Origin: a virus | Length of the DNA stretch: 64,000 nucleotides | Direction: 5' to 3' (one strand) | Virus record (IMG/VR): IMGVR_UViG_3300027141_000003 | Coordinates: 45,913 to 109,912 of that record | Shown: piece after piece, positions 1 through 64,000 of the stretch | How positions within the stretch are numbered: position 1 is the stretch's first letter | Layout of the letters: each line of letters begins with the position of its first letter | Position numbers and translations under genes: made by a program | Notes under the pieces: generated by a model | Seen by the model: only the letters and a program-made list of their open reading frames with translations | The model's database searches: none | What the model was told of the DNA's origin: nothing

Positions 1-270
1 AAAATCATTTTTGTTTAGTACTCGCTTAACAAGTTCTTGTAGGGTTCCAGCTTCCCCGCAAGATGGGTTAAAGCATATGAATGCACCCTTCTCACGGCTA
101 ACGCTAAAGCTTGAAGTATGTCTGTTAGAGTGAAATGGGCAGTAGCATAGAAAGTCATTACCAGTTTCGCCAACTAACTCAAGACCTATAGATCTTAGGA
201 TAGATTTAATATGGTTTGGCGTGTAGTGCGTGGTATCGACTTCCCTTGCGTTATACCCTCTGATTGCCAT
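1..270 (-). CDS. DNA primase, N-terminal CHC2 zinc-binding domain (runs off window edge; not in ORF track)
   Basis: Manual translation from ATG at 270: MAIRGYN...FLCYCPFHSNRHTSSFSVSREKGAFICFNPSCGEAG, the CPFH...C..C DnaG-type zinc finger. Lies just downstream of the DnaB helicase. Confidence 0.85.
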   Translation of the reverse strand, partial: MAIRGYNAREVDTTHYTPNHIKSILRSIGLELVGETGNDFLCYCPFHSNRHTSSFSVSREKGAFICFNPSCGEAGTLQELVKRVLNKNDF

Positions 271-496
271 GCCTTCTTCTTTCCCACATATACTCCGTGA
301 ATGCTCATTAAGAACTTCCACGTCTCGCCAGTAAATTCTACCGAAAATGCTGGATCTATGTCAAGCACTCTTACGTATCCTTTACCCCTCATATCCTGAA
401 CCAAAAGGTTTTCGTACTGAGGCCTTAAACTTATTAGCTGAGAGTTGTCATGAAACTCTACATCTATTTGAAATCTTTTAATTCTTCGATGCGTCA
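195..496 (-). CDS. hypothetical protein between helicase and primase
   Basis: ORF track 195..503; overlaps both neighbours in operon fashion. Start is uncertain. Confidence 0.65.
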
Positions 497-1722
497 TTTG
501 CAAATGGGTTCTCGTAAATTTCTTTGATAATACCTCTGTTAATTTCCCAATCTAAAAAGACATTGAAATCCATTCCGTGACGATTCTTTCTGCTAACAAC
601 CTCAATCATATTGGTATCAGTGTACTTGTGAATAGCAATAGCCATATCTGCATCATACTCAATAGCCTTAGACCAAGCAACTTGGCTAAGCATAGGTGGT
701 GCATCTTGGTCTGTAATATCATCCATAGTTGCTGCAGTGATATCAATAACTGGAATATTGTTTGTCATAGCAAGCATTTTAAATTCACGAGATACGTTCA
801 TGTTACGCTCTGTTGCACCTGAACTCCGCTTATTATCAGAAAACAATTGGTGATAATCTAAAATAACTAAGTCTGGTTTATGCTGATCTATCTTAGACTG
901 AATAGTATTAGCGTTAACTTCTCCCATACCTTCATTAGATACCAGAATGAATCCGTTTTTATTCTCAAATCTCTTCTGACCCCATGAACGGAATGTGTCT
1001 ACATTTACGTCACCTCTTGCAAAGTCTGAAGCACGAAATAATCCTGAGCCCATCATTGTATAAATACGATCACGCATATTTTCTGGAGACATTTCAAGGG
1101 ATACAATCATAGGCTTAAAGCCCTGCTCCCACGCCTTACAAGCAAGGTAGGATGTAAACCATGTCTTACCACGTCCTGGCCAGCCAATAGCCACTATGAG
1201 GTGCCCTGGAGCCATACCAGTAGGATACGCTTTGTCTATAGCATCAAAGCCTGTAAGAATTCCTGGAGCCCCTCCCATAATTACTGAGCGCTCCTTGACT
1301 GCTAGGAAATGTTTTTCTGCTAACTCAATGTCTGTTACGTCTACGTCACGAACATGATTTGTAAACTTAGAAAGCTGAGACAACTTAGCCTGAAGATCTC
1401 CCAATACTCTAGAGGCTGCATCTTCTTTTAAAGCAGAGCCACTCTGAATAATAATATTTTTTAGTCTGCCAGTTAGGTATTCATTCTTTAGTTTATCTAA
1501 ATAATAGCCAGTCTCTGCTTTTGTTTCTACTGGCTCAAAGTCCTTGAATCTTTCCATAAGGATTCCAGCTTCTGGAACTGCCTTGAACTTATAATAATAA
1601 GACTTTAATGAATCCCAGATATCTTTATGTGAAGTAAATATCTCATCTACATTGTCTGCAAGCAGGGTGCTGATGTCTTTATTCTTACATACTGCTGAGA
1701 TTAACTCGGCTTCTGTATTCAT
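478..1722 (-). CDS. dnaB: DnaB-like replicative helicase
   Basis: Walker A GWPGRGKT, SLEMS, ILDYHQ (Walker B), IEYDAD, KNRHG (Arg finger). Confidence 0.93.
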   Translation of the reverse strand: MNTEAELISAVCKNKDISTLLADNVDEIFTSHKDIWDSLKSYYYKFKAVPEAGILMERFKDFEPVETKAETGYYLDKLKNEYLTGRLKNIIIQSGSALKEDAASRVLGDLQAKLSQLSKFTNHVRDVDVTDIELAEKHFLAVKERSVIMGGAPGILTGFDAIDKAYPTGMAPGHLIVAIGWPGRGKTWFTSYLACKAWEQGFKPMIVSLEMSPENMRDRIYTMMGSGLFRASDFARGDVNVDTFRSWGQKRFENKNGFILVSNEGMGEVNANTIQSKIDQHKPDLVILDYHQLFSDNKRSSGATERNMNVSREFKMLAMTNNIPVIDITAATMDDITDQDAPPMLSQVAWSKAIEYDADMAIAIHKYTDTNMIEVVSRKNRHGMDFNVFLDWEINRGIIKEIYENPFANDASKN

Positions 1723-2039
1723 TCATTCCCGCCTTCAACTAGTTCTTTCGTTGCCTGTAGTAGCAATTTACGATGCATTGCATCTTTTTCTCGTTCTGTT
1801 TTTAAATAGTCTAGCTTATCAAAGTTATAAAAGAAGAAACTAAGAGGGTGGCCTGACTTGGTTGTCTTGAAGTAGTATACCAAAAGTTCCTTTGCTTTGT
1901 CCATACCAACGCTATCTATAACATCTTGCATTGCCCACTTTTCACGAAATTTATTTATCCTAGGCTTTTTATTATATCTTTCAAGATAGAGGTTCTCGTA
2001 TAGTCCAATTAGAACATATGGCAGTTTTTCATTTGCCAC
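1719..2039 (-). CDS. hypothetical protein (replication module)
   Basis: 106 aa ORF with ATGA overlap into the helicase. Confidence 0.7.
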   Translation of the reverse strand: MANEKLPYVLIGLYENLYLERYNKKPRINKFREKWAMQDVIDSVGMDKAKELLVYYFKTTKSGHPLSFFFYNFDKLDYLKTEREKDAMHRKLLLQATKELVEGGNE

Positions 2040-2235
2040 TGCTTAGCTCTTTCTCTACTTCACGAGTCTTCTCTATTAATTTATTTTCTACAAACGCATA
2101 CACTCTCTCTGTAGCAGAGTCTACGTTCTCTCCACTACGGACATCATCTTCTACGCCTATGTTTATTCTAATGCTCTCGTAGTTTCCTAGATTGCGTGTG
2201 AATGACAAATCCACCTTTACTCTTGTTTCTGACAT
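2029..2235 (-). CDS. hypothetical protein
   Basis: Likely start MSETRV at 2235 (TAATG coupling). Contains a TRNLGNYESIRI motif seen in small phage proteins. Confidence 0.7.
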   Translation of the reverse strand: MSETRVKVDLSFTRNLGNYESIRINIGVEDDVRSGENVDSATERVYAFVENKLIEKTREVEKELSSGK

Positions 2236-2717
2236 TACTCCGCCTTCCATACAGGTACAAATTTTCCGTCTTCTGTCTTAGTATACATTATTAAATTGTG
2301 TTTGAGAAGAGCCTGCAATTCTGATCTTGAAGGCAGGTCCCTAATATGACCTGCATCAATAATAAACTCATGAATGTCCAGAATGTCCGATTCGCTAAGC
2401 ATATACTTAGACCAAGCACTTTCTGGATTACTAATTGGATATACTTTTTGGGGCTGCTTGATTTTGCCCTGCAAAATATATTCCTCTATAGTCACCTTAT
2501 GCCTTCCTAAAATTTTGCCAACTTCTGTTATGGTGTATGCCTTCTCCATATTTTTATCTACTTGAGAATAGGAATACATCATTCTTTTTTTATCTAAATA
2601 GGACCATGCTACAACTTCGTCTTTAGCCCTAGATAGCCTTAGCACCTTATGGATTTTACCATTTAAGAAGAAATAGACGAATCTTTTGCGTAGTCTTTGT
2701 CTGTTTTCTCTAGCCAT
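2235..2717 (-). CDS. helix-turn-helix DNA-binding protein (MerR/excisionase-like)
   Basis: YTITEVGKILGRHKVTIEEYILQGKI is a winged-HTH pattern. Confidence 0.7.
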   Translation of the reverse strand: MARENRQRLRKRFVYFFLNGKIHKVLRLSRAKDEVVAWSYLDKKRMMYSYSQVDKNMEKAYTITEVGKILGRHKVTIEEYILQGKIKQPQKVYPISNPESAWSKYMLSESDILDIHEFIIDAGHIRDLPSRSELQALLKHNLIMYTKTEDGKFVPVWKAE

Positions 2718-2851
2718 TTTCCGAAGGCACTCGTTTCTTTATTGATCATCCATCGCTTACCGCAAAGAATGCAAAACAACTCTGTGTGCAGCTTTTGAGA
2801 AAATACTCTATCTACAAAAACCCTACCTGAACATTTTTGGCATTTCATCAT
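2663..2851 (-). CDS. small zinc-ribbon protein
   Basis: CQKC...CILC; start MMKCQ at ~2851 overlaps the upstream stop. Confidence 0.7.
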   Translation of the reverse strand: MMKCQKCSGRVFVDRVFSQKLHTELFCILCGKRWMINKETSAFGKWLEKTDKDYAKDSSISS

Positions 2852-3648
2852 AGCGAGAATGTTTTTCCATCTACAACGCATGAGTAGTCTGGAGCAATGT
2901 GGATCATTTGAATGTGTGGATAATCATTTACGATGTGAGCCACAGCAAAACCTTTTTGCCAGTCGTGGTGCTGAGTATATTTCATACCTGGCCCCTTTTC
3001 GTCACACATGTGACCAATCTCATATCCACGAAGGGTTTCTCCTTCGCCATCGTTTCTTAATTCATATGTTACCATATGTGAAGCAATTCTATGTGAGTGT
3101 CCTCTGATTAAAGATACTTGTAGGTCTTCCATATCTTTTCTGACTGACCCAGTTGCCGATATCGAAATTCCGTGGTGTACGTGCACATCGCCAAAGCGAC
3201 GTTTTGGTAAAGAGTCATAATAGATATAATCATAACCTAAAGAATCTAAACTCCATAGTGCCTCTGGTGTTACCTCAGAAATGTAATCTGGAAGCTTTGC
3301 ATCAACGTAATTAAATACTCTAATGTCGTGGTTTCCTAGTGCTGAGAACAGCTGTGCATCTGGCAACATCTCTCTTGTTTTAGCATAAAAATCTCTTGCA
3401 CCCTTTGCCTCGTGGCGCATCATCGGAACAATTAGATCTTTGCTATCATTTTTATGATAGTTTAAAAACTCAGCTGATCGTCCCTCAGTATATTTGCTGT
3501 AACATGCTTGATCGTCTGTATCGCCAAGGTAATCAACTACGTCTGGCTTAAACCATTTCATTACCTTAAACCACAGGGCAATCATCTTATCGTCTTGATA
3601 CGGAAATTGCTGATCAGATGACAGCATCCATTTTAAATCGTTTGTCAT
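2848..3648 (-). CDS. calcineurin-like metallophosphoesterase
   Basis: SDQQ (DxH variant), LGDTDD, LGNHD, HHG and GHSHR motifs. Confidence 0.88.
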   Translation of the reverse strand: MTNDLKWMLSSDQQFPYQDDKMIALWFKVMKWFKPDVVDYLGDTDDQACYSKYTEGRSAEFLNYHKNDSKDLIVPMMRHEAKGARDFYAKTREMLPDAQLFSALGNHDIRVFNYVDAKLPDYISEVTPEALWSLDSLGYDYIYYDSLPKRRFGDVHVHHGISISATGSVRKDMEDLQVSLIRGHSHRIASHMVTYELRNDGEGETLRGYEIGHMCDEKGPGMKYTQHHDWQKGFAVAHIVNDYPHIQMIHIAPDYSCVVDGKTFSL

Positions 3649-3702
3649 TAATGTCCCTGCGTAAAGATAGGGCCACAGAATTGTGGCCTTAATATTATCT
3701 AA

Positions 3703-3730
3703 ATTGTAGCATATTGAGCTACGGTGTCAA
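3703..3730 (-). promoter_or_regulatory. sigma70/SigA-type promoter for the replication operon
   Basis: Minus strand TTGACA-16nt-TACAAT with an extended TG, followed by hairpin GGCCACA/TGTGGCC (~3670-3689). Confidence 0.65.
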
Positions 3731-3734
3731 GAGT

Positions 3735-4148
3735 TTAGCTATATACTGCTACGAAATAAACTCTTCCCTTGCCAGCCTTACCTGTAGCAGGACACTTCAC
3801 TCTGCATTTAGCAGAGGTTGCATCCATAGATCTTACCTGTGGCATATAAATTAAAGCATCATTGCTGCTAGTGTACACTTGACCAAAGGCAATTGCTGTT
3901 GGCTTTACCCCAAGATTGTGTTCAATTGTAAAGTCAACATATGTCCCTGGTGTAAAAGTTATTTGATCAGAAGATCCTCCAAAAAACTTTGCAACTCTGG
4001 CATCTGCGCCTGTTTTTGGAGCAAGATTTATAGTTGAGCCAGCAGATGCACCTTGTAGGGCAATAGATTCAACCTTTGCAAGTCTCTCCAGCAACTGCTG
4101 TAGTGATGCTGCATCAATTGGGTCGCCGTCATTAAATGTACTAGCCAT
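3735..4148 (-). CDS. small virion/fibre-associated protein
   Basis: N-terminal FNDGDPIDAASL plus a beta-rich C-terminal domain; last gene of the tail operon. Confidence 0.55.
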   Translation of the reverse strand: MASTFNDGDPIDAASLQQLLERLAKVESIALQGASAGSTINLAPKTGADARVAKFFGGSSDQITFTPGTYVDFTIEHNLGVKPTAIAFGQVYTSSNDALIYMPQVRSMDATSAKCRVKCPATGKAGKGRVYFVAVYS

Positions 4149-4546
4149 TATAAATTTTCTCCTAAATCGTGTGCTGCAATTTCTTTATCAGACACTTCTA
4201 TTACCTTAGATCTATCTAAACCATACAGCCCAAACGAGTCTGGACTAACTATATGCCTTAACTTATTCTGTGATACTAAATACATTTTACCATCTGCCAG
4301 GTTTTTTATCAAGGATCCATCTCTGAATCCAAGCTTTCCTACCAGCTTAATTCCTGATAATGCTGCTTCAGTTGCCAATACAGTAGTAAAGCTCCAAGAC
4401 TCAGCGGCCCTATTAGAAATTAATTTATACCTTTTGCCGTCTTTGATCCAGTAGGTATCTTTGTCTGTTTTTACAGCAATACCTGAAGGGAAATTAGTCG
4501 GCTGTGATATCGTTAAGATGCTCTGAGTAGTCTTGAATAGCCGCAC
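4148..4546 (-). CDS. hypothetical protein with two internal repeats
   Basis: Likely GTG start at 4546. Duplicated unit G..VK....Y.I..GK.../GSLIK...YLVSQNK. Confidence 0.6.
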   Translation of the reverse strand: MRLFKTTQSILTISQPTNFPSGIAVKTDKDTYWIKDGKRYKLISNRAAESWSFTTVLATEAALSGIKLVGKLGFRDGSLIKNLADGKMYLVSQNKLRHIVSPDSFGLYGLDRSKVIEVSDKEIAAHDLGENL

Positions 4547-4679
4547 TCTTTGCCTCTTTCTCTTCCACAAGTTGGGTAATTTCTGCTCGAAAAACTGCAA
4601 TCTGCGTTTCATAGTTAGAGACAATTTCTCCTATACGTTGCTGTAATGCAGTGATAATTAGTTCTGCTTTTTCTGCCAC
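4494..4679 (-). CDS. small coiled-coil protein
   Basis: 61 aa with heptad pattern; RBS AGGA. Confidence 0.6.
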   Translation of the reverse strand: MAEKAELIITALQQRIGEIVSNYETQIAVFRAEITQLVEEKEAKSAAIQDYSEHLNDITAD

Positions 4680-4690
4680 TTATATTCCTA

Positions 4691-4903
4691 CTATTCTAGT
4701 GTTGCTGCTTCTGATTCCAGAGCAGTTCTTTTTGCCGTTAAAGCATTCATTCTAGTATTAAGCGTTGCAACAGAATCTGAATTTACTGGTGATTCAGCAT
4801 TTGCTTCAATTAGATCTAGTTCTAGATTATATGCTTGATAATCAATACTCTTAATGTGTTGATCTATAAGGTTTAACTTATCTGCGTTTGTTAATAATGT
4901 CAT
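4691..4903 (-). CDS. small coiled-coil protein
   Basis: Strong RBS GAAAGGAGG; 70 aa. Confidence 0.7.
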   Translation of the reverse strand: MTLLTNADKLNLIDQHIKSIDYQAYNLELDLIEANAESPVNSDSVATLNTRMNALTAKRTALESEAATLE

Positions 4904-4921
4904 TTTATTCCTCCTTTCATA

Positions 4922-5083
4922 TTATAGCATTTCAAGCATATTAGTCAATGCTTGAATTTTAGCCTGAAGGTCTTCTAAGGACTCTCCAGAATCTTCTTCC
5001 GTCCCTATTAAATTAATTCTTCCCTTTAAGGATTTAATTTTAGAATTAATTAGGTACTCCTTGTGTATTTTTTCTAGATTCAT
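4922..5083 (-). CDS. small coiled-coil protein (possible fibre chaperone)
   Basis: Likely start MNLEK at 5083, right after the fibre stop. Helical hairpin pattern similar to 4691..4903. Confidence 0.55.
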   Translation of the reverse strand: MNLEKIHKEYLINSKIKSLKGRINLIGTEEDSGESLEDLQAKIQALTNMLEML

Positions 5084-5084
5084 C

Positions 5085-8000
5085 TTATAACCACGCCGAG
5101 TAAGCGCTATAGTATGTTGTTCCATTTGAACCCAGCATCTTAACCCTTCCTCTACCATATCTTGCGGAAGAGCTATATGTTATGTCTCCGTCAGTTGTAC
5201 CCATTCTAAATGCCCAAATGGTTCCTCCAGCGCTGTACGGATATGATCCTGCTCCTGGATAGGATCTGGTTCCGCTTGCAAGAAGCGTTCCGCCTCCAGC
5301 AGTGGTTCTAATTTCAAACTCCATTCCAGTAATGGTACCATTACCTGATATTGAAGGATAATCACAATACCATTGCAAGTGTGTTGTGGCTGTTGTTTTT
5401 CTTGAAAACTGCATAGATGGTGCGGGAGATGTAGGGGCTACAAATACAACATTCCATATTGCTGTTGCTGTTGCATTTGCAGACCCGAATGTGTAAGAGC
5501 CACCTGCAGAATATGTAGTGCCTCCAATAGTCCATCCTCCAAATGTATACCCAGATAGTGTTCCAGCACTTGAAGCTAAAGTTATTGAAGCCCCCTGAAT
5601 ACCATTTTGTGTAGATGGTGTAGATGATCCACCATTAGCAGAATATGTAAGGCTATATGTTGGAACTATATTAGATGTTCCAGATGCTGTGGCGAAAGCG
5701 TTGTTGTATCCAGAAACAGATTTAGTAACTATAACTGAAGTGGTAGTATTAGAAGCTAATCCTGTTGTCGTTACTGTTCCAGTTGAAGAATTTATTGTTC
5801 CAGTTCCCGAAGATATAGAGTACGTTGCTCCCGACTGGGCAGTAACTACAGTGGCTGACCAGCCACCAGATGCACCAACTCCTGGGTTATATGAAAATGC
5901 AACGGCATCTGCGTTAGCTGAAGTAATCTGATTACTGTAGAAATAATACGTTGTTCCATTTATACCAACAACTGTGTCTCTTACTGCAAATACATAGGGG
6001 GTTCCTGCGGGATCGTTAGTTTGAATTACATATGGATTTGATGTTCGAGTTGAGGTGTTTGTATTTCCGCCTGGGGAAACAAGGTTTGCTGTATTTGTGC
6101 TAAGTGCATATAAAAGAACTGATGTTATAGATGCGGCATTAGTATAGCTACCAGTTGTCCAAGTTATGCTATCCAAATACTTGACAGTAGATGTAGAAAA
6201 AGTATTAGTTGCTCTAGTTGTTGGCGCACTGTTTTGTGAAACTGCAGTAGAGGTCATATTAAATGATACTCCAGCACTCCAAGCACTTGCTGTAGTTGAT
6301 TCTCCTGCAGATGTATCACCTACGTTTGTAACCGATCTAACATACATGTATTGTGTTGCCGTAGATGATGGTCCAGTATTATCTGTTAATGGGCTTAAAG
6401 AACCAGTTTGATCTGGAGTCACTTGGCCTGTTGGGGCTGTTGCTGATCCATACCAATACATTTGATAACTTGGTCCAGATCCTCCAGAAAAAGTAGCAGT
6501 AACTGGGCCACCTTGTGGACCTGGAGTCACCGTAACCGATGTTGGAGGAGTTAAACGCAAATTAGTTAGTCCAGATGTTCTAACATAAGGAGTCCATGTT
6601 GTTCCATTTGCAGATGCAGATACATAAAAATAATAACTACTTCCCAATGATGGGTTGTTATTATTTCTATCTGGATCTCCAGGACCCCATGCCCAAGAAC
6701 CAGCAGATGCAGTAATAGTACTTCCATCTACAACTTTTTGTTCATCATAACTTACTCCTGGATCTGTTGGTGCCGTGGGGCTACTACTCCAATAAATTCT
6801 ATAATAAGCTGCATATGTTGCACCAGACCAAGATACGGTAATTGTATTTGAGCTACCATTATTTGATGCAGTAACTGAAGTAGGTGCAGTTGCTACTTGA
6901 GGTATTGTAACTTGAACTCTAGTTGTACTGTAAGAGCTTACATTTACATTAGATGTATTTGAAGTAGACTCTAATGCAGATCTGACCCAGAAATAATATG
7001 TTCCTCCAGGTGTTGGATTAAATCCAGGAGTGTAAGTTATTGTACTTGTGTTTTGTGTTGCAGACCCTGAATCATATCCAGTTCCATCTGATGGGTATGT
7101 AGTGTTGTCAACTCTATACCAACTCTGAAACCATGGGCCTGATCCACCTGTATAGGATATAACAAAAGATGTACCGTTCCACACAACTCCAGTTGGATTT
7201 GGTGCAGATAATGCTGGAGAAATTACAACGCTTGTAGAGCCATTTGAATAGTCTGGTATTGTTTGAAAGTATGGATAATATTCACCAGCATTAGAATACT
7301 GTTTTATATTTGTAAAGGATGGTTTATTTGTGCCATAGGACCATTCTCCTACTGGCAGCCATCCGCTATTATTTCCATCCCCGTAGATAATTTTATATTG
7401 TCTTGGGTATGAGTTTCCTCCACCTAGAGCACCAATTGATCCAGAAAATGTTACATCTGTATTTACTTGAGCAGTAGTAGGAGATGCACTAAGTAATAAA
7501 TTTGCTGCTGGTCTAGAAATATACCAAAGAGCTCCTCCCACAAGATCTGCATAATATTTTCTTATTGAATTCTTTAAAACACTGACCTCTATATCAATAC
7601 TCCATCTATCAGTACTTGTAGTACTGCCTGTTGGGGTATAAGTTGTTGATCCAAACAGAGATGAGCTTATTACTTCATTGTGGGTTAATGTAGCGGTATT
7701 GCCAGAAATTGAAATTTCATTAATATATGTTCCGCCGTAGCCAAATTGTGTGCTTGAACCAGTGTAAGTAGTCCATGCACTAGAAGCAGATGCTCCATAA
7801 TTTGTTCCAGCCATTGAATAGTAGCTACTGGTTTGCCAGTTATACATTCTATATCTAATTCTATATGTTGTACTTCCATCAACCCCTGTAACATTAGATC
7901 TAATTTTCATCAGACCGCCTACTGGTATATAGCCCCTGTTATCTGTACCCTCATTGCTATAGTAATCTAAAATATCTAATGAGGTAACTTCAAGCGCCGA

Positions 8001-9020
8001 GCCTGGGGCTGTAGAATCTTCTGCAGTAAATGGGCTGTTTGGGGTAAAGCCAGATACAGGAATTACTGGAGATTGAGTATTTGAATTATTTAAAGTAAGT
8101 CTGGCAGCATAAAATTTATTTGGCTGTATAGCATAATAGCTTGCTGTACCAGATTTTGTTGTTGTGCCAGTTACGGACAGGGTATATAGATCTTGAATCT
8201 CTACCCGATTGCTTGCTGTTAGCGTTTCGGAGGCAGAATCTACAGCAAACCATTCTATATAAGAATCATAGAGGTCTGGCTTTCTGTACCACTCATCTTT
8301 ATAGGTAAAGTTTGCATATAAAGTTTCTGGAACATCTACGTTAGTATTTGTTAAATCTATTGTTCCGCTAGGTCTTTGTCTTATAATGTATACAGGAGCA
8401 CTTTCAGAAAAAACTGGTCCACCTGCTGAATTTGATGCTCCAACTCTGAATGTAAGAAAGTTTTTATCAAAGTAGTCTCCGTCGTCATACCCTAAATAAC
8501 TTTCAGAGTTTGTCAACATATCTGCTCTTCCAGTTGAAGAAGTATTTCTTGAACTTGATGTGCCTGAAACATAGAATTGTGGATCAAATATATTGTCGTT
8601 TGAATCACCAGTAGTATTATATAGCCATTGATAAATAAATGTTATGGTGCTTCCGTTACCAGAAGTCCATGTTCCATCATACCCCCACAGATGATTACCT
8701 AAGCTGGTGCTTGGCCAACCTGTTGTAGGAGTTGTTGTGGGAGGGCCCATCTGCTGAACTGGAGGAGCTTCAACTACTGGGTTTACTGTTCCAGCAACAG
8801 AGCTATTAGTTCTAAATGTATTAAGTCTTATCTTTGGTATATCGGTACCAACAAATGGCCTATTGCTTGCGGTATCATATATCTTTTGCCAGGTATAAGT
8901 GCCAGTTTTTATATAAGCTTTTCTTATTGCCTGCCAAGTAATACCACCAGTTTTTAAATATACTTTTTTGACTCTTGACCAAGTATATTCCCCAGTTTTA
9001 ATATAAGTTTTACCAGCCAT
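5085..9020 (-). CDS. large tail fibre/receptor-binding protein with Fn3/Ig-like repeats
   Basis: 1311 aa, S/T/G-rich. Triple N-terminal Y(I/L)KTGxxTW repeat, three Fn3-like modules (YYFWVRS/YYFYVSA/YMYVRS) and a Listeria-Bacteroides-type repeat (YSLTYSANGG...GYTFGGW). Confidence 0.8.
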   Translation of the reverse strand: MAGKTYIKTGEYTWSRVKKVYLKTGGITWQAIRKAYIKTGTYTWQKIYDTASNRPFVGTDIPKIRLNTFRTNSSVAGTVNPVVEAPPVQQMGPPTTTPTTGWPSTSLGNHLWGYDGTWTSGNGSTITFIYQWLYNTTGDSNDNIFDPQFYVSGTSSSRNTSSTGRADMLTNSESYLGYDDGDYFDKNFLTFRVGASNSAGGPVFSESAPVYIIRQRPSGTIDLTNTNVDVPETLYANFTYKDEWYRKPDLYDSYIEWFAVDSASETLTASNRVEIQDLYTLSVTGTTTKSGTASYYAIQPNKFYAARLTLNNSNTQSPVIPVSGFTPNSPFTAEDSTAPGSALEVTSLDILDYYSNEGTDNRGYIPVGGLMKIRSNVTGVDGSTTYRIRYRMYNWQTSSYYSMAGTNYGASASSAWTTYTGSSTQFGYGGTYINEISISGNTATLTHNEVISSSLFGSTTYTPTGSTTSTDRWSIDIEVSVLKNSIRKYYADLVGGALWYISRPAANLLLSASPTTAQVNTDVTFSGSIGALGGGNSYPRQYKIIYGDGNNSGWLPVGEWSYGTNKPSFTNIKQYSNAGEYYPYFQTIPDYSNGSTSVVISPALSAPNPTGVVWNGTSFVISYTGGSGPWFQSWYRVDNTTYPSDGTGYDSGSATQNTSTITYTPGFNPTPGGTYYFWVRSALESTSNTSNVNVSSYSTTRVQVTIPQVATAPTSVTASNNGSSNTITVSWSGATYAAYYRIYWSSSPTAPTDPGVSYDEQKVVDGSTITASAGSWAWGPGDPDRNNNNPSLGSSYYFYVSASANGTTWTPYVRTSGLTNLRLTPPTSVTVTPGPQGGPVTATFSGGSGPSYQMYWYGSATAPTGQVTPDQTGSLSPLTDNTGPSSTATQYMYVRSVTNVGDTSAGESTTASAWSAGVSFNMTSTAVSQNSAPTTRATNTFSTSTVKYLDSITWTTGSYTNAASITSVLLYALSTNTANLVSPGGNTNTSTRTSNPYVIQTNDPAGTPYVFAVRDTVVGINGTTYYFYSNQITSANADAVAFSYNPGVGASGGWSATVVTAQSGATYSISSGTGTINSSTGTVTTTGLASNTTTSVIVTKSVSGYNNAFATASGTSNIVPTYSLTYSANGGSSTPSTQNGIQGASITLASSAGTLSGYTFGGWTIGGTTYSAGGSYTFGSANATATAIWNVVFVAPTSPAPSMQFSRKTTATTHLQWYCDYPSISGNGTITGMEFEIRTTAGGGTLLASGTRSYPGAGSYPYSAGGTIWAFRMGTTDGDITYSSSARYGRGRVKMLGSNGTTYYSAYSAWL

Positions 9021-9022
9021 CT

Positions 9023-11944
9023 TTAATCCCTTGTGCTTAAGATTATGTCGCCAATTAAGCCCACGTTATAGAAGTTGCCGCCACTGGTTATAGCAGTTTC
9101 TGAGCTTCCAGATTTAAATATAGTTCTACCAACGGACACTGTGCCGTCACTTTTTATCATAAGCATTGCGGCTTTTTCATCTCCGTAATAATTGTTGTGT
9201 GCTCGGCCTGACAAGTTTTTAAAAACATACGCACCAGCAGTTGCGGAATTTAAAACTATTCCAGTGCTTGTTGCTGAAATATAAGAAGACCCAGCTCTTA
9301 AAAGTGCTGATATTGGATTTTGGCTTAAGGTTAAAGCCCCTCCAGATGTAACTCCAGCAGTTGCTTTTATGGAAATAGTTGATGATGTTGTTGATGCAGA
9401 AGCAGCTGATGAGCTGGCGTAAACAGAATTTGGATCGTCATCTTCATCAAGTGTACTTGCTGCTTTATTTTCAGTTGTAATTGTAGGTATTGAAACTGTG
9501 TCTTGATCTATTTCATACCCTTGCTTAAATGTAATTGTTTGATCTGAAGAGTCAAGTATAAGTCCGCTAGAAGATAGAGATGTGTCATCAATTGTCCATC
9601 CAGCAATTTTACTAATTCCACTTTTTGACAACTCAAATTTTGGCGTAGCTACTCCGCTTGTATATGCTGCAATTCCACCAGAGTTAATTAAAATTCTATC
9701 TCCAGAACTAGCGCTTGCTCCTATAAAAAATGTTCCAGTAATATCTAAGTTGCCAGTAATGGTTCCAGAATTTGCTGTAATCTTTCCAGTAATTTCTGCA
9801 TCTGTAGATATAAGTTTTCCAGTAGATGCTGCAATTGAAGATGCTCCTACTGTCAAAGAGCCTCCTGTAATTGTTATATCTGAAGCTGTAACTGCTCCAG
9901 CTGGAGTAACAGAAAATTTGGCTGATGAGTTTCCAGCAGATACTGGAGACCCTGCCCAAATTGCATACGTGCCAGATGAACTTATTCCAGTGTATGTACC
10001 AGTAGTTCCTCTTTCAAATTTAGATGAATCAATTGTCCACCCAGCAATTTGTCCATACTGTGCATAAATTCCACCATCTGAAGTATCAAGTCTTAATTGA
10101 ACTGCGCCTTTTTTAATTGCAAGCCCGCCACTATTTAACAAAAATCCGTCGCTAGTTAAATTTCCAGACACATTTAATGTTCCTTGAAAAATAGAAGCCC
10201 CAGATGCTCCCATAGAAATATTGCCACCAATGGTTGTTCCGCCTGCAACTCCCAAATCTCCATCAATAGATAACTTAGTTCCATTCCAAGAAACAAAGTT
10301 GCTAGATGCTCCACCTATTTTAAATAATGCAGATTGAGCAGAATCAATGTACCAATAGTTATTTGGATTTAAAACAAGACCACGTTTGCCTGTGTCTACT
10401 CCGTATCCAAACTTAAATGTTCCAGTATCAGTTCCGCTTACTCCAGCTTCAAAGTATCCAGTGGTTGAAACATTTGTGCCAACAAATGGGGATCCGCTTA
10501 CCGCAATGTTTGGAGAAAGAGCGGTATATGCAGAAGAAGTATTATTAAATTCATCATAAGAAGCAATGCCAACTTCGTAAGTAGTTCCTAAAGCTAATCC
10601 TGCAAGCCTATATGTTGTTGCATTACCTGGCGAGTCTACATAAGAATAATTTTCAAATGGCGCTGATGCTTTGTATGGCCTAAATCTAATTCTATATCCA
10701 CGAAGAGTTGAATCGGATACTCCAGTCCAAGAAATATTTACAACTCCATTGAATCCAATTGTTCCAGTGCTATCTGTTCCTGCTGTTGCAGATATTGTTG
10801 AAGGAGCAGCAGGTGCATTTACGTCTGCAGCGATTGCATCAATTGGAGTAACAGATTGCTCTGCTGACCACGAAGATGTAAATCCATCATCTGTTATATA
10901 TCTAATTTTAACATATCTAAGAGTGTATACGGTCTTCTTTATAATTGCTGGGCTTGCTCCGCTAAAAACTAAATCTAATTCTGTTGGATTGCCAGCCCCC
11001 CAAGAACTTCCACTTTCGTAAACCTTAGCAAAGGAAGCTCCAGGTGGCAACGTCCAGGTTGCAGTGTATCCATTTGTAATTGCAGTTAATGTAAATGTAG
11101 GAACTACTCCAAGCAAAACATTTGTTTTTTCAGATACAGTAAACGATACGCCAGAGTCACGATTATCTAATGAATCTGCTGAAACAAATAAGCCAGTAAA
11201 CGATGTAAAGTACTGTCCAAATGTGTTATATAGTTCTTGCTGAGTAATTAAAATTGATTGTGATGTTCCAGATGTGCTTGGAAATTTTGTAAAGAATCCA
11301 TTGTTAGATCCGTTTGTTAATCTTATAACAAACTTTTTAGCGTCCGCAGATACTGTTGCTGTTATTAATATATTATTTCCAGACCAAGATGCGGTGATTC
11401 CAGATGCTGGAGTAGGAGGAGTAACATCTAATGCTGCTGCTACTGGATCTACTGGTGTTACTGAAACTGGATCAGAGTATGCAGTATTTCCTGAAATCTT
11501 ATCTATTAGCTTTATTCGAACCCATCTCTTTAAAACATCACCAACTGTTACTGTTGTTGGGTTAGTAGAAGTTACTTTAACCTCTGTCCATCCAGTAGTT
11601 GGAGCAGTATTAGAATTAGAAACAGATTCTTCAATAATTGCATGCTCAAAATTTTTGTCAGTTTGTTTAGTAAAAGAAACTATATACCCTAAAGATGATG
11701 GGGTTACTGTAATCGTTGGCTTTGTTAATTTTGTTGTATAGGAAGCTGTAGTTACTGTATAGCCATCTGACCACTTACTTCTAGTTCCGTCTGGGAAAAC
11801 CCATTGAAAATTAAATGCATGTGGAGTGCCTGGTGTTAAATTTAAAATTGGTATAATAAAATAATCTTGTTCTGTGGTCTTTGAATTATTTTTATCTAAG
11901 TCTTTAGGGAAATAGCTTAATCTTTCTTCGTATGCGCCAGCCAT
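9023..11944 (-). CDS. tail tip/fibre protein with fibronectin type III domains
   Basis: 973 aa. Fn3 motif ISWTGVSDSTLRGYRIRF...LAGLALGTTYEVGIASYD; Gly-rich beta-helix-like C-terminal half (IAGWTI repeats). Confidence 0.8.
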   Translation of the reverse strand: MAGAYEERLSYFPKDLDKNNSKTTEQDYFIIPILNLTPGTPHAFNFQWVFPDGTRSKWSDGYTVTTASYTTKLTKPTITVTPSSLGYIVSFTKQTDKNFEHAIIEESVSNSNTAPTTGWTEVKVTSTNPTTVTVGDVLKRWVRIKLIDKISGNTAYSDPVSVTPVDPVAAALDVTPPTPASGITASWSGNNILITATVSADAKKFVIRLTNGSNNGFFTKFPSTSGTSQSILITQQELYNTFGQYFTSFTGLFVSADSLDNRDSGVSFTVSEKTNVLLGVVPTFTLTAITNGYTATWTLPPGASFAKVYESGSSWGAGNPTELDLVFSGASPAIIKKTVYTLRYVKIRYITDDGFTSSWSAEQSVTPIDAIAADVNAPAAPSTISATAGTDSTGTIGFNGVVNISWTGVSDSTLRGYRIRFRPYKASAPFENYSYVDSPGNATTYRLAGLALGTTYEVGIASYDEFNNTSSAYTALSPNIAVSGSPFVGTNVSTTGYFEAGVSGTDTGTFKFGYGVDTGKRGLVLNPNNYWYIDSAQSALFKIGGASSNFVSWNGTKLSIDGDLGVAGGTTIGGNISMGASGASIFQGTLNVSGNLTSDGFLLNSGGLAIKKGAVQLRLDTSDGGIYAQYGQIAGWTIDSSKFERGTTGTYTGISSSGTYAIWAGSPVSAGNSSAKFSVTPAGAVTASDITITGGSLTVGASSIAASTGKLISTDAEITGKITANSGTITGNLDITGTFFIGASASSGDRILINSGGIAAYTSGVATPKFELSKSGISKIAGWTIDDTSLSSSGLILDSSDQTITFKQGYEIDQDTVSIPTITTENKAASTLDEDDDPNSVYASSSAASASTTSSTISIKATAGVTSGGALTLSQNPISALLRAGSSYISATSTGIVLNSATAGAYVFKNLSGRAHNNYYGDEKAAMLMIKSDGTVSVGRTIFKSGSSETAITSGGNFYNVGLIGDIILSTRD

Positions 11945-12871
11945 TTAAAACTCCAGCAATAACTTGTATTCAATGTCTACGGGTCTTCCTGGCTTCTTTA
12001 TTAACGGGGTAGACAATACGGATCTACTAATTATTCCATATCCTGGATCAAAGGTATCTTCATCATTAACTCTAATGCCATCAAAGTAGACTGTTGTGTT
12101 CCCGCCAGCTGCTGTTACGGCAACTCCTATTTTTGTAATAGATGCAGGATCTGGCAAGTTTGGAGAAGCAGTATAATTTGAAAAAAGGCTGTTCATTGAC
12201 AGACTTTGTATTCTATCTCCTGAGCCAGTTGCGGGAGTAAAATCAACATAGTAGTATGCTGTTGGAGAACTATAAAACTTTACTCTAATGTTAGATAAGT
12301 TATTGTCTGATTTTTTGTAAGCGATAGATATAGTATCATTAATGCTATAGCCTGAGATATCATAAGAATCTAAAGAGTTAGTGTATTCTTTTGTTGTACC
12401 AGAAGTTGCATCTACTCTAATCATGCTATCATCAATTTTTGATAAAAATGTGTAGTTCCCAGAAGCATCCTGGGTATTACTCTGAATAGTTGGATTGAGT
12501 ATTCCGTCAAACCAATTAAAATTATTTGTAAAAGAAGAAATAAACTGACTATCATAGTTGTTGAAAGAAGATCTACCTCCAGGATAAAGACCTATTTCTG
12601 ACACTACACCAGACACATCTTGTGGAATTGTTGAGGAATAAACAACATTATATTGAAATACTGGATTGTTGCTTCCATCTACCCCAGTTTGAATTACGTC
12701 AAAACTTGATAAGAGGACGGGCAATCTATAAAATTCAAACTCTAGTTTAGTATCATTCCCATTAGCATCGACAGGAGTAGAGCCTATTCCTAATGCTAGC
12801 TCTCTGCCAGAAGAAGAATTAACCCCTGCCAGTTGACCTGCTAAAAATCTTTTACCAAATTTAGTTATCAT
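11945..12871 (-). CDS. minor tail/baseplate protein
   Basis: MITKFGKRFLA...LALGIG...D..LEFE...EIGLY resembles the tail-collar N-terminus pattern; position in tail operon. Confidence 0.65.
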   Translation of the reverse strand: MITKFGKRFLAGQLAGVNSSSGRELALGIGSTPVDANGNDTKLEFEFYRLPVLLSSFDVIQTGVDGSNNPVFQYNVVYSSTIPQDVSGVVSEIGLYPGGRSSFNNYDSQFISSFTNNFNWFDGILNPTIQSNTQDASGNYTFLSKIDDSMIRVDATSGTTKEYTNSLDSYDISGYSINDTISIAYKKSDNNLSNIRVKFYSSPTAYYYVDFTPATGSGDRIQSLSMNSLFSNYTASPNLPDPASITKIGVAVTAAGGNTTVYFDGIRVNDEDTFDPGYGIISRSVLSTPLIKKPGRPVDIEYKLLLEF

Positions 12872-13257
12872 TTTTTCTCTACTCTCATATCAATTGCTTT
12901 TAACATTTTACCACTGCTATTTTTTACTTTAAAAACTATTTTTGCAGAAGGTATTCCAGCCAAATCAAAAACCACTTCGTTAGAAACAATTTCTATATCT
13001 GATAATTTGGGCCTGTCATTACCTTCAGGGGGATCTTCAGGTTCTTCTGGATCGTCTGGATCATCTGGGTCTTTTGGTTCTTCTGGGTCATCTAGCCCAT
13101 CATTAGCCTGCTTACCACCAAATCTGGCTGCAGCAACATTTGGCTGTAAATATGCTAGATAGTTTGAGTTGGCAACAACGTCTATATCTGAACCAGCAAC
13201 CGTAACAATTGGGGCTGTTACTGGAGAGGAGCTTGCAGACTTCTTGGAATTTTTCAT
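12868..13257 (-). CDS. hypothetical tail-module protein with acidic Pro-rich linker
   Basis: DDPEEPKDPDDPDDPEEPEDPPEG linker; TATAAT 7 nt before the ATG. Confidence 0.65.
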   Translation of the reverse strand: MKNSKKSASSSPVTAPIVTVAGSDIDVVANSNYLAYLQPNVAAARFGGKQANDGLDDPEEPKDPDDPDDPEEPEDPPEGNDRPKLSDIEIVSNEVVFDLAGIPSAKIVFKVKNSSGKMLKAIDMRVEKK

Positions 13258-13274
13258 CTTTTTTATTATACCAT

Positions 13275-16200
13275 TTACTGACTATAAATAGATCTAGCAG
13301 TTATTTTAGTATTAAGCCCTCCCTCAAAGCTGTTATTTATATTAGATACTATAAACTTCTGTGTTCCGTCGAATCCATTTGCAGGATAGTTAATTGTAAC
13401 AAGATCTCCCACAGAAATCAAGGGGTTGGAGAATACTTCTAGTTCGCAAACTGACTGCTTTTTAGACCATTGCTGTTTAATCCACTCAGATAAGCTCTTA
13501 GCATCCGACTCCCTTTGTATCCAGGCCGACTCGAAAGTTGCCTGCTCTGGAGTAGTAAATTCATTTATTGTTTTATCCAGATATTCATTTTGGCCAGACT
13601 GAACAATAGTGTTTCCTAGGATAGTAAAAGAGGCAAACTGAGAGTCATCTAGCGGAACAAACGTACCCGCATTATTTACAACATAAACTTCGGCTCCAAA
13701 AGACGTTAGCCTTGATCCTAAAACTTCTACATACTGGCTTAGCCCAACGCTTGCAAAAACTGGGAATGCGGGCCTAGAGTCAAATTTAATATCTATCTTT
13801 TTTAGCTCTCTTGCAACTGTGCCAAATTCATCTACCGTTCCGCCAGAAACACCAGTGTTGTCAAAATTACTTGTAAGCTTGTCTCCATAAAGAAAATCTA
13901 GTGTTGTACTTCCAAATCTTCCGTAATACTGATCTTTAAATAAACCCTTGTCATACTGATCTTTAGTTAAGGGGATTGCATATACGTAATCAAAGAAGGT
14001 AGTTCCTGTTCTTGAGTATATAGCTATATTTGGAGTGGGAACAATAATATCGTCTGCGTCAGCTGCTGTAATCTTAAATCCATTAATAAATACGTCTATA
14101 GCAATAACCTCATTGACTGTATCATGCTTTACACGTATGTCAACCTTATAAGAAGTAGATCCTGATAAAAATGCTAATGTTTTATTTATATCCGACTGCG
14201 AATCAGTAAGAGATGTCATAATGCCATCTTTAACTTTAAATACCCCTAATGACTTATCTGATCCGCTTTTTGCTAAATTAGCTGTTGTTTCTAAAGAGAC
14301 ATAATATCCATCATCTCCATTAGCACTTGTAAAGAATCCAATTCCCCCAGCCGCTGATACATCCTTGACGGTGCTTTTAAAAAACATTCCTGTTCCGAAA
14401 GTGTAGTAATCTCCAGAGTAATCTATGGCCATATTTTTTACAGCCACAGAGTATAGTTGCTTGTTGGTAGAATCAGATGTTATTTTAAATAAAGACTTTT
14501 GAATTTCTTTAACCGACGAATTTGTTTCTGTTGGAACTGAATCTAAAGATGGTGGATTTGCTACAGATGCTAAAATATCAGATGACACAGAGCTTGGTGC
14601 CAGAGGGTCTGAGTTGGCTTTAAATACATTATTGTATCCTGACCACCCAATTTTAGCGTTTGCCCCAGCAGCTGTATGCGCTGCTATAGCTGTGCCCAAT
14701 GCGCCTCTAGTTTTAATTCTTATTCTTCCAGTTTGTCCTATAGATTTATTAGCAGCTTTTGTTGTTGTCATATCGTTTGCAATTTTTTGCAAGTCGCTCT
14801 GCTGCTTGATGTCAATCTTTTTTATAGTATCATTGGCGCTGTAATACTGATACTCAACTGCGTCATACTCTATAATTTCAGAATCAATAACTAAATATCC
14901 AGAGTAGCTATAAATAATTTGTTTTTGTTCTTGATTAACTATGATAGGAGATAGGCTAATATACTCTCCTGCTCCTGCGGTTGCTGACAATGCGGTATTA
15001 AGCGAGTATGCTCCTAGATATGCAGATCCTGACTTCCATAAAGGCTGGGCGCTACCAAGCAATTCGCTGGCTGTTACTGGATTCCATAATACTTTTACTT
15101 GGTTAATTGCTGGTAAATCTATTTTATTTAAAGACATTATGTTAGGTAAAATGGTTCCGTCTTTTGCATACTTAAAGTTCCAGTGTGCAGTAGTTTGAGA
15201 AAATAAGTAGTCTCTTGTATAAAATTGAAGAACGTTGTTTTCATCAAAGGTCGCCACCATTTGCGAATCTCTACAGAGTTCCTGTATGGCATTCCAAACA
15301 CTTTCACTGTCATCTGTCCACCAATATATAGGACTGAGTATAGATTCATCTTTTACTGTACCCACCGTTGGCTTGTAGTTTATATTATAGTTGGTAAAGC
15401 CTACATTATCTAAAAGCCTTCTTATAATTCCTATTGCCGAAGTGTCCTTGCAAACCATTCCTGGAACGATTATGTCTTGCAAAGCTTTAGCACCATCTAA
15501 GGCTGTTAAATTAATATTGCCAAATTCAGATGTATTCCAGCTATCAATATAAAATGTTCCCTGCTTTACCCTTTGGTGTGTACCCTTTGAATCACTAAAT
15601 GGCGCAGCTGAATAATAAACTTTTATATATGGCTTTAGCTCGGCACCCTTATACATATACAAATATGATGAATTGAATGCTGTTCCCTTTTCGTATGAAA
15701 CAATTTTTCTTGGGGATTCATAAGAAAGCAAAGAGGCCGACATTGAGTTTGCTGAAACTTTTCCAACTGGCAATATATCATCAGCGCTAGTAGATGATTC
15801 TTGGGATGTAGAAAAACTTATCATGCTATCAGTTAGGTCTGCTACCCATCTAGGAGATAGCTCAATGACTCCAACATGTGCATTAGTTACGCCTGCTGTT
15901 GTTAGCCTTAAAGATGTTATAGGCACAGGAGCTGATAATGTTGAAGGCTCCGTAGTTGTCCAAGATGTTCCGTTATAGTATAAAGTTAGAGTTCCTGCAT
16001 CGTAATTTTTTGTTCCGCTAGTAGTGAATGGTTTGATTGCAGAACTTGACCCTGTTGCAAGTTGAACATTTCCTTCTTTAAATATTGTCCATGTGCCTGG
16101 AGTTGAATGTGATATCTCAAACCTAACAATAATTTTATTTGTTAATATTGTTTGTCCATTATATGTAATTGTTATATCTGCCCCTACTCCTTTTTGAGTA

Positions 16201-16535
16201 AGATGATATTTGTAGTACGTATCTATGCCAGGGTAATAGGTTCTGTAGTTTAGTCCGTAATCTACGTTCTTGGGATCCAGCCAAGTTTTGCTAGGAACGT
16301 CTCCAAAAACTCCATATTTAACTCCAGCTCCAACGGGCCTAAAAGCTTTTGTAACAGAAGACAATGGAAACAATTTCTTGTAAGGTTTTGACTGATCGCC
16401 TTTAGTGTACTCGGTACCTGTAACCGTAATATTATCTACCATTGAGTTCATATTATATTCAATGGTGCAGCCGACATTAGCTTCAATTGTAGTATTCTGT
16501 TCTATAATGTCTTTAACTGCTGGTAAATTAATCAT
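13275..16535 (-). CDS. baseplate hub/Tal-like minor tail protein
   Basis: Likely start MINL at 16535 (TAATG). Follows the Dit-position gene; has the WNAIQELC...FDENNVLQF and NPLISVGDLVTI hub-type motifs. Confidence 0.75.
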   Translation of the reverse strand: MINLPAVKDIIEQNTTIEANVGCTIEYNMNSMVDNITVTGTEYTKGDQSKPYKKLFPLSSVTKAFRPVGAGVKYGVFGDVPSKTWLDPKNVDYGLNYRTYYPGIDTYYKYHLTQKGVGADITITYNGQTILTNKIIVRFEISHSTPGTWTIFKEGNVQLATGSSSAIKPFTTSGTKNYDAGTLTLYYNGTSWTTTEPSTLSAPVPITSLRLTTAGVTNAHVGVIELSPRWVADLTDSMISFSTSQESSTSADDILPVGKVSANSMSASLLSYESPRKIVSYEKGTAFNSSYLYMYKGAELKPYIKVYYSAAPFSDSKGTHQRVKQGTFYIDSWNTSEFGNINLTALDGAKALQDIIVPGMVCKDTSAIGIIRRLLDNVGFTNYNINYKPTVGTVKDESILSPIYWWTDDSESVWNAIQELCRDSQMVATFDENNVLQFYTRDYLFSQTTAHWNFKYAKDGTILPNIMSLNKIDLPAINQVKVLWNPVTASELLGSAQPLWKSGSAYLGAYSLNTALSATAGAGEYISLSPIIVNQEQKQIIYSYSGYLVIDSEIIEYDAVEYQYYSANDTIKKIDIKQQSDLQKIANDMTTTKAANKSIGQTGRIRIKTRGALGTAIAAHTAAGANAKIGWSGYNNVFKANSDPLAPSSVSSDILASVANPPSLDSVPTETNSSVKEIQKSLFKITSDSTNKQLYSVAVKNMAIDYSGDYYTFGTGMFFKSTVKDVSAAGGIGFFTSANGDDGYYVSLETTANLAKSGSDKSLGVFKVKDGIMTSLTDSQSDINKTLAFLSGSTSYKVDIRVKHDTVNEVIAIDVFINGFKITAADADDIIVPTPNIAIYSRTGTTFFDYVYAIPLTKDQYDKGLFKDQYYGRFGSTTLDFLYGDKLTSNFDNTGVSGGTVDEFGTVARELKKIDIKFDSRPAFPVFASVGLSQYVEVLGSRLTSFGAEVYVVNNAGTFVPLDDSQFASFTILGNTIVQSGQNEYLDKTINEFTTPEQATFESAWIQRESDAKSLSEWIKQQWSKKQSVCELEVFSNPLISVGDLVTINYPANGFDGTQKFIVSNINNSFEGGLNTKITARSIYSQ

Positions 16536-16981
16536 TAAACTTCTTCCAGTGAAATAGATACGTCCCAAAATGCTTGTGCTGTATCCGCCGCTTTTCCCTT
16601 TACATTTCTTTTGATCATATTAAATGAGCATGAAGTAAAGCTTGCAACAAAATCTTCAGTTCTAGCTGAGTTATAGGCTATTCTTACATTAAATGTTCCT
16701 TGGCCTTTAGCGCTTAAATAAAACGTTTTTATATCTTCTGCTCCCCAGCCTGAATCTACAGTCATAGAAGAGTATGAAGGGATATTGTTCCAAGAGGTAG
16801 AAACATTCTTCTTGTCGGCTATAAATAGCTTTCTAAGGCTTCCATTAGACATTCTGGCTGTTTGCTCAATACGTTCTACGTTTATAGATACTGGGGCTCT
16901 ATTATGCTCAGTTAATTTTTGCCACGTACCAACGGCATCCTGTATAAATAATGCCGAACCTACTGGTAAAGTTATAGCCAT
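16535..16981 (-). CDS. distal tail (Dit-like) protein
   Basis: 148 aa directly after the tape measure; ARMSNGSLR and C-terminal ISLEEV. Confidence 0.65.
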   Translation of the reverse strand: MAITLPVGSALFIQDAVGTWQKLTEHNRAPVSINVERIEQTARMSNGSLRKLFIADKKNVSTSWNNIPSYSSMTVDSGWGAEDIKTFYLSAKGQGTFNVRIAYNSARTEDFVASFTSCSFNMIKRNVKGKAADTAQAFWDVSISLEEV

Positions 16982-19900
16982 TAAACACTTCCTCCTATTC
17001 TTCTGCCGACTCCTTCTTTTGCATTAATCAAAGACAGCTCCTGCTTAAAGCTACGCATTACGTCATCTACTGTAACAGTTGTTCCATTTAATGCTATATC
17101 AATATTGTAAACATTATTGCTGCTTGGGCTATTACTAATATTAACCCCAGACATTTTAGTTCCAGAAGGTATATCATACCTTGGCATGGTAGCAGCATTT
17201 GGATAAATTATTCCTGAAAACTTAGGCTCAATAAGAATTCCTTCTTGTTGTGCACCCAATGGATTAATTCTATCATTGATCTCCATAAGTTGTCCAGCAG
17301 CAAATCGTCCGCCCAAAGAACTCTGCCTTACTGCTTCTTTAGGACCAATTCCAAATCTTTTTTGTACCTTGTACTTAACTCCATTAGGATCTTCAATTAT
17401 ATCGCCAACTTCTAATTGATCTCCAGCAATTACTGCTTTTCTTGCATCATTCGTCAAGTATCCGTCCTTGCCATAAGGATTTTTAAGAGTGGCATCACTT
17501 GCGTTACCATCATACATTGCTGAATAAAGGTCTCCCGCAGTAGCATACTTACCCTTCATTCCGTCTTTTACCTGATCGGTATAAATTGTAACGTATGGGG
17601 CATTAATTCCATTTTTTAAAGCATTAAGAATTTCATCTACAACTCCAGTAGCTGGTTTTTCAATTCCAAGTTTCTTGCCCAGAGTTTCTAAAGCAGACAT
17701 AGTCTCTGTAAACTCTTTAGTCATTTTAAACTTGTCGCCTTCAGTTTGAAGTTTATTAATTATGTTAGATAGGTTAGTGCTATATGTAGTCAAATCTTTA
17801 TTAAGATTGTCTGCTTTTGTTTGAAGAACTCCTAATTTATCTCCAGCTAAAGCTGCCTTGTCTGCAAGCTTTGTGTTCTTGGCAGTAAGTGAATCTATTT
17901 GATCTTGTAAGGGTTTAATCTCAAGCTCTGCTTTGAGGGTAATTGCCTCTTCTGCTGATTTACGATTAGATTCATTTAGTATCTGCTCTATACTCATTTG
18001 CTCTTCTGCATAGGCTGTCATGTTGCCAGTTGCAAGAGCTTGCTGTGCTCTTAGTTGAGCCTTCTGAATTTCTAGCTGAGCGTTTTCTGCTTCAGTTGCT
18101 TTACGAATTCCATTGATTTTATCTTGAGCAGCTTTTTTAATTTTATCTATCTGTTTGTTTAATGAAGCAATTGCATCTCGGCTATCTATTTGAGCTTTTG
18201 CAGATTGCCCCTTTTGAGCAGTTTGAAGATCTTTAATTTGTTGAGTTAACTTACCATACTTTGTGTATTGTGCACCCACTGCACCTGTTGTTTTTATTGT
18301 GTCATTAATGATTGAGGCAAGTTTAACTGCAGCTACAGCGGCAGTACCACTTAATGCGTTTACGTCTAAATTAGTTCCTTGAACTAAAAGTTGAAGTTTA
18401 GCAAAAGATGTGACTAGAGTATCTGTAGTGTTTAGAACTTCCGCTAGTTCTGGATTTGCTTTACCAATTTCAGCAATAATTTTTGTTGTTAAGGTAGACT
18501 GATTTTGATAAGAAGCATTAATAGCATCAATTTGTTCTCTTGTCGCTTGACCAACTGATTTTGCAACACCCTTATTCTTTTCTGCTGCCTCTGCAGTCTT
18601 TTTAACTGTTTCATCAATTGATCCAGTAATTGCCGCAAAAGTAGTTAACATTGCTGCGGCTTGCCCCTCAACGTCTGAAACTTTTAGCGCTGACTCAAAT
18701 GTCTTTGTTGATTGAATTGCAGCTTGCTCTAATGTTTGAATACCTTGGAATGCTTTTGTTCCTATTGCGCTGCCCGCCATTGCGGCTTTATTAGACGCAT
18801 CTACAATGGCATATATTTTAGCTGTTGCAACCGCAGCAGAATCTCCTGCTGCCATAAATTGAGCCTTTAATTGAATTGCAGTTTGACCAACATCTTTTCT
18901 ATCTGTTTGATCAAATAGCTTGATGTAATCCTGCATAGTAGATTTAACTTGAACCTTAAGCTTTTTGTATTGTTCAATTGTCATATGTATTGGGACGTTA
19001 GCTTTTGTCATGCTCTCATAAATCATTTTATTTTGAGCCTTTAGATCTTTAGCATCTTCGATAGCAGTTTTTATTTGCTTATTATAATCGGTATACTTGT
19101 ATCCTGCTTTGGCAGCAGCATCTGCTGTCATGCCAAATGCTGTTCTATTAATTCTTAATTCTTCTGTGTGATCTTTATGTCTTTTAATTAGGAACCCAAT
19201 GGTTGCTGTAACCGCAGTAAATGCTATTCCTATAGGACTAGTTAATTTAAGTAGTGTTGCAAATCCTTTAAGAAGTGGTCCAAATATTCTTAGTATTCCT
19301 GATAGACTTCCTCCAGTTTTTGATGCTGCCTGCGCTAATCCATTTAGTGGACCTATTGGCTGCTTTAATTGAGTAGGAATTTTATCCATTTGTCTAGACA
19401 TCATTCCCCCGCCTGCTGGCTTGCTTCTAGCAGAACCAAATCCCATTCCCATACTTGCAATTAGAGATGCGATTTGTATAGCGCTTCCTAGTCCTCCGCC
19501 AACTTTTTGCCCAAGCATTTGTCCGCCATATGAAACTGCTAATCCAGCTCCTATGCCTCCTAGAATTCTGCCTCCTCTGCGAGGAGCCTGTTCTTGAACT
19601 TCATCACCATTGTTTAGGTATTGAATTTTAGGAACCATTCCGCCAAGATTATAACCTGGAACCATGCCTCCACGATTCATTCCAAACATTTGTTTTCTTA
19701 GTTTAGAAGTTGACGGAGTCCATGATTTATTATCCCAGTTTGCATATTTAGTTCTTAAGATTTCTCTATCAATTTTACTTAAGCTCTTACCACCTGAGCT
19801 AAGCACATCTGATGCAGATGATTTAATAAGTACATCTACAATGTCTGGCTCTAAAGCCCTTTGCAGATGTCCCTGAGCATTTGTTACATATCCGTACGGT

Positions 19901-22900
19901 CTCTCTTTTTCAAGATTGCTGATTAGCTTTCCATACATTAAATTTTGTGCTTTAGGAGTAAGTCCTGAACTTCCAAATAATTTCTTTCCCATGCCAAGAG
20001 ATAAAGAAGTGGCTCCCCAACTATCTCCTATTTTCCCAAACTTAGCGCCTAAGTTTTTAAATGCAGTACTCTTTAATACATTGCCTATTTGGCCTCCTGC
20101 ATTATATCCTGGAATTATACCGCCACTATTTCTAAAGATTATGTCTGGATCATTTGCAACTACAGATGCTCCAGACCCTCTAATTCCAACTCCTCTGGCT
20201 GTGCCAAGCTTTTGCATTTCATCATAAAAATTAACATTTGATTCTGGAATTTTTAAATCTTTTAAATTTTTCTTTAATATGTTTCCAGCAAACTCTTCAA
20301 ATGTGTCTGAATCTTTTCCAAATGCAGATCCTCTAGCTCTTAATCCACGTGTTAGTTCTTCCCAAGCTTTTCCAAAAGCACTGTCGATATCTCTTGACGG
20401 ATACCCTAGCTGCCTTGCTGCCGATCTCATTGTTGAAAATGGATTTAGCGGAGTGTTATTTAATGAGCTAAGAATAGCTTTTGGATCTCCGCCTGCGTTA
20501 AGTGAAAGATTTCCTCCAGCTCCATATCTTGCTTGTGGGCCAAAAAGTGCTGGGGAAACATATTGTCCACTTGAATTTCTTGCTCCCGCTGGGGCAAAGT
20601 GACTTCTATCTAATCCGCTCCATATTGCGTTTACCTCATCCTTAGAAAGCGATTCTAATTCTTTTTGAGTATATGCTCTTCCTTGTGGACTTTTAACAGC
20701 CCATCCAGAAATATGGCTCTCTATTAAGTCAGCTCTTCTTGCACCAACGTCTTGTCCAGTTGCAGTAGACCAATAGTGTCGTGATAGAGGATTTCCTCTT
20801 ACCGATACAGTTGCTCTGCTTTTTGCTCTTGAAAAAGATCCTCCAAACATTCTAGCAATATCTGCAGCAGATGGTCGTAATCCATATCCGCCTTGTTCTG
20901 AAGAAACTGGTCCACCTAAAGTTCCTTGGTTAATTGCATGTAGCAGCGGTAGGTTTCTTTGAGTTGCTTCTTTATTTACAACAAATTCTCCTGGAGTAAG
21001 CATTGCTGGTACTGTATCTGTATTGCCAGTTCCTGGAACAATGTTTCCCCTGTTTAATCTTTTTGGAACTGTTGTTTCAATGTTATATCCTGCTCCTGAA
21101 GTTCTTACGCCTAGGGCTCCTGCTACCTTATTAATAAAATCTCTAGTTTTTCCTTTTTTAAATAACTCTCTCATATTAGACTTGCCAGTTGCATCAACTA
21201 CAGGCTGGTTTAAAGTAGGTACCACTGTTGGATTTAAAGTTCTTCCCATTGAGACTGCGTGAGCCTGCATAGATGTAGAGATCATTCTTTCTGTTTCTAA
21301 GTTTAATGCTATAATTTTTGCTCTGGCTTGTTCAACATTTATTTTACCTGCACGTAATTCAGAAACAATTAAGGCCGATTCTCTTGCAGCGTTATCTGTT
21401 AGCTTGGAAACAATTGGTAAAATGTCATCAAATTGATTCATAAAGTCTTTACTCAATAATCCAGTTGCAACCATTTGCTTCTTAAGCTGGTCTATTTCTG
21501 CTTTAGATTGCATTGCAAGTGTCGCCATCATTGCGTGATGCCTTGCAGCTTCTCCAGCTACAATTCCAGTTGATGCTCCATTTACTCTTGTAAGACCAGG
21601 AACATCTGGTAAATTATCGTTCATGTATATCTGAGGATTTTGACCAATTTTTTGATTTACGGGAATTGATCCTGGAACCATTCCAAATATCGTCTGCTGA
21701 AGTCTTTCAGCCTCTGTCATTCCAGACCTAGGCACCATGTGAGTACTTGCACGAGATCCCATTGGTCCAACTAGAGGGTGTGCTGGGTTTACAACTCTTC
21801 CTCCGCCTGCCATAACAAGGCTTCCAGCCATTGTGCTTACTGCTGGGCTTATAGACATTGATCCAGATTTTGCTTTTGCTTCTAGCAATGAGAATTCGTC
21901 TAATAGGTTTCTAAGTGCTTGTTGCAATACTGCTGCTGCTTTAGCATCGCTATAGAAAGATTGTTCTACTAATTTTCCAGCTTTTTCTGCTGCCATCATT
22001 TCTGGAGTTAAATATTTAAATCCTTCTCCACCTTTTAAAAATGCTTTTATGTGGAAAACGCCTTTTGCCATATTACCAAAGAAGTTTGCAAGTAAACCAG
22101 TTAACATAATCAGTGGGCCAGCAATTGCTGTAACTCCACCAAGTAGTGCTAGTATCTGCTTAACTGGTCCAGGCAAGTTCATAGCAAACTGGACTATCTT
22201 ATCTACTACTGTAATTAAAGCAGTATTAATTGTTAAAAATTGTTCTCCCACTTCCGCCAGAGAAGCCTTTAATCCCTCTAATGCTCTTCTATATTTACCA
22301 GATGCGGACTCTGTTACTGCTGTTAATTCTCGATCAGCTACCTGCGCTAACCCGTCGGTAGATTCTTTCATCAAATCTAAAACTTTTAAAGTCTGGCTTC
22401 CTTCTCTTCCTAGGTTTTCAAAAAGAGCATTAAGTCTTGAAAATTGAAACTTACCAAATAGCTGCTCAATTGCCTGTTGCTTTTGTAGTGGGTTTAAGTT
22501 ATCTAAAGCTCCTTGTAATGCCATTAAGGTTCCAGTAAGGTCCCCAGCATTATTATTTACTATCCCAAGTAAATCAATTCCAAGCGTTTCAAACTTGCCA
22601 ACGGCTACATCTGTTGGGTTAATTAAAGATGCTAATGCTGACTTTAATGCGTTTGCTCCTTCTGAAGCATTAATTCCGCCTTCTCTCATTGCAGTTAAAT
22701 ATAATGCTAAATCTTTTACATCTCCACCAAGTCCTTTGACAATAGGGCCAGCTTTAGGAATTGCCTCCACTAAGTCATTAAGAGTTGTTGATGTTTGGTT
22801 TTCAACTGCGTTAAGAAAGTTAATTGATTCTGATAATTCATCTGTATTGGATTTAAATGCAGACTGAATTGCAAGCGTAGCCTTCATGGCTTCTTGTCGA

Positions 22901-23766
22901 TCTACTTCTCCAAGTACGGCAAGTCTAGTTGTTTCTCTAACAGATCCTAAAAGGTCGTCTCCAGTTTTTCCAGTTGCCGCAATATCCGCTGCTAGACCAA
23001 TAGTTTCTTTAAAAGAAACTCCCATAGCCTGTGAAATTTCTTTTGCTGTTTGAACAACATCGTCTCTTACTTTACCCAGCTCTGCTGAAGAAGTTCCCGC
23101 AACATCTCCATATACCTTTGTTAATCTTACTAATTCTTGATCCGCTTCTCTAAATGCTTTTGCTGCAGCACTGCCAAACGCAACCAGCGGGACAGTAAGT
23201 CCGACTGTTAGCTGACGGCCTGTCCATTGAGTATTTTTACCAAAATTAATAATCTGACCAGCACCATCCTGGACAACCTTATTCATGATTTGCATTTCTG
23301 TTCTTGCTATTGCTGTAGCATTTTTTACTGCGTCTAGTCCTCTAGGGACCTGAACATTGAACTGCATAAGTCCTTGTGCGTTTCTTCCAAGTGGCTGTAG
23401 GACTGAGTTTTGTAGTGCTACTTGCTGTTTTGCTAGATCTCTAATAAGACCACCAGATGTTTTAGTTTGATCTCTAAAAGCGCTAAAGTATTGATTTAAC
23501 TTTAATTTTCCGCCGTCAAGATTCTTACCAAACTTTTCTACATCTGAAGTAAGGCTTACGAAGTGTGTGGAGAACTGACCTGTGCTTCTTAATGTGTCAG
23601 AGAACGATCTGTTCATGACGGCAATTTGATTTGCCATCATCTTATTAGAGCTAGCTAATTTTTCTTGAAGTTTTGATAGGCTGGCAGTAACCTTATGCAC
23701 ATCGGCGATAAGAGCTGAGAAGTCGGCATTAGCGACTATGCGGGTACTGATTGTTTCGTCAGCCAT
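16981..23766 (-). CDS. tail tape measure protein
   Basis: 2261 aa, Ala/Leu-rich helical. TP901-type minor-tail region (GINASEGANALK) and GTGNTDTVPAMLTPGEFVV motif; follows the chaperone pair. Confidence 0.95.
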   Translation of the reverse strand: MADETISTRIVANADFSALIADVHKVTASLSKLQEKLASSNKMMANQIAVMNRSFSDTLRSTGQFSTHFVSLTSDVEKFGKNLDGGKLKLNQYFSAFRDQTKTSGGLIRDLAKQQVALQNSVLQPLGRNAQGLMQFNVQVPRGLDAVKNATAIARTEMQIMNKVVQDGAGQIINFGKNTQWTGRQLTVGLTVPLVAFGSAAAKAFREADQELVRLTKVYGDVAGTSSAELGKVRDDVVQTAKEISQAMGVSFKETIGLAADIAATGKTGDDLLGSVRETTRLAVLGEVDRQEAMKATLAIQSAFKSNTDELSESINFLNAVENQTSTTLNDLVEAIPKAGPIVKGLGGDVKDLALYLTAMREGGINASEGANALKSALASLINPTDVAVGKFETLGIDLLGIVNNNAGDLTGTLMALQGALDNLNPLQKQQAIEQLFGKFQFSRLNALFENLGREGSQTLKVLDLMKESTDGLAQVADRELTAVTESASGKYRRALEGLKASLAEVGEQFLTINTALITVVDKIVQFAMNLPGPVKQILALLGGVTAIAGPLIMLTGLLANFFGNMAKGVFHIKAFLKGGEGFKYLTPEMMAAEKAGKLVEQSFYSDAKAAAVLQQALRNLLDEFSLLEAKAKSGSMSISPAVSTMAGSLVMAGGGRVVNPAHPLVGPMGSRASTHMVPRSGMTEAERLQQTIFGMVPGSIPVNQKIGQNPQIYMNDNLPDVPGLTRVNGASTGIVAGEAARHHAMMATLAMQSKAEIDQLKKQMVATGLLSKDFMNQFDDILPIVSKLTDNAARESALIVSELRAGKINVEQARAKIIALNLETERMISTSMQAHAVSMGRTLNPTVVPTLNQPVVDATGKSNMRELFKKGKTRDFINKVAGALGVRTSGAGYNIETTVPKRLNRGNIVPGTGNTDTVPAMLTPGEFVVNKEATQRNLPLLHAINQGTLGGPVSSEQGGYGLRPSAADIARMFGGSFSRAKSRATVSVRGNPLSRHYWSTATGQDVGARRADLIESHISGWAVKSPQGRAYTQKELESLSKDEVNAIWSGLDRSHFAPAGARNSSGQYVSPALFGPQARYGAGGNLSLNAGGDPKAILSSLNNTPLNPFSTMRSAARQLGYPSRDIDSAFGKAWEELTRGLRARGSAFGKDSDTFEEFAGNILKKNLKDLKIPESNVNFYDEMQKLGTARGVGIRGSGASVVANDPDIIFRNSGGIIPGYNAGGQIGNVLKSTAFKNLGAKFGKIGDSWGATSLSLGMGKKLFGSSGLTPKAQNLMYGKLISNLEKERPYGYVTNAQGHLQRALEPDIVDVLIKSSASDVLSSGGKSLSKIDREILRTKYANWDNKSWTPSTSKLRKQMFGMNRGGMVPGYNLGGMVPKIQYLNNGDEVQEQAPRRGGRILGGIGAGLAVSYGGQMLGQKVGGGLGSAIQIASLIASMGMGFGSARSKPAGGGMMSRQMDKIPTQLKQPIGPLNGLAQAASKTGGSLSGILRIFGPLLKGFATLLKLTSPIGIAFTAVTATIGFLIKRHKDHTEELRINRTAFGMTADAAAKAGYKYTDYNKQIKTAIEDAKDLKAQNKMIYESMTKANVPIHMTIEQYKKLKVQVKSTMQDYIKLFDQTDRKDVGQTAIQLKAQFMAAGDSAAVATAKIYAIVDASNKAAMAGSAIGTKAFQGIQTLEQAAIQSTKTFESALKVSDVEGQAAAMLTTFAAITGSIDETVKKTAEAAEKNKGVAKSVGQATREQIDAINASYQNQSTLTTKIIAEIGKANPELAEVLNTTDTLVTSFAKLQLLVQGTNLDVNALSGTAAVAAVKLASIINDTIKTTGAVGAQYTKYGKLTQQIKDLQTAQKGQSAKAQIDSRDAIASLNKQIDKIKKAAQDKINGIRKATEAENAQLEIQKAQLRAQQALATGNMTAYAEEQMSIEQILNESNRKSAEEAITLKAELEIKPLQDQIDSLTAKNTKLADKAALAGDKLGVLQTKADNLNKDLTTYSTNLSNIINKLQTEGDKFKMTKEFTETMSALETLGKKLGIEKPATGVVDEILNALKNGINAPYVTIYTDQVKDGMKGKYATAGDLYSAMYDGNASDATLKNPYGKDGYLTNDARKAVIAGDQLEVGDIIEDPNGVKYKVQKRFGIGPKEAVRQSSLGGRFAAGQLMEINDRINPLGAQQEGILIEPKFSGIIYPNAATMPRYDIPSGTKMSGVNISNSPSSNNVYNIDIALNGTTVTVDDVMRSFKQELSLINAKEGVGRRIGGSV

Positions 23767-23777
23767 TTATATTCAGG

Positions 23778-24439
23778 TTACTCCTTAGCATATCCTAGTC
23801 CTTCTCCAATTCCGAAACCAGCTTGCGCTGCGAATCTTCCTTGAAGTGATACTACATCGTCTGCACTGGCAGTTATGCCTGCGGCTCGCAATTGTATTTC
23901 TTCGAAACTAGAAGTTTTCTTTTCTTCTTCGTATTCGCCCATATCTACTCCAGTTAAAGAAGCTTGAAACTTCTTACTGTCGTAATCTCTTTTCTTCAAA
24001 GCCTTTAAGGTATTTACAAGTTCTGGCATTGAAAGACTTTCTTCTAGTTCCTGGTAATTCTTCCAATGTCCTAGTAAAAAAACTTCCCCCTCTAAAGCGG
24101 CTAAGTCTAGTTCTGACCAGCCAGAACCGCTGCCGCTAGTAGGTTTGGGTCGTCAAGCTTGATCCCTCCGCAAACTTCTAGAATGCGATTCATTGTTGGA
24201 ACATCTAAGGCGTTCTCAAATGCTTCTCTGTCTGCTACCAATTCTGGTAGTTGTTTTTCTATTGCAATTGCACATGCATCGATCAAGATGTTTAGTGTGT
24301 CATCTTCTGTTTCTGATTCTGCCGTCTTCTTAATTGCTAGCATAAACTTACGAAGCTCTGCTATTGATAGGGGCTTTAGCTTTACGGTCTGGCCGTTTTG
24401 AAGCTGTACCTCTTCTACGCTATATACTGTTGTTGCCAA
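23778..24439 (-). CDS. tail assembly chaperone G (24107..24439) and -1 frameshift product GT (to 23778)
   Basis: In-frame slippery heptamer C CCA AAC at 24143-24149. The -1 frame is open (…PTSGSGSGWSELDLAALEGEVFLLGHWKNYQELEESLSMPEL…) and joins ORF 23778..24029. Confidence 0.85.
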
Positions 24440-24502
24440 TTTAGGTCCTCCTAGGATCTACTCATAAACATTATACTAAAAGAAATATCCTAATACAACC
24501 AC

Positions 24503-24530
24503 AAAAGCCCCTAATTTCTTAGGGGCCTTT
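24503..24530 (-). terminator. intrinsic terminator after major tail gene
   Basis: GCCCCTAA/TTAGGGGC stem followed by a T-run on the minus strand. Confidence 0.75.
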
Positions 24531-24556
24531 GTATCGTATTTAATAAATTAAATTTA

Positions 24557-25264
24557 TTATGCTACTAGAACACGGTCAATAATCTTGCCGTACTCTGAGC
24601 CAGCGTAGCTAGCATCTGGGAGTAAACGGAAAGTTACTGGGAATGTTGTTGGTGTTGTACGAGCAAGTGAGAATTGTGACTGTTGTACAGACAATACTCT
24701 ACGAGCATAGTATACACGCTCTGAAGCTGTTGAAGATGCTGTTGGAGCTAGTCCAACTGCAATTAGCTGACGCTCTGTTGGAGCTGCACCAAGTGCACCT
24801 GCCTCAAGACCGAGAGTGTCTTTCTTTCCTGTTCCAGTTCCTGTTGTTGATAGAGTTGATGCTGGTTGTCCGAATACTGTTGCAATGTTCTCAAGAGTAC
24901 CTTCTGACATTTCTGTTGCAATCATAACTTCCATTGCTGACTTGAACAGCTTAGCTGTATCGAGCAACTGATCTACAGTTACTGAGTCGAATGTTGGGTT
25001 ATATGTAATTTGAAGACCATTGTTAGTAAAACCAACGTTACGGTATCCAAATAGTCCTGCTGTTTGATTAACAGAGTTTAGTGTATTAGCGTATGATACG
25101 CCTGTTGCAAATGCTGGGACGCCTACTGTTCCTGCGCTTGATGCAATTGCTACGCCTGCTTCTGCGTTTTCGATGTAATCAGCGTCGTTCACGTCAATAG
25201 TTGACAAGAACAGTGGTGATGCACCGACTAGAATATTTCTAGCATTACCTACGGATTGTGCCAT
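24557..25264 (-). CDS. major tail (tube) protein
   Basis: NVGFTNNGLQITYNPTFDSVTVDQ and FPVTFRLLPD motifs; strong RBS, followed by a terminator and the chaperone. Confidence 0.88.
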   Translation of the reverse strand: MAQSVGNARNILVGASPLFLSTIDVNDADYIENAEAGVAIASSAGTVGVPAFATGVSYANTLNSVNQTAGLFGYRNVGFTNNGLQITYNPTFDSVTVDQLLDTAKLFKSAMEVMIATEMSEGTLENIATVFGQPASTLSTTGTGTGKKDTLGLEAGALGAAPTERQLIAVGLAPTASSTASERVYYARRVLSVQQSQFSLARTTPTTFPVTFRLLPDASYAGSEYGKIIDRVLVA

Positions 25265-25382
25265 AGTTATTTCCTCCTATATTTCAATATATATATATTT
25301 TTGTTCAAATCTTAAATTCAAGCTGGCTAGGCTTCTTTCCTCTTAACCTAAGTTTATAATATTATAGGTAAAAAGGCAAACC

Positions 25383-25910
25383 CTAGGCAAATCTGCCCAA
25401 TGTGCTTGAGGCCCCATTGGTATCTGTATCTCTTGAGTATTTTATTTCTAAAATGATCTCAGAGGAGAAAAATCCCTGAAGTTCTTCAGATGGTGCCGTT
25501 GGGGAGATATCTGCTATATGTATACTGTGAAACTTAAACATATCTGAAAGTCCTGTCCACCTGTTTATGTCTCTAGCCGACTCGTCCATTCTTCTAAACT
25601 CATCTGTCATGTAATTTCTAATCTCATTTATATCTGCCACCGAAGTTGAATATACGGTAAAGAGAATCTGCTCACAGCATATCAACCAATTGTCGTCATA
25701 TGACATTCCAATCTTGTCGTAAACAATATGCTTTTTGCCGCTCATAAATTGATTTAATTCTGGCGCCTGCTGAACTGGAATAATTGGTATAATATTCTCG
25801 TTTAGGTTATCGCTCCAATAGTCGTCTTCGTCAAATATGTTTCTGGTATAAAGCTCTTTCCAAAGATACTTTCTTAGCTCCAGCATTGCGTCTAACTTGT
25901 AATTAGCCAT
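25383..25910 (-). CDS. tail terminator-position protein
   Basis: Synteny upstream of the tail tube; 175 aa. Confidence 0.6.
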   Translation of the reverse strand: MANYKLDAMLELRKYLWKELYTRNIFDEDDYWSDNLNENIIPIIPVQQAPELNQFMSGKKHIVYDKIGMSYDDNWLICCEQILFTVYSTSVADINEIRNYMTDEFRRMDESARDINRWTGLSDMFKFHSIHIADISPTAPSEELQGFFSSEIILEIKYSRDTDTNGASSTLGRFA

Positions 25911-26692
25911 TACATTGAACCTCCGAATGCTAAGGCTAAGGCTGAGTCAGCTTGAGCCCTAATAGAATTTGCTGAAAAAGAATACTGAACTCTTTTGATA
26001 TTTGATGGAACTCCCAGTGCCCTTGTAATACTTGAGTTAAATAATCTTTGAAACCCAGATCTTTTCATTGAGTCGCTTACTAATCTACCGCTAAAAAATC
26101 TTGAGTAGGCTAGTGTAAATTGATTGGTAGCTGCAGATCCTCCAGGGCGACGAACTGTAACAGACGCTCCCTTTGGCATAAACACCACTTCTCCATCCAT
26201 TTCAAATACAAGGCGCTCTGCGCTTTTAGGTTTAATTACTAACGGCTTACCATTTTCCATAACAGAAGCCTTATTTGCAAACATATGACTACGTCTTCTA
26301 TTTGATGAGGGGACCATTGTTTTAGATGGCAAGAAATCATAGTTAATACCAAATGATAAACCAGTTTGTGTGGTCTTGTTTAGTTTAAACAGCCTATGGG
26401 TTTTGTTACCAGCCTTTTTCCATTCGTAAACATGATGCAAAGACTTGGGCTTACTTCTAGCCAATGCGTCAATATAATTTCCAAAATCTAGATTTATCTG
26501 ATCAAACATAAGCTTGCTAAATGAATTCTGAAACTTTTTATTACTTGTTAGTTTTGCTATTACTGATGCTTCATAATATACGTATGCTGATATTTGTGCC
26601 ACTGTACTGTCTCTCAATGGCCCTTTTTGATTTGAGTGCATCATTCTTTCAAGTCCGCTTGCTGCTTGAACTAGTAGTCCGCTATTATCCAA
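25910..26692 (-). CDS. neck/tail completion protein
   Basis: Synteny; basic protein; likely TTG start at 26692. Confidence 0.55.
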   Translation of the reverse strand: MDNSGLLVQAASGLERMMHSNQKGPLRDSTVAQISAYVYYEASVIAKLTSNKKFQNSFSKLMFDQINLDFGNYIDALARSKPKSLHHVYEWKKAGNKTHRLFKLNKTTQTGLSFGINYDFLPSKTMVPSSNRRRSHMFANKASVMENGKPLVIKPKSAERLVFEMDGEVVFMPKGASVTVRRPGGSAATNQFTLAYSRFFSGRLVSDSMKRSGFQRLFNSSITRALGVPSNIKRVQYSFSANSIRAQADSALALAFGGSM

Positions 26693-27110
26693 TTTGCTGG
26701 TTCTCCGATCTCTTGAGAGATGAGTTATAAGCAATTACTCTACCAAACGGGTCTGTCATTGGTGTAGTTCCCATTACTTCAAATACTGTTGGGGTCTCAC
26801 TTGGATAGTTAATTTCATTCCAGATTGTGTTTCCTTCAACATCTTTTATGTTGGTAACTTTTTCTCTAGCTGTTAATTTTTCAGAAGTTCTTACCTGAAT
26901 AACTTGATCATTTAAATACTTGTTTGAAAAAATTTGCTTATCGCTAGATCGAGTCGTTGCAGAGTTGCTGATTACACCCTTTGCGTGACATGCAATTGTT
27001 TTATAGTAATTCCACTCTTTTACGATTGCTCCAGTATCTGGATCTTGAATTTCAGACTGTCTGTAAACATCTAAATTCATAGACAAGACAGAGTCTACGA
27101 TGCCACTCAT
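26685..27110 (-). CDS. head closure (stopper) protein
   Basis: DVYRQ...DPDTGAIVKEW pattern; synteny. Confidence 0.65.
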   Translation of the reverse strand: MSGIVDSVLSMNLDVYRQSEIQDPDTGAIVKEWNYYKTIACHAKGVISNSATTRSSDKQIFSNKYLNDQVIQVRTSEKLTAREKVTNIKDVEGNTIWNEINYPSETPTVFEVMGTTPMTDPFGRVIAYNSSLKRSENQQIG

Positions 27111-28090
27111 TATATAATCTCAGCTTTAATTGTTAAGACATAATCGGCTAACAGGTTGTCCGCAAAAGCGTTGCCTGTGCCTGTATAAGCATCTCCTGTA
27201 TACTCAAAATCCCAGTCAAATGTTGATATAGACTTGACGTATTTGTTTCTCCAAGCAGTGTCCTTAGAGAAATAATCTTTTATAAGCTCAATAGCTGCTA
27301 GCTCTACATTATCTGGAACTTCGCTCCAACCAAATCTACCAGTTACTTTATAAGGAACTCCTGAATTAAATAATCCTGAGTAATCATGAATGCTGGGTGG
27401 AACCATACCGTTTGCTGTATAGACTGTGTTATCTACTAAACTTGCTCTATTAACTCTAATACCATATCCGCTTTCAGAAATCTGAACAGGGAAATTCCAG
27501 TTGTTAATATTATTAATATTGTCTAGTAGTAGGGTGTCGTTCATTGTTAGGCTATGAAGTGCATTTATCTTAGCAGGCAGCGGAAGAGTGTCTGAATCAT
27601 ATCCGTAAACTACCTGAATGTCGTCATATAGGAAAAACTTTTGCCCAGTATATTCTTCAATTTGTTTTCTAGCATAACGCTCTGCTTTTAATAATTCTTT
27701 GTAAGACTTGTATCCTGGATCAGATGAGTCTGTGCTAAATCCTAAATCTTGTACGTGGTTAAAATCAACATATGGGGTTACCACAAAAACTGTGTCTGAT
27801 CTAACAACAGCAGTTCCGCCTATAGAGTATTCCCATTGTAGTTTCAGGGTTCTGCTTCGGCCAGTAAGAGAGTACGGAATATTTACACTGTAAGTTCCAG
27901 GATTGCTTTCGTCTATTGCTGATGTTAATGTGCTTAATAAAGTTGTAGGGAGTACGGCAGGACTAATTGTCGCATCTAGAGTGGTATCGTATATCTTAAC
28001 AATAGGCAATGAATCTGTGACTGCAATGTCACCGTTCCAAAATACTTGATGAACAATTGGTGATTGTGATTTAACTAAAATCTCTGCCAT
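27110..28090 (-). CDS. head-tail adaptor with N-terminal Ig-like extension
   Basis: ARKQIEEYTGQKF and GRFGWSEVPDNVELAAIEL adaptor motifs. Confidence 0.75.
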   Translation of the reverse strand: MAEILVKSQSPIVHQVFWNGDIAVTDSLPIVKIYDTTLDATISPAVLPTTLLSTLTSAIDESNPGTYSVNIPYSLTGRSRTLKLQWEYSIGGTAVVRSDTVFVVTPYVDFNHVQDLGFSTDSSDPGYKSYKELLKAERYARKQIEEYTGQKFFLYDDIQVVYGYDSDTLPLPAKINALHSLTMNDTLLLDNINNINNWNFPVQISESGYGIRVNRASLVDNTVYTANGMVPPSIHDYSGLFNSGVPYKVTGRFGWSEVPDNVELAAIELIKDYFSKDTAWRNKYVKSISTFDWDFEYTGDAYTGTGNAFADNLLADYVLTIKAEII

Positions 28091-28104
28091 TTTATTGACT
28101 TAGA

Positions 28105-28506
28105 CTAGCTGTAATACTCCTGGACTTCTCTAGGAGATGCTAACCTAAAGCCTTCCTCCTTATCAAAAATTTCTTGAGCGATCTCTTCAGATAAGGCTAC
28201 GAATGGATGCTCTTTGGTAAAAGTGGCTCCCATAATATCAAATCTAAAGTTCTCTCTGGTCATTCTTACTAATACTGTATTTTCTGGCTGTTCTACTTTT
28301 GGATCAAACTTTGGCAATACTTCTATTGACATGTCTTCCGTCTCTTCTTCAATCTTTTTAATAGTGCTGTTATATACAGACCATGTAACGCCCTCTTCTG
28401 CAAGAGAGGCAATAATATCAACCTTGGTTTTTAGGCCTTCGGTATCGACTGCAAAATCTTCTGCGATCTTTCTTAGCTCTGATATCTTTAATGTCTCAAA
28501 TGACAT
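28105..28506 (-). CDS. head-module protein with Rho_N/HeH-like N-terminus
   Basis: LKISELRKIAEDFAV....KTKVDII; follows the capsid gene. Confidence 0.6.
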   Translation of the reverse strand: MSFETLKISELRKIAEDFAVDTEGLKTKVDIIASLAEEGVTWSVYNSTIKKIEEETEDMSIEVLPKFDPKVEQPENTVLVRMTRENFRFDIMGATFTKEHPFVALSEEIAQEIFDKEEGFRLASPREVQEYYS

Positions 28507-28558
28507 GCAAATCTCCTATTTCTACTTAAAGCAATTATAGCATTGTTAAATTAAAATG

Positions 28559-28588
28559 AAAAGCCCCTAAAATTAATTAGGGGCCTTT
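28559..28588 (-). terminator. intrinsic terminator after major capsid gene
   Basis: Same GCCCCTAA/TTAGGGGC stem as at 24503, followed by a T-run. Confidence 0.75.
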
Positions 28589-28609
28589 CCAACTAGTTAA
28601 ATCCTATTA

Positions 28610-29665
28610 TTAGGAAGCAACCTTAACGTTACGAACAACTACCCAAGCATCTGCCTGCTCGATTTGAACGCCAACACGAGTATACAATGTGTACTCGATT
28701 GAGTCCTTACGTGGCTCGAAGAAGCGGTAAACGGTTACATCACGCTTGATACCAATAACTACGTTATTTGGGAATGTCAAGTGGACGTCTCCGTGGTTTC
28801 CTGATGGAGAAGAGTATGATCCAGTCTGTGTCTCAGGAAGAAGTGGAACTTCAACAATCGGAATACCGAATGCGAATGGTGCCACATATCCTGCTGGTCC
28901 ACCTAGTGGTGAAACTCCTCCACGGATTACGCTTGATGCGATATCTTGTGGAATTGTTTGGTTTGTTCCAATGCTGTTAGCATATAGGAAATCCTGAATC
29001 AGGTTTGATCCTGCTAGGAAGCGAAGGTCTGCACGACGTTGCTTGTACTTACGTGGCATTGCCTTGAGTGCTTTGTTAAACAACTCACGGCTTACGCCTG
29101 CTCCAAGAGCATCTACTACGTGTGCATTTGCCTTTGCCTTCTTTACAACGCCATCAAATGACTTGTATAGGGCATCGGTTGTTAGGGATGTATCACCATT
29201 GAGGATTACATCTTCAATGTCGTTACCTGCCTGTGTTGCCATCAAACGTGCAATATGATCTTCAAGATCTGCACCTTCGATGTTATCTTCTAGTGACTCT
29301 GTTGAAAGTTCCCAGTCCATGCGGAGCTTCTTTGTAGTCAAAGAGATTTTTGAGAAAGTTACTGCGCCATTTACGGCTGTATTGTCACCTTCGGTTGCAA
29401 GCTTCATAAGCTTCTCACCAACGGACATACGATCAATCTCAGATGTGTCAGCCTTCATACGAACTGTACGGGCGACCTTACCGATTACGGTAGCGTCGAA
29501 CATGTAGTCCAGGAAGCGAGCTGATTGTTCTGCGTTTAGGAGACCAGCGTTGCCTGCCTCGCCAGCTTTATGCTGACCAGTAGCAGAACCACCTGTGACT
29601 CCTGCAAAAGTACCTGTTGCAGTTGTACCTGCAGCGATAGCTTTTTCTAAGTTTTCATTACTCAT
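28610..29665 (-). CDS. major capsid protein (HK97 fold)
   Basis: GLLNAEQSARFLDY, LSTESLEDNIEG and GIPIVEVP motifs; likely ATG at 29665 after an AGGTG RBS; follows the protease. Confidence 0.92.
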   Translation of the reverse strand: MSNENLEKAIAAGTTATGTFAGVTGGSATGQHKAGEAGNAGLLNAEQSARFLDYMFDATVIGKVARTVRMKADTSEIDRMSVGEKLMKLATEGDNTAVNGAVTFSKISLTTKKLRMDWELSTESLEDNIEGADLEDHIARLMATQAGNDIEDVILNGDTSLTTDALYKSFDGVVKKAKANAHVVDALGAGVSRELFNKALKAMPRKYKQRRADLRFLAGSNLIQDFLYANSIGTNQTIPQDIASSVIRGGVSPLGGPAGYVAPFAFGIPIVEVPLLPETQTGSYSSPSGNHGDVHLTFPNNVVIGIKRDVTVYRFFEPRKDSIEYTLYTRVGVQIEQADAWVVVRNVKVAS

Positions 29666-29687
29666 TTTATATTTCACCTACCTTATT

Positions 29688-30986
29688 TTAGTTAAAAATT
29701 TCGTTCACGGAACCAAGGAAAGAACCGTTCCACTTTGATTTTTTGATCATTACTTCCTGAGACCCGCCAAGGTCTGAGGACTTCTTAATTGCAGTCTCTG
29801 ATTCTACTGCGTCGACACGCTTTTGTACACCATCAATCGTGCTCTTGATATTTTCAACAGCAGTTGAGAGTGCTGTGTGTTGTTCTGCCAACTCTGAAAT
29901 TCGGCTATCTACGCTCTTGCTGAACGTTTCAACTGTATCTTTAATTGTTGAAACTTGTTCTGCATTTGCCTCTGTAGCTTTATTCAATGTCTCTGAGAAA
30001 AATCCCTTAAGGTCGCCAAGCATTTTAGCAAAATCAGGTTCATCAACCATAACTTCTGATACATCGGCTGCTTTTTCTAGAGTTTCGGCAGGAGCGTCTT
30101 CTACTGGTGCTTCTACAACTGCTGGTGCTTCTTCGGCAACAACTGATGCTTCCGCAACTACAGTCTCTTCGACTGCTGTGTTTTCTGTGTTTTCTGACAC
30201 TTCATTACCTCCTTCTATGTCTGCCTGTTTTGCAATTTGTGTTTCAGGCGTGGACAATCTTGATTTTTTATGTAAATCAAGAATCTTTTTTATTTCTTTT
30301 GCTTTGTTAACATCGTTTGACTCTACCCATCCGATTAGTGTTGCAGGCTTTCCTGTAACTGGGGAATCGTATGATGCTTCTGTTGAAATAAATACTGAGT
30401 CTGAGTCTGCACAATAAAAAATGTTTTCTGCTTTAACTTCAGTTGCTATTCCTTTAAATATTAGTTCGCCGTTCATCTTGGAGATAGAAAGGATGTTACA
30501 TAGTTCGTTTGCTGGAGAGTCGACAATTGAAAGCTCCATTAAAGAATAGTCCTTAATAAATCTTGTTGTCTTACCAGTTGACTTATTGACTTCGTTATCT
30601 GATTCAATAATCTTTCCGCCGATTGAAAATCCTGTTAGAGTTCCATCTAGAACTTTTTCCCAAGTATCTTGAGCACCCTTTGAAACGTATGCGTCAACAT
30701 AGACTCCATTATAAAATTCTTGCGACTTAGCATCATAGTATGTTTCTGGCTTAAATGAAATCATTTTGCCAACTGCATTTGAGCTGTGCATCTCACGAAT
30801 GTTTCCTCGGAAATTTTCAAAAGCTTTAATGCTTGCTTCCATAGTTACTACGTCACCTGTCTGATCAACGTTGTCTAGTGTTGCAAAACCTGAGACAGTA
30901 CGCTTTTCACGGTTGACTTTTGTAAATGGGACCGATAAAACTATCTGATCGCCATTGGAAGACCATAAGGATTTTTCAATGTTCAT
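29688..30986 (-). CDS. prohead protease with C-terminal scaffold-like acidic coiled coil
   Basis: VDQTGDVV, IREMH, GFSIGG and ELSIVDSPAN (HK97-type protease); E/A/P-rich tail. Confidence 0.9.
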   Translation of the reverse strand: MNIEKSLWSSNGDQIVLSVPFTKVNREKRTVSGFATLDNVDQTGDVVTMEASIKAFENFRGNIREMHSSNAVGKMISFKPETYYDAKSQEFYNGVYVDAYVSKGAQDTWEKVLDGTLTGFSIGGKIIESDNEVNKSTGKTTRFIKDYSLMELSIVDSPANELCNILSISKMNGELIFKGIATEVKAENIFYCADSDSVFISTEASYDSPVTGKPATLIGWVESNDVNKAKEIKKILDLHKKSRLSTPETQIAKQADIEGGNEVSENTENTAVEETVVAEASVVAEEAPAVVEAPVEDAPAETLEKAADVSEVMVDEPDFAKMLGDLKGFFSETLNKATEANAEQVSTIKDTVETFSKSVDSRISELAEQHTALSTAVENIKSTIDGVQKRVDAVESETAIKKSSDLGGSQEVMIKKSKWNGSFLGSVNEIFN

Positions 30987-31039
30987 ATGCTTAATTTTAT
31001 AACGTTATCGTATATAAGGCAAATAATGGTTGAGCAGGG

Positions 31040-32623
31040 TCAGTCGACTTGTCTTCCGTCTCCTTGAGCATTTCTTCCCTCTCCAGAAATATCGGGGGAA
31101 TTTGCAGACCTTTCAGAATCTCTAGCTCTGGTTTTTCCTGCCTGTGCTCTAACCTCTGCCTGTGCCTGTGGCTTTAACTCTACAACTTTATCTCCACCAT
31201 CAATTGGAACCATGCCCATTCTAATTCTTACTTCATTAGGAGTTACTACCTGCATCCTTAAATATCTTTCATCAATTTTAGACTGAGTGTCTTCGTCGGT
31301 CAAAGTAAGCTCATTAAATTTAAGAAGCAGGGCATCGGTCATTTCTTCAATAATTTTATTTAATTTCTTTTCTAAATTCATTTGTGCTGGGCGGCATACT
31401 TGCTCTCTAAATGTTTTATCGGCATCTCTGGCTACCGCTAAATTTACTCCCTCTGGAGTTCCAATTTTATTAATTGGCACACGGTGAGATAATAGAATTT
31501 CGTCTCTATTTGATTTACGATATACGTTAAATGAAGACTCTTGGGTTCCCGCCTCAATTGGCTCCATCTTAAATTCAACCTTTGAATCTGGTGAATCTGG
31601 AGGAAGTGGAATATATAGAGATCTATGGTTCTTGCCCCTCAGTCCAACTTGGAAGAACTCAAGCAATTTACGCTCTGACTCTGTAGAAAGCTTTGCACCC
31701 TTTACTGTAATAATGTAACGAGGCACCGCCTTATTCTCAAAGTAATCAAGGTTGTACTTACCAGCAAATTCATTTCCTGCCATTGCATTTGATGACGCTA
31801 CAATATCTGGGATACCGTAGTAGTTATTTGTAGGGGTGTACTTCTTAAGATGAATAATTTCGTTAGGTCTATCTAGTCCGCCTGCAATTGGATTCTCTGT
31901 TTCTTGATCTCCAAATGTACGGAAGAATACTGCCTTGCCATAAAGCAATTGAATAAATCCATCACGCAGTCTACGAATTCTCATAGTCTTTGCTGGAATG
32001 TGACCGATATATCCAATCTTGCCAGCAGATGTTCTGCCGATTTCAATATAGCCATTTCCTGTTGCTTCAACGTCTGTGTATGCTTTAATTAATGTCTCTG
32101 TAAATGTTTCTTCTTCATTGCAATTCTCAAGCCACTCGTATAAATCTTGACGTAGTCTATTTAGCTTTCTACGAGCTCTCTCTAATGATTTATCATCTGT
32201 AATATTATCAAACGCTTCTTGCGTTTTACGTGTTTCAACAAAGTCATGGCCAAGACCAACAATATTTGAAACCTTAGCATTAATTGCTGAATAGTTGTAT
32301 GGAGAAATTTCATAAATAGTTGATAGGTAATCTAGGTTATAAGGAGGCTCAACAAGATCAAACATTGCATAGCCAGTGACTGCTTGCTGCAATAGGTTTT
32401 GCTGTGTCTCTGTTCCGTCAAGACCCTGAAATCTTTTTTGTAGATCTCTATTCATCTTGCGACGAAATGCTGGGCTAAGCCCTGAAATTTTTGTTAGATC
32501 TTCTCCGCTCACCTTAAATAGGTCAGTAGTTGTTTCTTCTCTGGGAGTATTAAACTTCATCCAGTCCGCCACGTTTGAGACTACAATATCTTGTGAGTCA
32601 TCATCTTCTACAAATTTTGTCAT
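31040..32623 (-). CDS. portal protein
   Basis: TGNGYIEI, EIIHLK...YYGIP, YFENKAVP, HRVP and TPNEVR motifs. Confidence 0.93.
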   Translation of the reverse strand: MTKFVEDDDSQDIVVSNVADWMKFNTPREETTTDLFKVSGEDLTKISGLSPAFRRKMNRDLQKRFQGLDGTETQQNLLQQAVTGYAMFDLVEPPYNLDYLSTIYEISPYNYSAINAKVSNIVGLGHDFVETRKTQEAFDNITDDKSLERARRKLNRLRQDLYEWLENCNEEETFTETLIKAYTDVEATGNGYIEIGRTSAGKIGYIGHIPAKTMRIRRLRDGFIQLLYGKAVFFRTFGDQETENPIAGGLDRPNEIIHLKKYTPTNNYYGIPDIVASSNAMAGNEFAGKYNLDYFENKAVPRYIITVKGAKLSTESERKLLEFFQVGLRGKNHRSLYIPLPPDSPDSKVEFKMEPIEAGTQESSFNVYRKSNRDEILLSHRVPINKIGTPEGVNLAVARDADKTFREQVCRPAQMNLEKKLNKIIEEMTDALLLKFNELTLTDEDTQSKIDERYLRMQVVTPNEVRIRMGMVPIDGGDKVVELKPQAQAEVRAQAGKTRARDSERSANSPDISGEGRNAQGDGRQVD

Positions 32624-32961
32624 CTTAGTTTACCTAACTTTTTCATTTCATCTTTATAGTTTCCAATATCCAAAGGATCTGGAACTAGTCCCCACTCAAG
32701 TCTTTGTTTTTGTTCTGCAAACTCTTCGTCGTTGATTTTCCGCCTAGCGGAAAGAAACTTAGGCCCGCCTTCATATATGCCGTATGAGCGAACTTCTCTA
32801 GCCAAAGCATCGATGAGGGATCTATTTCCCTTTTTGGACGTGACCGAAAGATAATTACCATCATCGTCTCCAATCCATCTGCCGTCAGGCATTTCCCAAA
32901 CATATATGCCTAGGGTTGATTCATCTTGCAAAATTTTTGTATTAGTCTTCTTGATGTCCAT
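32620..32961 (-). CDS. conserved hypothetical protein upstream of portal
   Basis: 113 aa; ATGA coupling to the portal; has its own TAAAAT promoter. Confidence 0.7.
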   Translation of the reverse strand: MDIKKTNTKILQDESTLGIYVWEMPDGRWIGDDDGNYLSVTSKKGNRSLIDALAREVRSYGIYEGGPKFLSARRKINDEEFAEQKQRLEWGLVPDPLDIGNYKDEMKKLGKLR

Positions 32962-33024
32962 AGACCTTTATTTTACCATTACTTGCTGTCTAAGTCCAGC
33001 TTTTTGTCAAGGTGCGTGACAAAT

Positions 33025-34770
33025 TTATATACTTTGTACCACGATCCAGTCGTTATCATAGTATTCTGGTGCTTCTTCTGTCACATTGATAGCTGGATCT
33101 ACGACTGAAGTAGAAGGTCTTCCACAATATAAATCAAAATGTGTGTCTACTTCTGTAATTGAAAGGGCTCTAGGGTATAAGGCAATATTATTATATAGAT
33201 TATCTGGCCCCCCAGAAGATTCATAATTAAATTTAAATACTCCCGTAATTGGAGATGCAAATACTAAAACTATGTGGTGAGGCTCTCCTGGGACCAGGAA
33301 ATTGTTTACATTTGTTTGCGATGTCTTATCTACCCCATTGACGTAAAGAGCGCTTATAGAGGCCTTAGAGACCGTTTGAGAGCCATTCCAGGCATACTTA
33401 GTGCCAGAGGCTGCGTGATAAAATAATGTATTTGCGCCATTAGTCTTAGGAGTAAAAAACATCTCTACTGTACTTATATTTAATCCAGTATTAGAATCAA
33501 ATCCATACCCAGACTTAGCCCTAATTCCATTATTGTAGTGTCTAATTAATGGTGAATAATTTAATGATCCGACTCTAAATTGACTATTAGATCCAATATA
33601 ACTATTTGAGTTGTCTGCATACACCAAGGATTCTCTATAGAACCTGATTGAAAAATAAGAAAGTCTAGGAAGGAACTTACTAGCATCTGTAGTAGACATT
33701 GTGATTTTTATATAAAGTAGCCCACTAGAATTAAATGATCCTTTTGTGTATTGTGGGATAGAGTCTCCATTTTCACACACTACATAATTAGTTCCATCTA
33801 TACTGGTTTGAACTGTAATTCCTAAGTCGTTCCGCCATTCAATTTTTGAATTTGTCAATCCACTTTCTGTTGGAATAAATAAAAAGTCTTCAATAATTAA
33901 TGTTTTTGAGATAGCGGTTTCAGTCGGAATAAAGGATACATATTGACCTACTTCATCATAATAAGTATTAGAATCTATTACCTCGTCCCAAGGCTTGGAT
34001 ACACCGTATATGTAATCAAAGTCCACTCTGTTATTTAAATCTGAGCAAGAAAACACTGTGCCATTTTCTGGGTGCGCCACATGAATTGGCTGTATGTAAT
34101 AATTGCCGTCATTGAAATGCTTTAATATCTTATCTCCTGTTAGCCCATATCTATATACCGCTGGAGCATCTACAATAAAGGAGTCAGACACATTTGAGGT
34201 TGGACCAATTTGTAAGTCTAACTGTGTATTAGTAAATTTAAATGAAGAGTCTATAGATTTAATTGCTACCTGCTTACCATCTATAAACAAGCTAATAGAA
34301 TCAACCGAATAAACTCCTGCTACGTGAATAGCTTTTTTGCTATAAAATAATGCCCATCTAATTTGCTCCGTACTGGAAATTTTAAACACTACATCTCCCT
34401 TTTCATAATATAAACCTATGCCGTCTGCAACATCTGCAAACAGAGGGGTTGATGTGGAAGATTGAATATCTTGACTTACCCATAGCTCTAAGGTAAAGTC
34501 ATTGTCTGAAGAGTATTTGTTTCCTAGCCCATTTGAAACAGATGAGCCATAGAAGTCTTTTGATGTTGGTAGTGTTATATAAGCAGTATTAGTTATTTTG
34601 GTTCCTGATCCGCCGCCTGCAATAATTGGCAACATGTTTGATGCGGGAGATCCCACATATGTAGCATTATTTCCACACCCTGAAATATCTGCGGCATTAG
34701 TCCCCGAAGTCTCATCCAGTGGCCAAAACCCAATTGGATAATCTTTGATAACCTTCAGTGTATACGTCAT
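33025..34770 (-). CDS. LamG/concanavalin-A-like virion protein
   Basis: PIGFWPLDETSGTNAADISG, FTLELWV, HVAGVY...LFIDG, and a second LamG-like unit (HHIVLVF...IALYPRALS). Confidence 0.8.
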   Translation of the reverse strand: MTYTLKVIKDYPIGFWPLDETSGTNAADISGCGNNATYVGSPASNMLPIIAGGGSGTKITNTAYITLPTSKDFYGSSVSNGLGNKYSSDNDFTLELWVSQDIQSSTSTPLFADVADGIGLYYEKGDVVFKISSTEQIRWALFYSKKAIHVAGVYSVDSISLFIDGKQVAIKSIDSSFKFTNTQLDLQIGPTSNVSDSFIVDAPAVYRYGLTGDKILKHFNDGNYYIQPIHVAHPENGTVFSCSDLNNRVDFDYIYGVSKPWDEVIDSNTYYDEVGQYVSFIPTETAISKTLIIEDFLFIPTESGLTNSKIEWRNDLGITVQTSIDGTNYVVCENGDSIPQYTKGSFNSSGLLYIKITMSTTDASKFLPRLSYFSIRFYRESLVYADNSNSYIGSNSQFRVGSLNYSPLIRHYNNGIRAKSGYGFDSNTGLNISTVEMFFTPKTNGANTLFYHAASGTKYAWNGSQTVSKASISALYVNGVDKTSQTNVNNFLVPGEPHHIVLVFASPITGVFKFNYESSGGPDNLYNNIALYPRALSITEVDTHFDLYCGRPSTSVVDPAINVTEEAPEYYDNDWIVVQSI

Positions 34771-34791
34771 AATTCTATTATATACTAACTC

Positions 34792-35385
34792 TTACCTTTT
34801 GAAAAAGAATATGGGCACCATATACTTAGTTCCAGATATTGTTGGCTTTGGATCATGCAAAACTCCTTCTGAGGCAAATACAACTACGCTTCCAGCTTCT
34901 GGCTTTAATGATATGCCGTGATCTGGGAATTCTATTTCTCCGCCTTCGTAGTCATCATTTAAATACATAACCATTGAAACAGTAGATGTATGCTCTGCCC
35001 CATCGTATGCGTCTACATGCGCCCCCATATGAACACCAACATTATATTTATTTATACCAAAATAAACTGGTAAGTATCCTAGTTCTATTCCAGAACTAGC
35101 AGCATACTCTTCACCTATTGAGATTACATTTTGTGTAATCATAGAGCAAAGTTTGGCATTACTTCTATCTGCATCCGTAATGTTTTGAAACATATTTAAA
35201 AAGCATTTTTTTAGCTTCCCATAAGAAACATTACTATTTGATGCATTCCACTGTTCCCATTGTGATATTTGAGAAAAGGGACCCTGAAAGGCATCCATAT
35301 CTTCAATCTCTTTTACAAAGGATATCGGGTCTGCAATAACATTTTTATAGTAATGTATTTCAGGATGTAAAATTTCTTTAATCAT
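34792..35385 (-). CDS. 2OG-Fe(II) dioxygenase, prolyl 4-hydroxylase-like
   Basis: HVD...YLNDDYEGGE...H...KY; likely start MIKEI. Confidence 0.88.
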   Translation of the reverse strand: MIKEILHPEIHYYKNVIADPISFVKEIEDMDAFQGPFSQISQWEQWNASNSNVSYGKLKKCFLNMFQNITDADRSNAKLCSMITQNVISIGEEYAASSGIELGYLPVYFGINKYNVGVHMGAHVDAYDGAEHTSTVSMVMYLNDDYEGGEIEFPDHGISLKPEAGSVVVFASEGVLHDPKPTISGTKYMVPIFFFKR

Positions 35386-36085
35386 ATTTACCTTTATATG
35401 TTGGAATGTTGCCAACTTCTTGGCCCTTCTTCCACTCCTTATAGGTTTCTTCTTGTTCTGCTCTTGTTTGCTTTAATTCAGATTCCCACTCCGCTATCTG
35501 CTCTGGAGTGTAAACAGCATCTGCATTATCCCAAAAGGATCCAACCGTGTATCTTTCTGCATTTTTAACAGTAGTCACTTCATGCTCATTGCCATGCCCA
35601 CCTTTAAAGAAGGCCAATCTTCCTGGCTTTGCTTTGACCACTATATCGTGATGTTTAAAGTTTAGGTCCCCACCTTCAAAATTATCATTTAGATATAAGA
35701 ATCCAGCATACTTACTTTTATAAAATGCAGATGGGCTTCCGTCTTCATGTGTATTGTCTGAATGAAAACTAGCAAATGCTCCAATAACCCATTTTTGTGC
35801 ATGATAGCTTACCTCTGATAGCTCTCTACCAAAACACTCTTCTCCAGCTTTTTTAATTTTTTCCTTTAATTGAGAAAAGTAATCTGATGGCAGCCCAAAC
35901 AACAATAGGTTATCGTCATGTGGCCAGTAGCCCATGGCAAATGAGCCATAAAAAGAAATTTGGTTCCACTCTAAATGTCCTGCATTTACAATTCCGTCTA
36001 GGTATCCAATAATAGACTTACATTCCTCTTCTGTTATTAAATTATCAATAATAAAGACATCGTCTTTTAAAGCTGTTATTTCCAT
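35378..36085 (-). CDS. 2OG-Fe(II) dioxygenase, prolyl 4-hydroxylase-like
   Basis: HSD...YLNDNFEGGD...H...RY. Confidence 0.88.
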   Translation of the reverse strand: MEITALKDDVFIIDNLITEEECKSIIGYLDGIVNAGHLEWNQISFYGSFAMGYWPHDDNLLLFGLPSDYFSQLKEKIKKAGEECFGRELSEVSYHAQKWVIGAFASFHSDNTHEDGSPSAFYKSKYAGFLYLNDNFEGGDLNFKHHDIVVKAKPGRLAFFKGGHGNEHEVTTVKNAERYTVGSFWDNADAVYTPEQIAEWESELKQTRAEQEETYKEWKKGQEVGNIPTYKGKYD

Positions 36086-36927
36086 TAGCATTCCTTCTTT
36101 TCTGCTTTAGATACAAAATCTAAATGATCTTCTATTTCTTTTTTAGTTGGCTCAACCTTTTGGCCATCTTTAAACACTAAGTTTCCTCCATAAATGTCGG
36201 CGTCTATTCTTGCCTGTTCCATTTCGGCCCAACGTTTTGCCCCATACTTAAGCTGGTTAGCAAGCCACTCTTCTGATCCTGCATACGGGTAGATCATAAA
36301 GTTTCTAATAAGATACTTGTTACCTCTAGTAGCTGTTCTAACTCCGTGATAATAAGGCTCTCCAGATGGAAATACCATGATGTCTCCAGCCTCTGGTTTA
36401 TATGCAGGAACAAATTCCCCGTCTACATAAAATTCAATCTCTCCACCTTCATAGTCATCATTGATGTAAACAGTGCATGTTAAGAAAAATTGATTGCCTG
36501 GCATGTCTTTTTCGCTTTGCTTAAAATCTGTATGGTACTGCATTGTTAAATTATTTTTTAAAGCGTCTACATTTGTGTGGTATTTACAGAAAGAAGAAGA
36601 GCCAAGCTTGCAATCTTCTGGAAGATCAATTTTATACTTATCAATATAATCATCAATTGCTAAGTTATAGGCATCATATACTGTTTCTGCGGCCCAATAT
36701 TGCAGATCAAACTCTTCATCTTTACCCAATTGATCTTGAACCCCACCTTTAAATTTTGTGCTGGCATAATTACCGAAAGCACTCCAAGGGGTCCATGGGT
36801 TAAAGTATTTGTCTCCAGTATTGTTTTCTGTAGATTGAATTACTTCAAATATTTTCTTATGATCTGGTAGTAAGTTTTTGTAAACTTCAATTCTAGGATA
36901 TAGTGTTTTTGTTACAAGACTCGACAT
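36085..36927 (-). CDS. 2OG-Fe(II) dioxygenase, prolyl 4-hydroxylase-like
   Basis: HTD...YINDDYEGGE...HGV...KY. Confidence 0.88.
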   Translation of the reverse strand: MSSLVTKTLYPRIEVYKNLLPDHKKIFEVIQSTENNTGDKYFNPWTPWSAFGNYASTKFKGGVQDQLGKDEEFDLQYWAAETVYDAYNLAIDDYIDKYKIDLPEDCKLGSSSFCKYHTNVDALKNNLTMQYHTDFKQSEKDMPGNQFFLTCTVYINDDYEGGEIEFYVDGEFVPAYKPEAGDIMVFPSGEPYYHGVRTATRGNKYLIRNFMIYPYAGSEEWLANQLKYGAKRWAEMEQARIDADIYGGNLVFKDGQKVEPTKKEIEDHLDFVSKAEKKEC

Positions 36928-37595
36928 TATTTGCCTCTTCCCAACTTATCTATTGTCCAGAACCACGGAGAAGTGTATCTGGTGCCTTCTGTAATTATAT
37001 CAACACCGTGAATATAATTTAAATCTCCAGGGAAAAAATAGGCTGCTTTTTTCTTTGGCTTAAAAGCAACTTTTTGTTTAGGGAAATGCAACCTACCACC
37101 TTCGTAGTCTTCATTTAAATAAAAGATTGTTCCTAAGTCATACCAAGGGAAGTTACCTGGCTTGCCAGCATCTGGACCTTCATGTAGCTCTTTGTCGGCA
37201 TGGGGCCATTGCATTGATCCAACTGGCCATCTAACTAGACACGGTCCAGTAGGCGTTACCTCTACATCAAAATGTTCTTCTATAACTGGCTTTAATCTGT
37301 TAATGATTACTTCAAGCATTTCTACTACTTCTGGCCCTGTTTGATCTAAGGACTTCTTCGTAGCTACTCGGTCTTTCCAGACATTATGCTGGTAAATAAT
37401 TGTTCCGTTTTCGTTGTATACATCTTCGCCTGGATCCCAAGTTGTATTATTTTTAGCAAACTCTAGGAGGTAATCACACTCTTCATCTGTTAAAAAATTT
37501 TCAACTTCTACTATATTCTCTGGGCCTGCGCCAAAATATCCAGATGGTGTTATAGACGTTCTGTGATCTCTTATGTCGGAAATGTTTTTATCCAT
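36927..37595 (-). CDS. 2OG-Fe(II) dioxygenase, prolyl 4-hydroxylase-like
   Basis: NFLTDEEC, HAD...YLNEDYEGG...HGV...RY. Confidence 0.88.
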   Translation of the reverse strand: MDKNISDIRDHRTSITPSGYFGAGPENIVEVENFLTDEECDYLLEFAKNNTTWDPGEDVYNENGTIIYQHNVWKDRVATKKSLDQTGPEVVEMLEVIINRLKPVIEEHFDVEVTPTGPCLVRWPVGSMQWPHADKELHEGPDAGKPGNFPWYDLGTIFYLNEDYEGGRLHFPKQKVAFKPKKKAAYFFPGDLNYIHGVDIITEGTRYTSPWFWTIDKLGRGK

Positions 37596-37611
37596 TTATT
37601 ATATCCTTTTC

Positions 37612-38340
37612 TTATTCATACTTTTTGGGAACCCAAGTTTTTTGCTTATAAACTCCATATTTTACTTTTCCTAAACTATCTTCTCTATAAATTTTTGTAT
37701 GTGCTTCGTGGCTATTTGCCATTTCTTGTTCTGTAAACAAGTTAAATTCGGAAGACCAATTTTCTCTTTTGTAGGGGAAAATTTGTGCGTAAGGAGTTCC
37801 TTTTTTAATTATACCCTGAAAAGTATTTTTTATAAAAAACGGGATAAGCCCTGGGGCCCCGTACTTATCACTATCAATTATACCTCCTGTGGTCAAAAAA
37901 GGCAGCTCGAAATGATTTATAGGTTGCATTACAAGGGCGCTATAGCCCTTTGGTAAAGTGAACCCCCAGTCTGGGTACCAATGAAATCCTTGGTTGTAAT
38001 ATCCTTCTGGATAGTGGAATTGACCCATATGAGGCCTGCCTTCACAAAACCCCGCAAAACCTTGCTCTGGCTGAATATAAATACTATCGTTATATTTAGT
38101 AACCGCTACATCACATGGGGTTGTAAACATATATCCTGAAGAAAAAACATCATGTAATGCTGGACAAGATTTAAATCCAGGACCTTTGCTATTGTCTGGT
38201 GGTAAATCTATTACTGCGTCATTTTCATCAGTCCAATATTTGCTTGCATTTAAAAACCAATCTGGAGTAGTTTTTTTTGCTGGAGAAGGCACAGTATTTT
38301 TATCGTTATATGCCCTATTGGAATTAAAAACAATTTTCAT
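37612..38340 (-). CDS. DUF6065-related hypothetical protein
   Basis: PDWF...KSCPA...GY...P.D, TLPKGYS...P.N, IKKGTPYAQIFP; a divergent relative of the two upstream genes. Confidence 0.55.
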   Translation of the reverse strand: MKIVFNSNRAYNDKNTVPSPAKKTTPDWFLNASKYWTDENDAVIDLPPDNSKGPGFKSCPALHDVFSSGYMFTTPCDVAVTKYNDSIYIQPEQGFAGFCEGRPHMGQFHYPEGYYNQGFHWYPDWGFTLPKGYSALVMQPINHFELPFLTTGGIIDSDKYGAPGLIPFFIKNTFQGIIKKGTPYAQIFPYKRENWSSEFNLFTEQEMANSHEAHTKIYREDSLGKVKYGVYKQKTWVPKKYE

Positions 38341-39059
38341 TTATTTAGATTCTTAACATCTAGCTTAATTGATTTAACTTCATGCTCTCCTAGAGCATTA
38401 CCCATGTAGTCTACGGCATCTCTGTAGTAATCCGTCCACTTACCTTCGGCATTAGCTTTTTCAGCAGCAGCCATTGCTCCCTCAAGAGTAAGAGGGATAT
38501 CTCTTTTTAGAAAAGGAGCATCGTGTCCTTCTCCCAAATTAATTGTAGAATTATTTAATTGAGTAAGAGATATTGGCATTATTGCAATTATAGGATCATT
38601 TGCCTTTATTGTAATTGGTACAAATGGTCTTGTAATTTTCCATGCAACTGGGAGAGGCCCTTCAAAAAAAGATGTAGTTAAAATACTTGTGACTGCGCTG
38701 GCCCCATCTACAAAATGATTAGGAACTGGGAAAGATAAAAGGCTGTAGTCTTTATCCGTTACAAATCTAAGGTTGGTTTTAAAGTTAATTGTTGCGTGTC
38801 CTCTACCAGTTTCACAGTATTTTTCTCCTTCTAAAATTTTTACATTGTCTGGATAGGTGCTTGTTATTCCATCCCACATAAAGGTTATATTTTCAGGAAA
38901 AGACAATCCCCATCCTATTTGATTGCTAAGTGTAATTGGAAAACATCTATATGCATGCTTATGAGCAGTTTCATCCATCCAGTCTCTTTTTGCAGAAAGT
39001 GGTGTTATGTTTGCAGAAAATGAAGATCCTGAAACCTTATAGGCATTTAAATTAATCAT
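38337..39059 (-). CDS. DUF6065-like protein
   Basis: KRDWMDETAHKHAYRCFPITLSNQIGW...PVPN...WKITRP...YRDA; likely start MINL. Confidence 0.7.
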   Translation of the reverse strand: MINLNAYKVSGSSFSANITPLSAKRDWMDETAHKHAYRCFPITLSNQIGWGLSFPENITFMWDGITSTYPDNVKILEGEKYCETGRGHATINFKTNLRFVTDKDYSLLSFPVPNHFVDGASAVTSILTTSFFEGPLPVAWKITRPFVPITIKANDPIIAIMPISLTQLNNSTINLGEGHDAPFLKRDIPLTLEGAMAAAEKANAEGKWTDYYRDAVDYMGNALGEHEVKSIKLDVKNLNK

Positions 39060-39750
39060 TATTTTTTCCCCCTTCAATAACATAAAGACTTATTTTTTTT
39101 GTTTCGTGCTGGCCTACAACATTTCCATATTGGTCTAATCCGTCTCTGTACCAGTTTGTAAATCCATTTTTCGATAAACTAAATTCTTGCATTTTTTTCA
39201 TGTATTCTTCGTCATGTTTTAAATTGGGCACTTCTTTATTGTGCATTGTAATTGATGACTTATTCAATTCGGACAAAGATATCGGAATTATTGATGCTAC
39301 GGGTGTGCCAGCTTTAATGGTAATAACTTTATTTTTAGACAGAACCTTCCATACAACTTGAAGTCCTGCTGTATAAAAAGATGAAGATGTTATTGAAGTA
39401 AGGCATTGAACATCTTCTGCAATTTGATTTGGAACGGGCATAGTTAAAATACTAAAATTTGAATCTGTTTTAAATATTAAATTTGTTGCAAAACATATTA
39501 CTGATTGCCCACGTTCAAAAAAACAATATTCTTCTCCGCTTATTACTTCTATCCCAGACTCATTTCCATTATCATTTAAAACAAATGAAATATCTTTTGG
39601 GAATGATATACCCCATCCAAGTTCATTTGATATAGTCAATGGCGGACAGTTGTATGCATATGGATGAGTTTGCATCCATTCTCTCTGTGGCTTTAATGGA
39701 GATAGTATTGCCTCTAAGCCACCTGTTCTATAGCAATCAAAGTCTATCAA
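39052..39750 (-). CDS. DUF6065-like protein (paralog)
   Basis: QREWM...AYNCPPLTISNELGW...PVPN...WK...YRDG; aligns by eye with 38337..39059. Confidence 0.7.
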   Translation of the reverse strand: MIDFDCYRTGGLEAILSPLKPQREWMQTHPYAYNCPPLTISNELGWGISFPKDISFVLNDNGNESGIEVISGEEYCFFERGQSVICFATNLIFKTDSNFSILTMPVPNQIAEDVQCLTSITSSSFYTAGLQVVWKVLSKNKVITIKAGTPVASIIPISLSELNKSSITMHNKEVPNLKHDEEYMKKMQEFSLSKNGFTNWYRDGLDQYGNVVGQHETKKISLYVIEGGKNND

Positions 39751-40491
39751 CTACATATCCCTTTGTTCGGCAGGCTTAAATCTTTTCCCTTCAACCAAGT
39801 GGTTGTACTCGTAGCTAGCTTCGATTTCTCGATACATTGGAGTATGAGGTGCTTCTTGATAGTCTAACATTGTTACAATTGCATATTTAGTTCCTGATTT
39901 AACTGGCATTGCTGCATGAGAATATATATAAGAAGACGGGAAAAGATATAGGTCTCCAGCTTTAGGTTTTACTGTAACGCCAAGCTTGTCAAAAAATAGC
40001 TCTCCGCCTTCATAATCATCATTGATATACCCTACTGAAGACAATACGCATACGTAAGAATATCCATGATCGGAATGGACATTAAAATGTTGGTTTTTGC
40101 CGTACTTAATAAAATTAAACGACTCCCAATAATTTAACGGAGGAATTTGAAACATTTGCATATAGTCTGCTACTGCCGACATTTGAAGACTTTTTGCTTC
40201 TCTCCAAATTTGCCTTAATTCAATTTCATCTTCAGTAAAATCTTTTGGGTCAACATGAGTTCCATTACCCAGCATTAATGATCCGCCATCGTTTTCTTTA
40301 ATTTTAAAATCCCAAGCATCTCTGTAGTCTTTATTTAATGTATCGTATCCAGTCTGGGCTAGATTCCAATGCTTCTTGCCCTGTGTCTTAGATAGCACTG
40401 ACTCCAGCCTTTGATCTAAATTATATTCTTTTTTAAAAACATCTCTGTATACAACAATTCCAGGATATATTGTTTCTGCATTTGGCAACAT
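39751..40491 (-). CDS. 2OG-Fe(II) dioxygenase, prolyl 4-hydroxylase-like
   Basis: HSD...YINDDYEGGE...FPSSYIYSH...KY. Confidence 0.88.
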   Translation of the reverse strand: MLPNAETIYPGIVVYRDVFKKEYNLDQRLESVLSKTQGKKHWNLAQTGYDTLNKDYRDAWDFKIKENDGGSLMLGNGTHVDPKDFTEDEIELRQIWREAKSLQMSAVADYMQMFQIPPLNYWESFNFIKYGKNQHFNVHSDHGYSYVCVLSSVGYINDDYEGGELFFDKLGVTVKPKAGDLYLFPSSYIYSHAAMPVKSGTKYAIVTMLDYQEAPHTPMYREIEASYEYNHLVEGKRFKPAEQRDM

Positions 40492-41118
40492 TTAATTAAC
40501 CACCTTTTTGTGTTTTCTATCAACATAGTCATCGTATTCTTTTGAATGAGCATCATCATTATAGTCTAACATTGTTACAAAAGAGTACTTCACCCCAGAA
40601 TCCACTGGAAGGGCCACATGAGAATAAATAAAGGAAGACGGGAAAATTATTAAGTCTCCTTCATTAGGCTCTATATGTAAATCGAACTTAGGAAAAAAAA
40701 GACCTCCGCCAGTATAGTCAGAATTAGGATATCCAACTAATGATACGGTAGATTTATAAGACCATCCATCGTCAGCATGCTCTTTAAAAAATTGATTTGG
40801 ATAATACTTTACAACATTTGTCCATTCCCAAAAATCCATTTTAATGCTGTACATTTCACAAAAATCTTCTACTTGATCTTTTTGGCAACTGTATATGTCA
40901 TTGTATATATCTAAATATTCTGGCTTATCGTAAATCTTTAAGTCTTGACAATTTCTATACTCTAAATCTTGATCTTCTAAAGATACCGTTGCAATATCCC
41001 ACTTTAAAATATTATCGTTTACCTTATCTTCAATTCTTTGAATTAAATTTAATTCTTTAGGGAAGGCATTTGGATATTTCCAGATGCCTGGATATAGCTG
41101 TTGTTTGTTATATATCAT
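40492..41118 (-). CDS. 2OG-Fe(II) dioxygenase, prolyl 4-hydroxylase-like (paralog of 39751..40491)
   Basis: HAD...YPNSDYTGG...FPSSFIYSH...KYS..TMLDY. Confidence 0.88.
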   Translation of the reverse strand: MIYNKQQLYPGIWKYPNAFPKELNLIQRIEDKVNDNILKWDIATVSLEDQDLEYRNCQDLKIYDKPEYLDIYNDIYSCQKDQVEDFCEMYSIKMDFWEWTNVVKYYPNQFFKEHADDGWSYKSTVSLVGYPNSDYTGGGLFFPKFDLHIEPNEGDLIIFPSSFIYSHVALPVDSGVKYSFVTMLDYNDDAHSKEYDDYVDRKHKKVVN

Positions 41119-41124
41119 AAATAT

Positions 41125-41153
41125 ATAATATCATTTTAAACAGTCCTAGTCAA
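41125..41153 (-). promoter_or_regulatory. leaderless promoter of the dioxygenase/DUF6065 operon
   Basis: TTGACT-17nt-TATTAT-6nt-ATG (41118). Confidence 0.7.
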
Positions 41154-41157
41154 TAGG

Positions 41158-42750
41158 CTATGCTAGGGTTTTGCAGCCGTTGTAAGCCAGCATTGATTCT
41201 GCTGCTATTAGTCCCCATGGCTCTCTATAAAACAAAAATACCTTGGTTTCTTTTTCAACAACTTCAAGTGATTCAATATTGATAAATTCTTCTATACCAT
41301 CTTTATAAAATACAATTTGATCATTTTCTTTAAGATTTGATGTTGTTGCAAACTGATATCTACCGCCTCTTTTTATTAAAATCTGCTCAACTGTAGACAA
41401 GTCGTTTTTTTCTTCATTGTTTATTCTAATAACAGTAGTATTGGTCTTTTCGTAAATATTAAAGACCGTAGACTCAACATAAGATACGTTGTTCAATGTA
41501 TCTGCTCTCCAGTTCTCTACTAGTTCCAAACAGTTCCTCGTAACTTCGCCTATGCTACAAGCGTCGTCTCCTTCTGGGCTATCGTCAAAGTTTACTGTTA
41601 ACAAAATATCTCCGTTAACGATTTCTTTGGCTTTTTTGTAGCCATTTTTTGTTAAGACATTGGTATCTTCTGGAATACAAAAAGTTGGCGGCGCAAAGAA
41701 TCTAGGTGGAGAAAAGAATCTAGGTGGTGAGAAGAATCCTGGTGGCCCAAAGAATCCTGGTGGCGAGAAGAATCCTGGTGGAGAAAAGAATCTTGGTGGT
41801 GAGAAGAAGCCTGGTGGAGAAAAGAATCTAGGCGGTGAGAAGAATAGGGGAGGTGAGAAAAATAGGGGAGGTGAAAAGAATCTAGGAGGAGCGAAGAATA
41901 GGGGAGGGGCAAAGAATAGAGGTGGAGAAAAGAATCTAGGCGGAGCGAAGAATAGAGGTGGGCTGAAGAATAATGGTGGGCTGAAGAATAATGGTGGGGA
42001 GAAGAATAATGGTGGGGAGAAGAATCTTGGCGGGGCAAAAAAATCAGGTGGGGCAAAGAATAGAGGTGGTGAAAAGAATGTAGGAGGGGAAAAGAATGTT
42101 GTAATTTGATTTGAGGATCTTGGCAAAGACGTTCCATTTGCATTTACTGCAACTACAGAATAAGTTTGAACTGTTCCCATTGTTTCTCTAATGTTAATAG
42201 TTGTTGTTGTACCAGTAACTTCATAAGGAGAAGCTAATCCTCCTGGCTGAGCCGCCGTATCGGTAGATGTAATAATATATTTTGTTAAAGGCTTTCCACC
42301 AGAAGTTGATGCAGACCAAGAAACAACATCCTGACCTCTTAGGTCTTCTGTTGTGTGTCCTGGTCCAGTTGTACTAGAAACTGCAGTTACTGATGCTGGA
42401 GCAGCAGGTATGGTTGTAAATAAAACAGGAGAAGAGGCGGTTGATGCATCTGATTGTCCATTTGCGTTGGTTGCCTTTACAGTTGCCGTTCCTGTTGCAC
42501 CTTGTGGAATACCAACAATTGTAATTGGAGAAGATGCTCCAATATCCGAAAATGTTCCTTGATCAGTTACTAAAGTAGCGGTGTAGCTTACAATTGGTAG
42601 CTGGTTTGGTGGATACTCAAAAGAGATTATAGCTGAAGCATTGTTAAAAGGCCTGTTTGTTCCAACGTCTGTTACAACAACATTTATAGGTGGTATGGGA
42701 AGTTCAAAGTCTCCAGAGAGCTGAGATTTTCTACCAACTTTTTTACCCAT
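41158..42750 (-). CDS. Fn3-Fn3-(FF[SAG]PPx)23-Hint domain protein
   Basis: Two Fn3-like domains (VKATNANGQS, VVAVNANGTS), 23 hexapeptide repeats (aa 219-356), and a Hint/intein-like domain from Cys358 (CIPEDTNVLTKNG...GD) to Asn524 (MLAYN). Confidence 0.85.
   Translation of the reverse strand: MGKKVGRKSQLSGDFELPIPPINVVVTDVGTNRPFNNASAIISFEYPPNQLPIVSYTATLVTDQGTFSDIGASSPITIVGIPQGATGTATVKATNANGQSDASTASSPVLFTTIPAAPASVTAVSSTTGPGHTTEDLRGQDVVSWSASTSGGKPLTKYIITSTDTAAQPGGLASPYEVTGTTTTINIRETMGTVQTYSVVAVNANGTSLPRSSNQITTFFSPPTFFSPPLFFAPPDFFAPPRFFSPPLFFSPPLFFSPPLFFSPPLFFAPPRFFSPPLFFAPPLFFAPPRFFSPPLFFSPPLFFSPPRFFSPPGFFSPPRFFSPPGFFSPPGFFGPPGFFSPPRFFSPPRFFAPPTFCIPEDTNVLTKNGYKKAKEIVNGDILLTVNFDDSPEGDDACSIGEVTRNCLELVENWRADTLNNVSYVESTVFNIYEKTNTTVIRINNEEKNDLSTVEQILIKRGGRYQFATTSNLKENDQIVFYKDGIEEFINIESLEVVEKETKVFLFYREPWGLIAAESMLAYNGCKTLA
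41683..42096 (-). repeat. 23 x 18-bp coding tandem repeat (FF[S/A/G]PP[L/R/G/T/D])
   Basis: Counted directly; codons are synonymously diverged between copies. Confidence 0.95.
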
Positions 42751-42763
42751 TTAATTGCCTTTC

Positions 42764-43264
42764 TTAAACAGTTAAGTCACCAAATAGAAGCCAGGTGTTG
42801 GCGTCTCGTTTTAATAGTGTTGCCATTGACCACTGGAATCTTAATTTGTTGCCTGGAGTGTAATTTAAAACTACACCTGCGCCAGCCACAACGGTTGTTT
42901 GGCCTGTTCCAGATTGCAAAATATCTAAAGTTGTTCCTACGGGGAAATTTACAACAGAGTCTGCTGGTATTGTAAAATTATTTGCAACTTGCATTCTAAT
43001 GTCTACAATTGTATCTCTTTGATTTAAGTTATTAAGCGTATGCGGGAAATAATAAGTATTAATTGGGGTTAAAGATTGTACGGCTGTTTTGCTCTGAATT
43101 CCATCTTGAAATACTACAGTTCCGCCTGCAAGATTTAAAGTGCCAGCCAAATTAACTGTTCCAGCTAAGGTTGTTGTTCCTTGAAATCCAGCTCTGTCAT
43201 TCACTGATAAGGACTTGACTTGCAAGTCCTCATCAGTATTGAATTTACCTTTATTGAGGGCCAT
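42764..43264 (-). CDS. small virion fibre/adaptor protein
   Basis: C-terminal TIPADSVVNFPVGT...Q.GTGQ...W.LFGDL domain typical of fibre C-termini. Confidence 0.65.
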   Translation of the reverse strand: MALNKGKFNTDEDLQVKSLSVNDRAGFQGTTTLAGTVNLAGTLNLAGGTVVFQDGIQSKTAVQSLTPINTYYFPHTLNNLNQRDTIVDIRMQVANNFTIPADSVVNFPVGTTLDILQSGTGQTTVVAGAGVVLNYTPGNKLRFQWSMATLLKRDANTWLLFGDLTV

Positions 43265-43273
43265 GGCTTTACC

Positions 43274-46200
43274 TTATGCCTGGGCTTCTGTCCAAGATAG
43301 TCTTCCGAACACAGATGCTGTTGATGTTCCAATATTTTGAACAACGATTGTCAAAACATCTGGTCCGTCAGGATAAATTCCAACGTTAGAGGTTGTTCCT
43401 CCACCACCCAAGATTGAGTTTCCTAAATCACGAACATTTGATAGGTCGATTGAGTTTGCTCCAGATCCTAAGAAGAATCCTGCTGTAACTTCACCACCTG
43501 TAACTGTTGTAGATCCACCAGAGTAATCTGAGATCTGAGATAGTGATGAGTTAGCAATACCTGCTACGTTACCAACTGCGTTTGTCCAAGTAGTTGCGGA
43601 GCTTGAAACTCCATTCAAAATTGCTGTAACAAGTAGGTTTGCTGCGCCCGAAGCCGTAGTAGCAGTTACATCAAGAGCCTTTAGGGCTAGCTGCATTCTG
43701 TTAATAAGTTCACGTTGTCCAAATGCTGCGGCAATACCGTTATCAACTGAAGGAGCAAGTCTTATTGCAAAGAGCGCTCTGCTTTGTCCTGATGCTACAG
43801 AAGTTGAAGTTCTTTGTCCGTAAGTAAACACGAGGGATTTATCTTCATCAAATCCGCCGTCCATAATTACTGAAGTTCCCCAGTGTGATATAGAAGCTGC
43901 AAAGCTTGGGTAAGCTAGCTCTACCATTGTTGGTGACACTGGATCTAATGTAAATAGTTGAGCGCTTGTAGCTCCCATAGGGACTGCAATGACTCCTGTT
44001 GGGTTTGCCGATAGTGCTGCAAAGCTAGTCTTGAGTGTTAGTCCATTTATAGAGTGAATAAATGTGCCTTCTGGGTAAGCTGCGCTAATTAATCTCATAC
44101 CAGCTTGTAGATTAGCCACGCTAGAAACTGTTCCTTCAGAAGAACCAACAGCTTGAGTTATGCTTAAGTTAGCTTCTCCTGCTCTACCTCTTGTAAGACC
44201 AGTAAATGATGTATCTGATTTTGCAGAGTAATTTACATACTCTACAGCAGATTCATTTTTAATTGCTAGAGTTCCAGCTTGTGGGAATCCTGCTGTTGAC
44301 CTTACATTTAGAGCTAAGTCTGTTGTCAAAACAGTTTGAGTTGTTGCTGTGTATGCTGGAGTAGTTGAAGATTCATAGCGTCCTGGAAGGTTTCCGCTTC
44401 GCATATATGCTTCTGTGTTAACGTTATTGTTAGGCATCTTGTGGCAATAAACAACGTCACCCTTTGGGCCTCTTACTCCCCATCTTACGAAACCTGCACC
44501 ATACCATGTGTAGTCAATATAGAACATCTGCATCTTTGAAAGATCGATATTATATTGGGATGGTCCTGTTCCATCTAGCTTGTCCATATTAAATTCGGAC
44601 TGTTTAATTCTAGTTTCTTGTGTTTTCGATATAATTGCAAATGATGTCGATGCGCCTCTGTAAGCAGGGCTAATAGTCATAGATGCATCAGTTCCAATTC
44701 CAACTACCTTATAGGATTGTCCTCTAATTACAACGTAATCTCCTGGTATTAGCTGCTTTCCAAACGCAGTTGGGAAGTAAGCATCTGACTGAGTAACTGT
44801 TGCTGAGTTTTGAGTAACGCTTACTTTACCAGAAAGCTGGAAAGTTGAATTTCTTTTAACTGCAGATAAATTTTGACCGTCATACTCCCAGAATAATCCA
44901 TTTTGATTGTCAAACATTCCTAGTCTGTTTTGGCATCCATACCAAGACTCTACAGATACAAAGAATGCTCCTGTAGCAAGTGAGGATGATGGGGTAGCTG
45001 GGGCTTCATAAGTAAACTTATCGTCTGAAAGAACATTTACAATTGCAAATGATCCATTGTATGCGGCTTGATCACATCCACCAACTTTTACTATTGTTCC
45101 TGGTTGCAGATTGTGTTTTTCTTTTGTTTGAACTGTTACTATAAGACCAACGCTTGAAATACTTTCAACTCCTGCGTATGGCTTTAAAATTGTACCAGAT
45201 GATACCTGAAGTCCTTTACCAGATTGATATCTAAAATATCTTCTAGTCTGTCTAATACATGATGCGTAGTTTGATGAAGCATTTGTGCCAAAGAGCACTC
45301 CTCCATCATTTGGTCTATGAGCAAAAGTAGATTGAGGTCTTACGTAAATTACCATTGGGCCTGCAAGAGTTCCCGTTGGGGCCGCATCTGCATAGTAAGA
45401 AAATGTTGATGGGCCAGTAATTTGAGCAACTTCCTGATTTCCATTTGGAGGATTAGTTGATGCTGTAGATCCTAGCACAACAATTTCATTTCCAAGAGCA
45501 AGTCCGTGAGGAACTTGTGTTGTTACAGTTATCTTTCTTCCACTATATGTAAATGATGTTGGAAGGCCACCAATTGATGCTCCAGTAAAAAGATCTCCCT
45601 GGGTAATAAGAGTTTTATTAGGATCAAATATAGCTGTTATACCAGTTCTATTTACTGCGCTTGCAGCGTATGTAAATGTTGTGGTTCCACCGCCAGATTC
45701 AATCACAAAGTTTCCATTTGCAGCGGTTAAGTATGTGTCAACTACGCTAATTGGAGTTCCGTTTGCTGGGGCTGCGCCTGATGATAGGGTTACTGAAACT
45801 GTTCTTCCTAAAGCAGCGTATGTAATTGAAGAAATATTAGCAATAGGGGTTGGTCGGGCAAAAGAAAATGGCTTGTTGTTATATAGCCCTAGATTTTCCC
45901 ATTTTGTTTGCTGAATACCATATTCAAAGTCGGTGTCAATGAGTGCTTTAGGCTGAGTTACTCTTAGCTTATTTGTTGTATCCAGCAAAGTTTCTGCTGG
46001 CATAAATGTTTCGTTGGCATCATCAATTGTGATTTGGATCTTATCGTTAGAAGACATCGATGCAGTGTTGTATTCTAGAACAAGTGTCGTGTTCTCTACC
46101 ATTGCGGTGCTTGTGCTTGTATTGTATGCAGTACATCCTAAGCTAGGATCTGAGAAGTTATAAATAACCTGATTTGTTGTTACGTTTGTAATCAACAGCA

Positions 46201-46291
46201 GTCTTTCTCTCAAAATTGTCTTTGGAATTGAGATCGTTCTCGTTGAAGGTGTAAATGTGTAGCTTGTCTCTAGTAATACTTTTCTTGCCAT
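43274..46291 (-). CDS. large virion structural protein (fibre/baseplate-like)
   Basis: 1005 aa; YTFTPS...LLLITNVT...IYNFSDP, IDTDFEYG, RQTRRYFRYQSGK and WTEAQA motifs seen in aquatic phage structural proteins. Confidence 0.7.
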   Translation of the reverse strand: MARKVLLETSYTFTPSTRTISIPKTILRERLLLITNVTTNQVIYNFSDPSLGCTAYNTSTSTAMVENTTLVLEYNTASMSSNDKIQITIDDANETFMPAETLLDTTNKLRVTQPKALIDTDFEYGIQQTKWENLGLYNNKPFSFARPTPIANISSITYAALGRTVSVTLSSGAAPANGTPISVVDTYLTAANGNFVIESGGGTTTFTYAASAVNRTGITAIFDPNKTLITQGDLFTGASIGGLPTSFTYSGRKITVTTQVPHGLALGNEIVVLGSTASTNPPNGNQEVAQITGPSTFSYYADAAPTGTLAGPMVIYVRPQSTFAHRPNDGGVLFGTNASSNYASCIRQTRRYFRYQSGKGLQVSSGTILKPYAGVESISSVGLIVTVQTKEKHNLQPGTIVKVGGCDQAAYNGSFAIVNVLSDDKFTYEAPATPSSSLATGAFFVSVESWYGCQNRLGMFDNQNGLFWEYDGQNLSAVKRNSTFQLSGKVSVTQNSATVTQSDAYFPTAFGKQLIPGDYVVIRGQSYKVVGIGTDASMTISPAYRGASTSFAIISKTQETRIKQSEFNMDKLDGTGPSQYNIDLSKMQMFYIDYTWYGAGFVRWGVRGPKGDVVYCHKMPNNNVNTEAYMRSGNLPGRYESSTTPAYTATTQTVLTTDLALNVRSTAGFPQAGTLAIKNESAVEYVNYSAKSDTSFTGLTRGRAGEANLSITQAVGSSEGTVSSVANLQAGMRLISAAYPEGTFIHSINGLTLKTSFAALSANPTGVIAVPMGATSAQLFTLDPVSPTMVELAYPSFAASISHWGTSVIMDGGFDEDKSLVFTYGQRTSTSVASGQSRALFAIRLAPSVDNGIAAAFGQRELINRMQLALKALDVTATTASGAANLLVTAILNGVSSSATTWTNAVGNVAGIANSSLSQISDYSGGSTTVTGGEVTAGFFLGSGANSIDLSNVRDLGNSILGGGGTTSNVGIYPDGPDVLTIVVQNIGTSTASVFGRLSWTEAQA

Positions 46292-46295
46292 ATTC

Positions 46296-49200
46296 TTATT
46301 CTCCTAAGTGTATATCCACTGCCCTAAATGGATAAAGTGATTTTTTAGCTGTCTGATTATTCGGGCCCGACATGTATCTTGCTTCAAACTTGGATCCTAC
46401 TGGAACTGGTTCTCCAAACTGTACGAATCCATCATTATCAAATAAATACCCCTCGGACTGAATTGGACTTAGCCAATGAGTGCTTTGGTTTCCCAATACT
46501 TGTAGTATACCATTAATTGTTATTAAAAGCTTGTATGGGTTTGTTGGGGTAAAATTTGAACCATCATATTTTAATTGGAATCTTGATTCAGACCCGTCGA
46601 ATTCATCAGAAATATCGTCTATAGGTAATATATCAGATCCAACGGCATCAGAAAGAGCTGCGGTTACGTATGCCCTGTTTACAGCATGCCCATCTTCTGT
46701 AGGAGCTACTACAGATATAGGGGCTGTGCCAAAATTGACACCAGTAATAGTAGGACTTGTTAGTGTTTTATTTGTAAGCGTTTGTGTACCAGTAAGAGTT
46801 ACCACCCCTGGTAAATTATTTGTTAAAGGATCAATTGTTTTGTTAGTAAGAGTTTGGGTTCCAGTTAATGTGGCTATACCAACAAGTGTGTTGCTTGCGG
46901 AACTAATTGTTTTATTAGTAAGTTCCTCAGTGCTATTTGGAAGTACTACTCCAACCAATTGGTTATTTGTGACATTAATTGTTTTATTAGTAAGAGTTTC
47001 AGTGCCAGTAAGAGATACAAAATCATCATCAGTTAGTGCAGTATTAAATTGAGCAAGTGTACCTGTCAATGTATTGCTAGCTAGACTTATACTTTTATTG
47101 GTGACTAAGTCAGTGCTATCTGGAAGGAGTACTCCAACAAATGTGTTGTTGCTTGCGCTTATTGTTTTGTTGGTTAAAGTCTGGACATTTGCTTGTCCAA
47201 CAATCGCACCTGATGCACCGTGGGCTTGTGTTAGGGAAGCGTGTCCCGTGACCTCTGCTGATGCAGCTGATGCTGTAATTGCTGCTACATCTTTAACAAA
47301 TTCAGTTGTTGCAATTTTATTGCTATCGTCAGTTGATGCTTGAGTTACAGCTTGAGTTGCAGATGGAAGAATAACAGTCCCAGTAAATGTTGGTGCATCT
47401 AATGTAGCTTTAAGTCCTAGATCTGTAGTTAATCCTGATATCTTAGACTGTGCAATTGCTGCTGTTGCAGAAACATCTGCATCTACAATTGTTCCATCAA
47501 GAATCATAGCTGAAGTTACTGTTCCTGTTGGAAGAGTTACTGTTCCAGTAAATGTTGGAGAAGCAAGTGGCGCTTTAGTTCCTACTAGTGTAGTTAGAGC
47601 AGCAGAAGCTGTATCATCTGCAACCATTAAATCTTGTAATTCTTTTAATGTGTCATATGCTGCTCCTGCACCATTAGTTAGATCTGATACTACAGACTTA
47701 ACATATGCGGTTGTTGCAACCTGTGTTGTATTTGTTGAAGAAGCTGCTGTTGGCGCCGTTGGAATTCCAGTTAATGCTGGAGAAGCAAGTGGGGCCTTAA
47801 AATCAAGTGCTGTCTGAGTGGCAGTTGAAATGGGCTTGGCAGCATCTGTTGTGTTGTCTACGTTTGCTAAACCAACATCAGACTTAGTTATACCAGTTGG
47901 GGTATTAATTGTTGGCGAATTTAAAGTTTTGTTAGTTAAGGTTTGAGTACCAGTTAAAGTGGCTGCTCCAGTAATCGTATTGCTTGCAGTATCAATTGTT
48001 TTGTTTGTAATAATCTGAGTGCCAGTTAAAGTGGCTACAGTTGGGTCAATCTCTAAGGTTATTGTGTTATTTGTTACTGCAGAAGTAATTCCTGTTCCAC
48101 CTGCAACGGTTACAGTATCTGTTAACAAACTTACTGTATCTGTTCCAGTGTCTCCAGCTATAGAAAGAGCGGTTGCAAGGGCAGCTGTTGAGGCCGCTGT
48201 TAGACGTCCCTGTGCATCTACTGTAAATGTAGGAATTGCAGTTGAAGATCCATATGAACCCGCTGTTACCGCTGTATTGTCAAGATCTATTGTAATGGTA
48301 TTTGCTACGTCATCGTATGTTTTTGTAAGAGCAACTCCTGCAACAATTGCTGTATTTACTGCATCTTGTGCTAGCTCTGTGATTGCAGAAGAATCTGCCT
48401 TGAGGTTTAAAGCTGTTTGGGTAGCTGTAGATACAGGCTTATTTGCGTCTGACGTGTTATCAACATTTGCAAGCCCTACATCAGATTTTGTAATCCCAGT
48501 TGGGGTGTTAATAACTGGAGATGTTAAAGTTTTATTAGTAAGAGTTTCTGTTCCTGCAAGTGTCGCAAGATCTGCGTCAGTAACTGATGTATTGAATTGT
48601 GCAATTGTTCCTGATACTGTATTTGAGCCAAGATCAACTGTCTTATTTGTAAGAGTTTCTGTGGCATTTTTTAATAGAGTACCGTTTAAATATAGAGACT
48701 TTCCTGAAGCAAGGTCTATGTTTTCTGATGAAGTCCATGCGTCTGTAGCGTCTACCCAGTTAAGTGTCTTATCTGTTGTACCCTTTAATGTTATACCGCC
48801 ACCATTAGCGGTTGCATCTGTTGGAGTTGCTGTATCTCCAAGGACAATATTCTTGTCTTCAACCACAAGATTAGTTGAGTTAAGATTTGTCGTAGTTCCA
48901 TTTACAGTCAAGTCGCCAGATATTGTTAAATTAACCGCAGTGGCTGTTCCTGTTAATGCTGGTGAGGCTAGTGGAGCCTTGAGATCAAGGGCGGTCTGAG
49001 CTGCAGTTGATATTGGCTTTAGTGCGTCAGTTGTATTGTCAACATTTGAAAGACCAACATCGCTTTTTGTAATTCCAGTTGGTGTATTAATTGTTGGAGA
49101 TGTAAGGGTTTTATTTGTAAGTGTCTGTGTGTTGGTTGTACCAACTACGGCGCCTGTTGCGCCATGTGCTGCTGTAAGATCTGTGTGTGCTGTAATATCT

Positions 49201-49592
49201 GAAGTAAGTGCTACTGTTCCAGAACTATTTGGGATTGTGATTGTTCTATTAGCTGTTGGTTGTGTAGCCGTTAATGTTGTTGTAAAGTTATAGGCATCGT
49301 CATTCCAAAGAATAACTGAGTTTTCTGGGATAATTAAGTCGCCGTTCGCATCAAGTTCTGCTGGTCCTCCAGGATTTCCTTGATCGGATACGAGTATATA
49401 GTTTCCAAGGCTGTTAGTTAGTCCAGAAGGAGTAACGTTTGCATATCCAGAAGTAGCATTCCATGCTGAGCCGTTACCAATTTTAAATTTAAGGGTATCT
49501 GTTTCAATACCAATTTCACCTGCTCGTAATGTTGGGTTTACTGAAGTCCAATTTGCTGCTGTGTCTCTGCGTAATTGAATTCTAATTGCCAT
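46296..49592 (-). CDS. long fibre protein with Mtd-N-like N-terminus
   Basis: [11 protein letters not shown]...[16 protein letters not shown] (Mtd_N/hyaluronidase-N type); many T(Q/E)TLTNKT repeats and three KSDVGLxNVDNT repeats. Confidence 0.82.
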
Positions 49593-50008
49593 TATGCACC
49601 ACCTCCGTCAATATAATCACCTAGAAAATTTGAACTATTACTTCCTGAATTTGCAAAAATTCTAGAGTCATCGACATACTCTCCATAATTTACGTCTTCT
49701 ACTATACCACTTGATACGTTGTGGGTGTGCTCCAAAATTTCTTTTGGTCCCGCAACATCATACCAAGCTTGTCCATTGTAGCCTTTAAATGTATTTTCTG
49801 ATGTATCAAAATAAAGTTGCCCTAAATCTGGATTAGCTGGTGGTCCTGATAATACTGAAACTCCTGTAGAAACATTTTCCCAAGCCGTACCAGAATAAAA
49901 CTTTAGCTTTCCAGTTACACTATTATAGTAAATAGCTCCAGCTATTCCTACAGATGGATCTGCAGTAAGCGCTGGTGGTGCTATAGGCGTTAAGAATTTT
50001 TTTGTCAT
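49592..50008 (-). CDS. small fibre-module protein
   Basis: Two P..G.(I/L)Y(Y/F).......Y.G..W repeats. Confidence 0.7.
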
Positions 50009-50011
50009 ACT

Positions 50012-51442
50012 TTATCCGACAATAACTACTCTGTATGCTCCAGCTGTTGGCTGTGCTGCAAATGTTAGAGTTGCTGTTGAAGTAGATGTTAGGTCAACAT
50101 CACATTCAACTTGATTATATGGTGCGGCTGTTGCAAAAACTTGTACCGTGACATCTCTAGTGCCTAAATTATGAGCGGCTATAAATGTAAATGGAGCGGC
50201 TTCTGTTGTTGTTATATTTGATGTATATTTTCTAGCAATTGAGTGATAGTTGGTTCCATCATTTGTAAGTCCCCAGGTTCCTGCAGACTGTAATGAACCA
50301 GCTGACTCTCTCCATAGGATTTCTGTGTCTGCAGATGTTCCACGCTCTACACGAATACCAGCATCTGCTACTGGGGCACCAGTAAAGTCGGTATTAAGAT
50401 TAATCTTATTATCAACAATATTTACCTGAGTAGTGTTTACTGAGTTAATTGTTCCAGTTACGTTTAAGTTACCGCCAACTGTAAGGTTATTAGTAATTGT
50501 TACATCATCTGGCAAGCCGATTGTAATTGCGGCTGTTTCTCCACCTGAACCAGATACTGTTACTTCATTTGCTGTTCCAGCAACTGTTGCAATGTATGCT
50601 CCAGTTGTATCTGTACCCAACTCAACAGAGTTTGGCTGAATTGTAGCTGCAAAACTTACGTTACCAAGATTTGTTACTGTTCCAGTACCTGTTACATCTC
50701 CTGTAAGAGTAATATTAAAATCATTTGTATCAAAATCAAGCTTACCGTTTGTGTCATCATATGAAACAGAAATTCCAGACTCTGTATTTGGCGCTGTGAC
50801 CATACCACCAACAATGTCTTGGACTCTTTCTGCATTTAATACTACGTTGCCTGATGTTACTGTAAAGTCTGTTGAGTCAAAACTTGCAACACCCTTGTTT
50901 GATGAAGTAGCATCTTCTGCTGATACGGTAATTGTGTTTTCTGTTACAGCAACATCAATTCCTTCTCCACCAGATACTTGTAATCCTTCTGTTAGTAATG
51001 AAATACCAGTTGTTCCAGTATCTCCATTAACTGTAAGTATTGTTGCTACACTTACTACACCTGCCGCAGTTAAGCGACCTTGGGCATCTACTGTAAATGT
51101 TGGAATTTGTGTTGTTGAACCATATGAACCAGCTGTTACAGCTGTGTTGTCCAAATCAATTGTTGTTGTTCCTGCTGGATCGCCATATGTTGATGTTAAA
51201 CCAACTCCGCCAACGATAGATGAACCAATAACATCTTGAATAACTTCTGTGGAGCCAGACATTGGCATCCATGGACCATTAGGTGATGCTAGTCCATTGT
51301 AGTAGTACATCGTGTTGTTCGATGTGTCATAGTAAATCTGTCCAGTTACAGGAGCTGAAGGTGCTGAGCTTAATCCCTGAATTCTGGCATTCTGAAGTTC
51401 ATTCTTATTCAGATTAATATCGGTTACAAATAATCTTGCCAT
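50012..51442 (-). CDS. fibre protein
   Basis: T/G/V-rich; LTVGGNLNVTGT, GIRVERG and HNLGTRDV motifs. Confidence 0.75.
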   Translation of the reverse strand: MARLFVTDINLNKNELQNARIQGLSSAPSAPVTGQIYYDTSNNTMYYYNGLASPNGPWMPMSGSTEVIQDVIGSSIVGGVGLTSTYGDPAGTTTIDLDNTAVTAGSYGSTTQIPTFTVDAQGRLTAAGVVSVATILTVNGDTGTTGISLLTEGLQVSGGEGIDVAVTENTITVSAEDATSSNKGVASFDSTDFTVTSGNVVLNAERVQDIVGGMVTAPNTESGISVSYDDTNGKLDFDTNDFNITLTGDVTGTGTVTNLGNVSFAATIQPNSVELGTDTTGAYIATVAGTANEVTVSGSGGETAAITIGLPDDVTITNNLTVGGNLNVTGTINSVNTTQVNIVDNKINLNTDFTGAPVADAGIRVERGTSADTEILWRESAGSLQSAGTWGLTNDGTNYHSIARKYTSNITTTEAAPFTFIAAHNLGTRDVTVQVFATAAPYNQVECDVDLTSTSTATLTFAAQPTAGAYRVVIVG

Positions 51443-51456
51443 ATGCTATATCTCCC

Positions 51457-51915
51457 TTAAGACAGGTATGCTGTCCCGCCGAATGGTTGAGCCATTGTCA
51501 GCGTAATTTTGTTAATACTATTATAATCTATTCCTGTTTCTAATATGTCCCCAGCACTATTTTTTACAGTAACATTTGGGTTATACCCCATATTATGTGT
51601 TATTTCAAGGTAGTGATAGGATCCAGCATTAATAACTTGGGAAATCGAGAATGGATAAGTCAGTGTGCTTGTGCTTAGTAGATAGTTTGTGGCTCCAGCC
51701 CATGATGCATCGTTTGGCTTTGGACCATAAAATCTAGTCGTTTGCTTGTCGTAATAAAAATCTCCTTCAAATCCTAGAATATCAGCAGGGGCACCATTGC
51801 CATTTAGAATCGTTTTACCACGAGGACCTTGTGGTCCAGGGGTATTCAAAACAAGCTTGTTTACCTGTTCTGTTACTATGACTGTTGGATTACTATTATT
51901 GTTGGTAATTGGCAT
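51457..51915 (-). CDS. fibre-module protein with short collagen-like stretch
   Basis: PGPQGPRG, GDFYYD...YGPK...W, ITHNMGYNP. Confidence 0.7.
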   Translation of the reverse strand: MPITNNNSNPTVIVTEQVNKLVLNTPGPQGPRGKTILNGNGAPADILGFEGDFYYDKQTTRFYGPKPNDASWAGATNYLLSTSTLTYPFSISQVINAGSYHYLEITHNMGYNPNVTVKNSAGDILETGIDYNSINKITLTMAQPFGGTAYLS

Positions 51916-52262
51916 TAAATGGTTACCGATCTACTCAAAGTGATGAAGCCTTCAAGCAACTTTGTTTTATTCAAATTGCTATCTGTCAACATAACATCGT
52001 ATGAGGATTTAGGATAAAATAATTTGTTTGTTTGGGTAGGGGTCATCTTAATTGTGATTTTGCCAAGGGCTTCGTCTATCAGTATTCCGCCTGCTGGGGA
52101 TGTAAGGCTAAAAGCTAATTTACTTCCGCCTTTAGTGTCACGAACCTGCATTTTTACAGAGCAGTTAGTAAGAGCAATTGCAACACCGTTATTGTCTTTA
52201 TATTCAACGGTAAATGTAAAAGTAGTGTTTTGATCTATTTCAAAATTCTTCTGGCTTGCCAT
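51915..52262 (-). CDS. fibre-module adaptor (BppU-N-like Ig fold)
   Basis: IDQNTTF, MQVR, YDV.L and LLEGFI pattern; first gene of the module. Confidence 0.6.
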   Translation of the reverse strand: MASQKNFEIDQNTTFTFTVEYKDNNGVAIALTNCSVKMQVRDTKGGSKLAFSLTSPAGGILIDEALGKITIKMTPTQTNKLFYPKSSYDVMLTDSNLNKTKLLEGFITLSRSVTI

Positions 52263-52335
52263 TTGCTAAATCTCCTAAATAGGAAAACTCCTATGCTTAT
52301 TTTAGCACAGGAGTCATCCTAATTACTTGTTAAAA

Positions 52336-52563
52336 TTACTTCTTGGTAAATCCAAAAGCTGGCTCGTTTGGATTAAGTGCCTTCAAAATAACTGGTAGAC
52401 AAGCTGCGATACCACCCTTAATTAAATCTCCTGGGTCAGTATTTCCAGTCATGTAAAGAGCAATGGCGGCACCTAAAAAGTGACGACCATAGCTTGCTAA
52501 CGCTGCTAGAATTTTTTCTTGCATTGTTACCTTTCCATCATTGTTAAGATCTTGCTTTGGCAT
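52336..52563 (-). CDS. holin-like small membrane protein with N-terminal EF-hand-like loop
   Basis: RBS AAGGAGG before ATG 52563; SYGRHFLGAA...LKALNP.E.AFG resembles actinophage holin-like proteins. Confidence 0.6.
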   Translation of the reverse strand: MPKQDLNNDGKVTMQEKILAALASYGRHFLGAAIALYMTGNTDPGDLIKGGIAACLPVILKALNPNEPAFGFTKK

Positions 52564-52634
52564 AAGATCCTCCTTATTTCTGGGCATTGTGCCCAGGAAT
52601 TTTGGGTTTTACCCCAATCTTTATTATATACCCT

Positions 52635-54569
52635 TTAGGCAGAAATGTCTACAAGCTCACAATTTCCGTCTGAACTGCATGCCAGGGTGGCATTGGTAGA
52701 TGTTCCATCTTCTGTTTCATAAAAAGATAAGTCTTCCCAACGAATTTCTTTAGGCATCTTGGCGACAAGGTTTTCGTATTCTTCTTTTGTTACTTCTTGA
52801 TATGGAGCTTGCTTATAAGAGTGATCTGAATGCGGCAAGAATGAGATACCAGAAACTTCATCAAAGTTCTTATATACCCAAGCTCCTACTTCCATCCATT
52901 CATCCTCTTTAACTGAAACTGTAATTGATGGCTTATGTTCACACCAAGCACGTTGGTAAACTAGCCAAATATTTAAATGCTCGATAGCTGTTAGGTCATT
53001 TCTAACGATTGCACCCTCTGGTGCTTTTACTGGAAATGAAAATACGTAAGTCTCGTTTGGCTTCATTACGTCATCCTCTACTGGAATTCCGACTTCCTTC
53101 AAAAAAGTAGAAATTGGATCTCCCTTAGAACCACGAACTGTGCGAATATAATATGGGGAATGCCATGCATGCATTCCTGAAGACACCCCGACCAATTGAG
53201 ATACTGTTCCTGATGGCTTTACGCATGTAATAGCGGCAGACTCTGGAATCCCAATTTTTTCAGCCTCATCTTTATTCTTTGCTCTTGCTGATTCTCTAAG
53301 AGTCATTAAAAATGCTTCTAGCGAAACCAGGTCTTCTTTGCCTGACATGAACTTATGTCCAAATTGTCCAGTAAGAGATACTCCTAGCAGACGTTCTTCT
53401 TCTGTATTGTCTTTCCAAATTTTGCGGAGATATTTAAAGTCTGTAAGCGTTGACTGCCATGTCCCAAGAATAGTAGCAAGCTCAACTTTACGTTCGATAT
53501 CTTTCTTTGTATCATTTTCACGCAGTACGACTTCTGAAAGGTTACAAAACTGGTAAGGACGTAGGATAATCTCTGAACAGGGGTTAGTTCCATAGTGTAT
53601 ATCTGGATCTCTTCTTCCATATTTGGCTGCTTGGGCTTGAGCTGCGGCCACATTGTATATACCTCGTTCTCCTGACTTTGAATCATATAGAGATTTCCAT
53701 TCTGCAATAAACTGCTCCATCTCTGGTTTGCGTGAATACGCAACAGAGTTATTAGATAGTGAACGCTGGGTATTATTCTCCCACCAGTTGCCAGATTTTG
53801 CTGCGGCCATTTCAATATCATTAATATTAGAAAGAGAAATCATAGCTGAGCGACGAACTCCTCCAACTACAACAACTTCACCAATCTTACACATAATGTC
53901 ATGTGCTTCAATAGGCTTTAGATTGCGTCCTGCTGCTGATTTAAATTTTGCAACAGTAAAATCAAATAGGTTAACTAATGGTTGTGGGCCAGATGATCTA
54001 CCACCCATTGTTTTAAGTCTTGCTCCTGCGGGACGTACCTTAGATACATCAATTGCTGGAATTTGTCCTGACCAAAGTAACGCAAGAAGTTCACGGTATG
54101 CTTTTGCCCAACCTTGTTTAGAATCTTCAACCACAATAACTGTTGTTGATTTTTCAAATGTTTCTGGAACGGCAGGAAGCTTATTAATATACTTATACTC
54201 AACAGAGAATCCTACACCTGTACCACACATAAGAATATACATGGTTTCATCAAATGATCTTGGGTTATCTACTGGAACAAATGAGCAATTGTATCCAGCA
54301 ACATGATCTCTATCTAATGCAGCACCTGCAGTCATGACCGATCTCATTGATGGCATAACATTTCTGTTAAAGACTGCAGACTTTAACTCTTCAATTAATT
54401 TTGATTCTGGTTCATACGAGTGTTCTTTAAAAAGATGGTTTAACATAAAGTCAAAATATCTATCTACTGTTTCCCCCCAAGTCTCACGACGATTTTCTTC
54501 TGGAATCCATCTTGCATAACGAGACAATGCAATAAAATTTTCGTATGGGTTTTCAATAGTTTTTGACAT
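52635..54569 (-). CDS. nrdJ: class II (adenosylcobalamin-dependent) ribonucleotide reductase
   Basis: YNCSF, GGVRRSA, TNPCSEI, CNLSEV, TCVKPSGT and C-terminal CSSDGNC; no small-subunit gene adjacent. Confidence 0.92.
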   Translation of the reverse strand: MSKTIENPYENFIALSRYARWIPEENRRETWGETVDRYFDFMLNHLFKEHSYEPESKLIEELKSAVFNRNVMPSMRSVMTAGAALDRDHVAGYNCSFVPVDNPRSFDETMYILMCGTGVGFSVEYKYINKLPAVPETFEKSTTVIVVEDSKQGWAKAYRELLALLWSGQIPAIDVSKVRPAGARLKTMGGRSSGPQPLVNLFDFTVAKFKSAAGRNLKPIEAHDIMCKIGEVVVVGGVRRSAMISLSNINDIEMAAAKSGNWWENNTQRSLSNNSVAYSRKPEMEQFIAEWKSLYDSKSGERGIYNVAAAQAQAAKYGRRDPDIHYGTNPCSEIILRPYQFCNLSEVVLRENDTKKDIERKVELATILGTWQSTLTDFKYLRKIWKDNTEEERLLGVSLTGQFGHKFMSGKEDLVSLEAFLMTLRESARAKNKDEAEKIGIPESAAITCVKPSGTVSQLVGVSSGMHAWHSPYYIRTVRGSKGDPISTFLKEVGIPVEDDVMKPNETYVFSFPVKAPEGAIVRNDLTAIEHLNIWLVYQRAWCEHKPSITVSVKEDEWMEVGAWVYKNFDEVSGISFLPHSDHSYKQAPYQEVTKEEYENLVAKMPKEIRWEDLSFYETEDGTSTNATLACSSDGNCELVDISA

Positions 54570-54657
54570 TTTTAAGTAACACCTTTTCTCCGCCTTGCGG
54601 TTGCATGATTTTTAGTTGAAGTCTAATTCTACCAAATATTAATTCAAAGGGGAAGGG

Positions 54658-55653
54658 CTACAGAAACTTTTTGTCTAAATGATCAAATGCATTCTTGGTC
54701 AACTTAATCCAATTGTATTGTTCATGTATTCTAGGAGACTGGGCAAAGTAGTATCCTGAATATGCTTTAAAATTAATAACTGAATCGTACATCAAGTCTT
54801 CTAAATGTTTTGCATTTGGCTTAAACATTTTACCAATATGTGGATCTCCTACTGCTTTTGGAAGAGTCTCATCTGTAAGGTTAGACTTTAGGGCTAATGG
54901 ACCAATAAACTCTTTGTATTCCGCCCACGGATAAGTTGTTATAGTGGGCATTCCTGATGCAAGAGCCTGGAGCGGTATGAATCCAAAACCTTCTCCCCAA
55001 GTTGGATACACAAGAACGTGGTGGCTGTGATAAAGCATTACTAGCTGATCAATGTCATACTCTTCCGTAATAATTTTTACGTTGCTATAAACATCTGACG
55101 GCGAAACAAGTTGTTCTTTATCGTTGTAAACTCTAATTGAAGTAGTTAAGTGTGCTTTAATTGTTAAATGATATTTTGGATTATTGCCAAACATTTTAAC
55201 AAAAGTATCTAAAACTAATTGCCCATCTTTTCTGGGAGAAGGCTCCCCAATATGCAAAAATTTAAACACATCTTTAACAACTCTTTTACGTGGCGCCCAA
55301 ACATCTTGGATACCGTGTGGATAAACCATTATGTCTTTGTTGACGCCATTTTCTTTAAATATTTTTGAGTTCCATGTTGAAGTTGCCCAAACTTCGTCAC
55401 ACAAATTAAATCTATCTACCCATTCTGGCCGCATGCCAGTTGATTCCCAGGGAGTATATCCTATTTGATATTGGTTTTTATGCAGCTTATATAAATGAGG
55501 TTGAGTAAAGTTTATTTGTATTGGAGCTTTTGAATTTGACCACTTTACAGTATGTCCTAATTCTTGTAATGATTTAACTATATGTTGAGATGCATATCCA
55601 AAGCCAACTGCTGGATTTAATCCTGATTTTGGTGTATAAAAAGATATATCCAT
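54658..55653 (-). CDS. GT4-family glycosyltransferase
   Basis: PWES, HG, RKDG and GEGFGFIPLQALASGMPTI (EGFG-x-P-x-[E/Q]A motif). Confidence 0.88.
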   Translation of the reverse strand: MDISFYTPKSGLNPAVGFGYASQHIVKSLQELGHTVKWSNSKAPIQINFTQPHLYKLHKNQYQIGYTPWESTGMRPEWVDRFNLCDEVWATSTWNSKIFKENGVNKDIMVYPHGIQDVWAPRKRVVKDVFKFLHIGEPSPRKDGQLVLDTFVKMFGNNPKYHLTIKAHLTTSIRVYNDKEQLVSPSDVYSNVKIITEEYDIDQLVMLYHSHHVLVYPTWGEGFGFIPLQALASGMPTITTYPWAEYKEFIGPLALKSNLTDETLPKAVGDPHIGKMFKPNAKHLEDLMYDSVINFKAYSGYYFAQSPRIHEQYNWIKLTKNAFDHLDKKFL

Positions 55654-55738
55654 GTTTTCTTTCTGGTTGACTGGCTTGACAGGCTTATCCTATCAATGCT
55701 ACTATTATAGTTCGTTATCTCTAGAGGAGGAAATGCCA

Positions 55739-56299
55739 ATGGAGAAAATCAAAGAGCGTTTGAGCGATGTTGCTCATAACTGGTCTTACATAGTAATGAT
55801 AACATTATTTATGTTTACAGTCCAGCCTGGGCCAACAACAAGTCAAGCGTTAACAACATTACCTGTAGAGGTAATAAAAACCGAAAAACAACTAAAAAGA
55901 GAAATACTAGATAAGTTCAGTAATGATACTTATAAGCATTCAGAAATGCTTGCAGCCTCAGATTTAAAAGATTTATTATGGGCTGTAGGATTTGAAGGAA
56001 TTGCTTTAAAAACAGCTTGGGCTGTTGCTCGTGTAGAGTCTAACGGGAGACCGCTAGCTTTAAATGACGACACCAGGACTGGAGATAAATCTTACGGGAT
56101 TTTTCAGATCAATATGTTGGGAAACCTAGGTATGGATCGTAAAGAAAAATTCGAATTAGTTTCAAATAAGGAATTATTTGATCCAGTAACAAACGCAGAG
56201 ATAACGTATTATATGACCAAAGGCGGAAAAGATTGGTCATCTTGGCCAAACTCAATCGGTAAAGCCAGGAACCTCATATCAGAGTTTCCAAAAGATTAA
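55739..56299 (+). CDS. membrane-anchored/secreted lytic transglycosylase (lysozyme-like fold)
   Basis: RBS GGAGG 8 nt before ATG 55739. Hydrophobic N-terminal segment, then AVARVESNG (catalytic Glu), SYGIFQIN, LFDPVTNA and DWSSW. Confidence 0.82.
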   Translation: MEKIKERLSDVAHNWSYIVMITLFMFTVQPGPTTSQALTTLPVEVIKTEKQLKREILDKFSNDTYKHSEMLAASDLKDLLWAVGFEGIALKTAWAVARVESNGRPLALNDDTRTGDKSYGIFQINMLGNLGMDRKEKFELVSNKELFDPVTNAEITYYMTKGGKDWSSWPNSIGKARNLISEFPKD

Positions 56300-56310
56300 A
56301 AGGAGATGGG

Positions 56311-56520
56311 TTGCAAAAGATTCAAATTGTTTCTAAGTACCTAACTCTAGCAGAGGAAGGCCTTGTTCCTAGGATTAATTGTCCAATGGATCAGGGCCTT
56401 CTTATGCCTAACCTATCAAACGAAGATGAGATATACTTATATTGCCTTTCATGTGATTACAAGAAAACTATTGGAACGGAATATTATGGAAAACTTAAAG
56501 AGCACGTCGATAGAAACTGA
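56311..56520 (+). CDS. small zinc-ribbon protein
   Basis: CPMD...CLSC; RBS AAGGAG before TTG. Confidence 0.65.
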   Translation: MQKIQIVSKYLTLAEEGLVPRINCPMDQGLLMPNLSNEDEIYLYCLSCDYKKTIGTEYYGKLKEHVDRN

Positions 56521-56596
56521 CGGAGGTCAGATAGTAGAAACTGACCAAATGGGTCGAGAGAAATTCTGGGAAGATCTAGGCAGGCCTAATGACTGA
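56486..56596 (+). CDS. small hypothetical protein
   Basis: MENLKST...EKFWEDLGRPND; overlaps both neighbours. Confidence 0.45.
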   Translation: MENLKSTSIETDGGQIVETDQMGREKFWEDLGRPND

Positions 56597-56801
56597 GGAT
56601 AATCAGCCACAAAATTTAGAAGACAACCTTCCAATGGTTAATTATATTATGCTACATAGAATATATGATTTACTCACTATAATATCTAATAAATTAGTGG
56701 GTAGCGAAGATACACGAAAAATGATACAATATCATGAACAGGGGTTCCTACTTGGGCCCACCCCTTCTTATTCAGTTGAGGAAAATAAAGATGGCGAATA
56801 A
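56589..56801 (+). CDS. hypothetical protein
   Basis: 70 aa, coupled to its neighbours. Confidence 0.65.
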   Translation: MTEDNQPQNLEDNLPMVNYIMLHRIYDLLTIISNKLVGSEDTRKMIQYHEQGFLLGPTPSYSVEENKDGE

Positions 56802-56988
56802 AAACGCAATTGTAGAAATTATGGTAGAACAACTTAATATTCAACAGCGTCAGTCGGCAGTAATGCAGAAGCAAGACCTTGTGGAGCTAGAAAAGCACCT
56901 TCTGTCAGTTCAAGAAGGATACCGACAAATGTGTGGCGGAATGGTAGATGCTTTAATTGCTCGTGGGGCTATTTCTGTAGATCAATAA
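56791..56988 (+). CDS. hypothetical protein
   Basis: Likely start MANKNAI after a GAGG RBS. Confidence 0.6.
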   Translation: MANKNAIVEIMVEQLNIQQRQSAVMQKQDLVELEKHLLSVQEGYRQMCGGMVDALIARGAISVDQ

Positions 56989-57026
56989 ATCTTGAATTAG
57001 TATACTCTTAGGAGTATACTAATTTT

Positions 57027-57194
57027 ATGTCACCACATGAATTTTCTAAGCAGATGAAAAACCCTTACTTTCAATCAAAGTACTATAGGGAAGAATCCCC
57101 TGCTGGGCTAGCGGAAGCCAGAATAGAAGCACGTATAGAAAAAATTTTCTATAAGATATTCTTTTGGAAAAAAAGGAAAGATGCTAAATTTTAA
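57027..57194 (+). CDS. 55-aa hypothetical protein (not in ORF track), leaderless
   Basis: TTGAAT-17-TATACT-6nt-ATG; MSPHEFSKQMKNPYF...FFWKKRKDAKF*; overlaps the next start. Confidence 0.55.
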   Translation: MSPHEFSKQMKNPYFQSKYYREESPAGLAEARIEARIEKIFYKIFFWKKRKDAKF

Positions 57195-57735
57195 CAACAA
57201 CTTAAATATTGAAAAGCTTCACGAAAAAGAAATATGGGTTTATAGAAATTTTTTAAGCAAGGAAGAAGTATCTGGTCTTTATGAGGTATGCAAAAGCTTA
57301 AAGGAAGATGCTTGGCACGGTGAAGGCGGATCTGAAAATACAATTAACTTTTACAATGGAAGAGTCACCGAAGTAATTCCAGAACTGCGATTTGTAAGAG
57401 AAAGAATTGCATCCATTGTGCAAGGATATAACGTAACGCCTTCAGAAACGTTTGTAAGAATGTTTGAAAAAGACACAATGCATGAACACGAAGATAGTTG
57501 TGGCGAAGAAGGAACTAATGACAGAGATGACAATGGTACTTGTGCTATTACAAAATACGGGTGTGTTGTTTACATGAATGATGATTTTGAAGGCGGAGAA
57601 TTGTATTACCCCGACCTTGATCTGTCATACACTCCATCAGCTGGAGATCTAGTAATCCATGGCTCAAGAATTACACATGGGGTTGCTGAAGTTAAATCTG
57701 GGATAAGATACGTCTATCCAAGCTTTTTATACTAA
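57181..57735 (+). CDS. 2OG-Fe(II) dioxygenase, prolyl 4-hydroxylase-like
   Basis: NFLSKEE, HED...YMNDDFEGGELYYP...HGV...RY. Confidence 0.88.
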   Translation: MLNFNNNLNIEKLHEKEIWVYRNFLSKEEVSGLYEVCKSLKEDAWHGEGGSENTINFYNGRVTEVIPELRFVRERIASIVQGYNVTPSETFVRMFEKDTMHEHEDSCGEEGTNDRDDNGTCAITKYGCVVYMNDDFEGGELYYPDLDLSYTPSAGDLVIHGSRITHGVAEVKSGIRYVYPSFLY

Positions 57736-57746
57736 AGGGATTAATA

Positions 57747-57947
57747 ATGAATAATCTTCAGGCTATTGATGTTATTGAGTCTTATTTAAACAAATGCCTT
57801 AATGTTAAAGACGGTAGGTGCAATTTAACTTGGAAACATGAAGACTGTAAAGTCCTCATGGATATCTTGTATGAATTAACTGAAAATGATAAATATAAAG
57901 AAACGTCTTGGGAATTTGACCAAAAGCAAACAACTATTTGGGATTAA
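57747..57947 (+). CDS. hypothetical protein
   Basis: 66 aa; RBS AAGGGA; C..C..H..C residues. Confidence 0.6.
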   Translation: MNNLQAIDVIESYLNKCLNVKDGRCNLTWKHEDCKVLMDILYELTENDKYKETSWEFDQKQTTIWD

Positions 57948-57950
57948 GTA

Positions 57951-57979
57951 TTGACTTTGAATATATATCATTTTATACT
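57951..57979 (+). promoter_or_regulatory. sigma70-type promoter with no downstream ORF
   Basis: TTGACT-17nt-TATACT. Confidence 0.7.
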
Positions 57980-57985
57980 TCATAT

Positions 57986-58086
57986 GTACTGGTTGTAGCA
58001 TCCCACAGATTAAGCTCCCAGTATAACGTGTAGCAATACACTAGGAAACCCCATTTGGATCCGCCTCCGAATGGGGGTTTTTCTTT
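57986..58086 (+). ncRNA. candidate structured small RNA
   Basis: Own promoter; P1 GTACTGG/CCAGTAT; GTGTA-GCAA-TACAC GNRA hairpin; ends in terminator CCCCATTTGGA/TCCGAATGGGG plus a T-run. Confidence 0.55.
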
Positions 58087-58087
58087 G

Positions 58088-58159
58088 TATCCCTAGAGAG
58101 ATTCGAACTCCCGACACACAGGGTAGAAACCTGTTGCTCTTCCGCTGAGCTATAGAGAT
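58088..58159 (-). tRNA. tRNA-Arg (anticodon UCU), CCA not encoded
   Basis: Acceptor ATCTCTA/TAGGGAT, D-arm AGCTCAG, anticodon arm ACAGG-TTTCTAC-CCTGT, T-loop GTTCGAATC. Confidence 0.92.
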
Positions 58160-58246
58160 ATAAATTAAATTATATCTTATTCCGTAGTAATATACAATGG
58201 GCATTGAGGGGTCTAGCACGTAATTAAAATATGGTAGAATTGATGT

Positions 58247-58957
58247 ATGTTCTCAGATAATCCAAATATAATTAAGTACGCTGACGAAGTGTATCTGTAT
58301 AAAAACTTTATATCTAAAGAAGATGTTGCATACATCAATTCCTTGATGGAACCACATAGAAAAAAAGAAAAAGCATTTTCTACGGACGTTAACACCATAG
58401 ATTGGTATAACGACAAAGAGGGTCCTCAGATGCCAGAGCTTACAAGAATCTGGGACCAAGTATCTGAATTTTTAGCTCCAGAGTTTGTAATACACCCACA
58501 GCAAAATCTTGCTGTAATGGAACCAGGAGATAAGGGAATGTTTGTCCACAATGATAATCCTGGCGAAGGAATGGACGACTTACTAACCCAGGAAGACAGA
58601 TGGCACACATGCTGTGTTTTATCCTATGGTGTTTGTGTATACTTTGGAGAGTTCGAAGGCGGAGAATTATTTTATCCACACATTCAGTCAGATGGAAAAC
58701 TTGCAACAGAAGAACATATAGATGACTACCTAGTAGTACCAGTTCAACCAGGGGATCTTGCAATCCACTGGGCTCAATCTCCTTACGAGCACGGAACAAA
58801 AGAAGTAACTTCTGGTATCAGATATGTTTACAGTAACTTTTCGCTAAGAGCAGAAAAAAATCCAGGAACTTTCCCAGCATGGGGAACTCAAGAAGACTTA
58901 GATAGAAAAGCTAACGGAACGTGGATGAATGTTATCTGCGACAAGCATAAACACTAA
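58247..58957 (+). CDS. 2OG-Fe(II) dioxygenase, prolyl 4-hydroxylase-like
   Basis: HND...YFGEFEGGELFYP...HG...RY; leaderless (TGGTAGAAT 6 nt before ATG). Confidence 0.87.
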   Translation: MFSDNPNIIKYADEVYLYKNFISKEDVAYINSLMEPHRKKEKAFSTDVNTIDWYNDKEGPQMPELTRIWDQVSEFLAPEFVIHPQQNLAVMEPGDKGMFVHNDNPGEGMDDLLTQEDRWHTCCVLSYGVCVYFGEFEGGELFYPHIQSDGKLATEEHIDDYLVVPVQPGDLAIHWAQSPYEHGTKEVTSGIRYVYSNFSLRAEKNPGTFPAWGTQEDLDRKANGTWMNVICDKHKH

Positions 58958-59508
58958 GCCATAAAGTATCCTGGCGCCTCTACAACATAATCTATATACG
59001 AATACTTTACTCCAGATTTAACTTTTAAAATTTCTATGTCAGTAGGCTTAAATATAAGCAGATCATTTTTTTGCGGGGAGTAAGTTATTCCTAGATCACT
59101 AAAAACTATTTCTCCTCCTTCAAAATCTCCTGCATAGTAAGCAAGCAAGTAGGGTATATTTTTAAAATGAGACATTTCCTGAATTACAGATTCGTCAGTA
59201 GGTCTACTTCTAATAAAGTTATCATGACTAAATATCCAGTATTGGGGGCTAACAAAATTTATAATATCGCTGTGAAATTGCTTATCAATAAAACCTAAAC
59301 TTAGCCTATCATTCCACATAGGATTTTCATGGTCTTCTGGCTCATAATTACCGTGAGTTTTCCAGTCTTCTTCTGCCATGCCTGCAAGAATCTCTTCCAT
59401 CTCGTTGATATTTTCATAAAAATCTTTATAAAGGTAAATATCTTCGCCCAGCAATATTCCAGACTTACCCTTAAACCTTAAATCTTTATCTAACATTTTC
59501 TCTAACAT
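58954..59508 (-). CDS. degenerate 2OG-Fe(II) dioxygenase-fold protein (iron ligands missing)
   Basis: Keeps GDFEGGEIVF, P.KNDLLIF and VKSGVKY but has no HxD and no distal His. True start is ATG 59508; the track start lies inside the tRNA. Confidence 0.7.
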   Translation of the reverse strand: MLEKMLDKDLRFKGKSGILLGEDIYLYKDFYENINEMEEILAGMAEEDWKTHGNYEPEDHENPMWNDRLSLGFIDKQFHSDIINFVSPQYWIFSHDNFIRSRPTDESVIQEMSHFKNIPYLLAYYAGDFEGGEIVFSDLGITYSPQKNDLLIFKPTDIEILKVKSGVKYSYIDYVVEAPGYFMA

Positions 59509-59526
59509 AATCCCTCTTTCTGTTTG

Positions 59527-59599
59527 CTGGACCACCAGGGCTCGAACCTGGGACCTAGAAGTTAACAGCTTCCCGCTCTGCCAGCTGAGCTATGGTCCA
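59527..59599 (-). tRNA. tRNA-Asn (anticodon GUU), CCA not encoded
   Basis: Acceptor TGGACCA/TGGTCCA, anticodon arm GGAAG-CTGTTAA-CTTCT, T-arm CCAGG-TTCGAGC-CCTGG. Confidence 0.93.
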
Positions 59600-59809
59600 A
59601 TATTTTATAAGTATACTAAATAAAGCCCGAAATGAAAAGTGCGAAAAAAAAGTGCGTCGGCGAGAGAAGACCCATATTCCAATCTGCGGTAATTTCTAGA
59701 ATATCCTTTATAAGCCTCTTAAGAGGGTTCTAAGGCCCTAACAGGTCGTATTTGGTGGATACACCCCATAGACCCTTAAAAGGGCGGCAGAGAAAAACCT
59801 AGCGATTTC

Positions 59810-59896
59810 CTACAATAGCCAAGATATAATATATACACCCATAAGTACCCAAGATACATAGATTATAGATTTATAAAGTTTAGAATACTTTATCAC
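59810..59896 (-). CDS. 28-aa membrane peptide (not in ORF track)
   Basis: GTGA overlap with the HNH stop; MIKYSKLYKSIIYVSWVLMGVYIISWLL. Confidence 0.35.
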   Translation of the reverse strand: MIKYSKLYKSIIYVSWVLMGVYIISWLL

Positions 59897-60171
59897 AATT
59901 TATTTTGCTTTCTAATATAAGTCCTAATACGATGACAATTAGAACAGACTATCTCACATTTAGCTATTTCTTCATCAATCTTCTTTTTGGATAGAGTCTT
60001 GATCAATTCCATAACATTTGCATGTTTCTGACCTCTTACGTGGTCAAAGTCCATAACATAATATGGGTAGATCAATTTGCAATCCATACAAGCAGTTGAA
60101 TTCTTAAGATCTCTAATATACTGAGCCAAATAAGACTTCTGTTTGGCTATAGAGAGCTTTTCGGACTTCAT
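59893..60171 (-). CDS. HNH endonuclease-like protein
   Basis: CMDC...MDFDHV...CEIVCSNCHRIRT. Confidence 0.8.
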   Translation of the reverse strand: MKSEKLSIAKQKSYLAQYIRDLKNSTACMDCKLIYPYYVMDFDHVRGQKHANVMELIKTLSKKKIDEEIAKCEIVCSNCHRIRTYIRKQNKL

Positions 60172-60250
60172 CCTAGGTAATACCTACAAGAGTGTCTCAT
60201 ATAGCTTAATTGTAGCAAAGAAAATTCTTAGCTACCCCGCTTTTTTAATA

Positions 60251-60820
60251 TTAATCCTTATTAGGATGATATTCTCCACCTGAATAAACAATACCTGCTC
60301 TAGGGGTTAAAGATTCCACTCCATGTTCTGTGCCATATTTAATAAAAACAATATCCCCAGGTTCAACTAAATATTCGTGAGCTTTACCATCCTGATATAA
60401 AGTCCACATAGTAGCACCTACTGCTTGCCAATGAATTGTATCAGTAGTATCAGTGTGTCTCATAATTCCACTGTTATTTGCAATCGCTCTATAGTTTTCA
60501 GATATAACAAACGTTAAGCATGCTTGCGAAGTTTGATGATCTAAAGCATTTGAAGATGAATCTTCTTTTTCATAGACTTTGCCCATAGCCTTAAGAAATT
60601 CTGCTACTCCATTAAAATTAGATATATCGTGATCTACTCCACAGTGCAGGATATAAAATCCTTCATAATCAGATCTATAGTTTCCAGCTGTTTTTGAAAA
60701 TTCAATATAGTCTAGCATATTCTGCCAGCTAGGTGTTTGCACCAAAGCCTTTTTAAATATCTTATGGTTAACTGCAGGATTTGCTATTGCAGCTTTAAAA
60801 TCTTCAACTAATTGTTCCAT
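60251..60820 (-). CDS. JmjC/cupin-type 2OG-Fe(II) hydroxylase
   Basis: HTD..DTIHWQAVG...W...LVEPGDIVFI..G..HGV. Confidence 0.8.
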   Translation of the reverse strand: MEQLVEDFKAAIANPAVNHKIFKKALVQTPSWQNMLDYIEFSKTAGNYRSDYEGFYILHCGVDHDISNFNGVAEFLKAMGKVYEKEDSSSNALDHQTSQACLTFVISENYRAIANNSGIMRHTDTTDTIHWQAVGATMWTLYQDGKAHEYLVEPGDIVFIKYGTEHGVESLTPRAGIVYSGGEYHPNKD

Positions 60821-60841
60821 AGTTTAATTATACCCCATATT

Positions 60842-61411
60842 CTAGTCAACTGCATTATATATGTATACTCCAAGTTTAAGTAAAAGGCTTCTTTTTAAAT
60901 GACATCCATCATCTGATTCTTCCCAACTAAGTCTATCTACGCCAAGTGCATCAACTATATCAATAACCTTTTGCCCAGAATTTTTTAAAGCCTCGTAAAA
61001 AATAGTTTGCTGCTTAAATCTTCTATCAAATGTGTGCCAATCATCTTTGTTATAATTGAACTCGTAAGTCAACTGGTCTATAGCTTGAGGTGTTGGTAGC
61101 ATAAATACAATATTCAGCCCATCAAAGAATTTAAGTGAAGTATTTACGTACTTTTCTACTACCTGCTCAGCATTCTTATGCTTAGGTAAATGCCTTCTGA
61201 TATCGCATTCTCCAAAGTTAAGAAGAATCGTTGTGTCGTGCTGTATATTTGATCTATCTACTAAAGTTTCATAATCTAGGGTGTATGCACTTCTACCGCT
61301 AAACACTATAGAGTTTGAAAACATGTCTAATTTATACAACCTTGATGCCTCTGATAAAGCAACACCCAAAGCACTAGCATGAGAATCCCCTACTACGGTT
61401 ATGTTCTTCAT
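60842..61411 (-). CDS. SGNH/GDSL hydrolase-like protein
   Basis: VVGDSHA, FGECD and DGCH (DxxH). Confidence 0.72.
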   Translation of the reverse strand: MKNITVVGDSHASALGVALSEASRLYKLDMFSNSIVFSGRSAYTLDYETLVDRSNIQHDTTILLNFGECDIRRHLPKHKNAEQVVEKYVNTSLKFFDGLNIVFMLPTPQAIDQLTYEFNYNKDDWHTFDRRFKQQTIFYEALKNSGQKVIDIVDALGVDRLSWEESDDGCHLKRSLLLKLGVYIYNAVD

Positions 61412-61524
61412 TATTTACTCCCGCAAGATTTAATATGATTGCTTAGTGTCATATGGGCAAATCCAGATCTTACTTCTATTTCCCGCCCACATTTATCGCA
61501 AGTTACTAGTCGGTTAGATGCCAT
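61411..61524 (-). CDS. 37-aa zinc-finger microprotein (not in ORF track)
   Basis: MASNRLVTCDKCGREIEVRSGFAHMTLSNHIKSCGSK; TTGACT-17-TATAAT-6nt-ATG; TAATG-coupled to the SGNH gene. Confidence 0.7.
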   Translation of the reverse strand: MASNRLVTCDKCGREIEVRSGFAHMTLSNHIKSCGSK

Positions 61525-61814
61525 TGTTTTATTATATACTCTATCTATATTCTAGTCAACTAAGATATATATCTAAGTATTGAAGTATGTGGATCCATTT
61601 GTATAATAAAAGTATTTAATTGTGTACTAGCAAGTAACATAGAAAAGTGTATAGCTACAGATAAAATTTTAGATGTTGATGATATTTTTTTCGTTGATGT
61701 TAGTATTGCATTCATATGCTAAACTCTTCCTATATATGTTATATGTGTTATATTTTGTATTTTTTGTATTTCTTGTATTTTCTGACCCCCCGACCCCCCT
61801 ATGGAATTATAACA

Positions 61815-62258
61815 TTATATATTTTCGTATGTCAAGACCTTTGTGTTTTTACTATTAGAAAGTTTATTTCTGACCATATCAGCAAGATTTGCTTTCTGGG
61901 TATCGTATCTTAAATTAGTCAACTGGTTATTATTCTTAACATCATCATAATGACAGACTACCTGACCTTTACCAGGTGCACCTACAAATGCCTGCATAAC
62001 TAATACATGTCCACGAATATTTTTTCTGTTTGACTCTGCGTCATAGAGTTCATACTGGATGTATCCAACTCCATCATTTCTTCCGTTTAAATAGCGATAT
62101 TCAGATAGATCAGCTCTTTTACCAGTAGCTTTTCTAGGTTTGCCATATCTTTGTTTTTTAGTTCTTACCCGCCCCAAGTTTGATACTTCATACTTGTCTG
62201 GTTTAAACGAACCGTTGCGTTGTATAATTTCTGGTACTTCTTTCCATATTTCATTCAT
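61815..62258 (-). CDS. NUMOD4-HNH homing endonuclease
   Basis: EIWKEV...YEVSNLGRVR (NUMOD4) and HVLVMQAF...VCHYDDVKNNN...NL (HNH_3). Confidence 0.88.
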   Translation of the reverse strand: MNEIWKEVPEIIQRNGSFKPDKYEVSNLGRVRTKKQRYGKPRKATGKRADLSEYRYLNGRNDGVGYIQYELYDAESNRKNIRGHVLVMQAFVGAPGKGQVVCHYDDVKNNNQLTNLRYDTQKANLADMVRNKLSNSKNTKVLTYENI

Positions 62259-62536
62259 CTTAAAATTATATAATATTTGTAGATTCTGGTCAACTACTAT
62301 TTCAGATTTAGCAAAATGTTAATATATTTTTATGATGTATGATCCAGGGTTTAGAAATGTCCGTTTTGTCTATATAGTGAGGACAGAGACTACCGACTTT
62401 GAGCGTGAGTGTGATGCTAATCACAAAAATACTTTTAGAATACTGACCAGTAACCCCCCTATTTGTCAGTCCCCCCTGCTAGGATTATAGTATAAAGAAA
62501 ATCAAGAAAGGTTCTTGATAAAGAAAGGAAAACAAA

Positions 62537-62725
62537 ATGTTTTCACTAAAATACACAGTAGGCTTAGGCTCTACTACCCTCCTAGTTCCTAGCGAGGAAT
62601 ACGCTAACGAGTATCTAGACCTAGTTTCACAGACTAGAGTTATAGATACAGTAACTCTAACCGAGTTACCTAACTACAAGCCTAGCACTCGCAAGGTTTA
62701 TGCTACTACTAGAAGTTGGGAGTAA
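62537..62725 (+). CDS. early-region hypothetical protein
   Basis: RBS GAAAGGA; upstream TGTCAG-N10-TAGGAT. Confidence 0.7.
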   Translation: MFSLKYTVGLGSTTLLVPSEEYANEYLDLVSQTRVIDTVTLTELPNYKPSTRKVYATTRSWE

Positions 62726-62729
62726 TCTA

Positions 62730-62834
62730 ATGAACGATTATCTTGATTATATGGACGAAATCTACGAGGAACTCGTAGAGGAGTTCGGACACGAAATTGA
62801 GTCCGTGTGTGACCATAATCACACTAACGCCTAA
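62730..62834 (+). CDS. 34-aa acidic microprotein (not in ORF track)
   Basis: MNDYLDYMDEIYEELVEEFGHEIESVCDHNHTNA; RBS GGGAG. Confidence 0.55.
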   Translation: MNDYLDYMDEIYEELVEEFGHEIESVCDHNHTNA

Positions 62835-62909
62835 CGGCGTGTCGCTATACAATGTCGGCGTTATGCGCTACAATTCCTACTATAACTACTAACGAAAGAA
62901 GAACAGATA

Positions 62910-63059
62910 ATGACAATAACATACTCACTATGGGACGGCGCTCAACTACTAGGCGTTGATTTCAAGGCTACTAGCGCCGATGAAATGAATAAGGTTGTAG
63001 CAGACCTACAAAAGGTTTCTAAGGGTGTCGTAGCACACCTACGAAAGGTTGAAATGTAA
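62910..63059 (+). CDS. 49-aa microprotein (not in ORF track)
   Basis: MTITYSLWDGAQLLGVDF...HLRKVEM; upstream promoter and GAAAGAAG. Confidence 0.65.
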   Translation: MTITYSLWDGAQLLGVDFKATSADEMNKVVADLQKVSKGVVAHLRKVEM

Positions 63060-63232
63060 TGATGACTAAATGGGATACTATTCAGGCAGATGTAGCAGAC
63101 GCTTATGTCTATCTAGAAGAAGAAGAAGCCTATAACAAGGCACTAGCAGAGGGCTTAGACTTACGCCTTAGCGAATACGAAGAAGATGAAATGTCTAAAT
63201 CACTAACACTAGATTGGGAGTCATACGAATAA
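63059..63232 (+). CDS. 57-aa acidic microprotein (not in ORF track)
   Basis: TAATG coupling; MMTKWDTIQADVADAYVYLEEEEAY...DWESYE. Confidence 0.65.
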   Translation: MMTKWDTIQADVADAYVYLEEEEAYNKALAEGLDLRLSEYEEDEMSKSLTLDWESYE

Positions 63233-63387
63233 TGATACCTACAGGATTTGAGTTATCTATAACTAACGAATACGGATTTGAGTTTGATAGTTTCTTAGGG
63301 GCTATCTACTTACCTTGGCACACTATTATTCTAACTACCTTGGCGGTAATTGCTTATAAGGTTTATAAAAGAAAGCGGGCTAAGTAA
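63232..63387 (+). CDS. 51-aa membrane microprotein (not in ORF track)
   Basis: TAATG coupling; hydrophobic helix followed by KVYKRKRAK. Confidence 0.6.
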   Translation: MIPTGFELSITNEYGFEFDSFLGAIYLPWHTIILTTLAVIAYKVYKRKRAK

Positions 63388-63500
63388 TGACTACTAATCG
63401 CTTACTAACTACCGCCGTCCAATTACTACTAGCGGGCGTAACTATTCCGCTACTAATCGCCGTAATCAAAGATATAAAAAATGGGGGACTAAATGACTAA
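63387..63500 (+). CDS. 37-aa membrane microprotein (not in ORF track)
   Basis: TAATG coupling; LLTTAVQLLLAGVTIPLLIAVIK. Confidence 0.55.
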   Translation: MTTNRLLTTAVQLLLAGVTIPLLIAVIKDIKNGGLND

Positions 63501-63693
63501 GTCACAATTTGAGAAAGATTTAGATATCAAAGATAGTTTTATAGATTTGCTAAATGATGTTTATCCTAGCGTAAAAATCGGTTACTCAACTTTTACACCC
63601 GCCGAAATCTTAGAGTGTTGCGATCCCGTTGCGTTTTCTATCGGGCTAATTGAGCACCAAGATTATTTAGCAGAATTAGAAGATGAGACGTAA
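63493..63693 (+). CDS. early-region hypothetical protein
   Basis: 66 aa, overlaps the previous stop; RBS GGGGGA. Confidence 0.7.
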   Translation: MTKSQFEKDLDIKDSFIDLLNDVYPSVKIGYSTFTPAEILECCDPVAFSIGLIEHQDYLAELEDET

Positions 63694-63959
63694 CTCACAC
63701 TAAAGATACGGCGTGTCGGCTTGACAAAATCGAGCTGGCCCGCAACTACTGCGGAGTCGGGCGTGTCGTTACGAGATTGTTATAAAATTCCCTGAATTCT
63801 GCGGCGTGTCGATTTGACAGACAAATCGGACATTTTGATGTGATGCTTATCACACGGCTTGAGCGTCTCACTATTTGGATTTACTGGCTAGTAATGTGAA
63901 AATGTCAGTGGGTTCGTGTATAATTCCATACATAACAACAAACGAAAGAAGGTCTGCCA

Positions 63960-64000
63960 ATGGCTACCAAACTATACACAATCGAAAGCCTACTTGTAGG
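63960..64000 (+). CDS. start of ORF truncated by window edge
   Basis: TGTCAG-N10-TATAAT promoter, RBS GAAGG, MATKLYTIESLLV... Confidence 0.55.
   Translation, partial: MATKLYTIESLLV

Follow-up and report, generated by a model that had tools for sequence, protein, structure and literature searches.

A Pro/Phe hexapeptide repeat protein paired with an array of P4H-like oxygenases in a phage tail-fibre block: a candidate enzyme substrate

Tandem dioxygenase arrays in phages were described by Iyer, Abhiman, de Souza and Aravind, who identified the Syn9 array gp41-gp54 (2010, Nucleic Acids Res 38:5261; PMC2938197). That array includes a dUTPase-fold protein with a conserved Cys, and it was proposed to function in secondary-metabolite synthesis, no protein substrate being named (PMC2938197). 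The window analysed here, a stretch of 64,000 nucleotides from an uncultured 110-kb lake-type phage, contains an array which, like that of Syn9, lies directly behind tail-fibre genes and includes a DUF6065 homologue (Syn9 gp43 is homologous to our U3, E 1.7e-9). Unlike the window's array, that of Syn9 has two extra tryptophan halogenases and a JmjC/MINA member. Syn9 also has no Pro/Phe repeat protein, whereas the window's array is paired with a protein of FFxPPx repeats and a Hint domain. Since the Syn9 array follows a fibre module without a Pro/Phe tract, such arrays do not need the FFxPPx repeat. The original prediction knew of no description of the pairing of repeat and array, and none was found here either; it had not taken into account that the array type, with its dUTPase-fold protein, was already known from Syn9 (2010, PMC2938197). 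Iyer et al. (2010; PMC2938197) also described bacterial operons in which genes for beta-hydroxylase-type dioxygenases and sulfotransferases accompany those for phage tail-collar or collagen-like proteins. As in the window, co-encoded fibre-like proteins have been proposed as the dioxygenase substrates (PMC2938197), and a DUF6065-Stf0 fusion was found in the present work. These operons differ in their oxygenase families and substrates, are cellular and not viral, and their substrates are likewise putative.

Like the window phage, chlorovirus PBCV-1 encodes a P4H-like enzyme and Pro-rich repeats that are candidate substrates (Eriksson et al. 1999, J Biol Chem 274:22131; cited in PMC7019647), but it has one enzyme against six to eight, and no gene adjacency, DUF6065 partner or Hint cap. 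The PBCV-1 P4H reportedly acts on (PAPK)n-type peptides, a finding attributed to Eriksson et al. in 1999. An unpublished amino-acid analysis, recorded as an entry in a review's reference list, found no hydroxyproline in PBCV-1 particles (PMC7019647). Procollagen resembles the repeat protein described below (REP) in its Pro-rich periodic structural tract and its hydroxylases of the same superfamily (P4H, P3H1, LH3). In procollagen and in bacterial or prophage collagen-like fibres, as envisaged for REP, a domain at the C-terminus is also cut off once it has served its purpose; in the REP homologue of lineage L099 this domain is an S74 chaperone. Unlike collagen, the REP tract has no Gly-X-Y period, and one third of its residues are Phe. 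With position 3 of its unit small and position 6 free, the tract is not a collagen triple helix.

REP (41158-42750, minus strand; 530 aa) closes the tail-fibre gene block, and the genes for the P4H-like enzymes come straight after. Following a 39-nt gap, nine abutting or overlapping genes, all on the minus strand, are arranged in the order D1, D2, U1, U2, U3, D3, D4, D5, D6, and encode six P4H-like 2OG/Fe(II) oxygenases (D) and three DUF6065-type proteins (U). This order (dioxygenase x2, DUF6065-like x3, dioxygenase x4) and a start forty bp after REP had been proposed earlier, and an ORF check of 34792-42750 agrees in both positions and order. On the other side of REP is g166 (42764..43264, minus strand), a small homologue of the domain found at the C-terminus of tail-fibre proteins; its PHROG matches fall at the C-terminal ends of tail fibre and minor tail proteins. 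Between the D6 end of the array and the portal gene (31040-32623) lies g581 (33025..34770, minus strand), which has a ConA-like lectin (Laminin_G_3) domain (PF13385, 37.9 bits). The position of g581 places the array within the virion gene block, and it is on the same strand as the block. The array-g581-portal synteny is kept in the lineages that share the portal.

The architecture originally predicted for REP, Fn3-Fn3-(FF[S/A/G]PPx)x23-Hint, is confirmed, with exactly 23 units by sequence and the Fn3 and Hint domains by fold. The two fibronectin type III domains (aa about 15-218; 42097..42708, minus strand) have AF2 pLDDT above 90 and match Fn3 tandems (Foldseek E 1e-10; VIA Z about 14). A Pfam search of the window's REP detected no fn3; the homologue L039 has a Pfam fn3 match of 45.8 bits. 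The tract of 23 tandem hexapeptides (aa 219-356; 41683..42096, minus strand), the candidate substrate, contains 46 Phe and 46 Pro. The residues F, F, P and P are invariant in all units and unchanged in REP homologues down to about 30% identity, while position 3 is S16/A6/G1 and position 6 (L/R/G/T/D) varies freely. Nearly all 18-mers of the tract are distinct (22/23), Phe and Pro codons are synonymously varied, and Ser is encoded by both TCN and AGC. This diversity indicates that the constraint acts on the protein and that the tract is not a DNA repeat artefact. REP is the sole Pro/Phe-rich repeat protein in the complete 110-kb genome. The AF2 pLDDT of the tract is 39-50, so that its monomer structure is predicted without confidence. 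In REP and its homologues, the tract is always the C-terminal part of its protein, whether the body is Fn3 or large and fibre-like (up to about 900 aa), and is followed by Hint, Peptidase_S74, a short or Cys-rich end, or a stop codon. Peptidase_S74 is found behind the tract in L099 (39.4 bits); the S74 chaperone folds trimeric phage fibres and is self-cleaving.

The REP Hint domain (aa 358-530; 41161..41679, minus strand) is bacterial intein-like and starts at Cys358, a single Phe separating it from the last FFxPPx unit. It was not detected by a Pfam search of REP; by fold, residues 355-524 match 2lwy, a bacterial intein-like domain of C. thermocellum (VIA Z 14.4, rmsd 2.2 over 132 residues), with further VIA matches to BIL2 (6tmm, Z 14.0), Hedgehog (1at0, Z 13.4) and inteins. 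REP Hint and the BIL/Hedgehog domains have one fold (Z 13-14) and a Cys1 directly after the upstream cargo, and they have neither an endonuclease nor a real C-extein. Hint domains of the BIL/Hedgehog type cleave N-terminally through a thioester, and the analogy predicts that REP Hint would do the same. Unlike them, the window's REP Hint lacks the TxxH His, and YN replaces HN. In the motif alignment, block B is TVEQ in place of TxxH and the end is AYN-GC, which makes the domain non-canonical; with both the block-B His and the penultimate His missing, its self-cleavage is uncertain. More distant REP homologues retain both motifs (TKEH...THN).

The six oxygenases, all P4H-like and on the minus strand, are D1 (40492..41118; HAD...H...KY; PF13640 36 bits), D2 (39751..40491; HSD...H...KY; 48.3 bits), D3 (36927..37595; HAD...H...RY; 26.0 bits), D4 (36085..36927; HTD...H...KY; 39.2 bits), D5 (35378..36091; HSD...H...RY; 37.8 bits) and D6 (34792..35415; HVD...H...KY; 46 bits). 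Five of them are above the PF13640 cut-off of 27 bits; D3 is below it but matches phrog_61 at 7e-17. Their alignment shows an invariant HxD, distal His and K/R-Tyr, with Lys in four and Arg in two, and so agrees with the iron triad and the KY/RY split noted originally. D2 and D3 are core members, present in all lineages. The best solved relative of each is B. anthracis P4H (3itq/5hv0, E 3.5e-5 each), and others are P3H1, LH3 and Chlamydomonas P4H; the PBCV-1 P4H (5c5t) is among the weak PDB matches of D3. The paralogues are 17-43% identical, and over about 60 loci each has a separate set of orthologues in a conserved order, all with HxD...H plus K/R. The earlier suggestion that divergent enzymes catalyse different reactions, and do not merely raise gene dosage, fits such old paralogues with their own orthologues in fixed order.

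Of the DUF6065 proteins, U2 (38337..39083, minus strand; PF19541 106 bits) is core, in all lineages, and has an invariant Cys (C47). U1 (39052..39750, minus strand; 88 bits) is an extra copy in the closest relatives only, its orthologue being found only in L014/L192, and U3 (37612..38340, minus strand) is divergent and DUF6065-like (phrog_7084 at 7e-32). All three match phrog_7084, and U1 and U2 alone match Pfam DUF6065. The AF2 model of U2 (pLDDT 88) aligns with dUTPase 1dun at VIA Z 10.2, and its top 21 VIA matches are dUTPase, related viral dUTPase-like proteins or dCTP deaminase. U3 retains a dUTPase motif-III-like GGIIDSDKYG and a motif-IV-like YAQIF, the acidic dUTPase motif is lost in U1 and U2, and bacterial members retain G[IV][IV]ETDW. 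The Pfam dUTPase model matches none of U1, U2 and U3, and the phage genome has no canonical dUTPase. Homologues of U3 occur in haloarchaeal viruses, cyanophage S-RIM4 and Syn9; the DUF6065-like genes adjoin thymidylate synthase and DNA polymerase (PolB) in haloarchaeal viruses and RNR in S-RIM4. In about 600 bacterial genomes DUF6065 stands alone, without conserved neighbours. Of the 18 longest DUF6065 representatives, 7 carry a fusion to 2OG-FeII_Oxy_3 and 2 a fusion to Cupin_8/JmjC, in bacterial genomes; fusions to a Stf0-type sulfotransferase and to an AraC-type HTH domain also occur. The dUTPase fold, together with fusions to P4H-like and JmjC oxygenases, suggests that DUF6065 is an oxygenase partner.

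An unbiased scan of IMG/VR by a DNA pattern for three FFxPPx units yielded 112 unique repeat ORFs. Among the 85 with at least 1.5 kb of downstream flank, 75 are followed within 3 kb by oxygenase or DUF6065 genes; for most of the remaining 10, a second repeat gene lies in the contig or locus. A g166-type fibre gene is directly upstream of 81/83 repeat genes. In the reverse test, with DUF6065 as the probe and at least 2.5 kb upstream, the repeat is present at 42/42 loci. In jumbo phages (contigs of 105-205 kb, estimated genomes about 205-210 kb), the fibre, a short repeat protein, an inverted D3, D2 and U2 are present but rearranged, with 5/7 and 6/9 PF13640 genes within a few kb of the repeat tract; g581 is missing, and no homologue of the window phage's portal is detectable on these contigs. 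The repeat protein and the oxygenase/DUF6065 genes thus form a conserved unit in two phage groups without detectable portal homology. The co-occurrence expected from the original prediction is borne out by the three counts and by this rearranged recurrence. Shared ancestry explains part of the association: the groups clearly separate by portal are only two that can be named, plus several rearranged layouts. The FFxPPx repeat is the likeliest enzyme target because it is found with the enzymes in phages that are unrelated to one another.

We put at roughly 55% the probability that the P4H-like oxygenases hydroxylate the FFxPPx tract of a virion fibre protein. From sequence and gene context, we infer that REP belongs to the virion and is associated with the fibre. 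At its N-terminus are a short conserved peptide and the Fn3 pair; this part comes after the fibre protein bearing the g166-type end domain and probably attaches to it. The C-terminal tract would be the working part. The adjacent oxygenases would hydroxylate the tract on the still unfolded chain, different paralogues acting at different positions, most plausibly the two prolines, with the dUTPase-fold DUF6065 proteins as their dedicated partners. The Hint domain would then remove itself at Phe357|Cys358, leaving a mature REP that ends with the tract. This scheme would follow the logic of procollagen, which combines prolyl hydroxylases with a Pro-rich repeat and a propeptide that can be removed from the C-terminus. 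The original prediction had taken both prolines and phenylalanines as the dedicated substrate; the conserved unit and the uniqueness of REP in its genome favour the tract in this role, and nothing points to Phe as a target.

Alternatively, the array may synthesize or modify a secondary metabolite, whether a small molecule or a free peptide, or reshape host metabolism, e.g., 2OG levels, the post-fibre site being a cargo-tolerant module boundary. Published proposals assign such a function to the Syn9 array (PMC2938197) and to cyanophage 2OG oxygenases generally (PMC3037559). Syn9 combines an array and a DUF6065 homologue with no Pro/Phe tract, and the DUF6065 fusions to sulfotransferase and AraC-type HTH could mean a small-ligand-binding domain. 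This reading is nevertheless doubtful: it leaves unexplained both the 42/42 result and an adjacency of repeat and array that survives changed order, strand and genome type. The genes overlap inside a late virion block, and no peptide synthetase, halogenase or transporter genes were seen among the examined flanks (fibre, lectin-domain and portal genes). The enzymes might instead modify another virion protein (the g166-type fibre or g581) or a host surface protein, the FFxPPx protein being a mere fibre accessory (adhesin, spacer, assembly factor) of the module. Fibre-repeat adjacency is no looser than repeat-enzyme adjacency, the Syn9 array stands behind fibre and Gly-rich 'fibre assembly' genes, and tail-collar and collagen-like substrates have been proposed in bacteria (Iyer et al., 2010; PMC2938197). 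P4H-type enzymes, however, prefer Pro-rich extended segments, of which the tract is by far the richest in the genome, and the trio persists in the jumbo lineage without g581; we consider this alternative unlikely.

The array might also hydroxylate or hypermodify bases, in nucleotides or in DNA, the nucleotide being bound by the dUTPase-fold proteins. Such a role would suit the dUTPase/dCTP-deaminase fold of DUF6065, the resemblance of U3 IDSD..Y to motif III, the motif kept by bacterial members, the thymidylate synthase, PolB and RNR neighbours in other viruses, the lack of a canonical dUTPase and weak Tet_JBP matches of two oxygenases (E 0.0014 and 0.022). It is very unlikely, given that the best oxygenase scores are P4H-like and not Tet/JBP or AlkB, that U1 and U2 have lost the acidic motif, that the Pfam dUTPase model fails on all three proteins and that the genes lie in the virion block, away from replication genes. 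Least probable is the RiPP-like system of the original prediction, in which the 23 units would be multicopy core peptides, tailored and then released. Repeated cores beside many tailoring enzymes and a self-cleaving domain recall such systems, but genes for proteases or export are missing, as are a leader or recognition element and cleavage motifs between units, and position 6 varies freely. The proteins that carry the tract have Fn3 or large fibre-like bodies, and in one lineage the tract precedes the Peptidase_S74 fibre-folding chaperone; its C-terminal place, under one of two unrelated self-cleaving-type caps (Hint or Peptidase_S74) or at the ORF end, favours a fibre segment.

A GT4-like gene at 54658-55653 had been suggested as a glycosylation partner; its score is marginal (28.3 bits vs a cut-off of 27), and no link to the repeat/oxygenase module was found. 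Promoter-like sites in the region are not above shuffles (43 vs 37.8 +/- 5.8). The REP-D1 gap contains one such site, TTGACT-17-(TG)TATTAT (41125..41153, minus strand; a consensus match only), which ends 6 nt before the D1 ATG and makes a leaderless promoter for D1 plausible.

The source record is a 109,912 bp IMG/VR virus with direct terminal repeats that is rated complete; the window spans its bases 45913-109912. Nearly all genes around the repeat protein and the enzyme array lie on the minus strand. In transcription order, a fibre gene (46296-49592, minus strand; 1098 aa) with an N-terminal Mtd_N domain (major tropism determinant N-terminal domain, 53 bits) is followed by a second fibre gene (43274-46291), by g166 (42764-43264), which encodes a small protein resembling a tail-fibre C-terminus, and by the gene of the repeat protein, REP (41158-42750, minus strand). 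Nine enzyme genes come next: six PF13640 oxygenases (D1-D6) and three DUF6065-type proteins (U1-U3). Beyond them are g581 (33025-34770, minus strand), whose 581 aa product matches Laminin_G_3, a ConA-like lectin domain, at 37.9 bits, a small ORF, and the portal, protease and capsid genes. The g581 protein is not a terminase, and its gene keeps its place between array and portal in all portal-sharing relatives. With fibre genes before it and portal, protease and capsid genes after it, the enzyme array is thus embedded in the virion gene block. In the 39-nt gap between REP and D1, a stretch that fits the -35/extended -10 consensus well ends 6 nt upstream of the ATG of D1, the first oxygenase gene; as a putative promoter it is suggestive only. 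Among GenBank phages, megablast and tblastn found no relative of the locus or of REP, and none of U2, so there is no cultured reference. The original prediction had described the architecture of REP and the nine-gene array, and all of that description was found on checking.

Five of the six oxygenases exceed the Pfam PF13640 cut-off of 27 bits (36-48.3 bits); D3 scores just below it at 26.0 bits and matches phrog_61 (7e-17). In a six-way alignment the iron triad is kept throughout (H114, D116 and H167 are invariant), and the 2OG-binding residue is K in D1, D2, D4 and D6 and R in D3 and D5, followed by an invariant Tyr, as had been claimed at the outset. Identity among the paralogues is 17-43%. 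Among solved structures, D2 and D3 come closest to protein prolyl 4-hydroxylases (P4H; B. anthracis P4H, E 3.5e-5), and P3H1, LH3, PiuC and CrP4H are weaker solved relatives of these core oxygenases. Peptidyl-prolyl hydroxylase activity is putative, a matter of likeness to these structures.

The repeat and the enzymes travel together. In about 60 loci with REP relatives, at REP identities down to about 30%, the order is fibre, REP, D, D, U, U, D, D, D, D, g581, portal, and each enzyme paralogue retains its own orthologue. The original prediction called for a test of whether repeat genes and oxygenase/DUF6065 genes co-occur, and they did so in both directions. A scan of IMG/VR for a bare DNA pattern of three FFxPPx units, blind to other domains and to enzymes, gave 112 unique repeat ORFs. 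An oxygenase or DUF6065 gene lies within 3 kb downstream in 75/85 of those with at least 1.5 kb of downstream sequence, and a g166-type fibre gene lies directly upstream in 81/83. Most of the ten exceptions without an enzyme nearby share their contig or locus with another repeat gene. In the reverse search, with DUF6065 as the probe, the repeat was present in 42/42 loci with enough upstream sequence.

The association also survives rearrangement. In contigs of 105-205 kb (estimated genomes of about 205-210 kb), a repeat protein of about 110-180 aa follows the fibre gene and is itself followed by an inverted D3, by D2 and by U2, well away from any portal. No homologue of this phage's portal is detectable in these records, one of which is 97% complete, and most of their PF13640 genes cluster around repeat tracts. 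Other layouts exist, for example in the homologous loci L180 and L099. When three genes stay together although their order, their strand and the type of phage change, this usually marks a functional unit. The raw association counts are inflated by common descent, and only two groups are clearly separate by portal. U3 is absent from 6/7 clusters with FFPP tetrads vs 4/54 hexad-only clusters; the tetrad cases without U3 are probably one clade, confounded by ancestry, and are not counted as evidence that repeat chemistry tracks the enzymes.

Of the DUF6065-type proteins, U1 and U2 match PF19541 (88.3 and 106 bits; cut-off 26.6), and U3 has no Pfam match. All three share phrog_7084, and U3 keeps the family-wide invariant Cys when aligned with 30 representative U1/U2-type DUF6065 profile matches. 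The U2 model (pLDDT 88) has the dUTPase/dCTP-deaminase fold, the beta jelly-roll typical of trimeric dUTPases. It aligns with 1dun at a VIA Z of 10.2 (rmsd 2.9 over 109/120); the top 21 rows of the fold search are dUTPases, related viral dUTPase-like proteins or dCTP deaminases, with Z about 4 from rank 24, and Foldseek gives E 7e-4. By sequence U2 has no match in the PDB; the fold search alone succeeded. Identity as a dUTPase was rejected: the fold agrees, but PF00692 (dUTPase) has no match genome-wide at E 0.1 and the catalytic motifs are incomplete. U1 and U2 are without the motif-III acids, and U3 has a motif-III-like GGIIDSDKYG (IDSD.Y), a motif-IV-like YAQI and no other of the five catalytic motifs; bacterial DUF6065 members keep G[IV][IV]ETDW.

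A profile search of 1.84 billion representatives returned 1,773 DUF6065 relatives. The 18 longest of the best 150 include seven fusions to 2OG-FeII_Oxy_3, two to Cupin_8/JmjC and one each to a Stf0 sulfotransferase and an AraC-type HTH_18 (representatives P0236 and P0216); some DUF6065 fusion proteins are on bacterial contigs of up to 786 kb. The fusions to oxygenases show DUF6065 to be a partner of protein-type 2OG oxygenases outside phages too, and the sulfotransferase and HTH_18 fusions could mean that it binds a small ligand. Candidate roles are adaptor, substrate or ligand binding, and second catalyst. The bacterial genome scan used a narrower DUF6065 alignment, the broad one being too divergent; 80 bacterial DUF6065 loci had no recurrent neighbour, no FFxPP and no match to phage-derived P4H-like HMMs, which are possibly too narrow. 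Bacterial DUF6065 genes that stand alone thus lack conserved neighbours. U3-like phrog_7084 genes also occur in about 50 haloarchaeal tailed viruses, beside thymidylate synthase and family-B DNA polymerase (Halorubrum tailed phage 7, L087, 7848-8738), and in cyanophage S-RIM4 (L086, 9001-9795), where the gene adjoins that of ribonucleotide reductase; these contexts hold neither a repeat protein nor an oxygenase array.

REP itself has 530 aa, and its tract consists of 23 perfect FFxPPx units (residues 219-356). The tract DNA has 22 distinct 18-mers out of 23, with synonymous Phe and Pro codons and Ser drawn from both codon families, which places selection on the peptide and not on a DNA repeat. 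Across homologues F/F/P/P are invariant, with a small residue at position 3 and no restriction at position 6; in some lineages FFPP tetrads are interspersed in the tract. Membership among collagens or extensins was rejected on the period of six (FF-small-PP-any), which includes neither SPPPP nor a Gly in each third position; the tract may work like their hydroxylated repeats without being a member. At L055 (1253-2379) the reading frame changes within the tract and breaks the repeat gene in two, with HHCSL... in the alternative frame; the cause is a sequencing error in the repeat or else a genuine frameshift.

An AlphaFold model of REP, with 30 homologues, has two confident beta-sandwiches (about residues 15-218) and a confident C-terminal domain, with the tract at pLDDT 39-50. 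The sandwiches are tandem Fn3 folds (Foldseek E 1e-10, TM up to 0.65), and the homologue in L039 matches Pfam fn3 at 45.8 bits. Pfam matches neither Fn3 nor Hint/intein in REP, and gives weak Hint/intein matches in relatives. Residues 355-524 have a Hint fold, closest to the bacterial intein-like domain 2lwy (Z 14.4, rmsd 2.2 over 132 residues) and matching also the TvoVMA intein (Z 14.0), Hedgehog 1at0 (Z 13.4), several inteins and Tetrahymena BIL2. The first residue of the domain, Cys358, is separated from the last unit by a single Phe and aligns with the residue 1 nucleophile. The canonical block B TxxH and C-terminal His-Asn are absent from REP, which reads TVEQ and AYN-GC; among homologues, those in L039, L047 and L050 have TKEH, QH and ...HN, and the ones more distant from REP keep TKEH and the terminal His-Asn or use Ser1.

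Bodies of the repeat proteins vary across homologues (Fn3-Fn3, a short N-terminal peptide, or fibre-like with 700-900 aa), and the tract is the last structural element in every one. It is followed by Hint, a few residues, a small Cys-rich knot, a stop codon (directly after ...PPSFK) or, in L099, Peptidase_S74 (39.4 bits; cut-off 22), which begins directly after ...PPGFK. S74 serves trimeric phage fibres and spikes as an intramolecular chaperone for folding, after which it releases itself by a cut at its first Ser. Since two unrelated self-removing caps occupy one place and other ORFs stop there, the tract would form the end of the mature protein and is a predicted fibre segment, probably oligomeric. 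This argues against a RiPP system, which the original prediction had entertained with the tract as a multicopy core peptide. The tract is the C-terminal part of Fn3/fibre proteins of about 110-900 aa, capped by Hint or S74, and the locus has no protease or transporter gene; these features contradict the core-peptide role, and we regard a RiPP system as barely credible.

We favour, at a probability of roughly 0.55, the reading in which a fibre-associated virion protein would have its tract hydroxylated by the oxygenases, DUF6065 would be their partner and Hint a removable cap; the evidence for it is comparative. Few gene sets of aquatic phages that still lack an explanation are as common as arrays of 2OG/Fe oxygenases, which have been noted since at least 2010, with guesses that include DNA repair, 2OG balancing and secondary metabolites (PMC3037559, PMC2938197). 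Secondary-metabolite synthesis was proposed for the array of cyanophage Syn9 by Iyer et al. (2010; PMC2938197), who also proposed collagen-like and tail-collar proteins as substrates of co-encoded bacterial dioxygenases. A small-molecule or host-directed role of the present array, akin to the former proposal, is unlikely beside the recurrent pairing with the tract. Another virion or host protein as the enzyme target would suit the neighbouring fibre genes, and seems rather improbable, REP being the sole Pro/Phe repeat protein of the whole genome. Nucleotide or DNA chemistry, to which the fold of U2 might point, we consider very improbable, given that the nearest solved relatives of the core oxygenases act on proteins.

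The Syn9 locus offers the nearest published comparison. Syn9 gp43 is a U3 homologue (E 1.7e-9), and the dioxygenase/halogenase array gp41-gp54 directly follows fibre genes gp32-gp40 (L355, NC_008296: 15000-60000; locus 6069-28145). Some of the Syn9 fibre proteins are very Gly-rich (gp36 has 111 Gly in 316 aa; gp38 and gp39 likewise) and, unlike the REP locus, gp32-gp40 have no Pro/Phe tract. In cyanophage arrays of this kind, fibre-module proteins may be targets too. The array type and a dUTPase-fold member are thus already known, and the pairing with an FFxPPx-Hint protein was not found described in the literature searched; a full-text search returned nothing relevant on DUF6065 or on the repeat strings. 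Work by Eriksson and colleagues in 1999 is said to provide a viral precedent in chlorovirus PBCV-1, a P4H with self-encoded Pro-rich repeats. That pairing of a virus's own P4H with Pro-rich repeats resembles the one proposed for REP and its oxygenases.

The locus sets one candidate substrate gene beside its enzymes, which makes for a concrete and cheap test, and the co-occurrence spans two groups without detectable portal homology. Confirmation of tract hydroxylation would establish that enzymes tailor a phage fibre protein post-translationally, define FFxPPx as a new structural repeat, give DUF6065 (about 1,800 representative clusters) a role as a protein-hydroxylase partner and add a further case of Hint-mediated maturation in a virion protein. 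A more speculative extension, which we hold to be doubtful, is a phage collagen-like pathway for a new kind of fibre. In it, three to eight dedicated oxygenases, held on a trimeric adaptor of dUTPase fold, would hydroxylate a C-terminal Phe/Pro helical segment at multiple positions, and an expendable C-terminal domain, either Hint thioester or S74 chaperone, would then fold or activate the segment. Such a pathway would imply a chemically tailored receptor-binding tip, possibly adhesive or covalently anchoring, and would give the orphan oxygenase arrays that aquatic phages carry, those of cyanophages such as Syn9 among them, a substrate class: fibre-module proteins.

Two more PF13640 oxygenase genes lie in tandem at 14660-15520 of the phage genome (G000:C1:14660-15520), outside the window and distant from the REP gene. 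Within the window, a marginal GT4-type glycosyltransferase gene (54658-55653, minus strand) stands back to back with that of a lysozyme-like SLT_3 protein (55652-56299, plus strand), and tRNA-Arg(TCT) and tRNA-Asn(GTT) are encoded at 58087-58159 and 59526-59599.

What the first reader, a model, noticed from the sequence alone, without database searches (positions are those of the whole stretch)
41179..41679. Non-canonical C-terminal Hint (intein-like) domain fused directly to the repeat tract
Seen: the repeat ends ...FFAPPTF|CIPEDTNVLTKNGYKKAKEIVNGDILL, which is a block A with Cys1. Later come NLKENDQI, IESLEVVEKETKVF and MLAYN|GCKTLA*. There is no endonuclease insert, the block B TxxH reads TVEQ, the penultimate His is Tyr, and the terminal Asn is followed by Gly-Cys and only a 6-aa tail. 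Established: stand-alone Hint domains (hedgehog, bacterial intein-like) form a thioester at Cys1 and cleave or ligate the N-terminal part to a nucleophile. Inference: the domain may activate the repeat's C-terminus for release, cyclisation or covalent attachment to another virion protein, lipid or small molecule. Alternatively it may be catalytically attenuated and serve as a folding or enzyme-docking module.
Basis: partly seen in the sequence, partly recalled or inferred. Interest (0 to 1): 0.8.

Follow-up and report, generated by a model that had tools for sequence, protein, structure and literature searches.

The report
Variant Hint domain capping phage fibre repeat
The last 173 residues of a phage fibre-module protein are a true Hint (intein/hedgehog-type) self-processing domain from a large, unstudied phage family, but this copy has replaced three of the usual catalytic residues while keeping the nucleophilic cysteine, so it probably still cuts itself off the Phe/Pro repeat by altered chemistry.

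Summary
Gene 41158-42750 (-) encodes two Fn3-like domains, 23 FFxPPx units plus one Phe, then a 167-residue domain from Cys358 to Asn524 and a 6-residue tail.

- **Fold:** the domain alone gave no Pfam or PDB sequence match. An exhaustive search found 57 relatives. AlphaFold2 on that alignment (pLDDT 95) matches only Hint structures, Z up to 14.7. Cys1 and Asn167 fall on the first and last intein residues.
- **Family:** among 87 unique domains, Cys1 is present wherever the N-terminus is covered.
- **Non-canonical residues:** These define a conserved clade under purifying selection (dN/dS about 0.2).
- **Subclade feature:** a CX8C insert always travels with Cys at +2.
- **Context:** the gene usually follows a fibre-end-domain gene (50 of 60 loci; one fusion found) and usually precedes 2OG-oxygenase/DUF6065 genes (44 of 56).
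- **Function:** most likely a thioester forms at Phe357|Cys358 and the domain releases itself. No chemistry was tested.

This scan has noted the same repeat-Hint layout in at least 35 other genomes.

The parts
41158..42750 (-). Whole gene, 530 aa: N-terminal peptide, two Fn3-like domains, FFxPPx repeat, Hint domain, 6-aa tail
   Evidence: ORF list and translation. The full-length AF2 model shows two beta-sandwich domains, an unstructured repeat (pLDDT about 40) and a confident C-terminal domain.
42097..42699 (-). Two Fn3-like beta-sandwich domains (about residues 18-218)
   Evidence: AF2 strands at residues 22-203, pLDDT mostly above 90 for the first domain. The family profile matches titin and other Fn3 domains. 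Pfam fn3 is found in 14 relatives, though not in this protein scanned alone.
41680..42096 (-). Repeat tract, residues 219-357: 23 x FF[S/A/G]PPx plus one Phe
   Evidence: Counted. Tandem Repeats Finder gives period 18, 22.4 copies, 78% matches. AF2 pLDDT is about 40 with no secondary structure.
41677..41679 (-). Cys358 = Hint residue 1, the predicted nucleophile; the scissile bond is Phe357|Cys358
   Evidence: Aligns with residue 1 of solved inteins, BILs and HhC. It is Cys in 61 of 61 unique family domains that cover it. The codon is TGT in the window and in both close orthologues.
41527..41574 (-). Subclade-specific insert EGDDACSIGEVTRNCL carrying Cys398 and Cys407 (CX8C)
   Evidence: Absent from other clades. 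Both Cys are kept in all subclade members that cover it, and the insert co-occurs 10 of 10 with Cys at +2.
41386..41397 (-). Block B, Ser452-Thr-Val-Glu455: Ser in the Thr place, Glu in the His place
   Evidence: Register fixed by the relative P0053 against BIL 2lwy (SLDH aligned to TFDH) and by the subclade profile against 5bkh (E aligned to H). S/T95 is invariant; position 98 is E in 48, H in 23 and Q in 15 domains.
41179..41253 (-). Blocks F and G, KETKVFLFYREPWGLIAAESMLAYN: Leu at the block F Asp, clade-specific Arg509 and Gly513, Tyr523-Asn524 at the end
   Evidence: Per-position counts by clade. L149, Y151, R152, N167 are invariant in the subclade down to 28% identity. Asn167 aligns with the terminal Asn of inteins.
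41161..41178 (-). C-terminal tail GCKTLA (+1 Gly, +2 Cys), then the stop at 41158-41160
   Evidence: Translation. G168 and C169 are invariant in the subclade.
42764..43264 (-). Upstream partner gene: 166-aa protein made of a fibre-end ('FE') domain
   Evidence: PHROG tail-fibre and minor-tail C-terminal families, E 3e-14. An FE-domain gene ends within 150 nt upstream of 50 of 60 family genes. FE is fused to a Hint protein in P0023.
34792..41118 (-). Downstream array: six 2OG-Fe(II) oxygenases and three DUF6065-like genes (context, not part of the domain)
   Evidence: Pfam and PHROG hits. Oxygenase or DUF6065 genes start within 5 kb downstream of 44 of 56 family genes.

Best explanation
Residues 358-524 are a genuine Hint-fold autoprocessing domain. 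It belongs to a large phage-only family that always sits at the extreme C-terminus of fibre-module proteins, directly after a low-complexity aromatic/proline repeat.

Proposed mechanism (inferred, not shown):
1. After folding, Cys358 attacks the Phe357 carbonyl (N-to-S acyl shift).
2. The resulting thioester is resolved, most simply by water.
3. The 19-kDa Hint domain detaches. The mature protein is Fn3-Fn3-(FFxPPx)23-Phe.

In this picture the domain is a self-removing C-terminal propeptide. It would keep the greasy repeat soluble or in register, or present it to the neighbouring oxygenases, during assembly onto the fibre-end protein encoded just upstream.

This copy belongs to a derived clade that swapped the block B His for Glu, the block G His for Tyr and, in its subclade, the block F Asp for Leu. 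These are conserved replacements, so I read them as a remodelled active site, probably slower or conditional, rather than a dead one. A bulky -1 Phe may help strain the scissile bond.
For: **Fold.** AF2 with 59 homologues gives pLDDT 95 and pTM 0.89. All 33 Foldseek PDB hits at E<=1e-3 are Hint proteins: HhC, BILs, inteins. VIA-align gives Z 14.7 and rmsd 2.3 A over 132 residues to the RecA mini-intein, with model residues 1..167 on intein residues 1..440.

**Homology.**
- 57 relatives were found in 1.8 billion representatives.
- The family profile hits BIL 2lwy at 3e-7, the RadA intein at 1e-6 and the KlbA intein at 3e-6.
- 25 of 59 members touch Pfam Intein_splicing.

**Constraint.**
- Cys1 is present in 61 of 61 unique domains.
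- Position 98 is H, Q or E in 86 of 87 (the exception is Gly).
- N87, S/T95 and D120 are invariant.
- In the subclade, S95, E98, R152, N167, G168 and C169 are invariant down to 28% identity.
- dN/dS is 0.19-0.20 against two orthologues, with synonymous changes in the Cys41, Cys50, Glu98, Tyr166 and Asn167 codons.

**Relatives with the full canonical set.** Some have Cys1, S-x-x-H and HN followed by a non-nucleophile, the layout of type A BILs, which cleave and can splice (PMC4031507).

**Compensation for the lost His.** Bulky -1 residues including Phe compensate for loss of the block B His in the N-S shift and in N-cleavage (PMC6333167). In the E clade the -1 residue is small in only 2 of 35 sequences, against 11 of 28 in the other clades.

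**Position.** The domain is always C-terminal, with tails of 0-28 residues.
Against: No cleavage has been observed for any family member.

This copy lacks three residues that class 1 inteins normally need: the block B His, the block F Asp and the block G His. Cys1 could instead be kept for a metal site or a disulfide together with Cys398, Cys407 and Cys526.

The -1 bulk argument is weak. The sequences are not independent, and the Gln-type clade, which also lacks the His, has Gly at -1 in 5 of 11.

The clade-specific substitutions trace mostly to one evolutionary event, so their co-variation counts as one observation.

All Pfam Hint matches of relatives are below Pfam's gathering scores in the rows I inspected.
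Confidence: 0.5

Rival explanations
1. A retained, non-cleaving Hint domain. The fold is kept as a structural cap, an oligomerisation or fibre-docking module, or a recognition handle for the oxygenases, and it stays on the mature protein. Cys358 would serve in a Zn site or a disulfide rather than as a nucleophile.
For: The block B His, block F Asp and block G His are all replaced in this copy. The subclade gained three extra Cys (CX8C plus Cys at +2) that co-occur 10 of 10. With Cys1 that makes four, a typical metal-site count. Purifying selection fits a structural role equally well.
Against: Cys1 is invariant across all clades, including those without the extra Cys. Position 98 stays H, Q or E in 86 of 87 (the exception is Gly). 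The terminal Asn is kept in 40 of 48 E-type domains. A purely structural domain has no need to begin exactly at a nucleophile aligned with intein residue 1.
Confidence: 0.25
2. Thioester-mediated ligation, as in Hedgehog or BUBL. The Cys358 thioester is resolved not by water but by a nucleophile on another molecule: a Lys, Ser or Thr of the fibre-end protein or another virion protein, a glycan or a lipid. The repeat's C-terminus would then be attached covalently.
For: HhC (Z 14.1-14.3) and Tetrahymena BIL2 (Z 14.7) are among the top structural matches. BIL2 forms a Lys isopeptide bond and is Zn-activated (PMC8616854). The gene is tightly coupled to a fibre-end-domain gene (50 of 60 loci).
Against: There is no sterol- or adduct-recognition region after the Hint domain, only 6 residues. 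The natural fusion P0023 joins the fibre-end domain to the N-terminal side of the protein. That suggests the N-terminus, not the C-terminus, meets the fibre. No acceptor has been identified.
Confidence: 0.15
3. BIL-type splicing. Asn524 cyclises, and the freed tail GCKTLA, through its amine or through Cys526, attacks the thioester, joining the repeat to the short tail.
For: Asn167-Gly168-Cys169 is invariant in the subclade. Type A BILs can splice without a +1 nucleophile (PMC4031507). His-type relatives keep a conserved 14-residue tail, KKGxFQGPTxRD.
Against: The penultimate His that assists Asn cyclisation is Tyr here. The Cys is at +2, not +1. Sister clades have Tyr at +2 and sometimes Gly or Ser in place of the Asn. 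Adding six residues has no obvious use.
Confidence: 0.05
4. An ordinary mobile intein, or a decayed remnant of one that lost its C-extein.
For: Mini-intein size and fold.
Against: - The domain sits at the C-terminus in all of about 90 non-redundant members, with N-terminal parts that are Fn3-like in many members (Pfam fn3 in 14) and PASTA in 7.
- There is no +1 nucleophile and no endonuclease.
- It is under purifying selection.
- It is preceded by a repeat, not by a conserved host-protein site.
Confidence: 0.02

Closest known systems
Type A bacterial intein-like (BIL) domains, e.g. Clostridium thermocellum BIL (PDB 2lwy)
   Same: - Hint fold: Z 14.5, rmsd 2.1 A over 129 of 138 residues.
- Best PDB sequence hit of the family profile, 3e-7.
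- Cys1, no +1 nucleophile, no endonuclease, located in variable surface-type proteins.
- His-type relatives share S/T-x-x-H and a terminal HN.
   Different: The window copy has Glu for the block B His and Tyr-Asn instead of His-Asn. It is strictly C-terminal, with only a 6-residue tail. It is phage-encoded and follows a Phe/Pro repeat.
Hedgehog C-terminal autoprocessing domain (HhC / Hog; PDB 1at0, 6tyy)
   Same: It was the top Foldseek hit (E 6e-6), with Z 14.1-14.3. The architecture is the same: an N-terminal functional part, a Cys-initiated Hint at the C-terminal end, and a thioester that releases the N-terminal part.
   Different: There is no sterol-recognition region after the Hint. The TxxH His is absent. 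No evidence exists for a lipid adduct.
BIL2 of the Tetrahymena thermophila BUBL locus (PDB 6y75, 6tmm)
   Same: Z 14.7 over 136 residues. It is a Hint domain that transfers its N-terminal partner to a Lys amine and is modulated by Zn (PMC8616854). This is a precedent for ligation and for metal control.
   Different: It is eukaryotic, sits between ubiquitin-like domains and keeps the catalytic His69. A metal site in the phage domain is only inferred from the Cys pattern.
Class 1 mini-inteins (Mtu RecA 5i0a/2in0, gp41-1 6qaz, Npu/Ssp DnaE and DnaB)
   Same: The fold matches from residue 1 to the terminal Asn (Z 12.6-14.7). Blocks A, B, F and G are recognisable.
   Different: There is no C-extein to ligate and +1 is Gly. 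The block B His, block F Asp and block G His are all replaced. It is not inserted in a conserved host protein.
Jumbo-phage 'putative tail protein, contains intein domain' (Erwinia phage Y3 gp110, ARW58750.1; Phage NCTB BN7874_136)
   Same: Same domain family: family HMM conditional E 7.6e-16 and 4.4e-28. The Hint is C-terminal in a tail-region protein next to tail-fibre genes, and it follows a repetitive (collagen-like G-X-Y) region.
   Different: Those copies keep the canonical T-x-x-H and HN. The repeat is collagen-like and is separated from the Hint by another domain. No oxygenase array was seen in the 10-kb regions inspected.
Intramolecular chaperone autocleavage (ICA) domains of phage tailspikes and fibres (endosialidase, T5 L-shaped fibre)
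   Same: This is a functional analogy only. It is a C-terminal domain of a phage fibre protein that aids assembly and then cuts itself off (PMC8326128).
   Different: The fold and chemistry are unrelated (a Ser-Lys dyad in a trimer). No homology exists.

Membership tests
Hint superfamily (fold level) | Hint beta-fold spanning the whole domain | tested here: met
   AF2 pLDDT 95. Foldseek probability 1.00 to HhC, BILs and inteins. Z 12-14.7 over 120-140 residues, model 1..167 on intein first..last residue.
Hint superfamily (fold level) | Cys/Ser/Thr nucleophile as the first residue | tested here: met
   Cys358. It is Cys in 61 of 61 unique family domains that cover it. Three outliers read as Ser in the MAFFT alignment.
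Hint superfamily (fold level) | Detectable sequence homology to known Hint families | tested here: met
   Met only transitively. The domain alone has no Hint hit. The family profile hits BIL and inteins at 3e-7 to 3e-6. 25 of 59 members touch PF14890, below its gathering score in the rows inspected.
Hint superfamily (fold level) | Block B Thr/Ser-x-x-His | tested here: not met
   Ser452 is present, but the His place holds Glu455. His is kept in 23 of 87 family domains.
Class 1 intein | Internal position with a +1 Cys/Ser/Thr on a C-extein | tested here: not met
   +1 is Gly and only 6 residues follow.
Class 1 intein | C-terminal His-Asn | tested here: not met
   Tyr523-Asn524. The Asn is kept and the His is lost.
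Class 1 intein | Protein splicing activity | not testable with these tools
   Needs expression and mass spectrometry.
Type A BIL domain | Cys1, C-terminal His-Asn, no +1 nucleophile (PMC4031507) | tested here: not met
   Cys1 and the non-nucleophilic +1 are met. His-Asn is not met in this copy (Tyr-Asn). His-type and Gln-type relatives do end in HN followed by K, R or L.
Type B BIL domain | No similarity to intein block G (PMC4031507) | tested here: inconclusive
   The window keeps a block-G-like strand ending in Asn that aligns with the intein terminus. No type B reference sequence was compared directly.
Hedgehog/Hog autoprocessing domain | Adduct (sterol) recognition region C-terminal to the Hint module | tested here: not met
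   A 6-residue tail only.
Pretoxin-HINT (PF07591) | Hint placed upstream of a C-terminal toxin domain | tested here: not met
   No domain follows the Hint. Only 8 of 59 relatives give weak PF07591 matches.
Phage C-terminal repeat-Hint family (defined here) | Hint at the extreme C-terminus right after a low-complexity aromatic/Pro repeat, in a gene following a fibre-end-domain gene | tested here: met
   Tails of 0-28 residues and repeats abutting Cys1 in all complete members. An FE gene lies directly upstream in 50 of 60 loci. The window has both.

The most novel reading that the evidence does not exclude
The Glu/Tyr-type Hint is not a simple self-cutter. It would be a slow, gated thioester generator. 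Its four cysteines (Cys358, Cys398, Cys407, Cys526) would form a Zn or redox switch at the active site. The precursor would then persist until assembly or release, and would then ligate the C-terminus of the (possibly hydroxylated) Phe/Pro fibre covalently to another virion protein or to a host-envelope nucleophile. That would be a phage counterpart of hedgehog/BUBL-type transfer.
Probability: 0.1. Interest if true: 0.85.

Novelty: new variant of a known kind. Interest (0 to 1): 0.6.

Why it matters
Hint domains are known as inteins, hedgehog processing domains and bacterial BILs. Here they appear as a standard C-terminal cap on phage fibre-module proteins. More than 75 viral contigs carry it, plus cultured jumbo phages where it is only auto-annotated, and I found no functional study.

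If the cap self-cleaves, it is a second, chemically distinct route to maturing phage fibres, beside the known ICA chaperone domains. It also defines the exact C-terminus of a repeat that is the obvious candidate substrate for the many 'orphan' phage 2OG oxygenases.

The clade in this window is a natural experiment in Hint catalysis. The block B and block G histidines are replaced by a conserved Glu and Tyr while Cys1 is kept. Testing it would show how much of the canonical active site is dispensable. It could also yield a conditional cleavage tag.

Tried and rejected
**Searches with the domain alone that found nothing useful**
- Pfam, PHROGs and PDB sequences gave no Hint match.
- The only hits were sub-threshold and I treat them as chance: Pfam E7R (E 0.002, 18.7 bits against a cutoff of 27), a designed Kelch repeat protein, and IL-36Ra (E 1.3).
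- tblastn of the whole protein and of the domain against 50,697 GenBank phages found no match. The same was true for the PASTA-type relative P0012.
- The word-indexed homology search found nothing, twice.

Contexts of distant relatives therefore came from IMG/VR loci only.

**Other negatives**
- The genome-contig scan with the His-type alignment found no cellular copy. This used a single pattern, so it is weak evidence.
- Literature searches for a C-terminal Hint on phage fibre or tail proteins, for DUF6065 and for the Erwinia phage Y3 protein found no study of this family. Hits were ordinary terminase inteins.

**Rejected readings**
- The ORFs overlapping the repeat on other frames (41652-42143 -, 41660-42109 +) are artefacts of the 18-nt periodicity.
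- Cyclisation of the repeat has nothing to support it.

- Distances between the four Cys could not be measured, because predicted coordinates are not returned by the tool.
Full report
**What is there.**
The window is part of a 109,912-bp IMG/VR virus record with terminal repeats. It encodes a 2261-aa tape-measure protein, portal, head protease and capsid-type proteins, so the virus is a long-tailed phage. Its fibre-region proteins resemble cyanophage virion proteins at no more than about 45% identity.

Gene 41158-42750 (-) encodes 530 residues. A full-length AlphaFold2 model built on 16 homologues shows four parts:
- two beta-sandwich domains at about residues 20-218;
- a tract at 222-355 with pLDDT about 40 and no secondary structure;
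- a confident C-terminal domain.

The tract is 23 units of FF[S/A/G]PPx plus one Phe. Cys358 takes the place of the second Phe of a 24th unit.

**Is it a Hint domain?**
Taken alone, the 173 residues match no Hint model in Pfam, PHROGs or PDB sequences and nothing in GenBank phages.

An exhaustive phmmer search of 1.8 billion representatives found 57 relatives, 16 of them at E<=1e-10. Aligned (A1), the more distant ones show textbook motifs: C-[IV]-x-x-D-T at the start, R-F-S-L-E-H in block B, V-Y-D in block F and H-N at the end.

Three independent results then agree:
- The family profile hits solved BIL and intein sequences: 2lwy at 3e-7, Pho RadA at 1e-6, MJ0781 at 3e-6.
- 25 of 59 members touch Pfam Intein_splicing, 8 touch PT-HINT and 4 touch Hint_2. 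In the rows I inspected these matches are below Pfam's gathering scores, so Pfam's curated thresholds do not capture the members I inspected.
- AlphaFold2 on A1 gives pLDDT 95 and pTM 0.89. All 33 Foldseek PDB matches at E<=1e-3 are Hint proteins, led by the hedgehog autoprocessing domain.

VIA-align gives Z 14.7, rmsd 2.3 A over 132 residues to the RecA mini-intein. Model residues 1..167 align to intein residues 1..440. Similar scores come from Tetrahymena BIL2, the C. thermocellum BIL and HhC.

BFVD and the ESM Atlas point the same way. The nearest viral models are uncultured-phage 'PASTA', 'Fibronectin type III' and 'Hint domain containing' proteins. The nearest Atlas clusters carry Hint families and are mostly viral.

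**How non-canonical is it?**
I aligned 87 unique domains to a 173-column model.

Conserved across the family:
- Cys1 is present in all 61 that reach the N-terminus.
- Asn87, Ser/Thr95 and Asp120 are invariant.

The block B His position (98) is His in 23, Gln in 15 and Glu in 48. The one exception is Gly.

The register was fixed two ways. A His-type relative aligns S-L-D-H to T-F-D-H of BIL 2lwy. The subclade profile aligns its Glu to the His of the PolII mini-intein. In the window, block B is therefore Ser452-Thr-Val-Glu455.

The Glu type goes with Tyr at the penultimate position (36 of 48), with Arg152 and Gly156 in block F, and with a tail [A/G]-[Y/C]-P. The His and Gln types keep His-Asn and an Asp at 156.

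I built a tree with these trait columns masked. It places 42 Glu-type rows, including the window, on one side of a branch (SH-aLRT 93). It needs about 7 changes at position 98 overall. The Glu/Tyr/Arg/Gly package is thus essentially one event, while H/Q/E exchange at position 98 recurs.

Within the window's subclade (A4, identities down to 28%), S95, E98, D120, L149, Y151, R152, N167, G168 and C169 are invariant. Leu149 sits where class 1 inteins have the block F Asp.

The subclade also has a 12-residue insert with two Cys (CX8C). This insert occurs only together with Cys at +2, in 10 of 10 sequences.

The domain is under purifying selection. dN/dS is 0.20 and 0.19 against the 84% and 65% identical orthologues, with synonymous changes in the Cys41, Cys50, Glu98, Tyr166 and Asn167 codons. 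This is a conserved variant, not a decaying intein.

**Context.**
Two scans of IMG/VR gave 74 further loci.

| Feature | Count |
|---|---|
| Gene ending in the same fibre-end domain as the window's 166-aa protein, stopping within 150 nt upstream | 50 of 60 family genes with enough upstream DNA |
| 2OG-Fe(II) oxygenase or DUF6065 gene starting within 5 kb downstream | 44 of 56 with enough downstream DNA |

Many contigs are near-copies, so these are not independent counts.

One metagenomic protein (P0023, 916 aa) carries the fibre-end domain at residues 138-226 (E 4e-11) and the Hint at its C-terminus. It is a natural fusion linking the two genes. It also suggests that the fibre-end protein meets the N-terminal side of the Hint protein.

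N-terminal parts vary (Fn3 in 14 members, PASTA in 7, and one glycine-rich domain). Repeats vary too (FFxPPx, FGFSPFxV, poly-Pro). The repeat always abuts Cys1, and the tail after the Hint is 0-28 residues. Some contigs have two such cassettes.

Small PASTA-type members often lack a full oxygenase array nearby, having none or only a single oxygenase gene about 2 kb downstream. The Hint function therefore does not depend on the oxygenases.

The only cultured relatives found are tail proteins of Erwinia jumbo phage Y3 (gp110) and Phage NCTB. Both are deposited as 'contains intein domain'. They have collagen-like G-X-Y repeats and a canonical C-terminal Hint that scores conditional E 7.6e-16 and 4.4e-28 against the family model. 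All metagenomic members looked up are unnamed or 'hypothetical'. I found no paper on the family.

**How it most likely works.**
*Shown:* the fold, the boundaries, the conserved nucleophile, the conserved variant motifs and the gene neighbourhood.

*Inferred:* Cys358 forms a thioester with Phe357, and the domain leaves. The mature protein then ends in ...FFAPPTF.

The type A BIL layout of the His-type relatives (Cys1, HN, no +1 nucleophile) is known to give mainly cleavage products (PMC4031507).

For the window's clade, loss of the block B His need not abolish step 1. In the Ssp DnaB intein, bulky -1 residues including Phe compensate for H73A in the N-S shift and in N-terminal cleavage (PMC6333167). 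Here -1 is Phe. In the Glu clade, small -1 residues are rare: 2 of 35 against 11 of 28 elsewhere, Fisher p 0.0015, uncorrected for relatedness. However, the Gln clade has Gly at -1 in 5 of 11, so this is a lead only.

By analogy with the ICA domains of tailspikes (PMC8326128), the Hint may act as a removable C-terminal propeptide for a difficult repeat. Procollagen C-propeptides offer a similar analogy (own knowledge).

I put about 0.5 on self-release by hydrolysis, 0.15 on transfer to another nucleophile, 0.25 on a retained non-cleaving domain and 0.05 on BIL-like splicing to the tail. A mobile intein is essentially excluded.

**Novelty and verdict.**
The superfamily is known, and a C-terminal 'intein domain' is already auto-annotated on a few jumbo-phage tail proteins. 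What I found no description of is:
- the family as a regular cap of fibre-module repeat proteins;
- its coupling to a fibre-end protein and to oxygenase arrays;
- the conserved Glu/Tyr active-site variant with its Cys-rich subclade.

This scan has already noted the same repeat-Hint layout on other DNA: 44 notes in at least 35 genomes. Those notes agree with this report, but they are not independent evidence.

The feature is a new variant of a known kind, and the chemistry remains to be tested.

Noticed in passing
window 41527-41574 and 41161-41178: A CX8C insert (Cys398, Cys407) and Cys526 at +2 always occur together in this Hint subclade (10 of 10). With Cys358 that makes four Cys, possibly a Zn or redox site at the active centre. 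Distances could not be measured.
   Followed up: partly
protein P0023 (metagenomic, 916 aa): A natural fusion of the fibre-end domain (residues 138-226, E 4e-11), Pro/Thr linkers, Phe/Pro repeat and C-terminal Hint. It links the window's two adjacent genes 42764-43264 and 41158-42750.
   Followed up: partly
loci L047, L049, L056, L064, L067; contigs behind L007/L019, L008/L018, L015/L024, L044/L071: Several viral contigs carry two fibre-end plus Hint cassettes, typically a small PASTA-type and a larger Fn3-type protein.
   Followed up: no
His-type relatives, e.g. L004:3032-4384, L010:6801-8513: A conserved 14-residue tail, KKGxFQGPTxRD, follows the terminal His-Asn. It behaves like a conserved mini C-extein of unknown role.
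   Followed up: no
window 37612-39750: Three tandem DUF6065-like genes sit inside the oxygenase array. Two hit Pfam DUF6065 at 7e-25 and 3e-30. The third is seen only through PHROG 7084 (7e-32). No paper mentions DUF6065.
   Followed up: partly
window 41652-42143 (-) and 41660-42109 (+): Long ORFs in other frames over the repeat (His/Ser/Leu-rich and GGEKN-rich) are artefacts of the 18-nt periodic DNA.
   Followed up: yes
window 52635-55653: A ribonucleotide reductase (PHROG 367, E 2e-190) and a glycosyltransferase (PHROG 2170, E 1e-57) lie directly beside the fibre gene block.
   Followed up: no
window 5085-11944: Two very large ORFs (1311 and 973 aa) downstream of the tail genes have no PHROG match at E<=1e-5.
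   Followed up: no
L078:4017-5453 (Erwinia phage Y3 gp110) and L079:3960-5941 (Phage NCTB): Cultured jumbo phages have a collagen-like tail protein ending in a canonical Hint of this family. Phage NCTB also has a separate 153-aa 'intein domain protein' gene right after it, and a 'large intein domain protein' nearby.
   Followed up: partly
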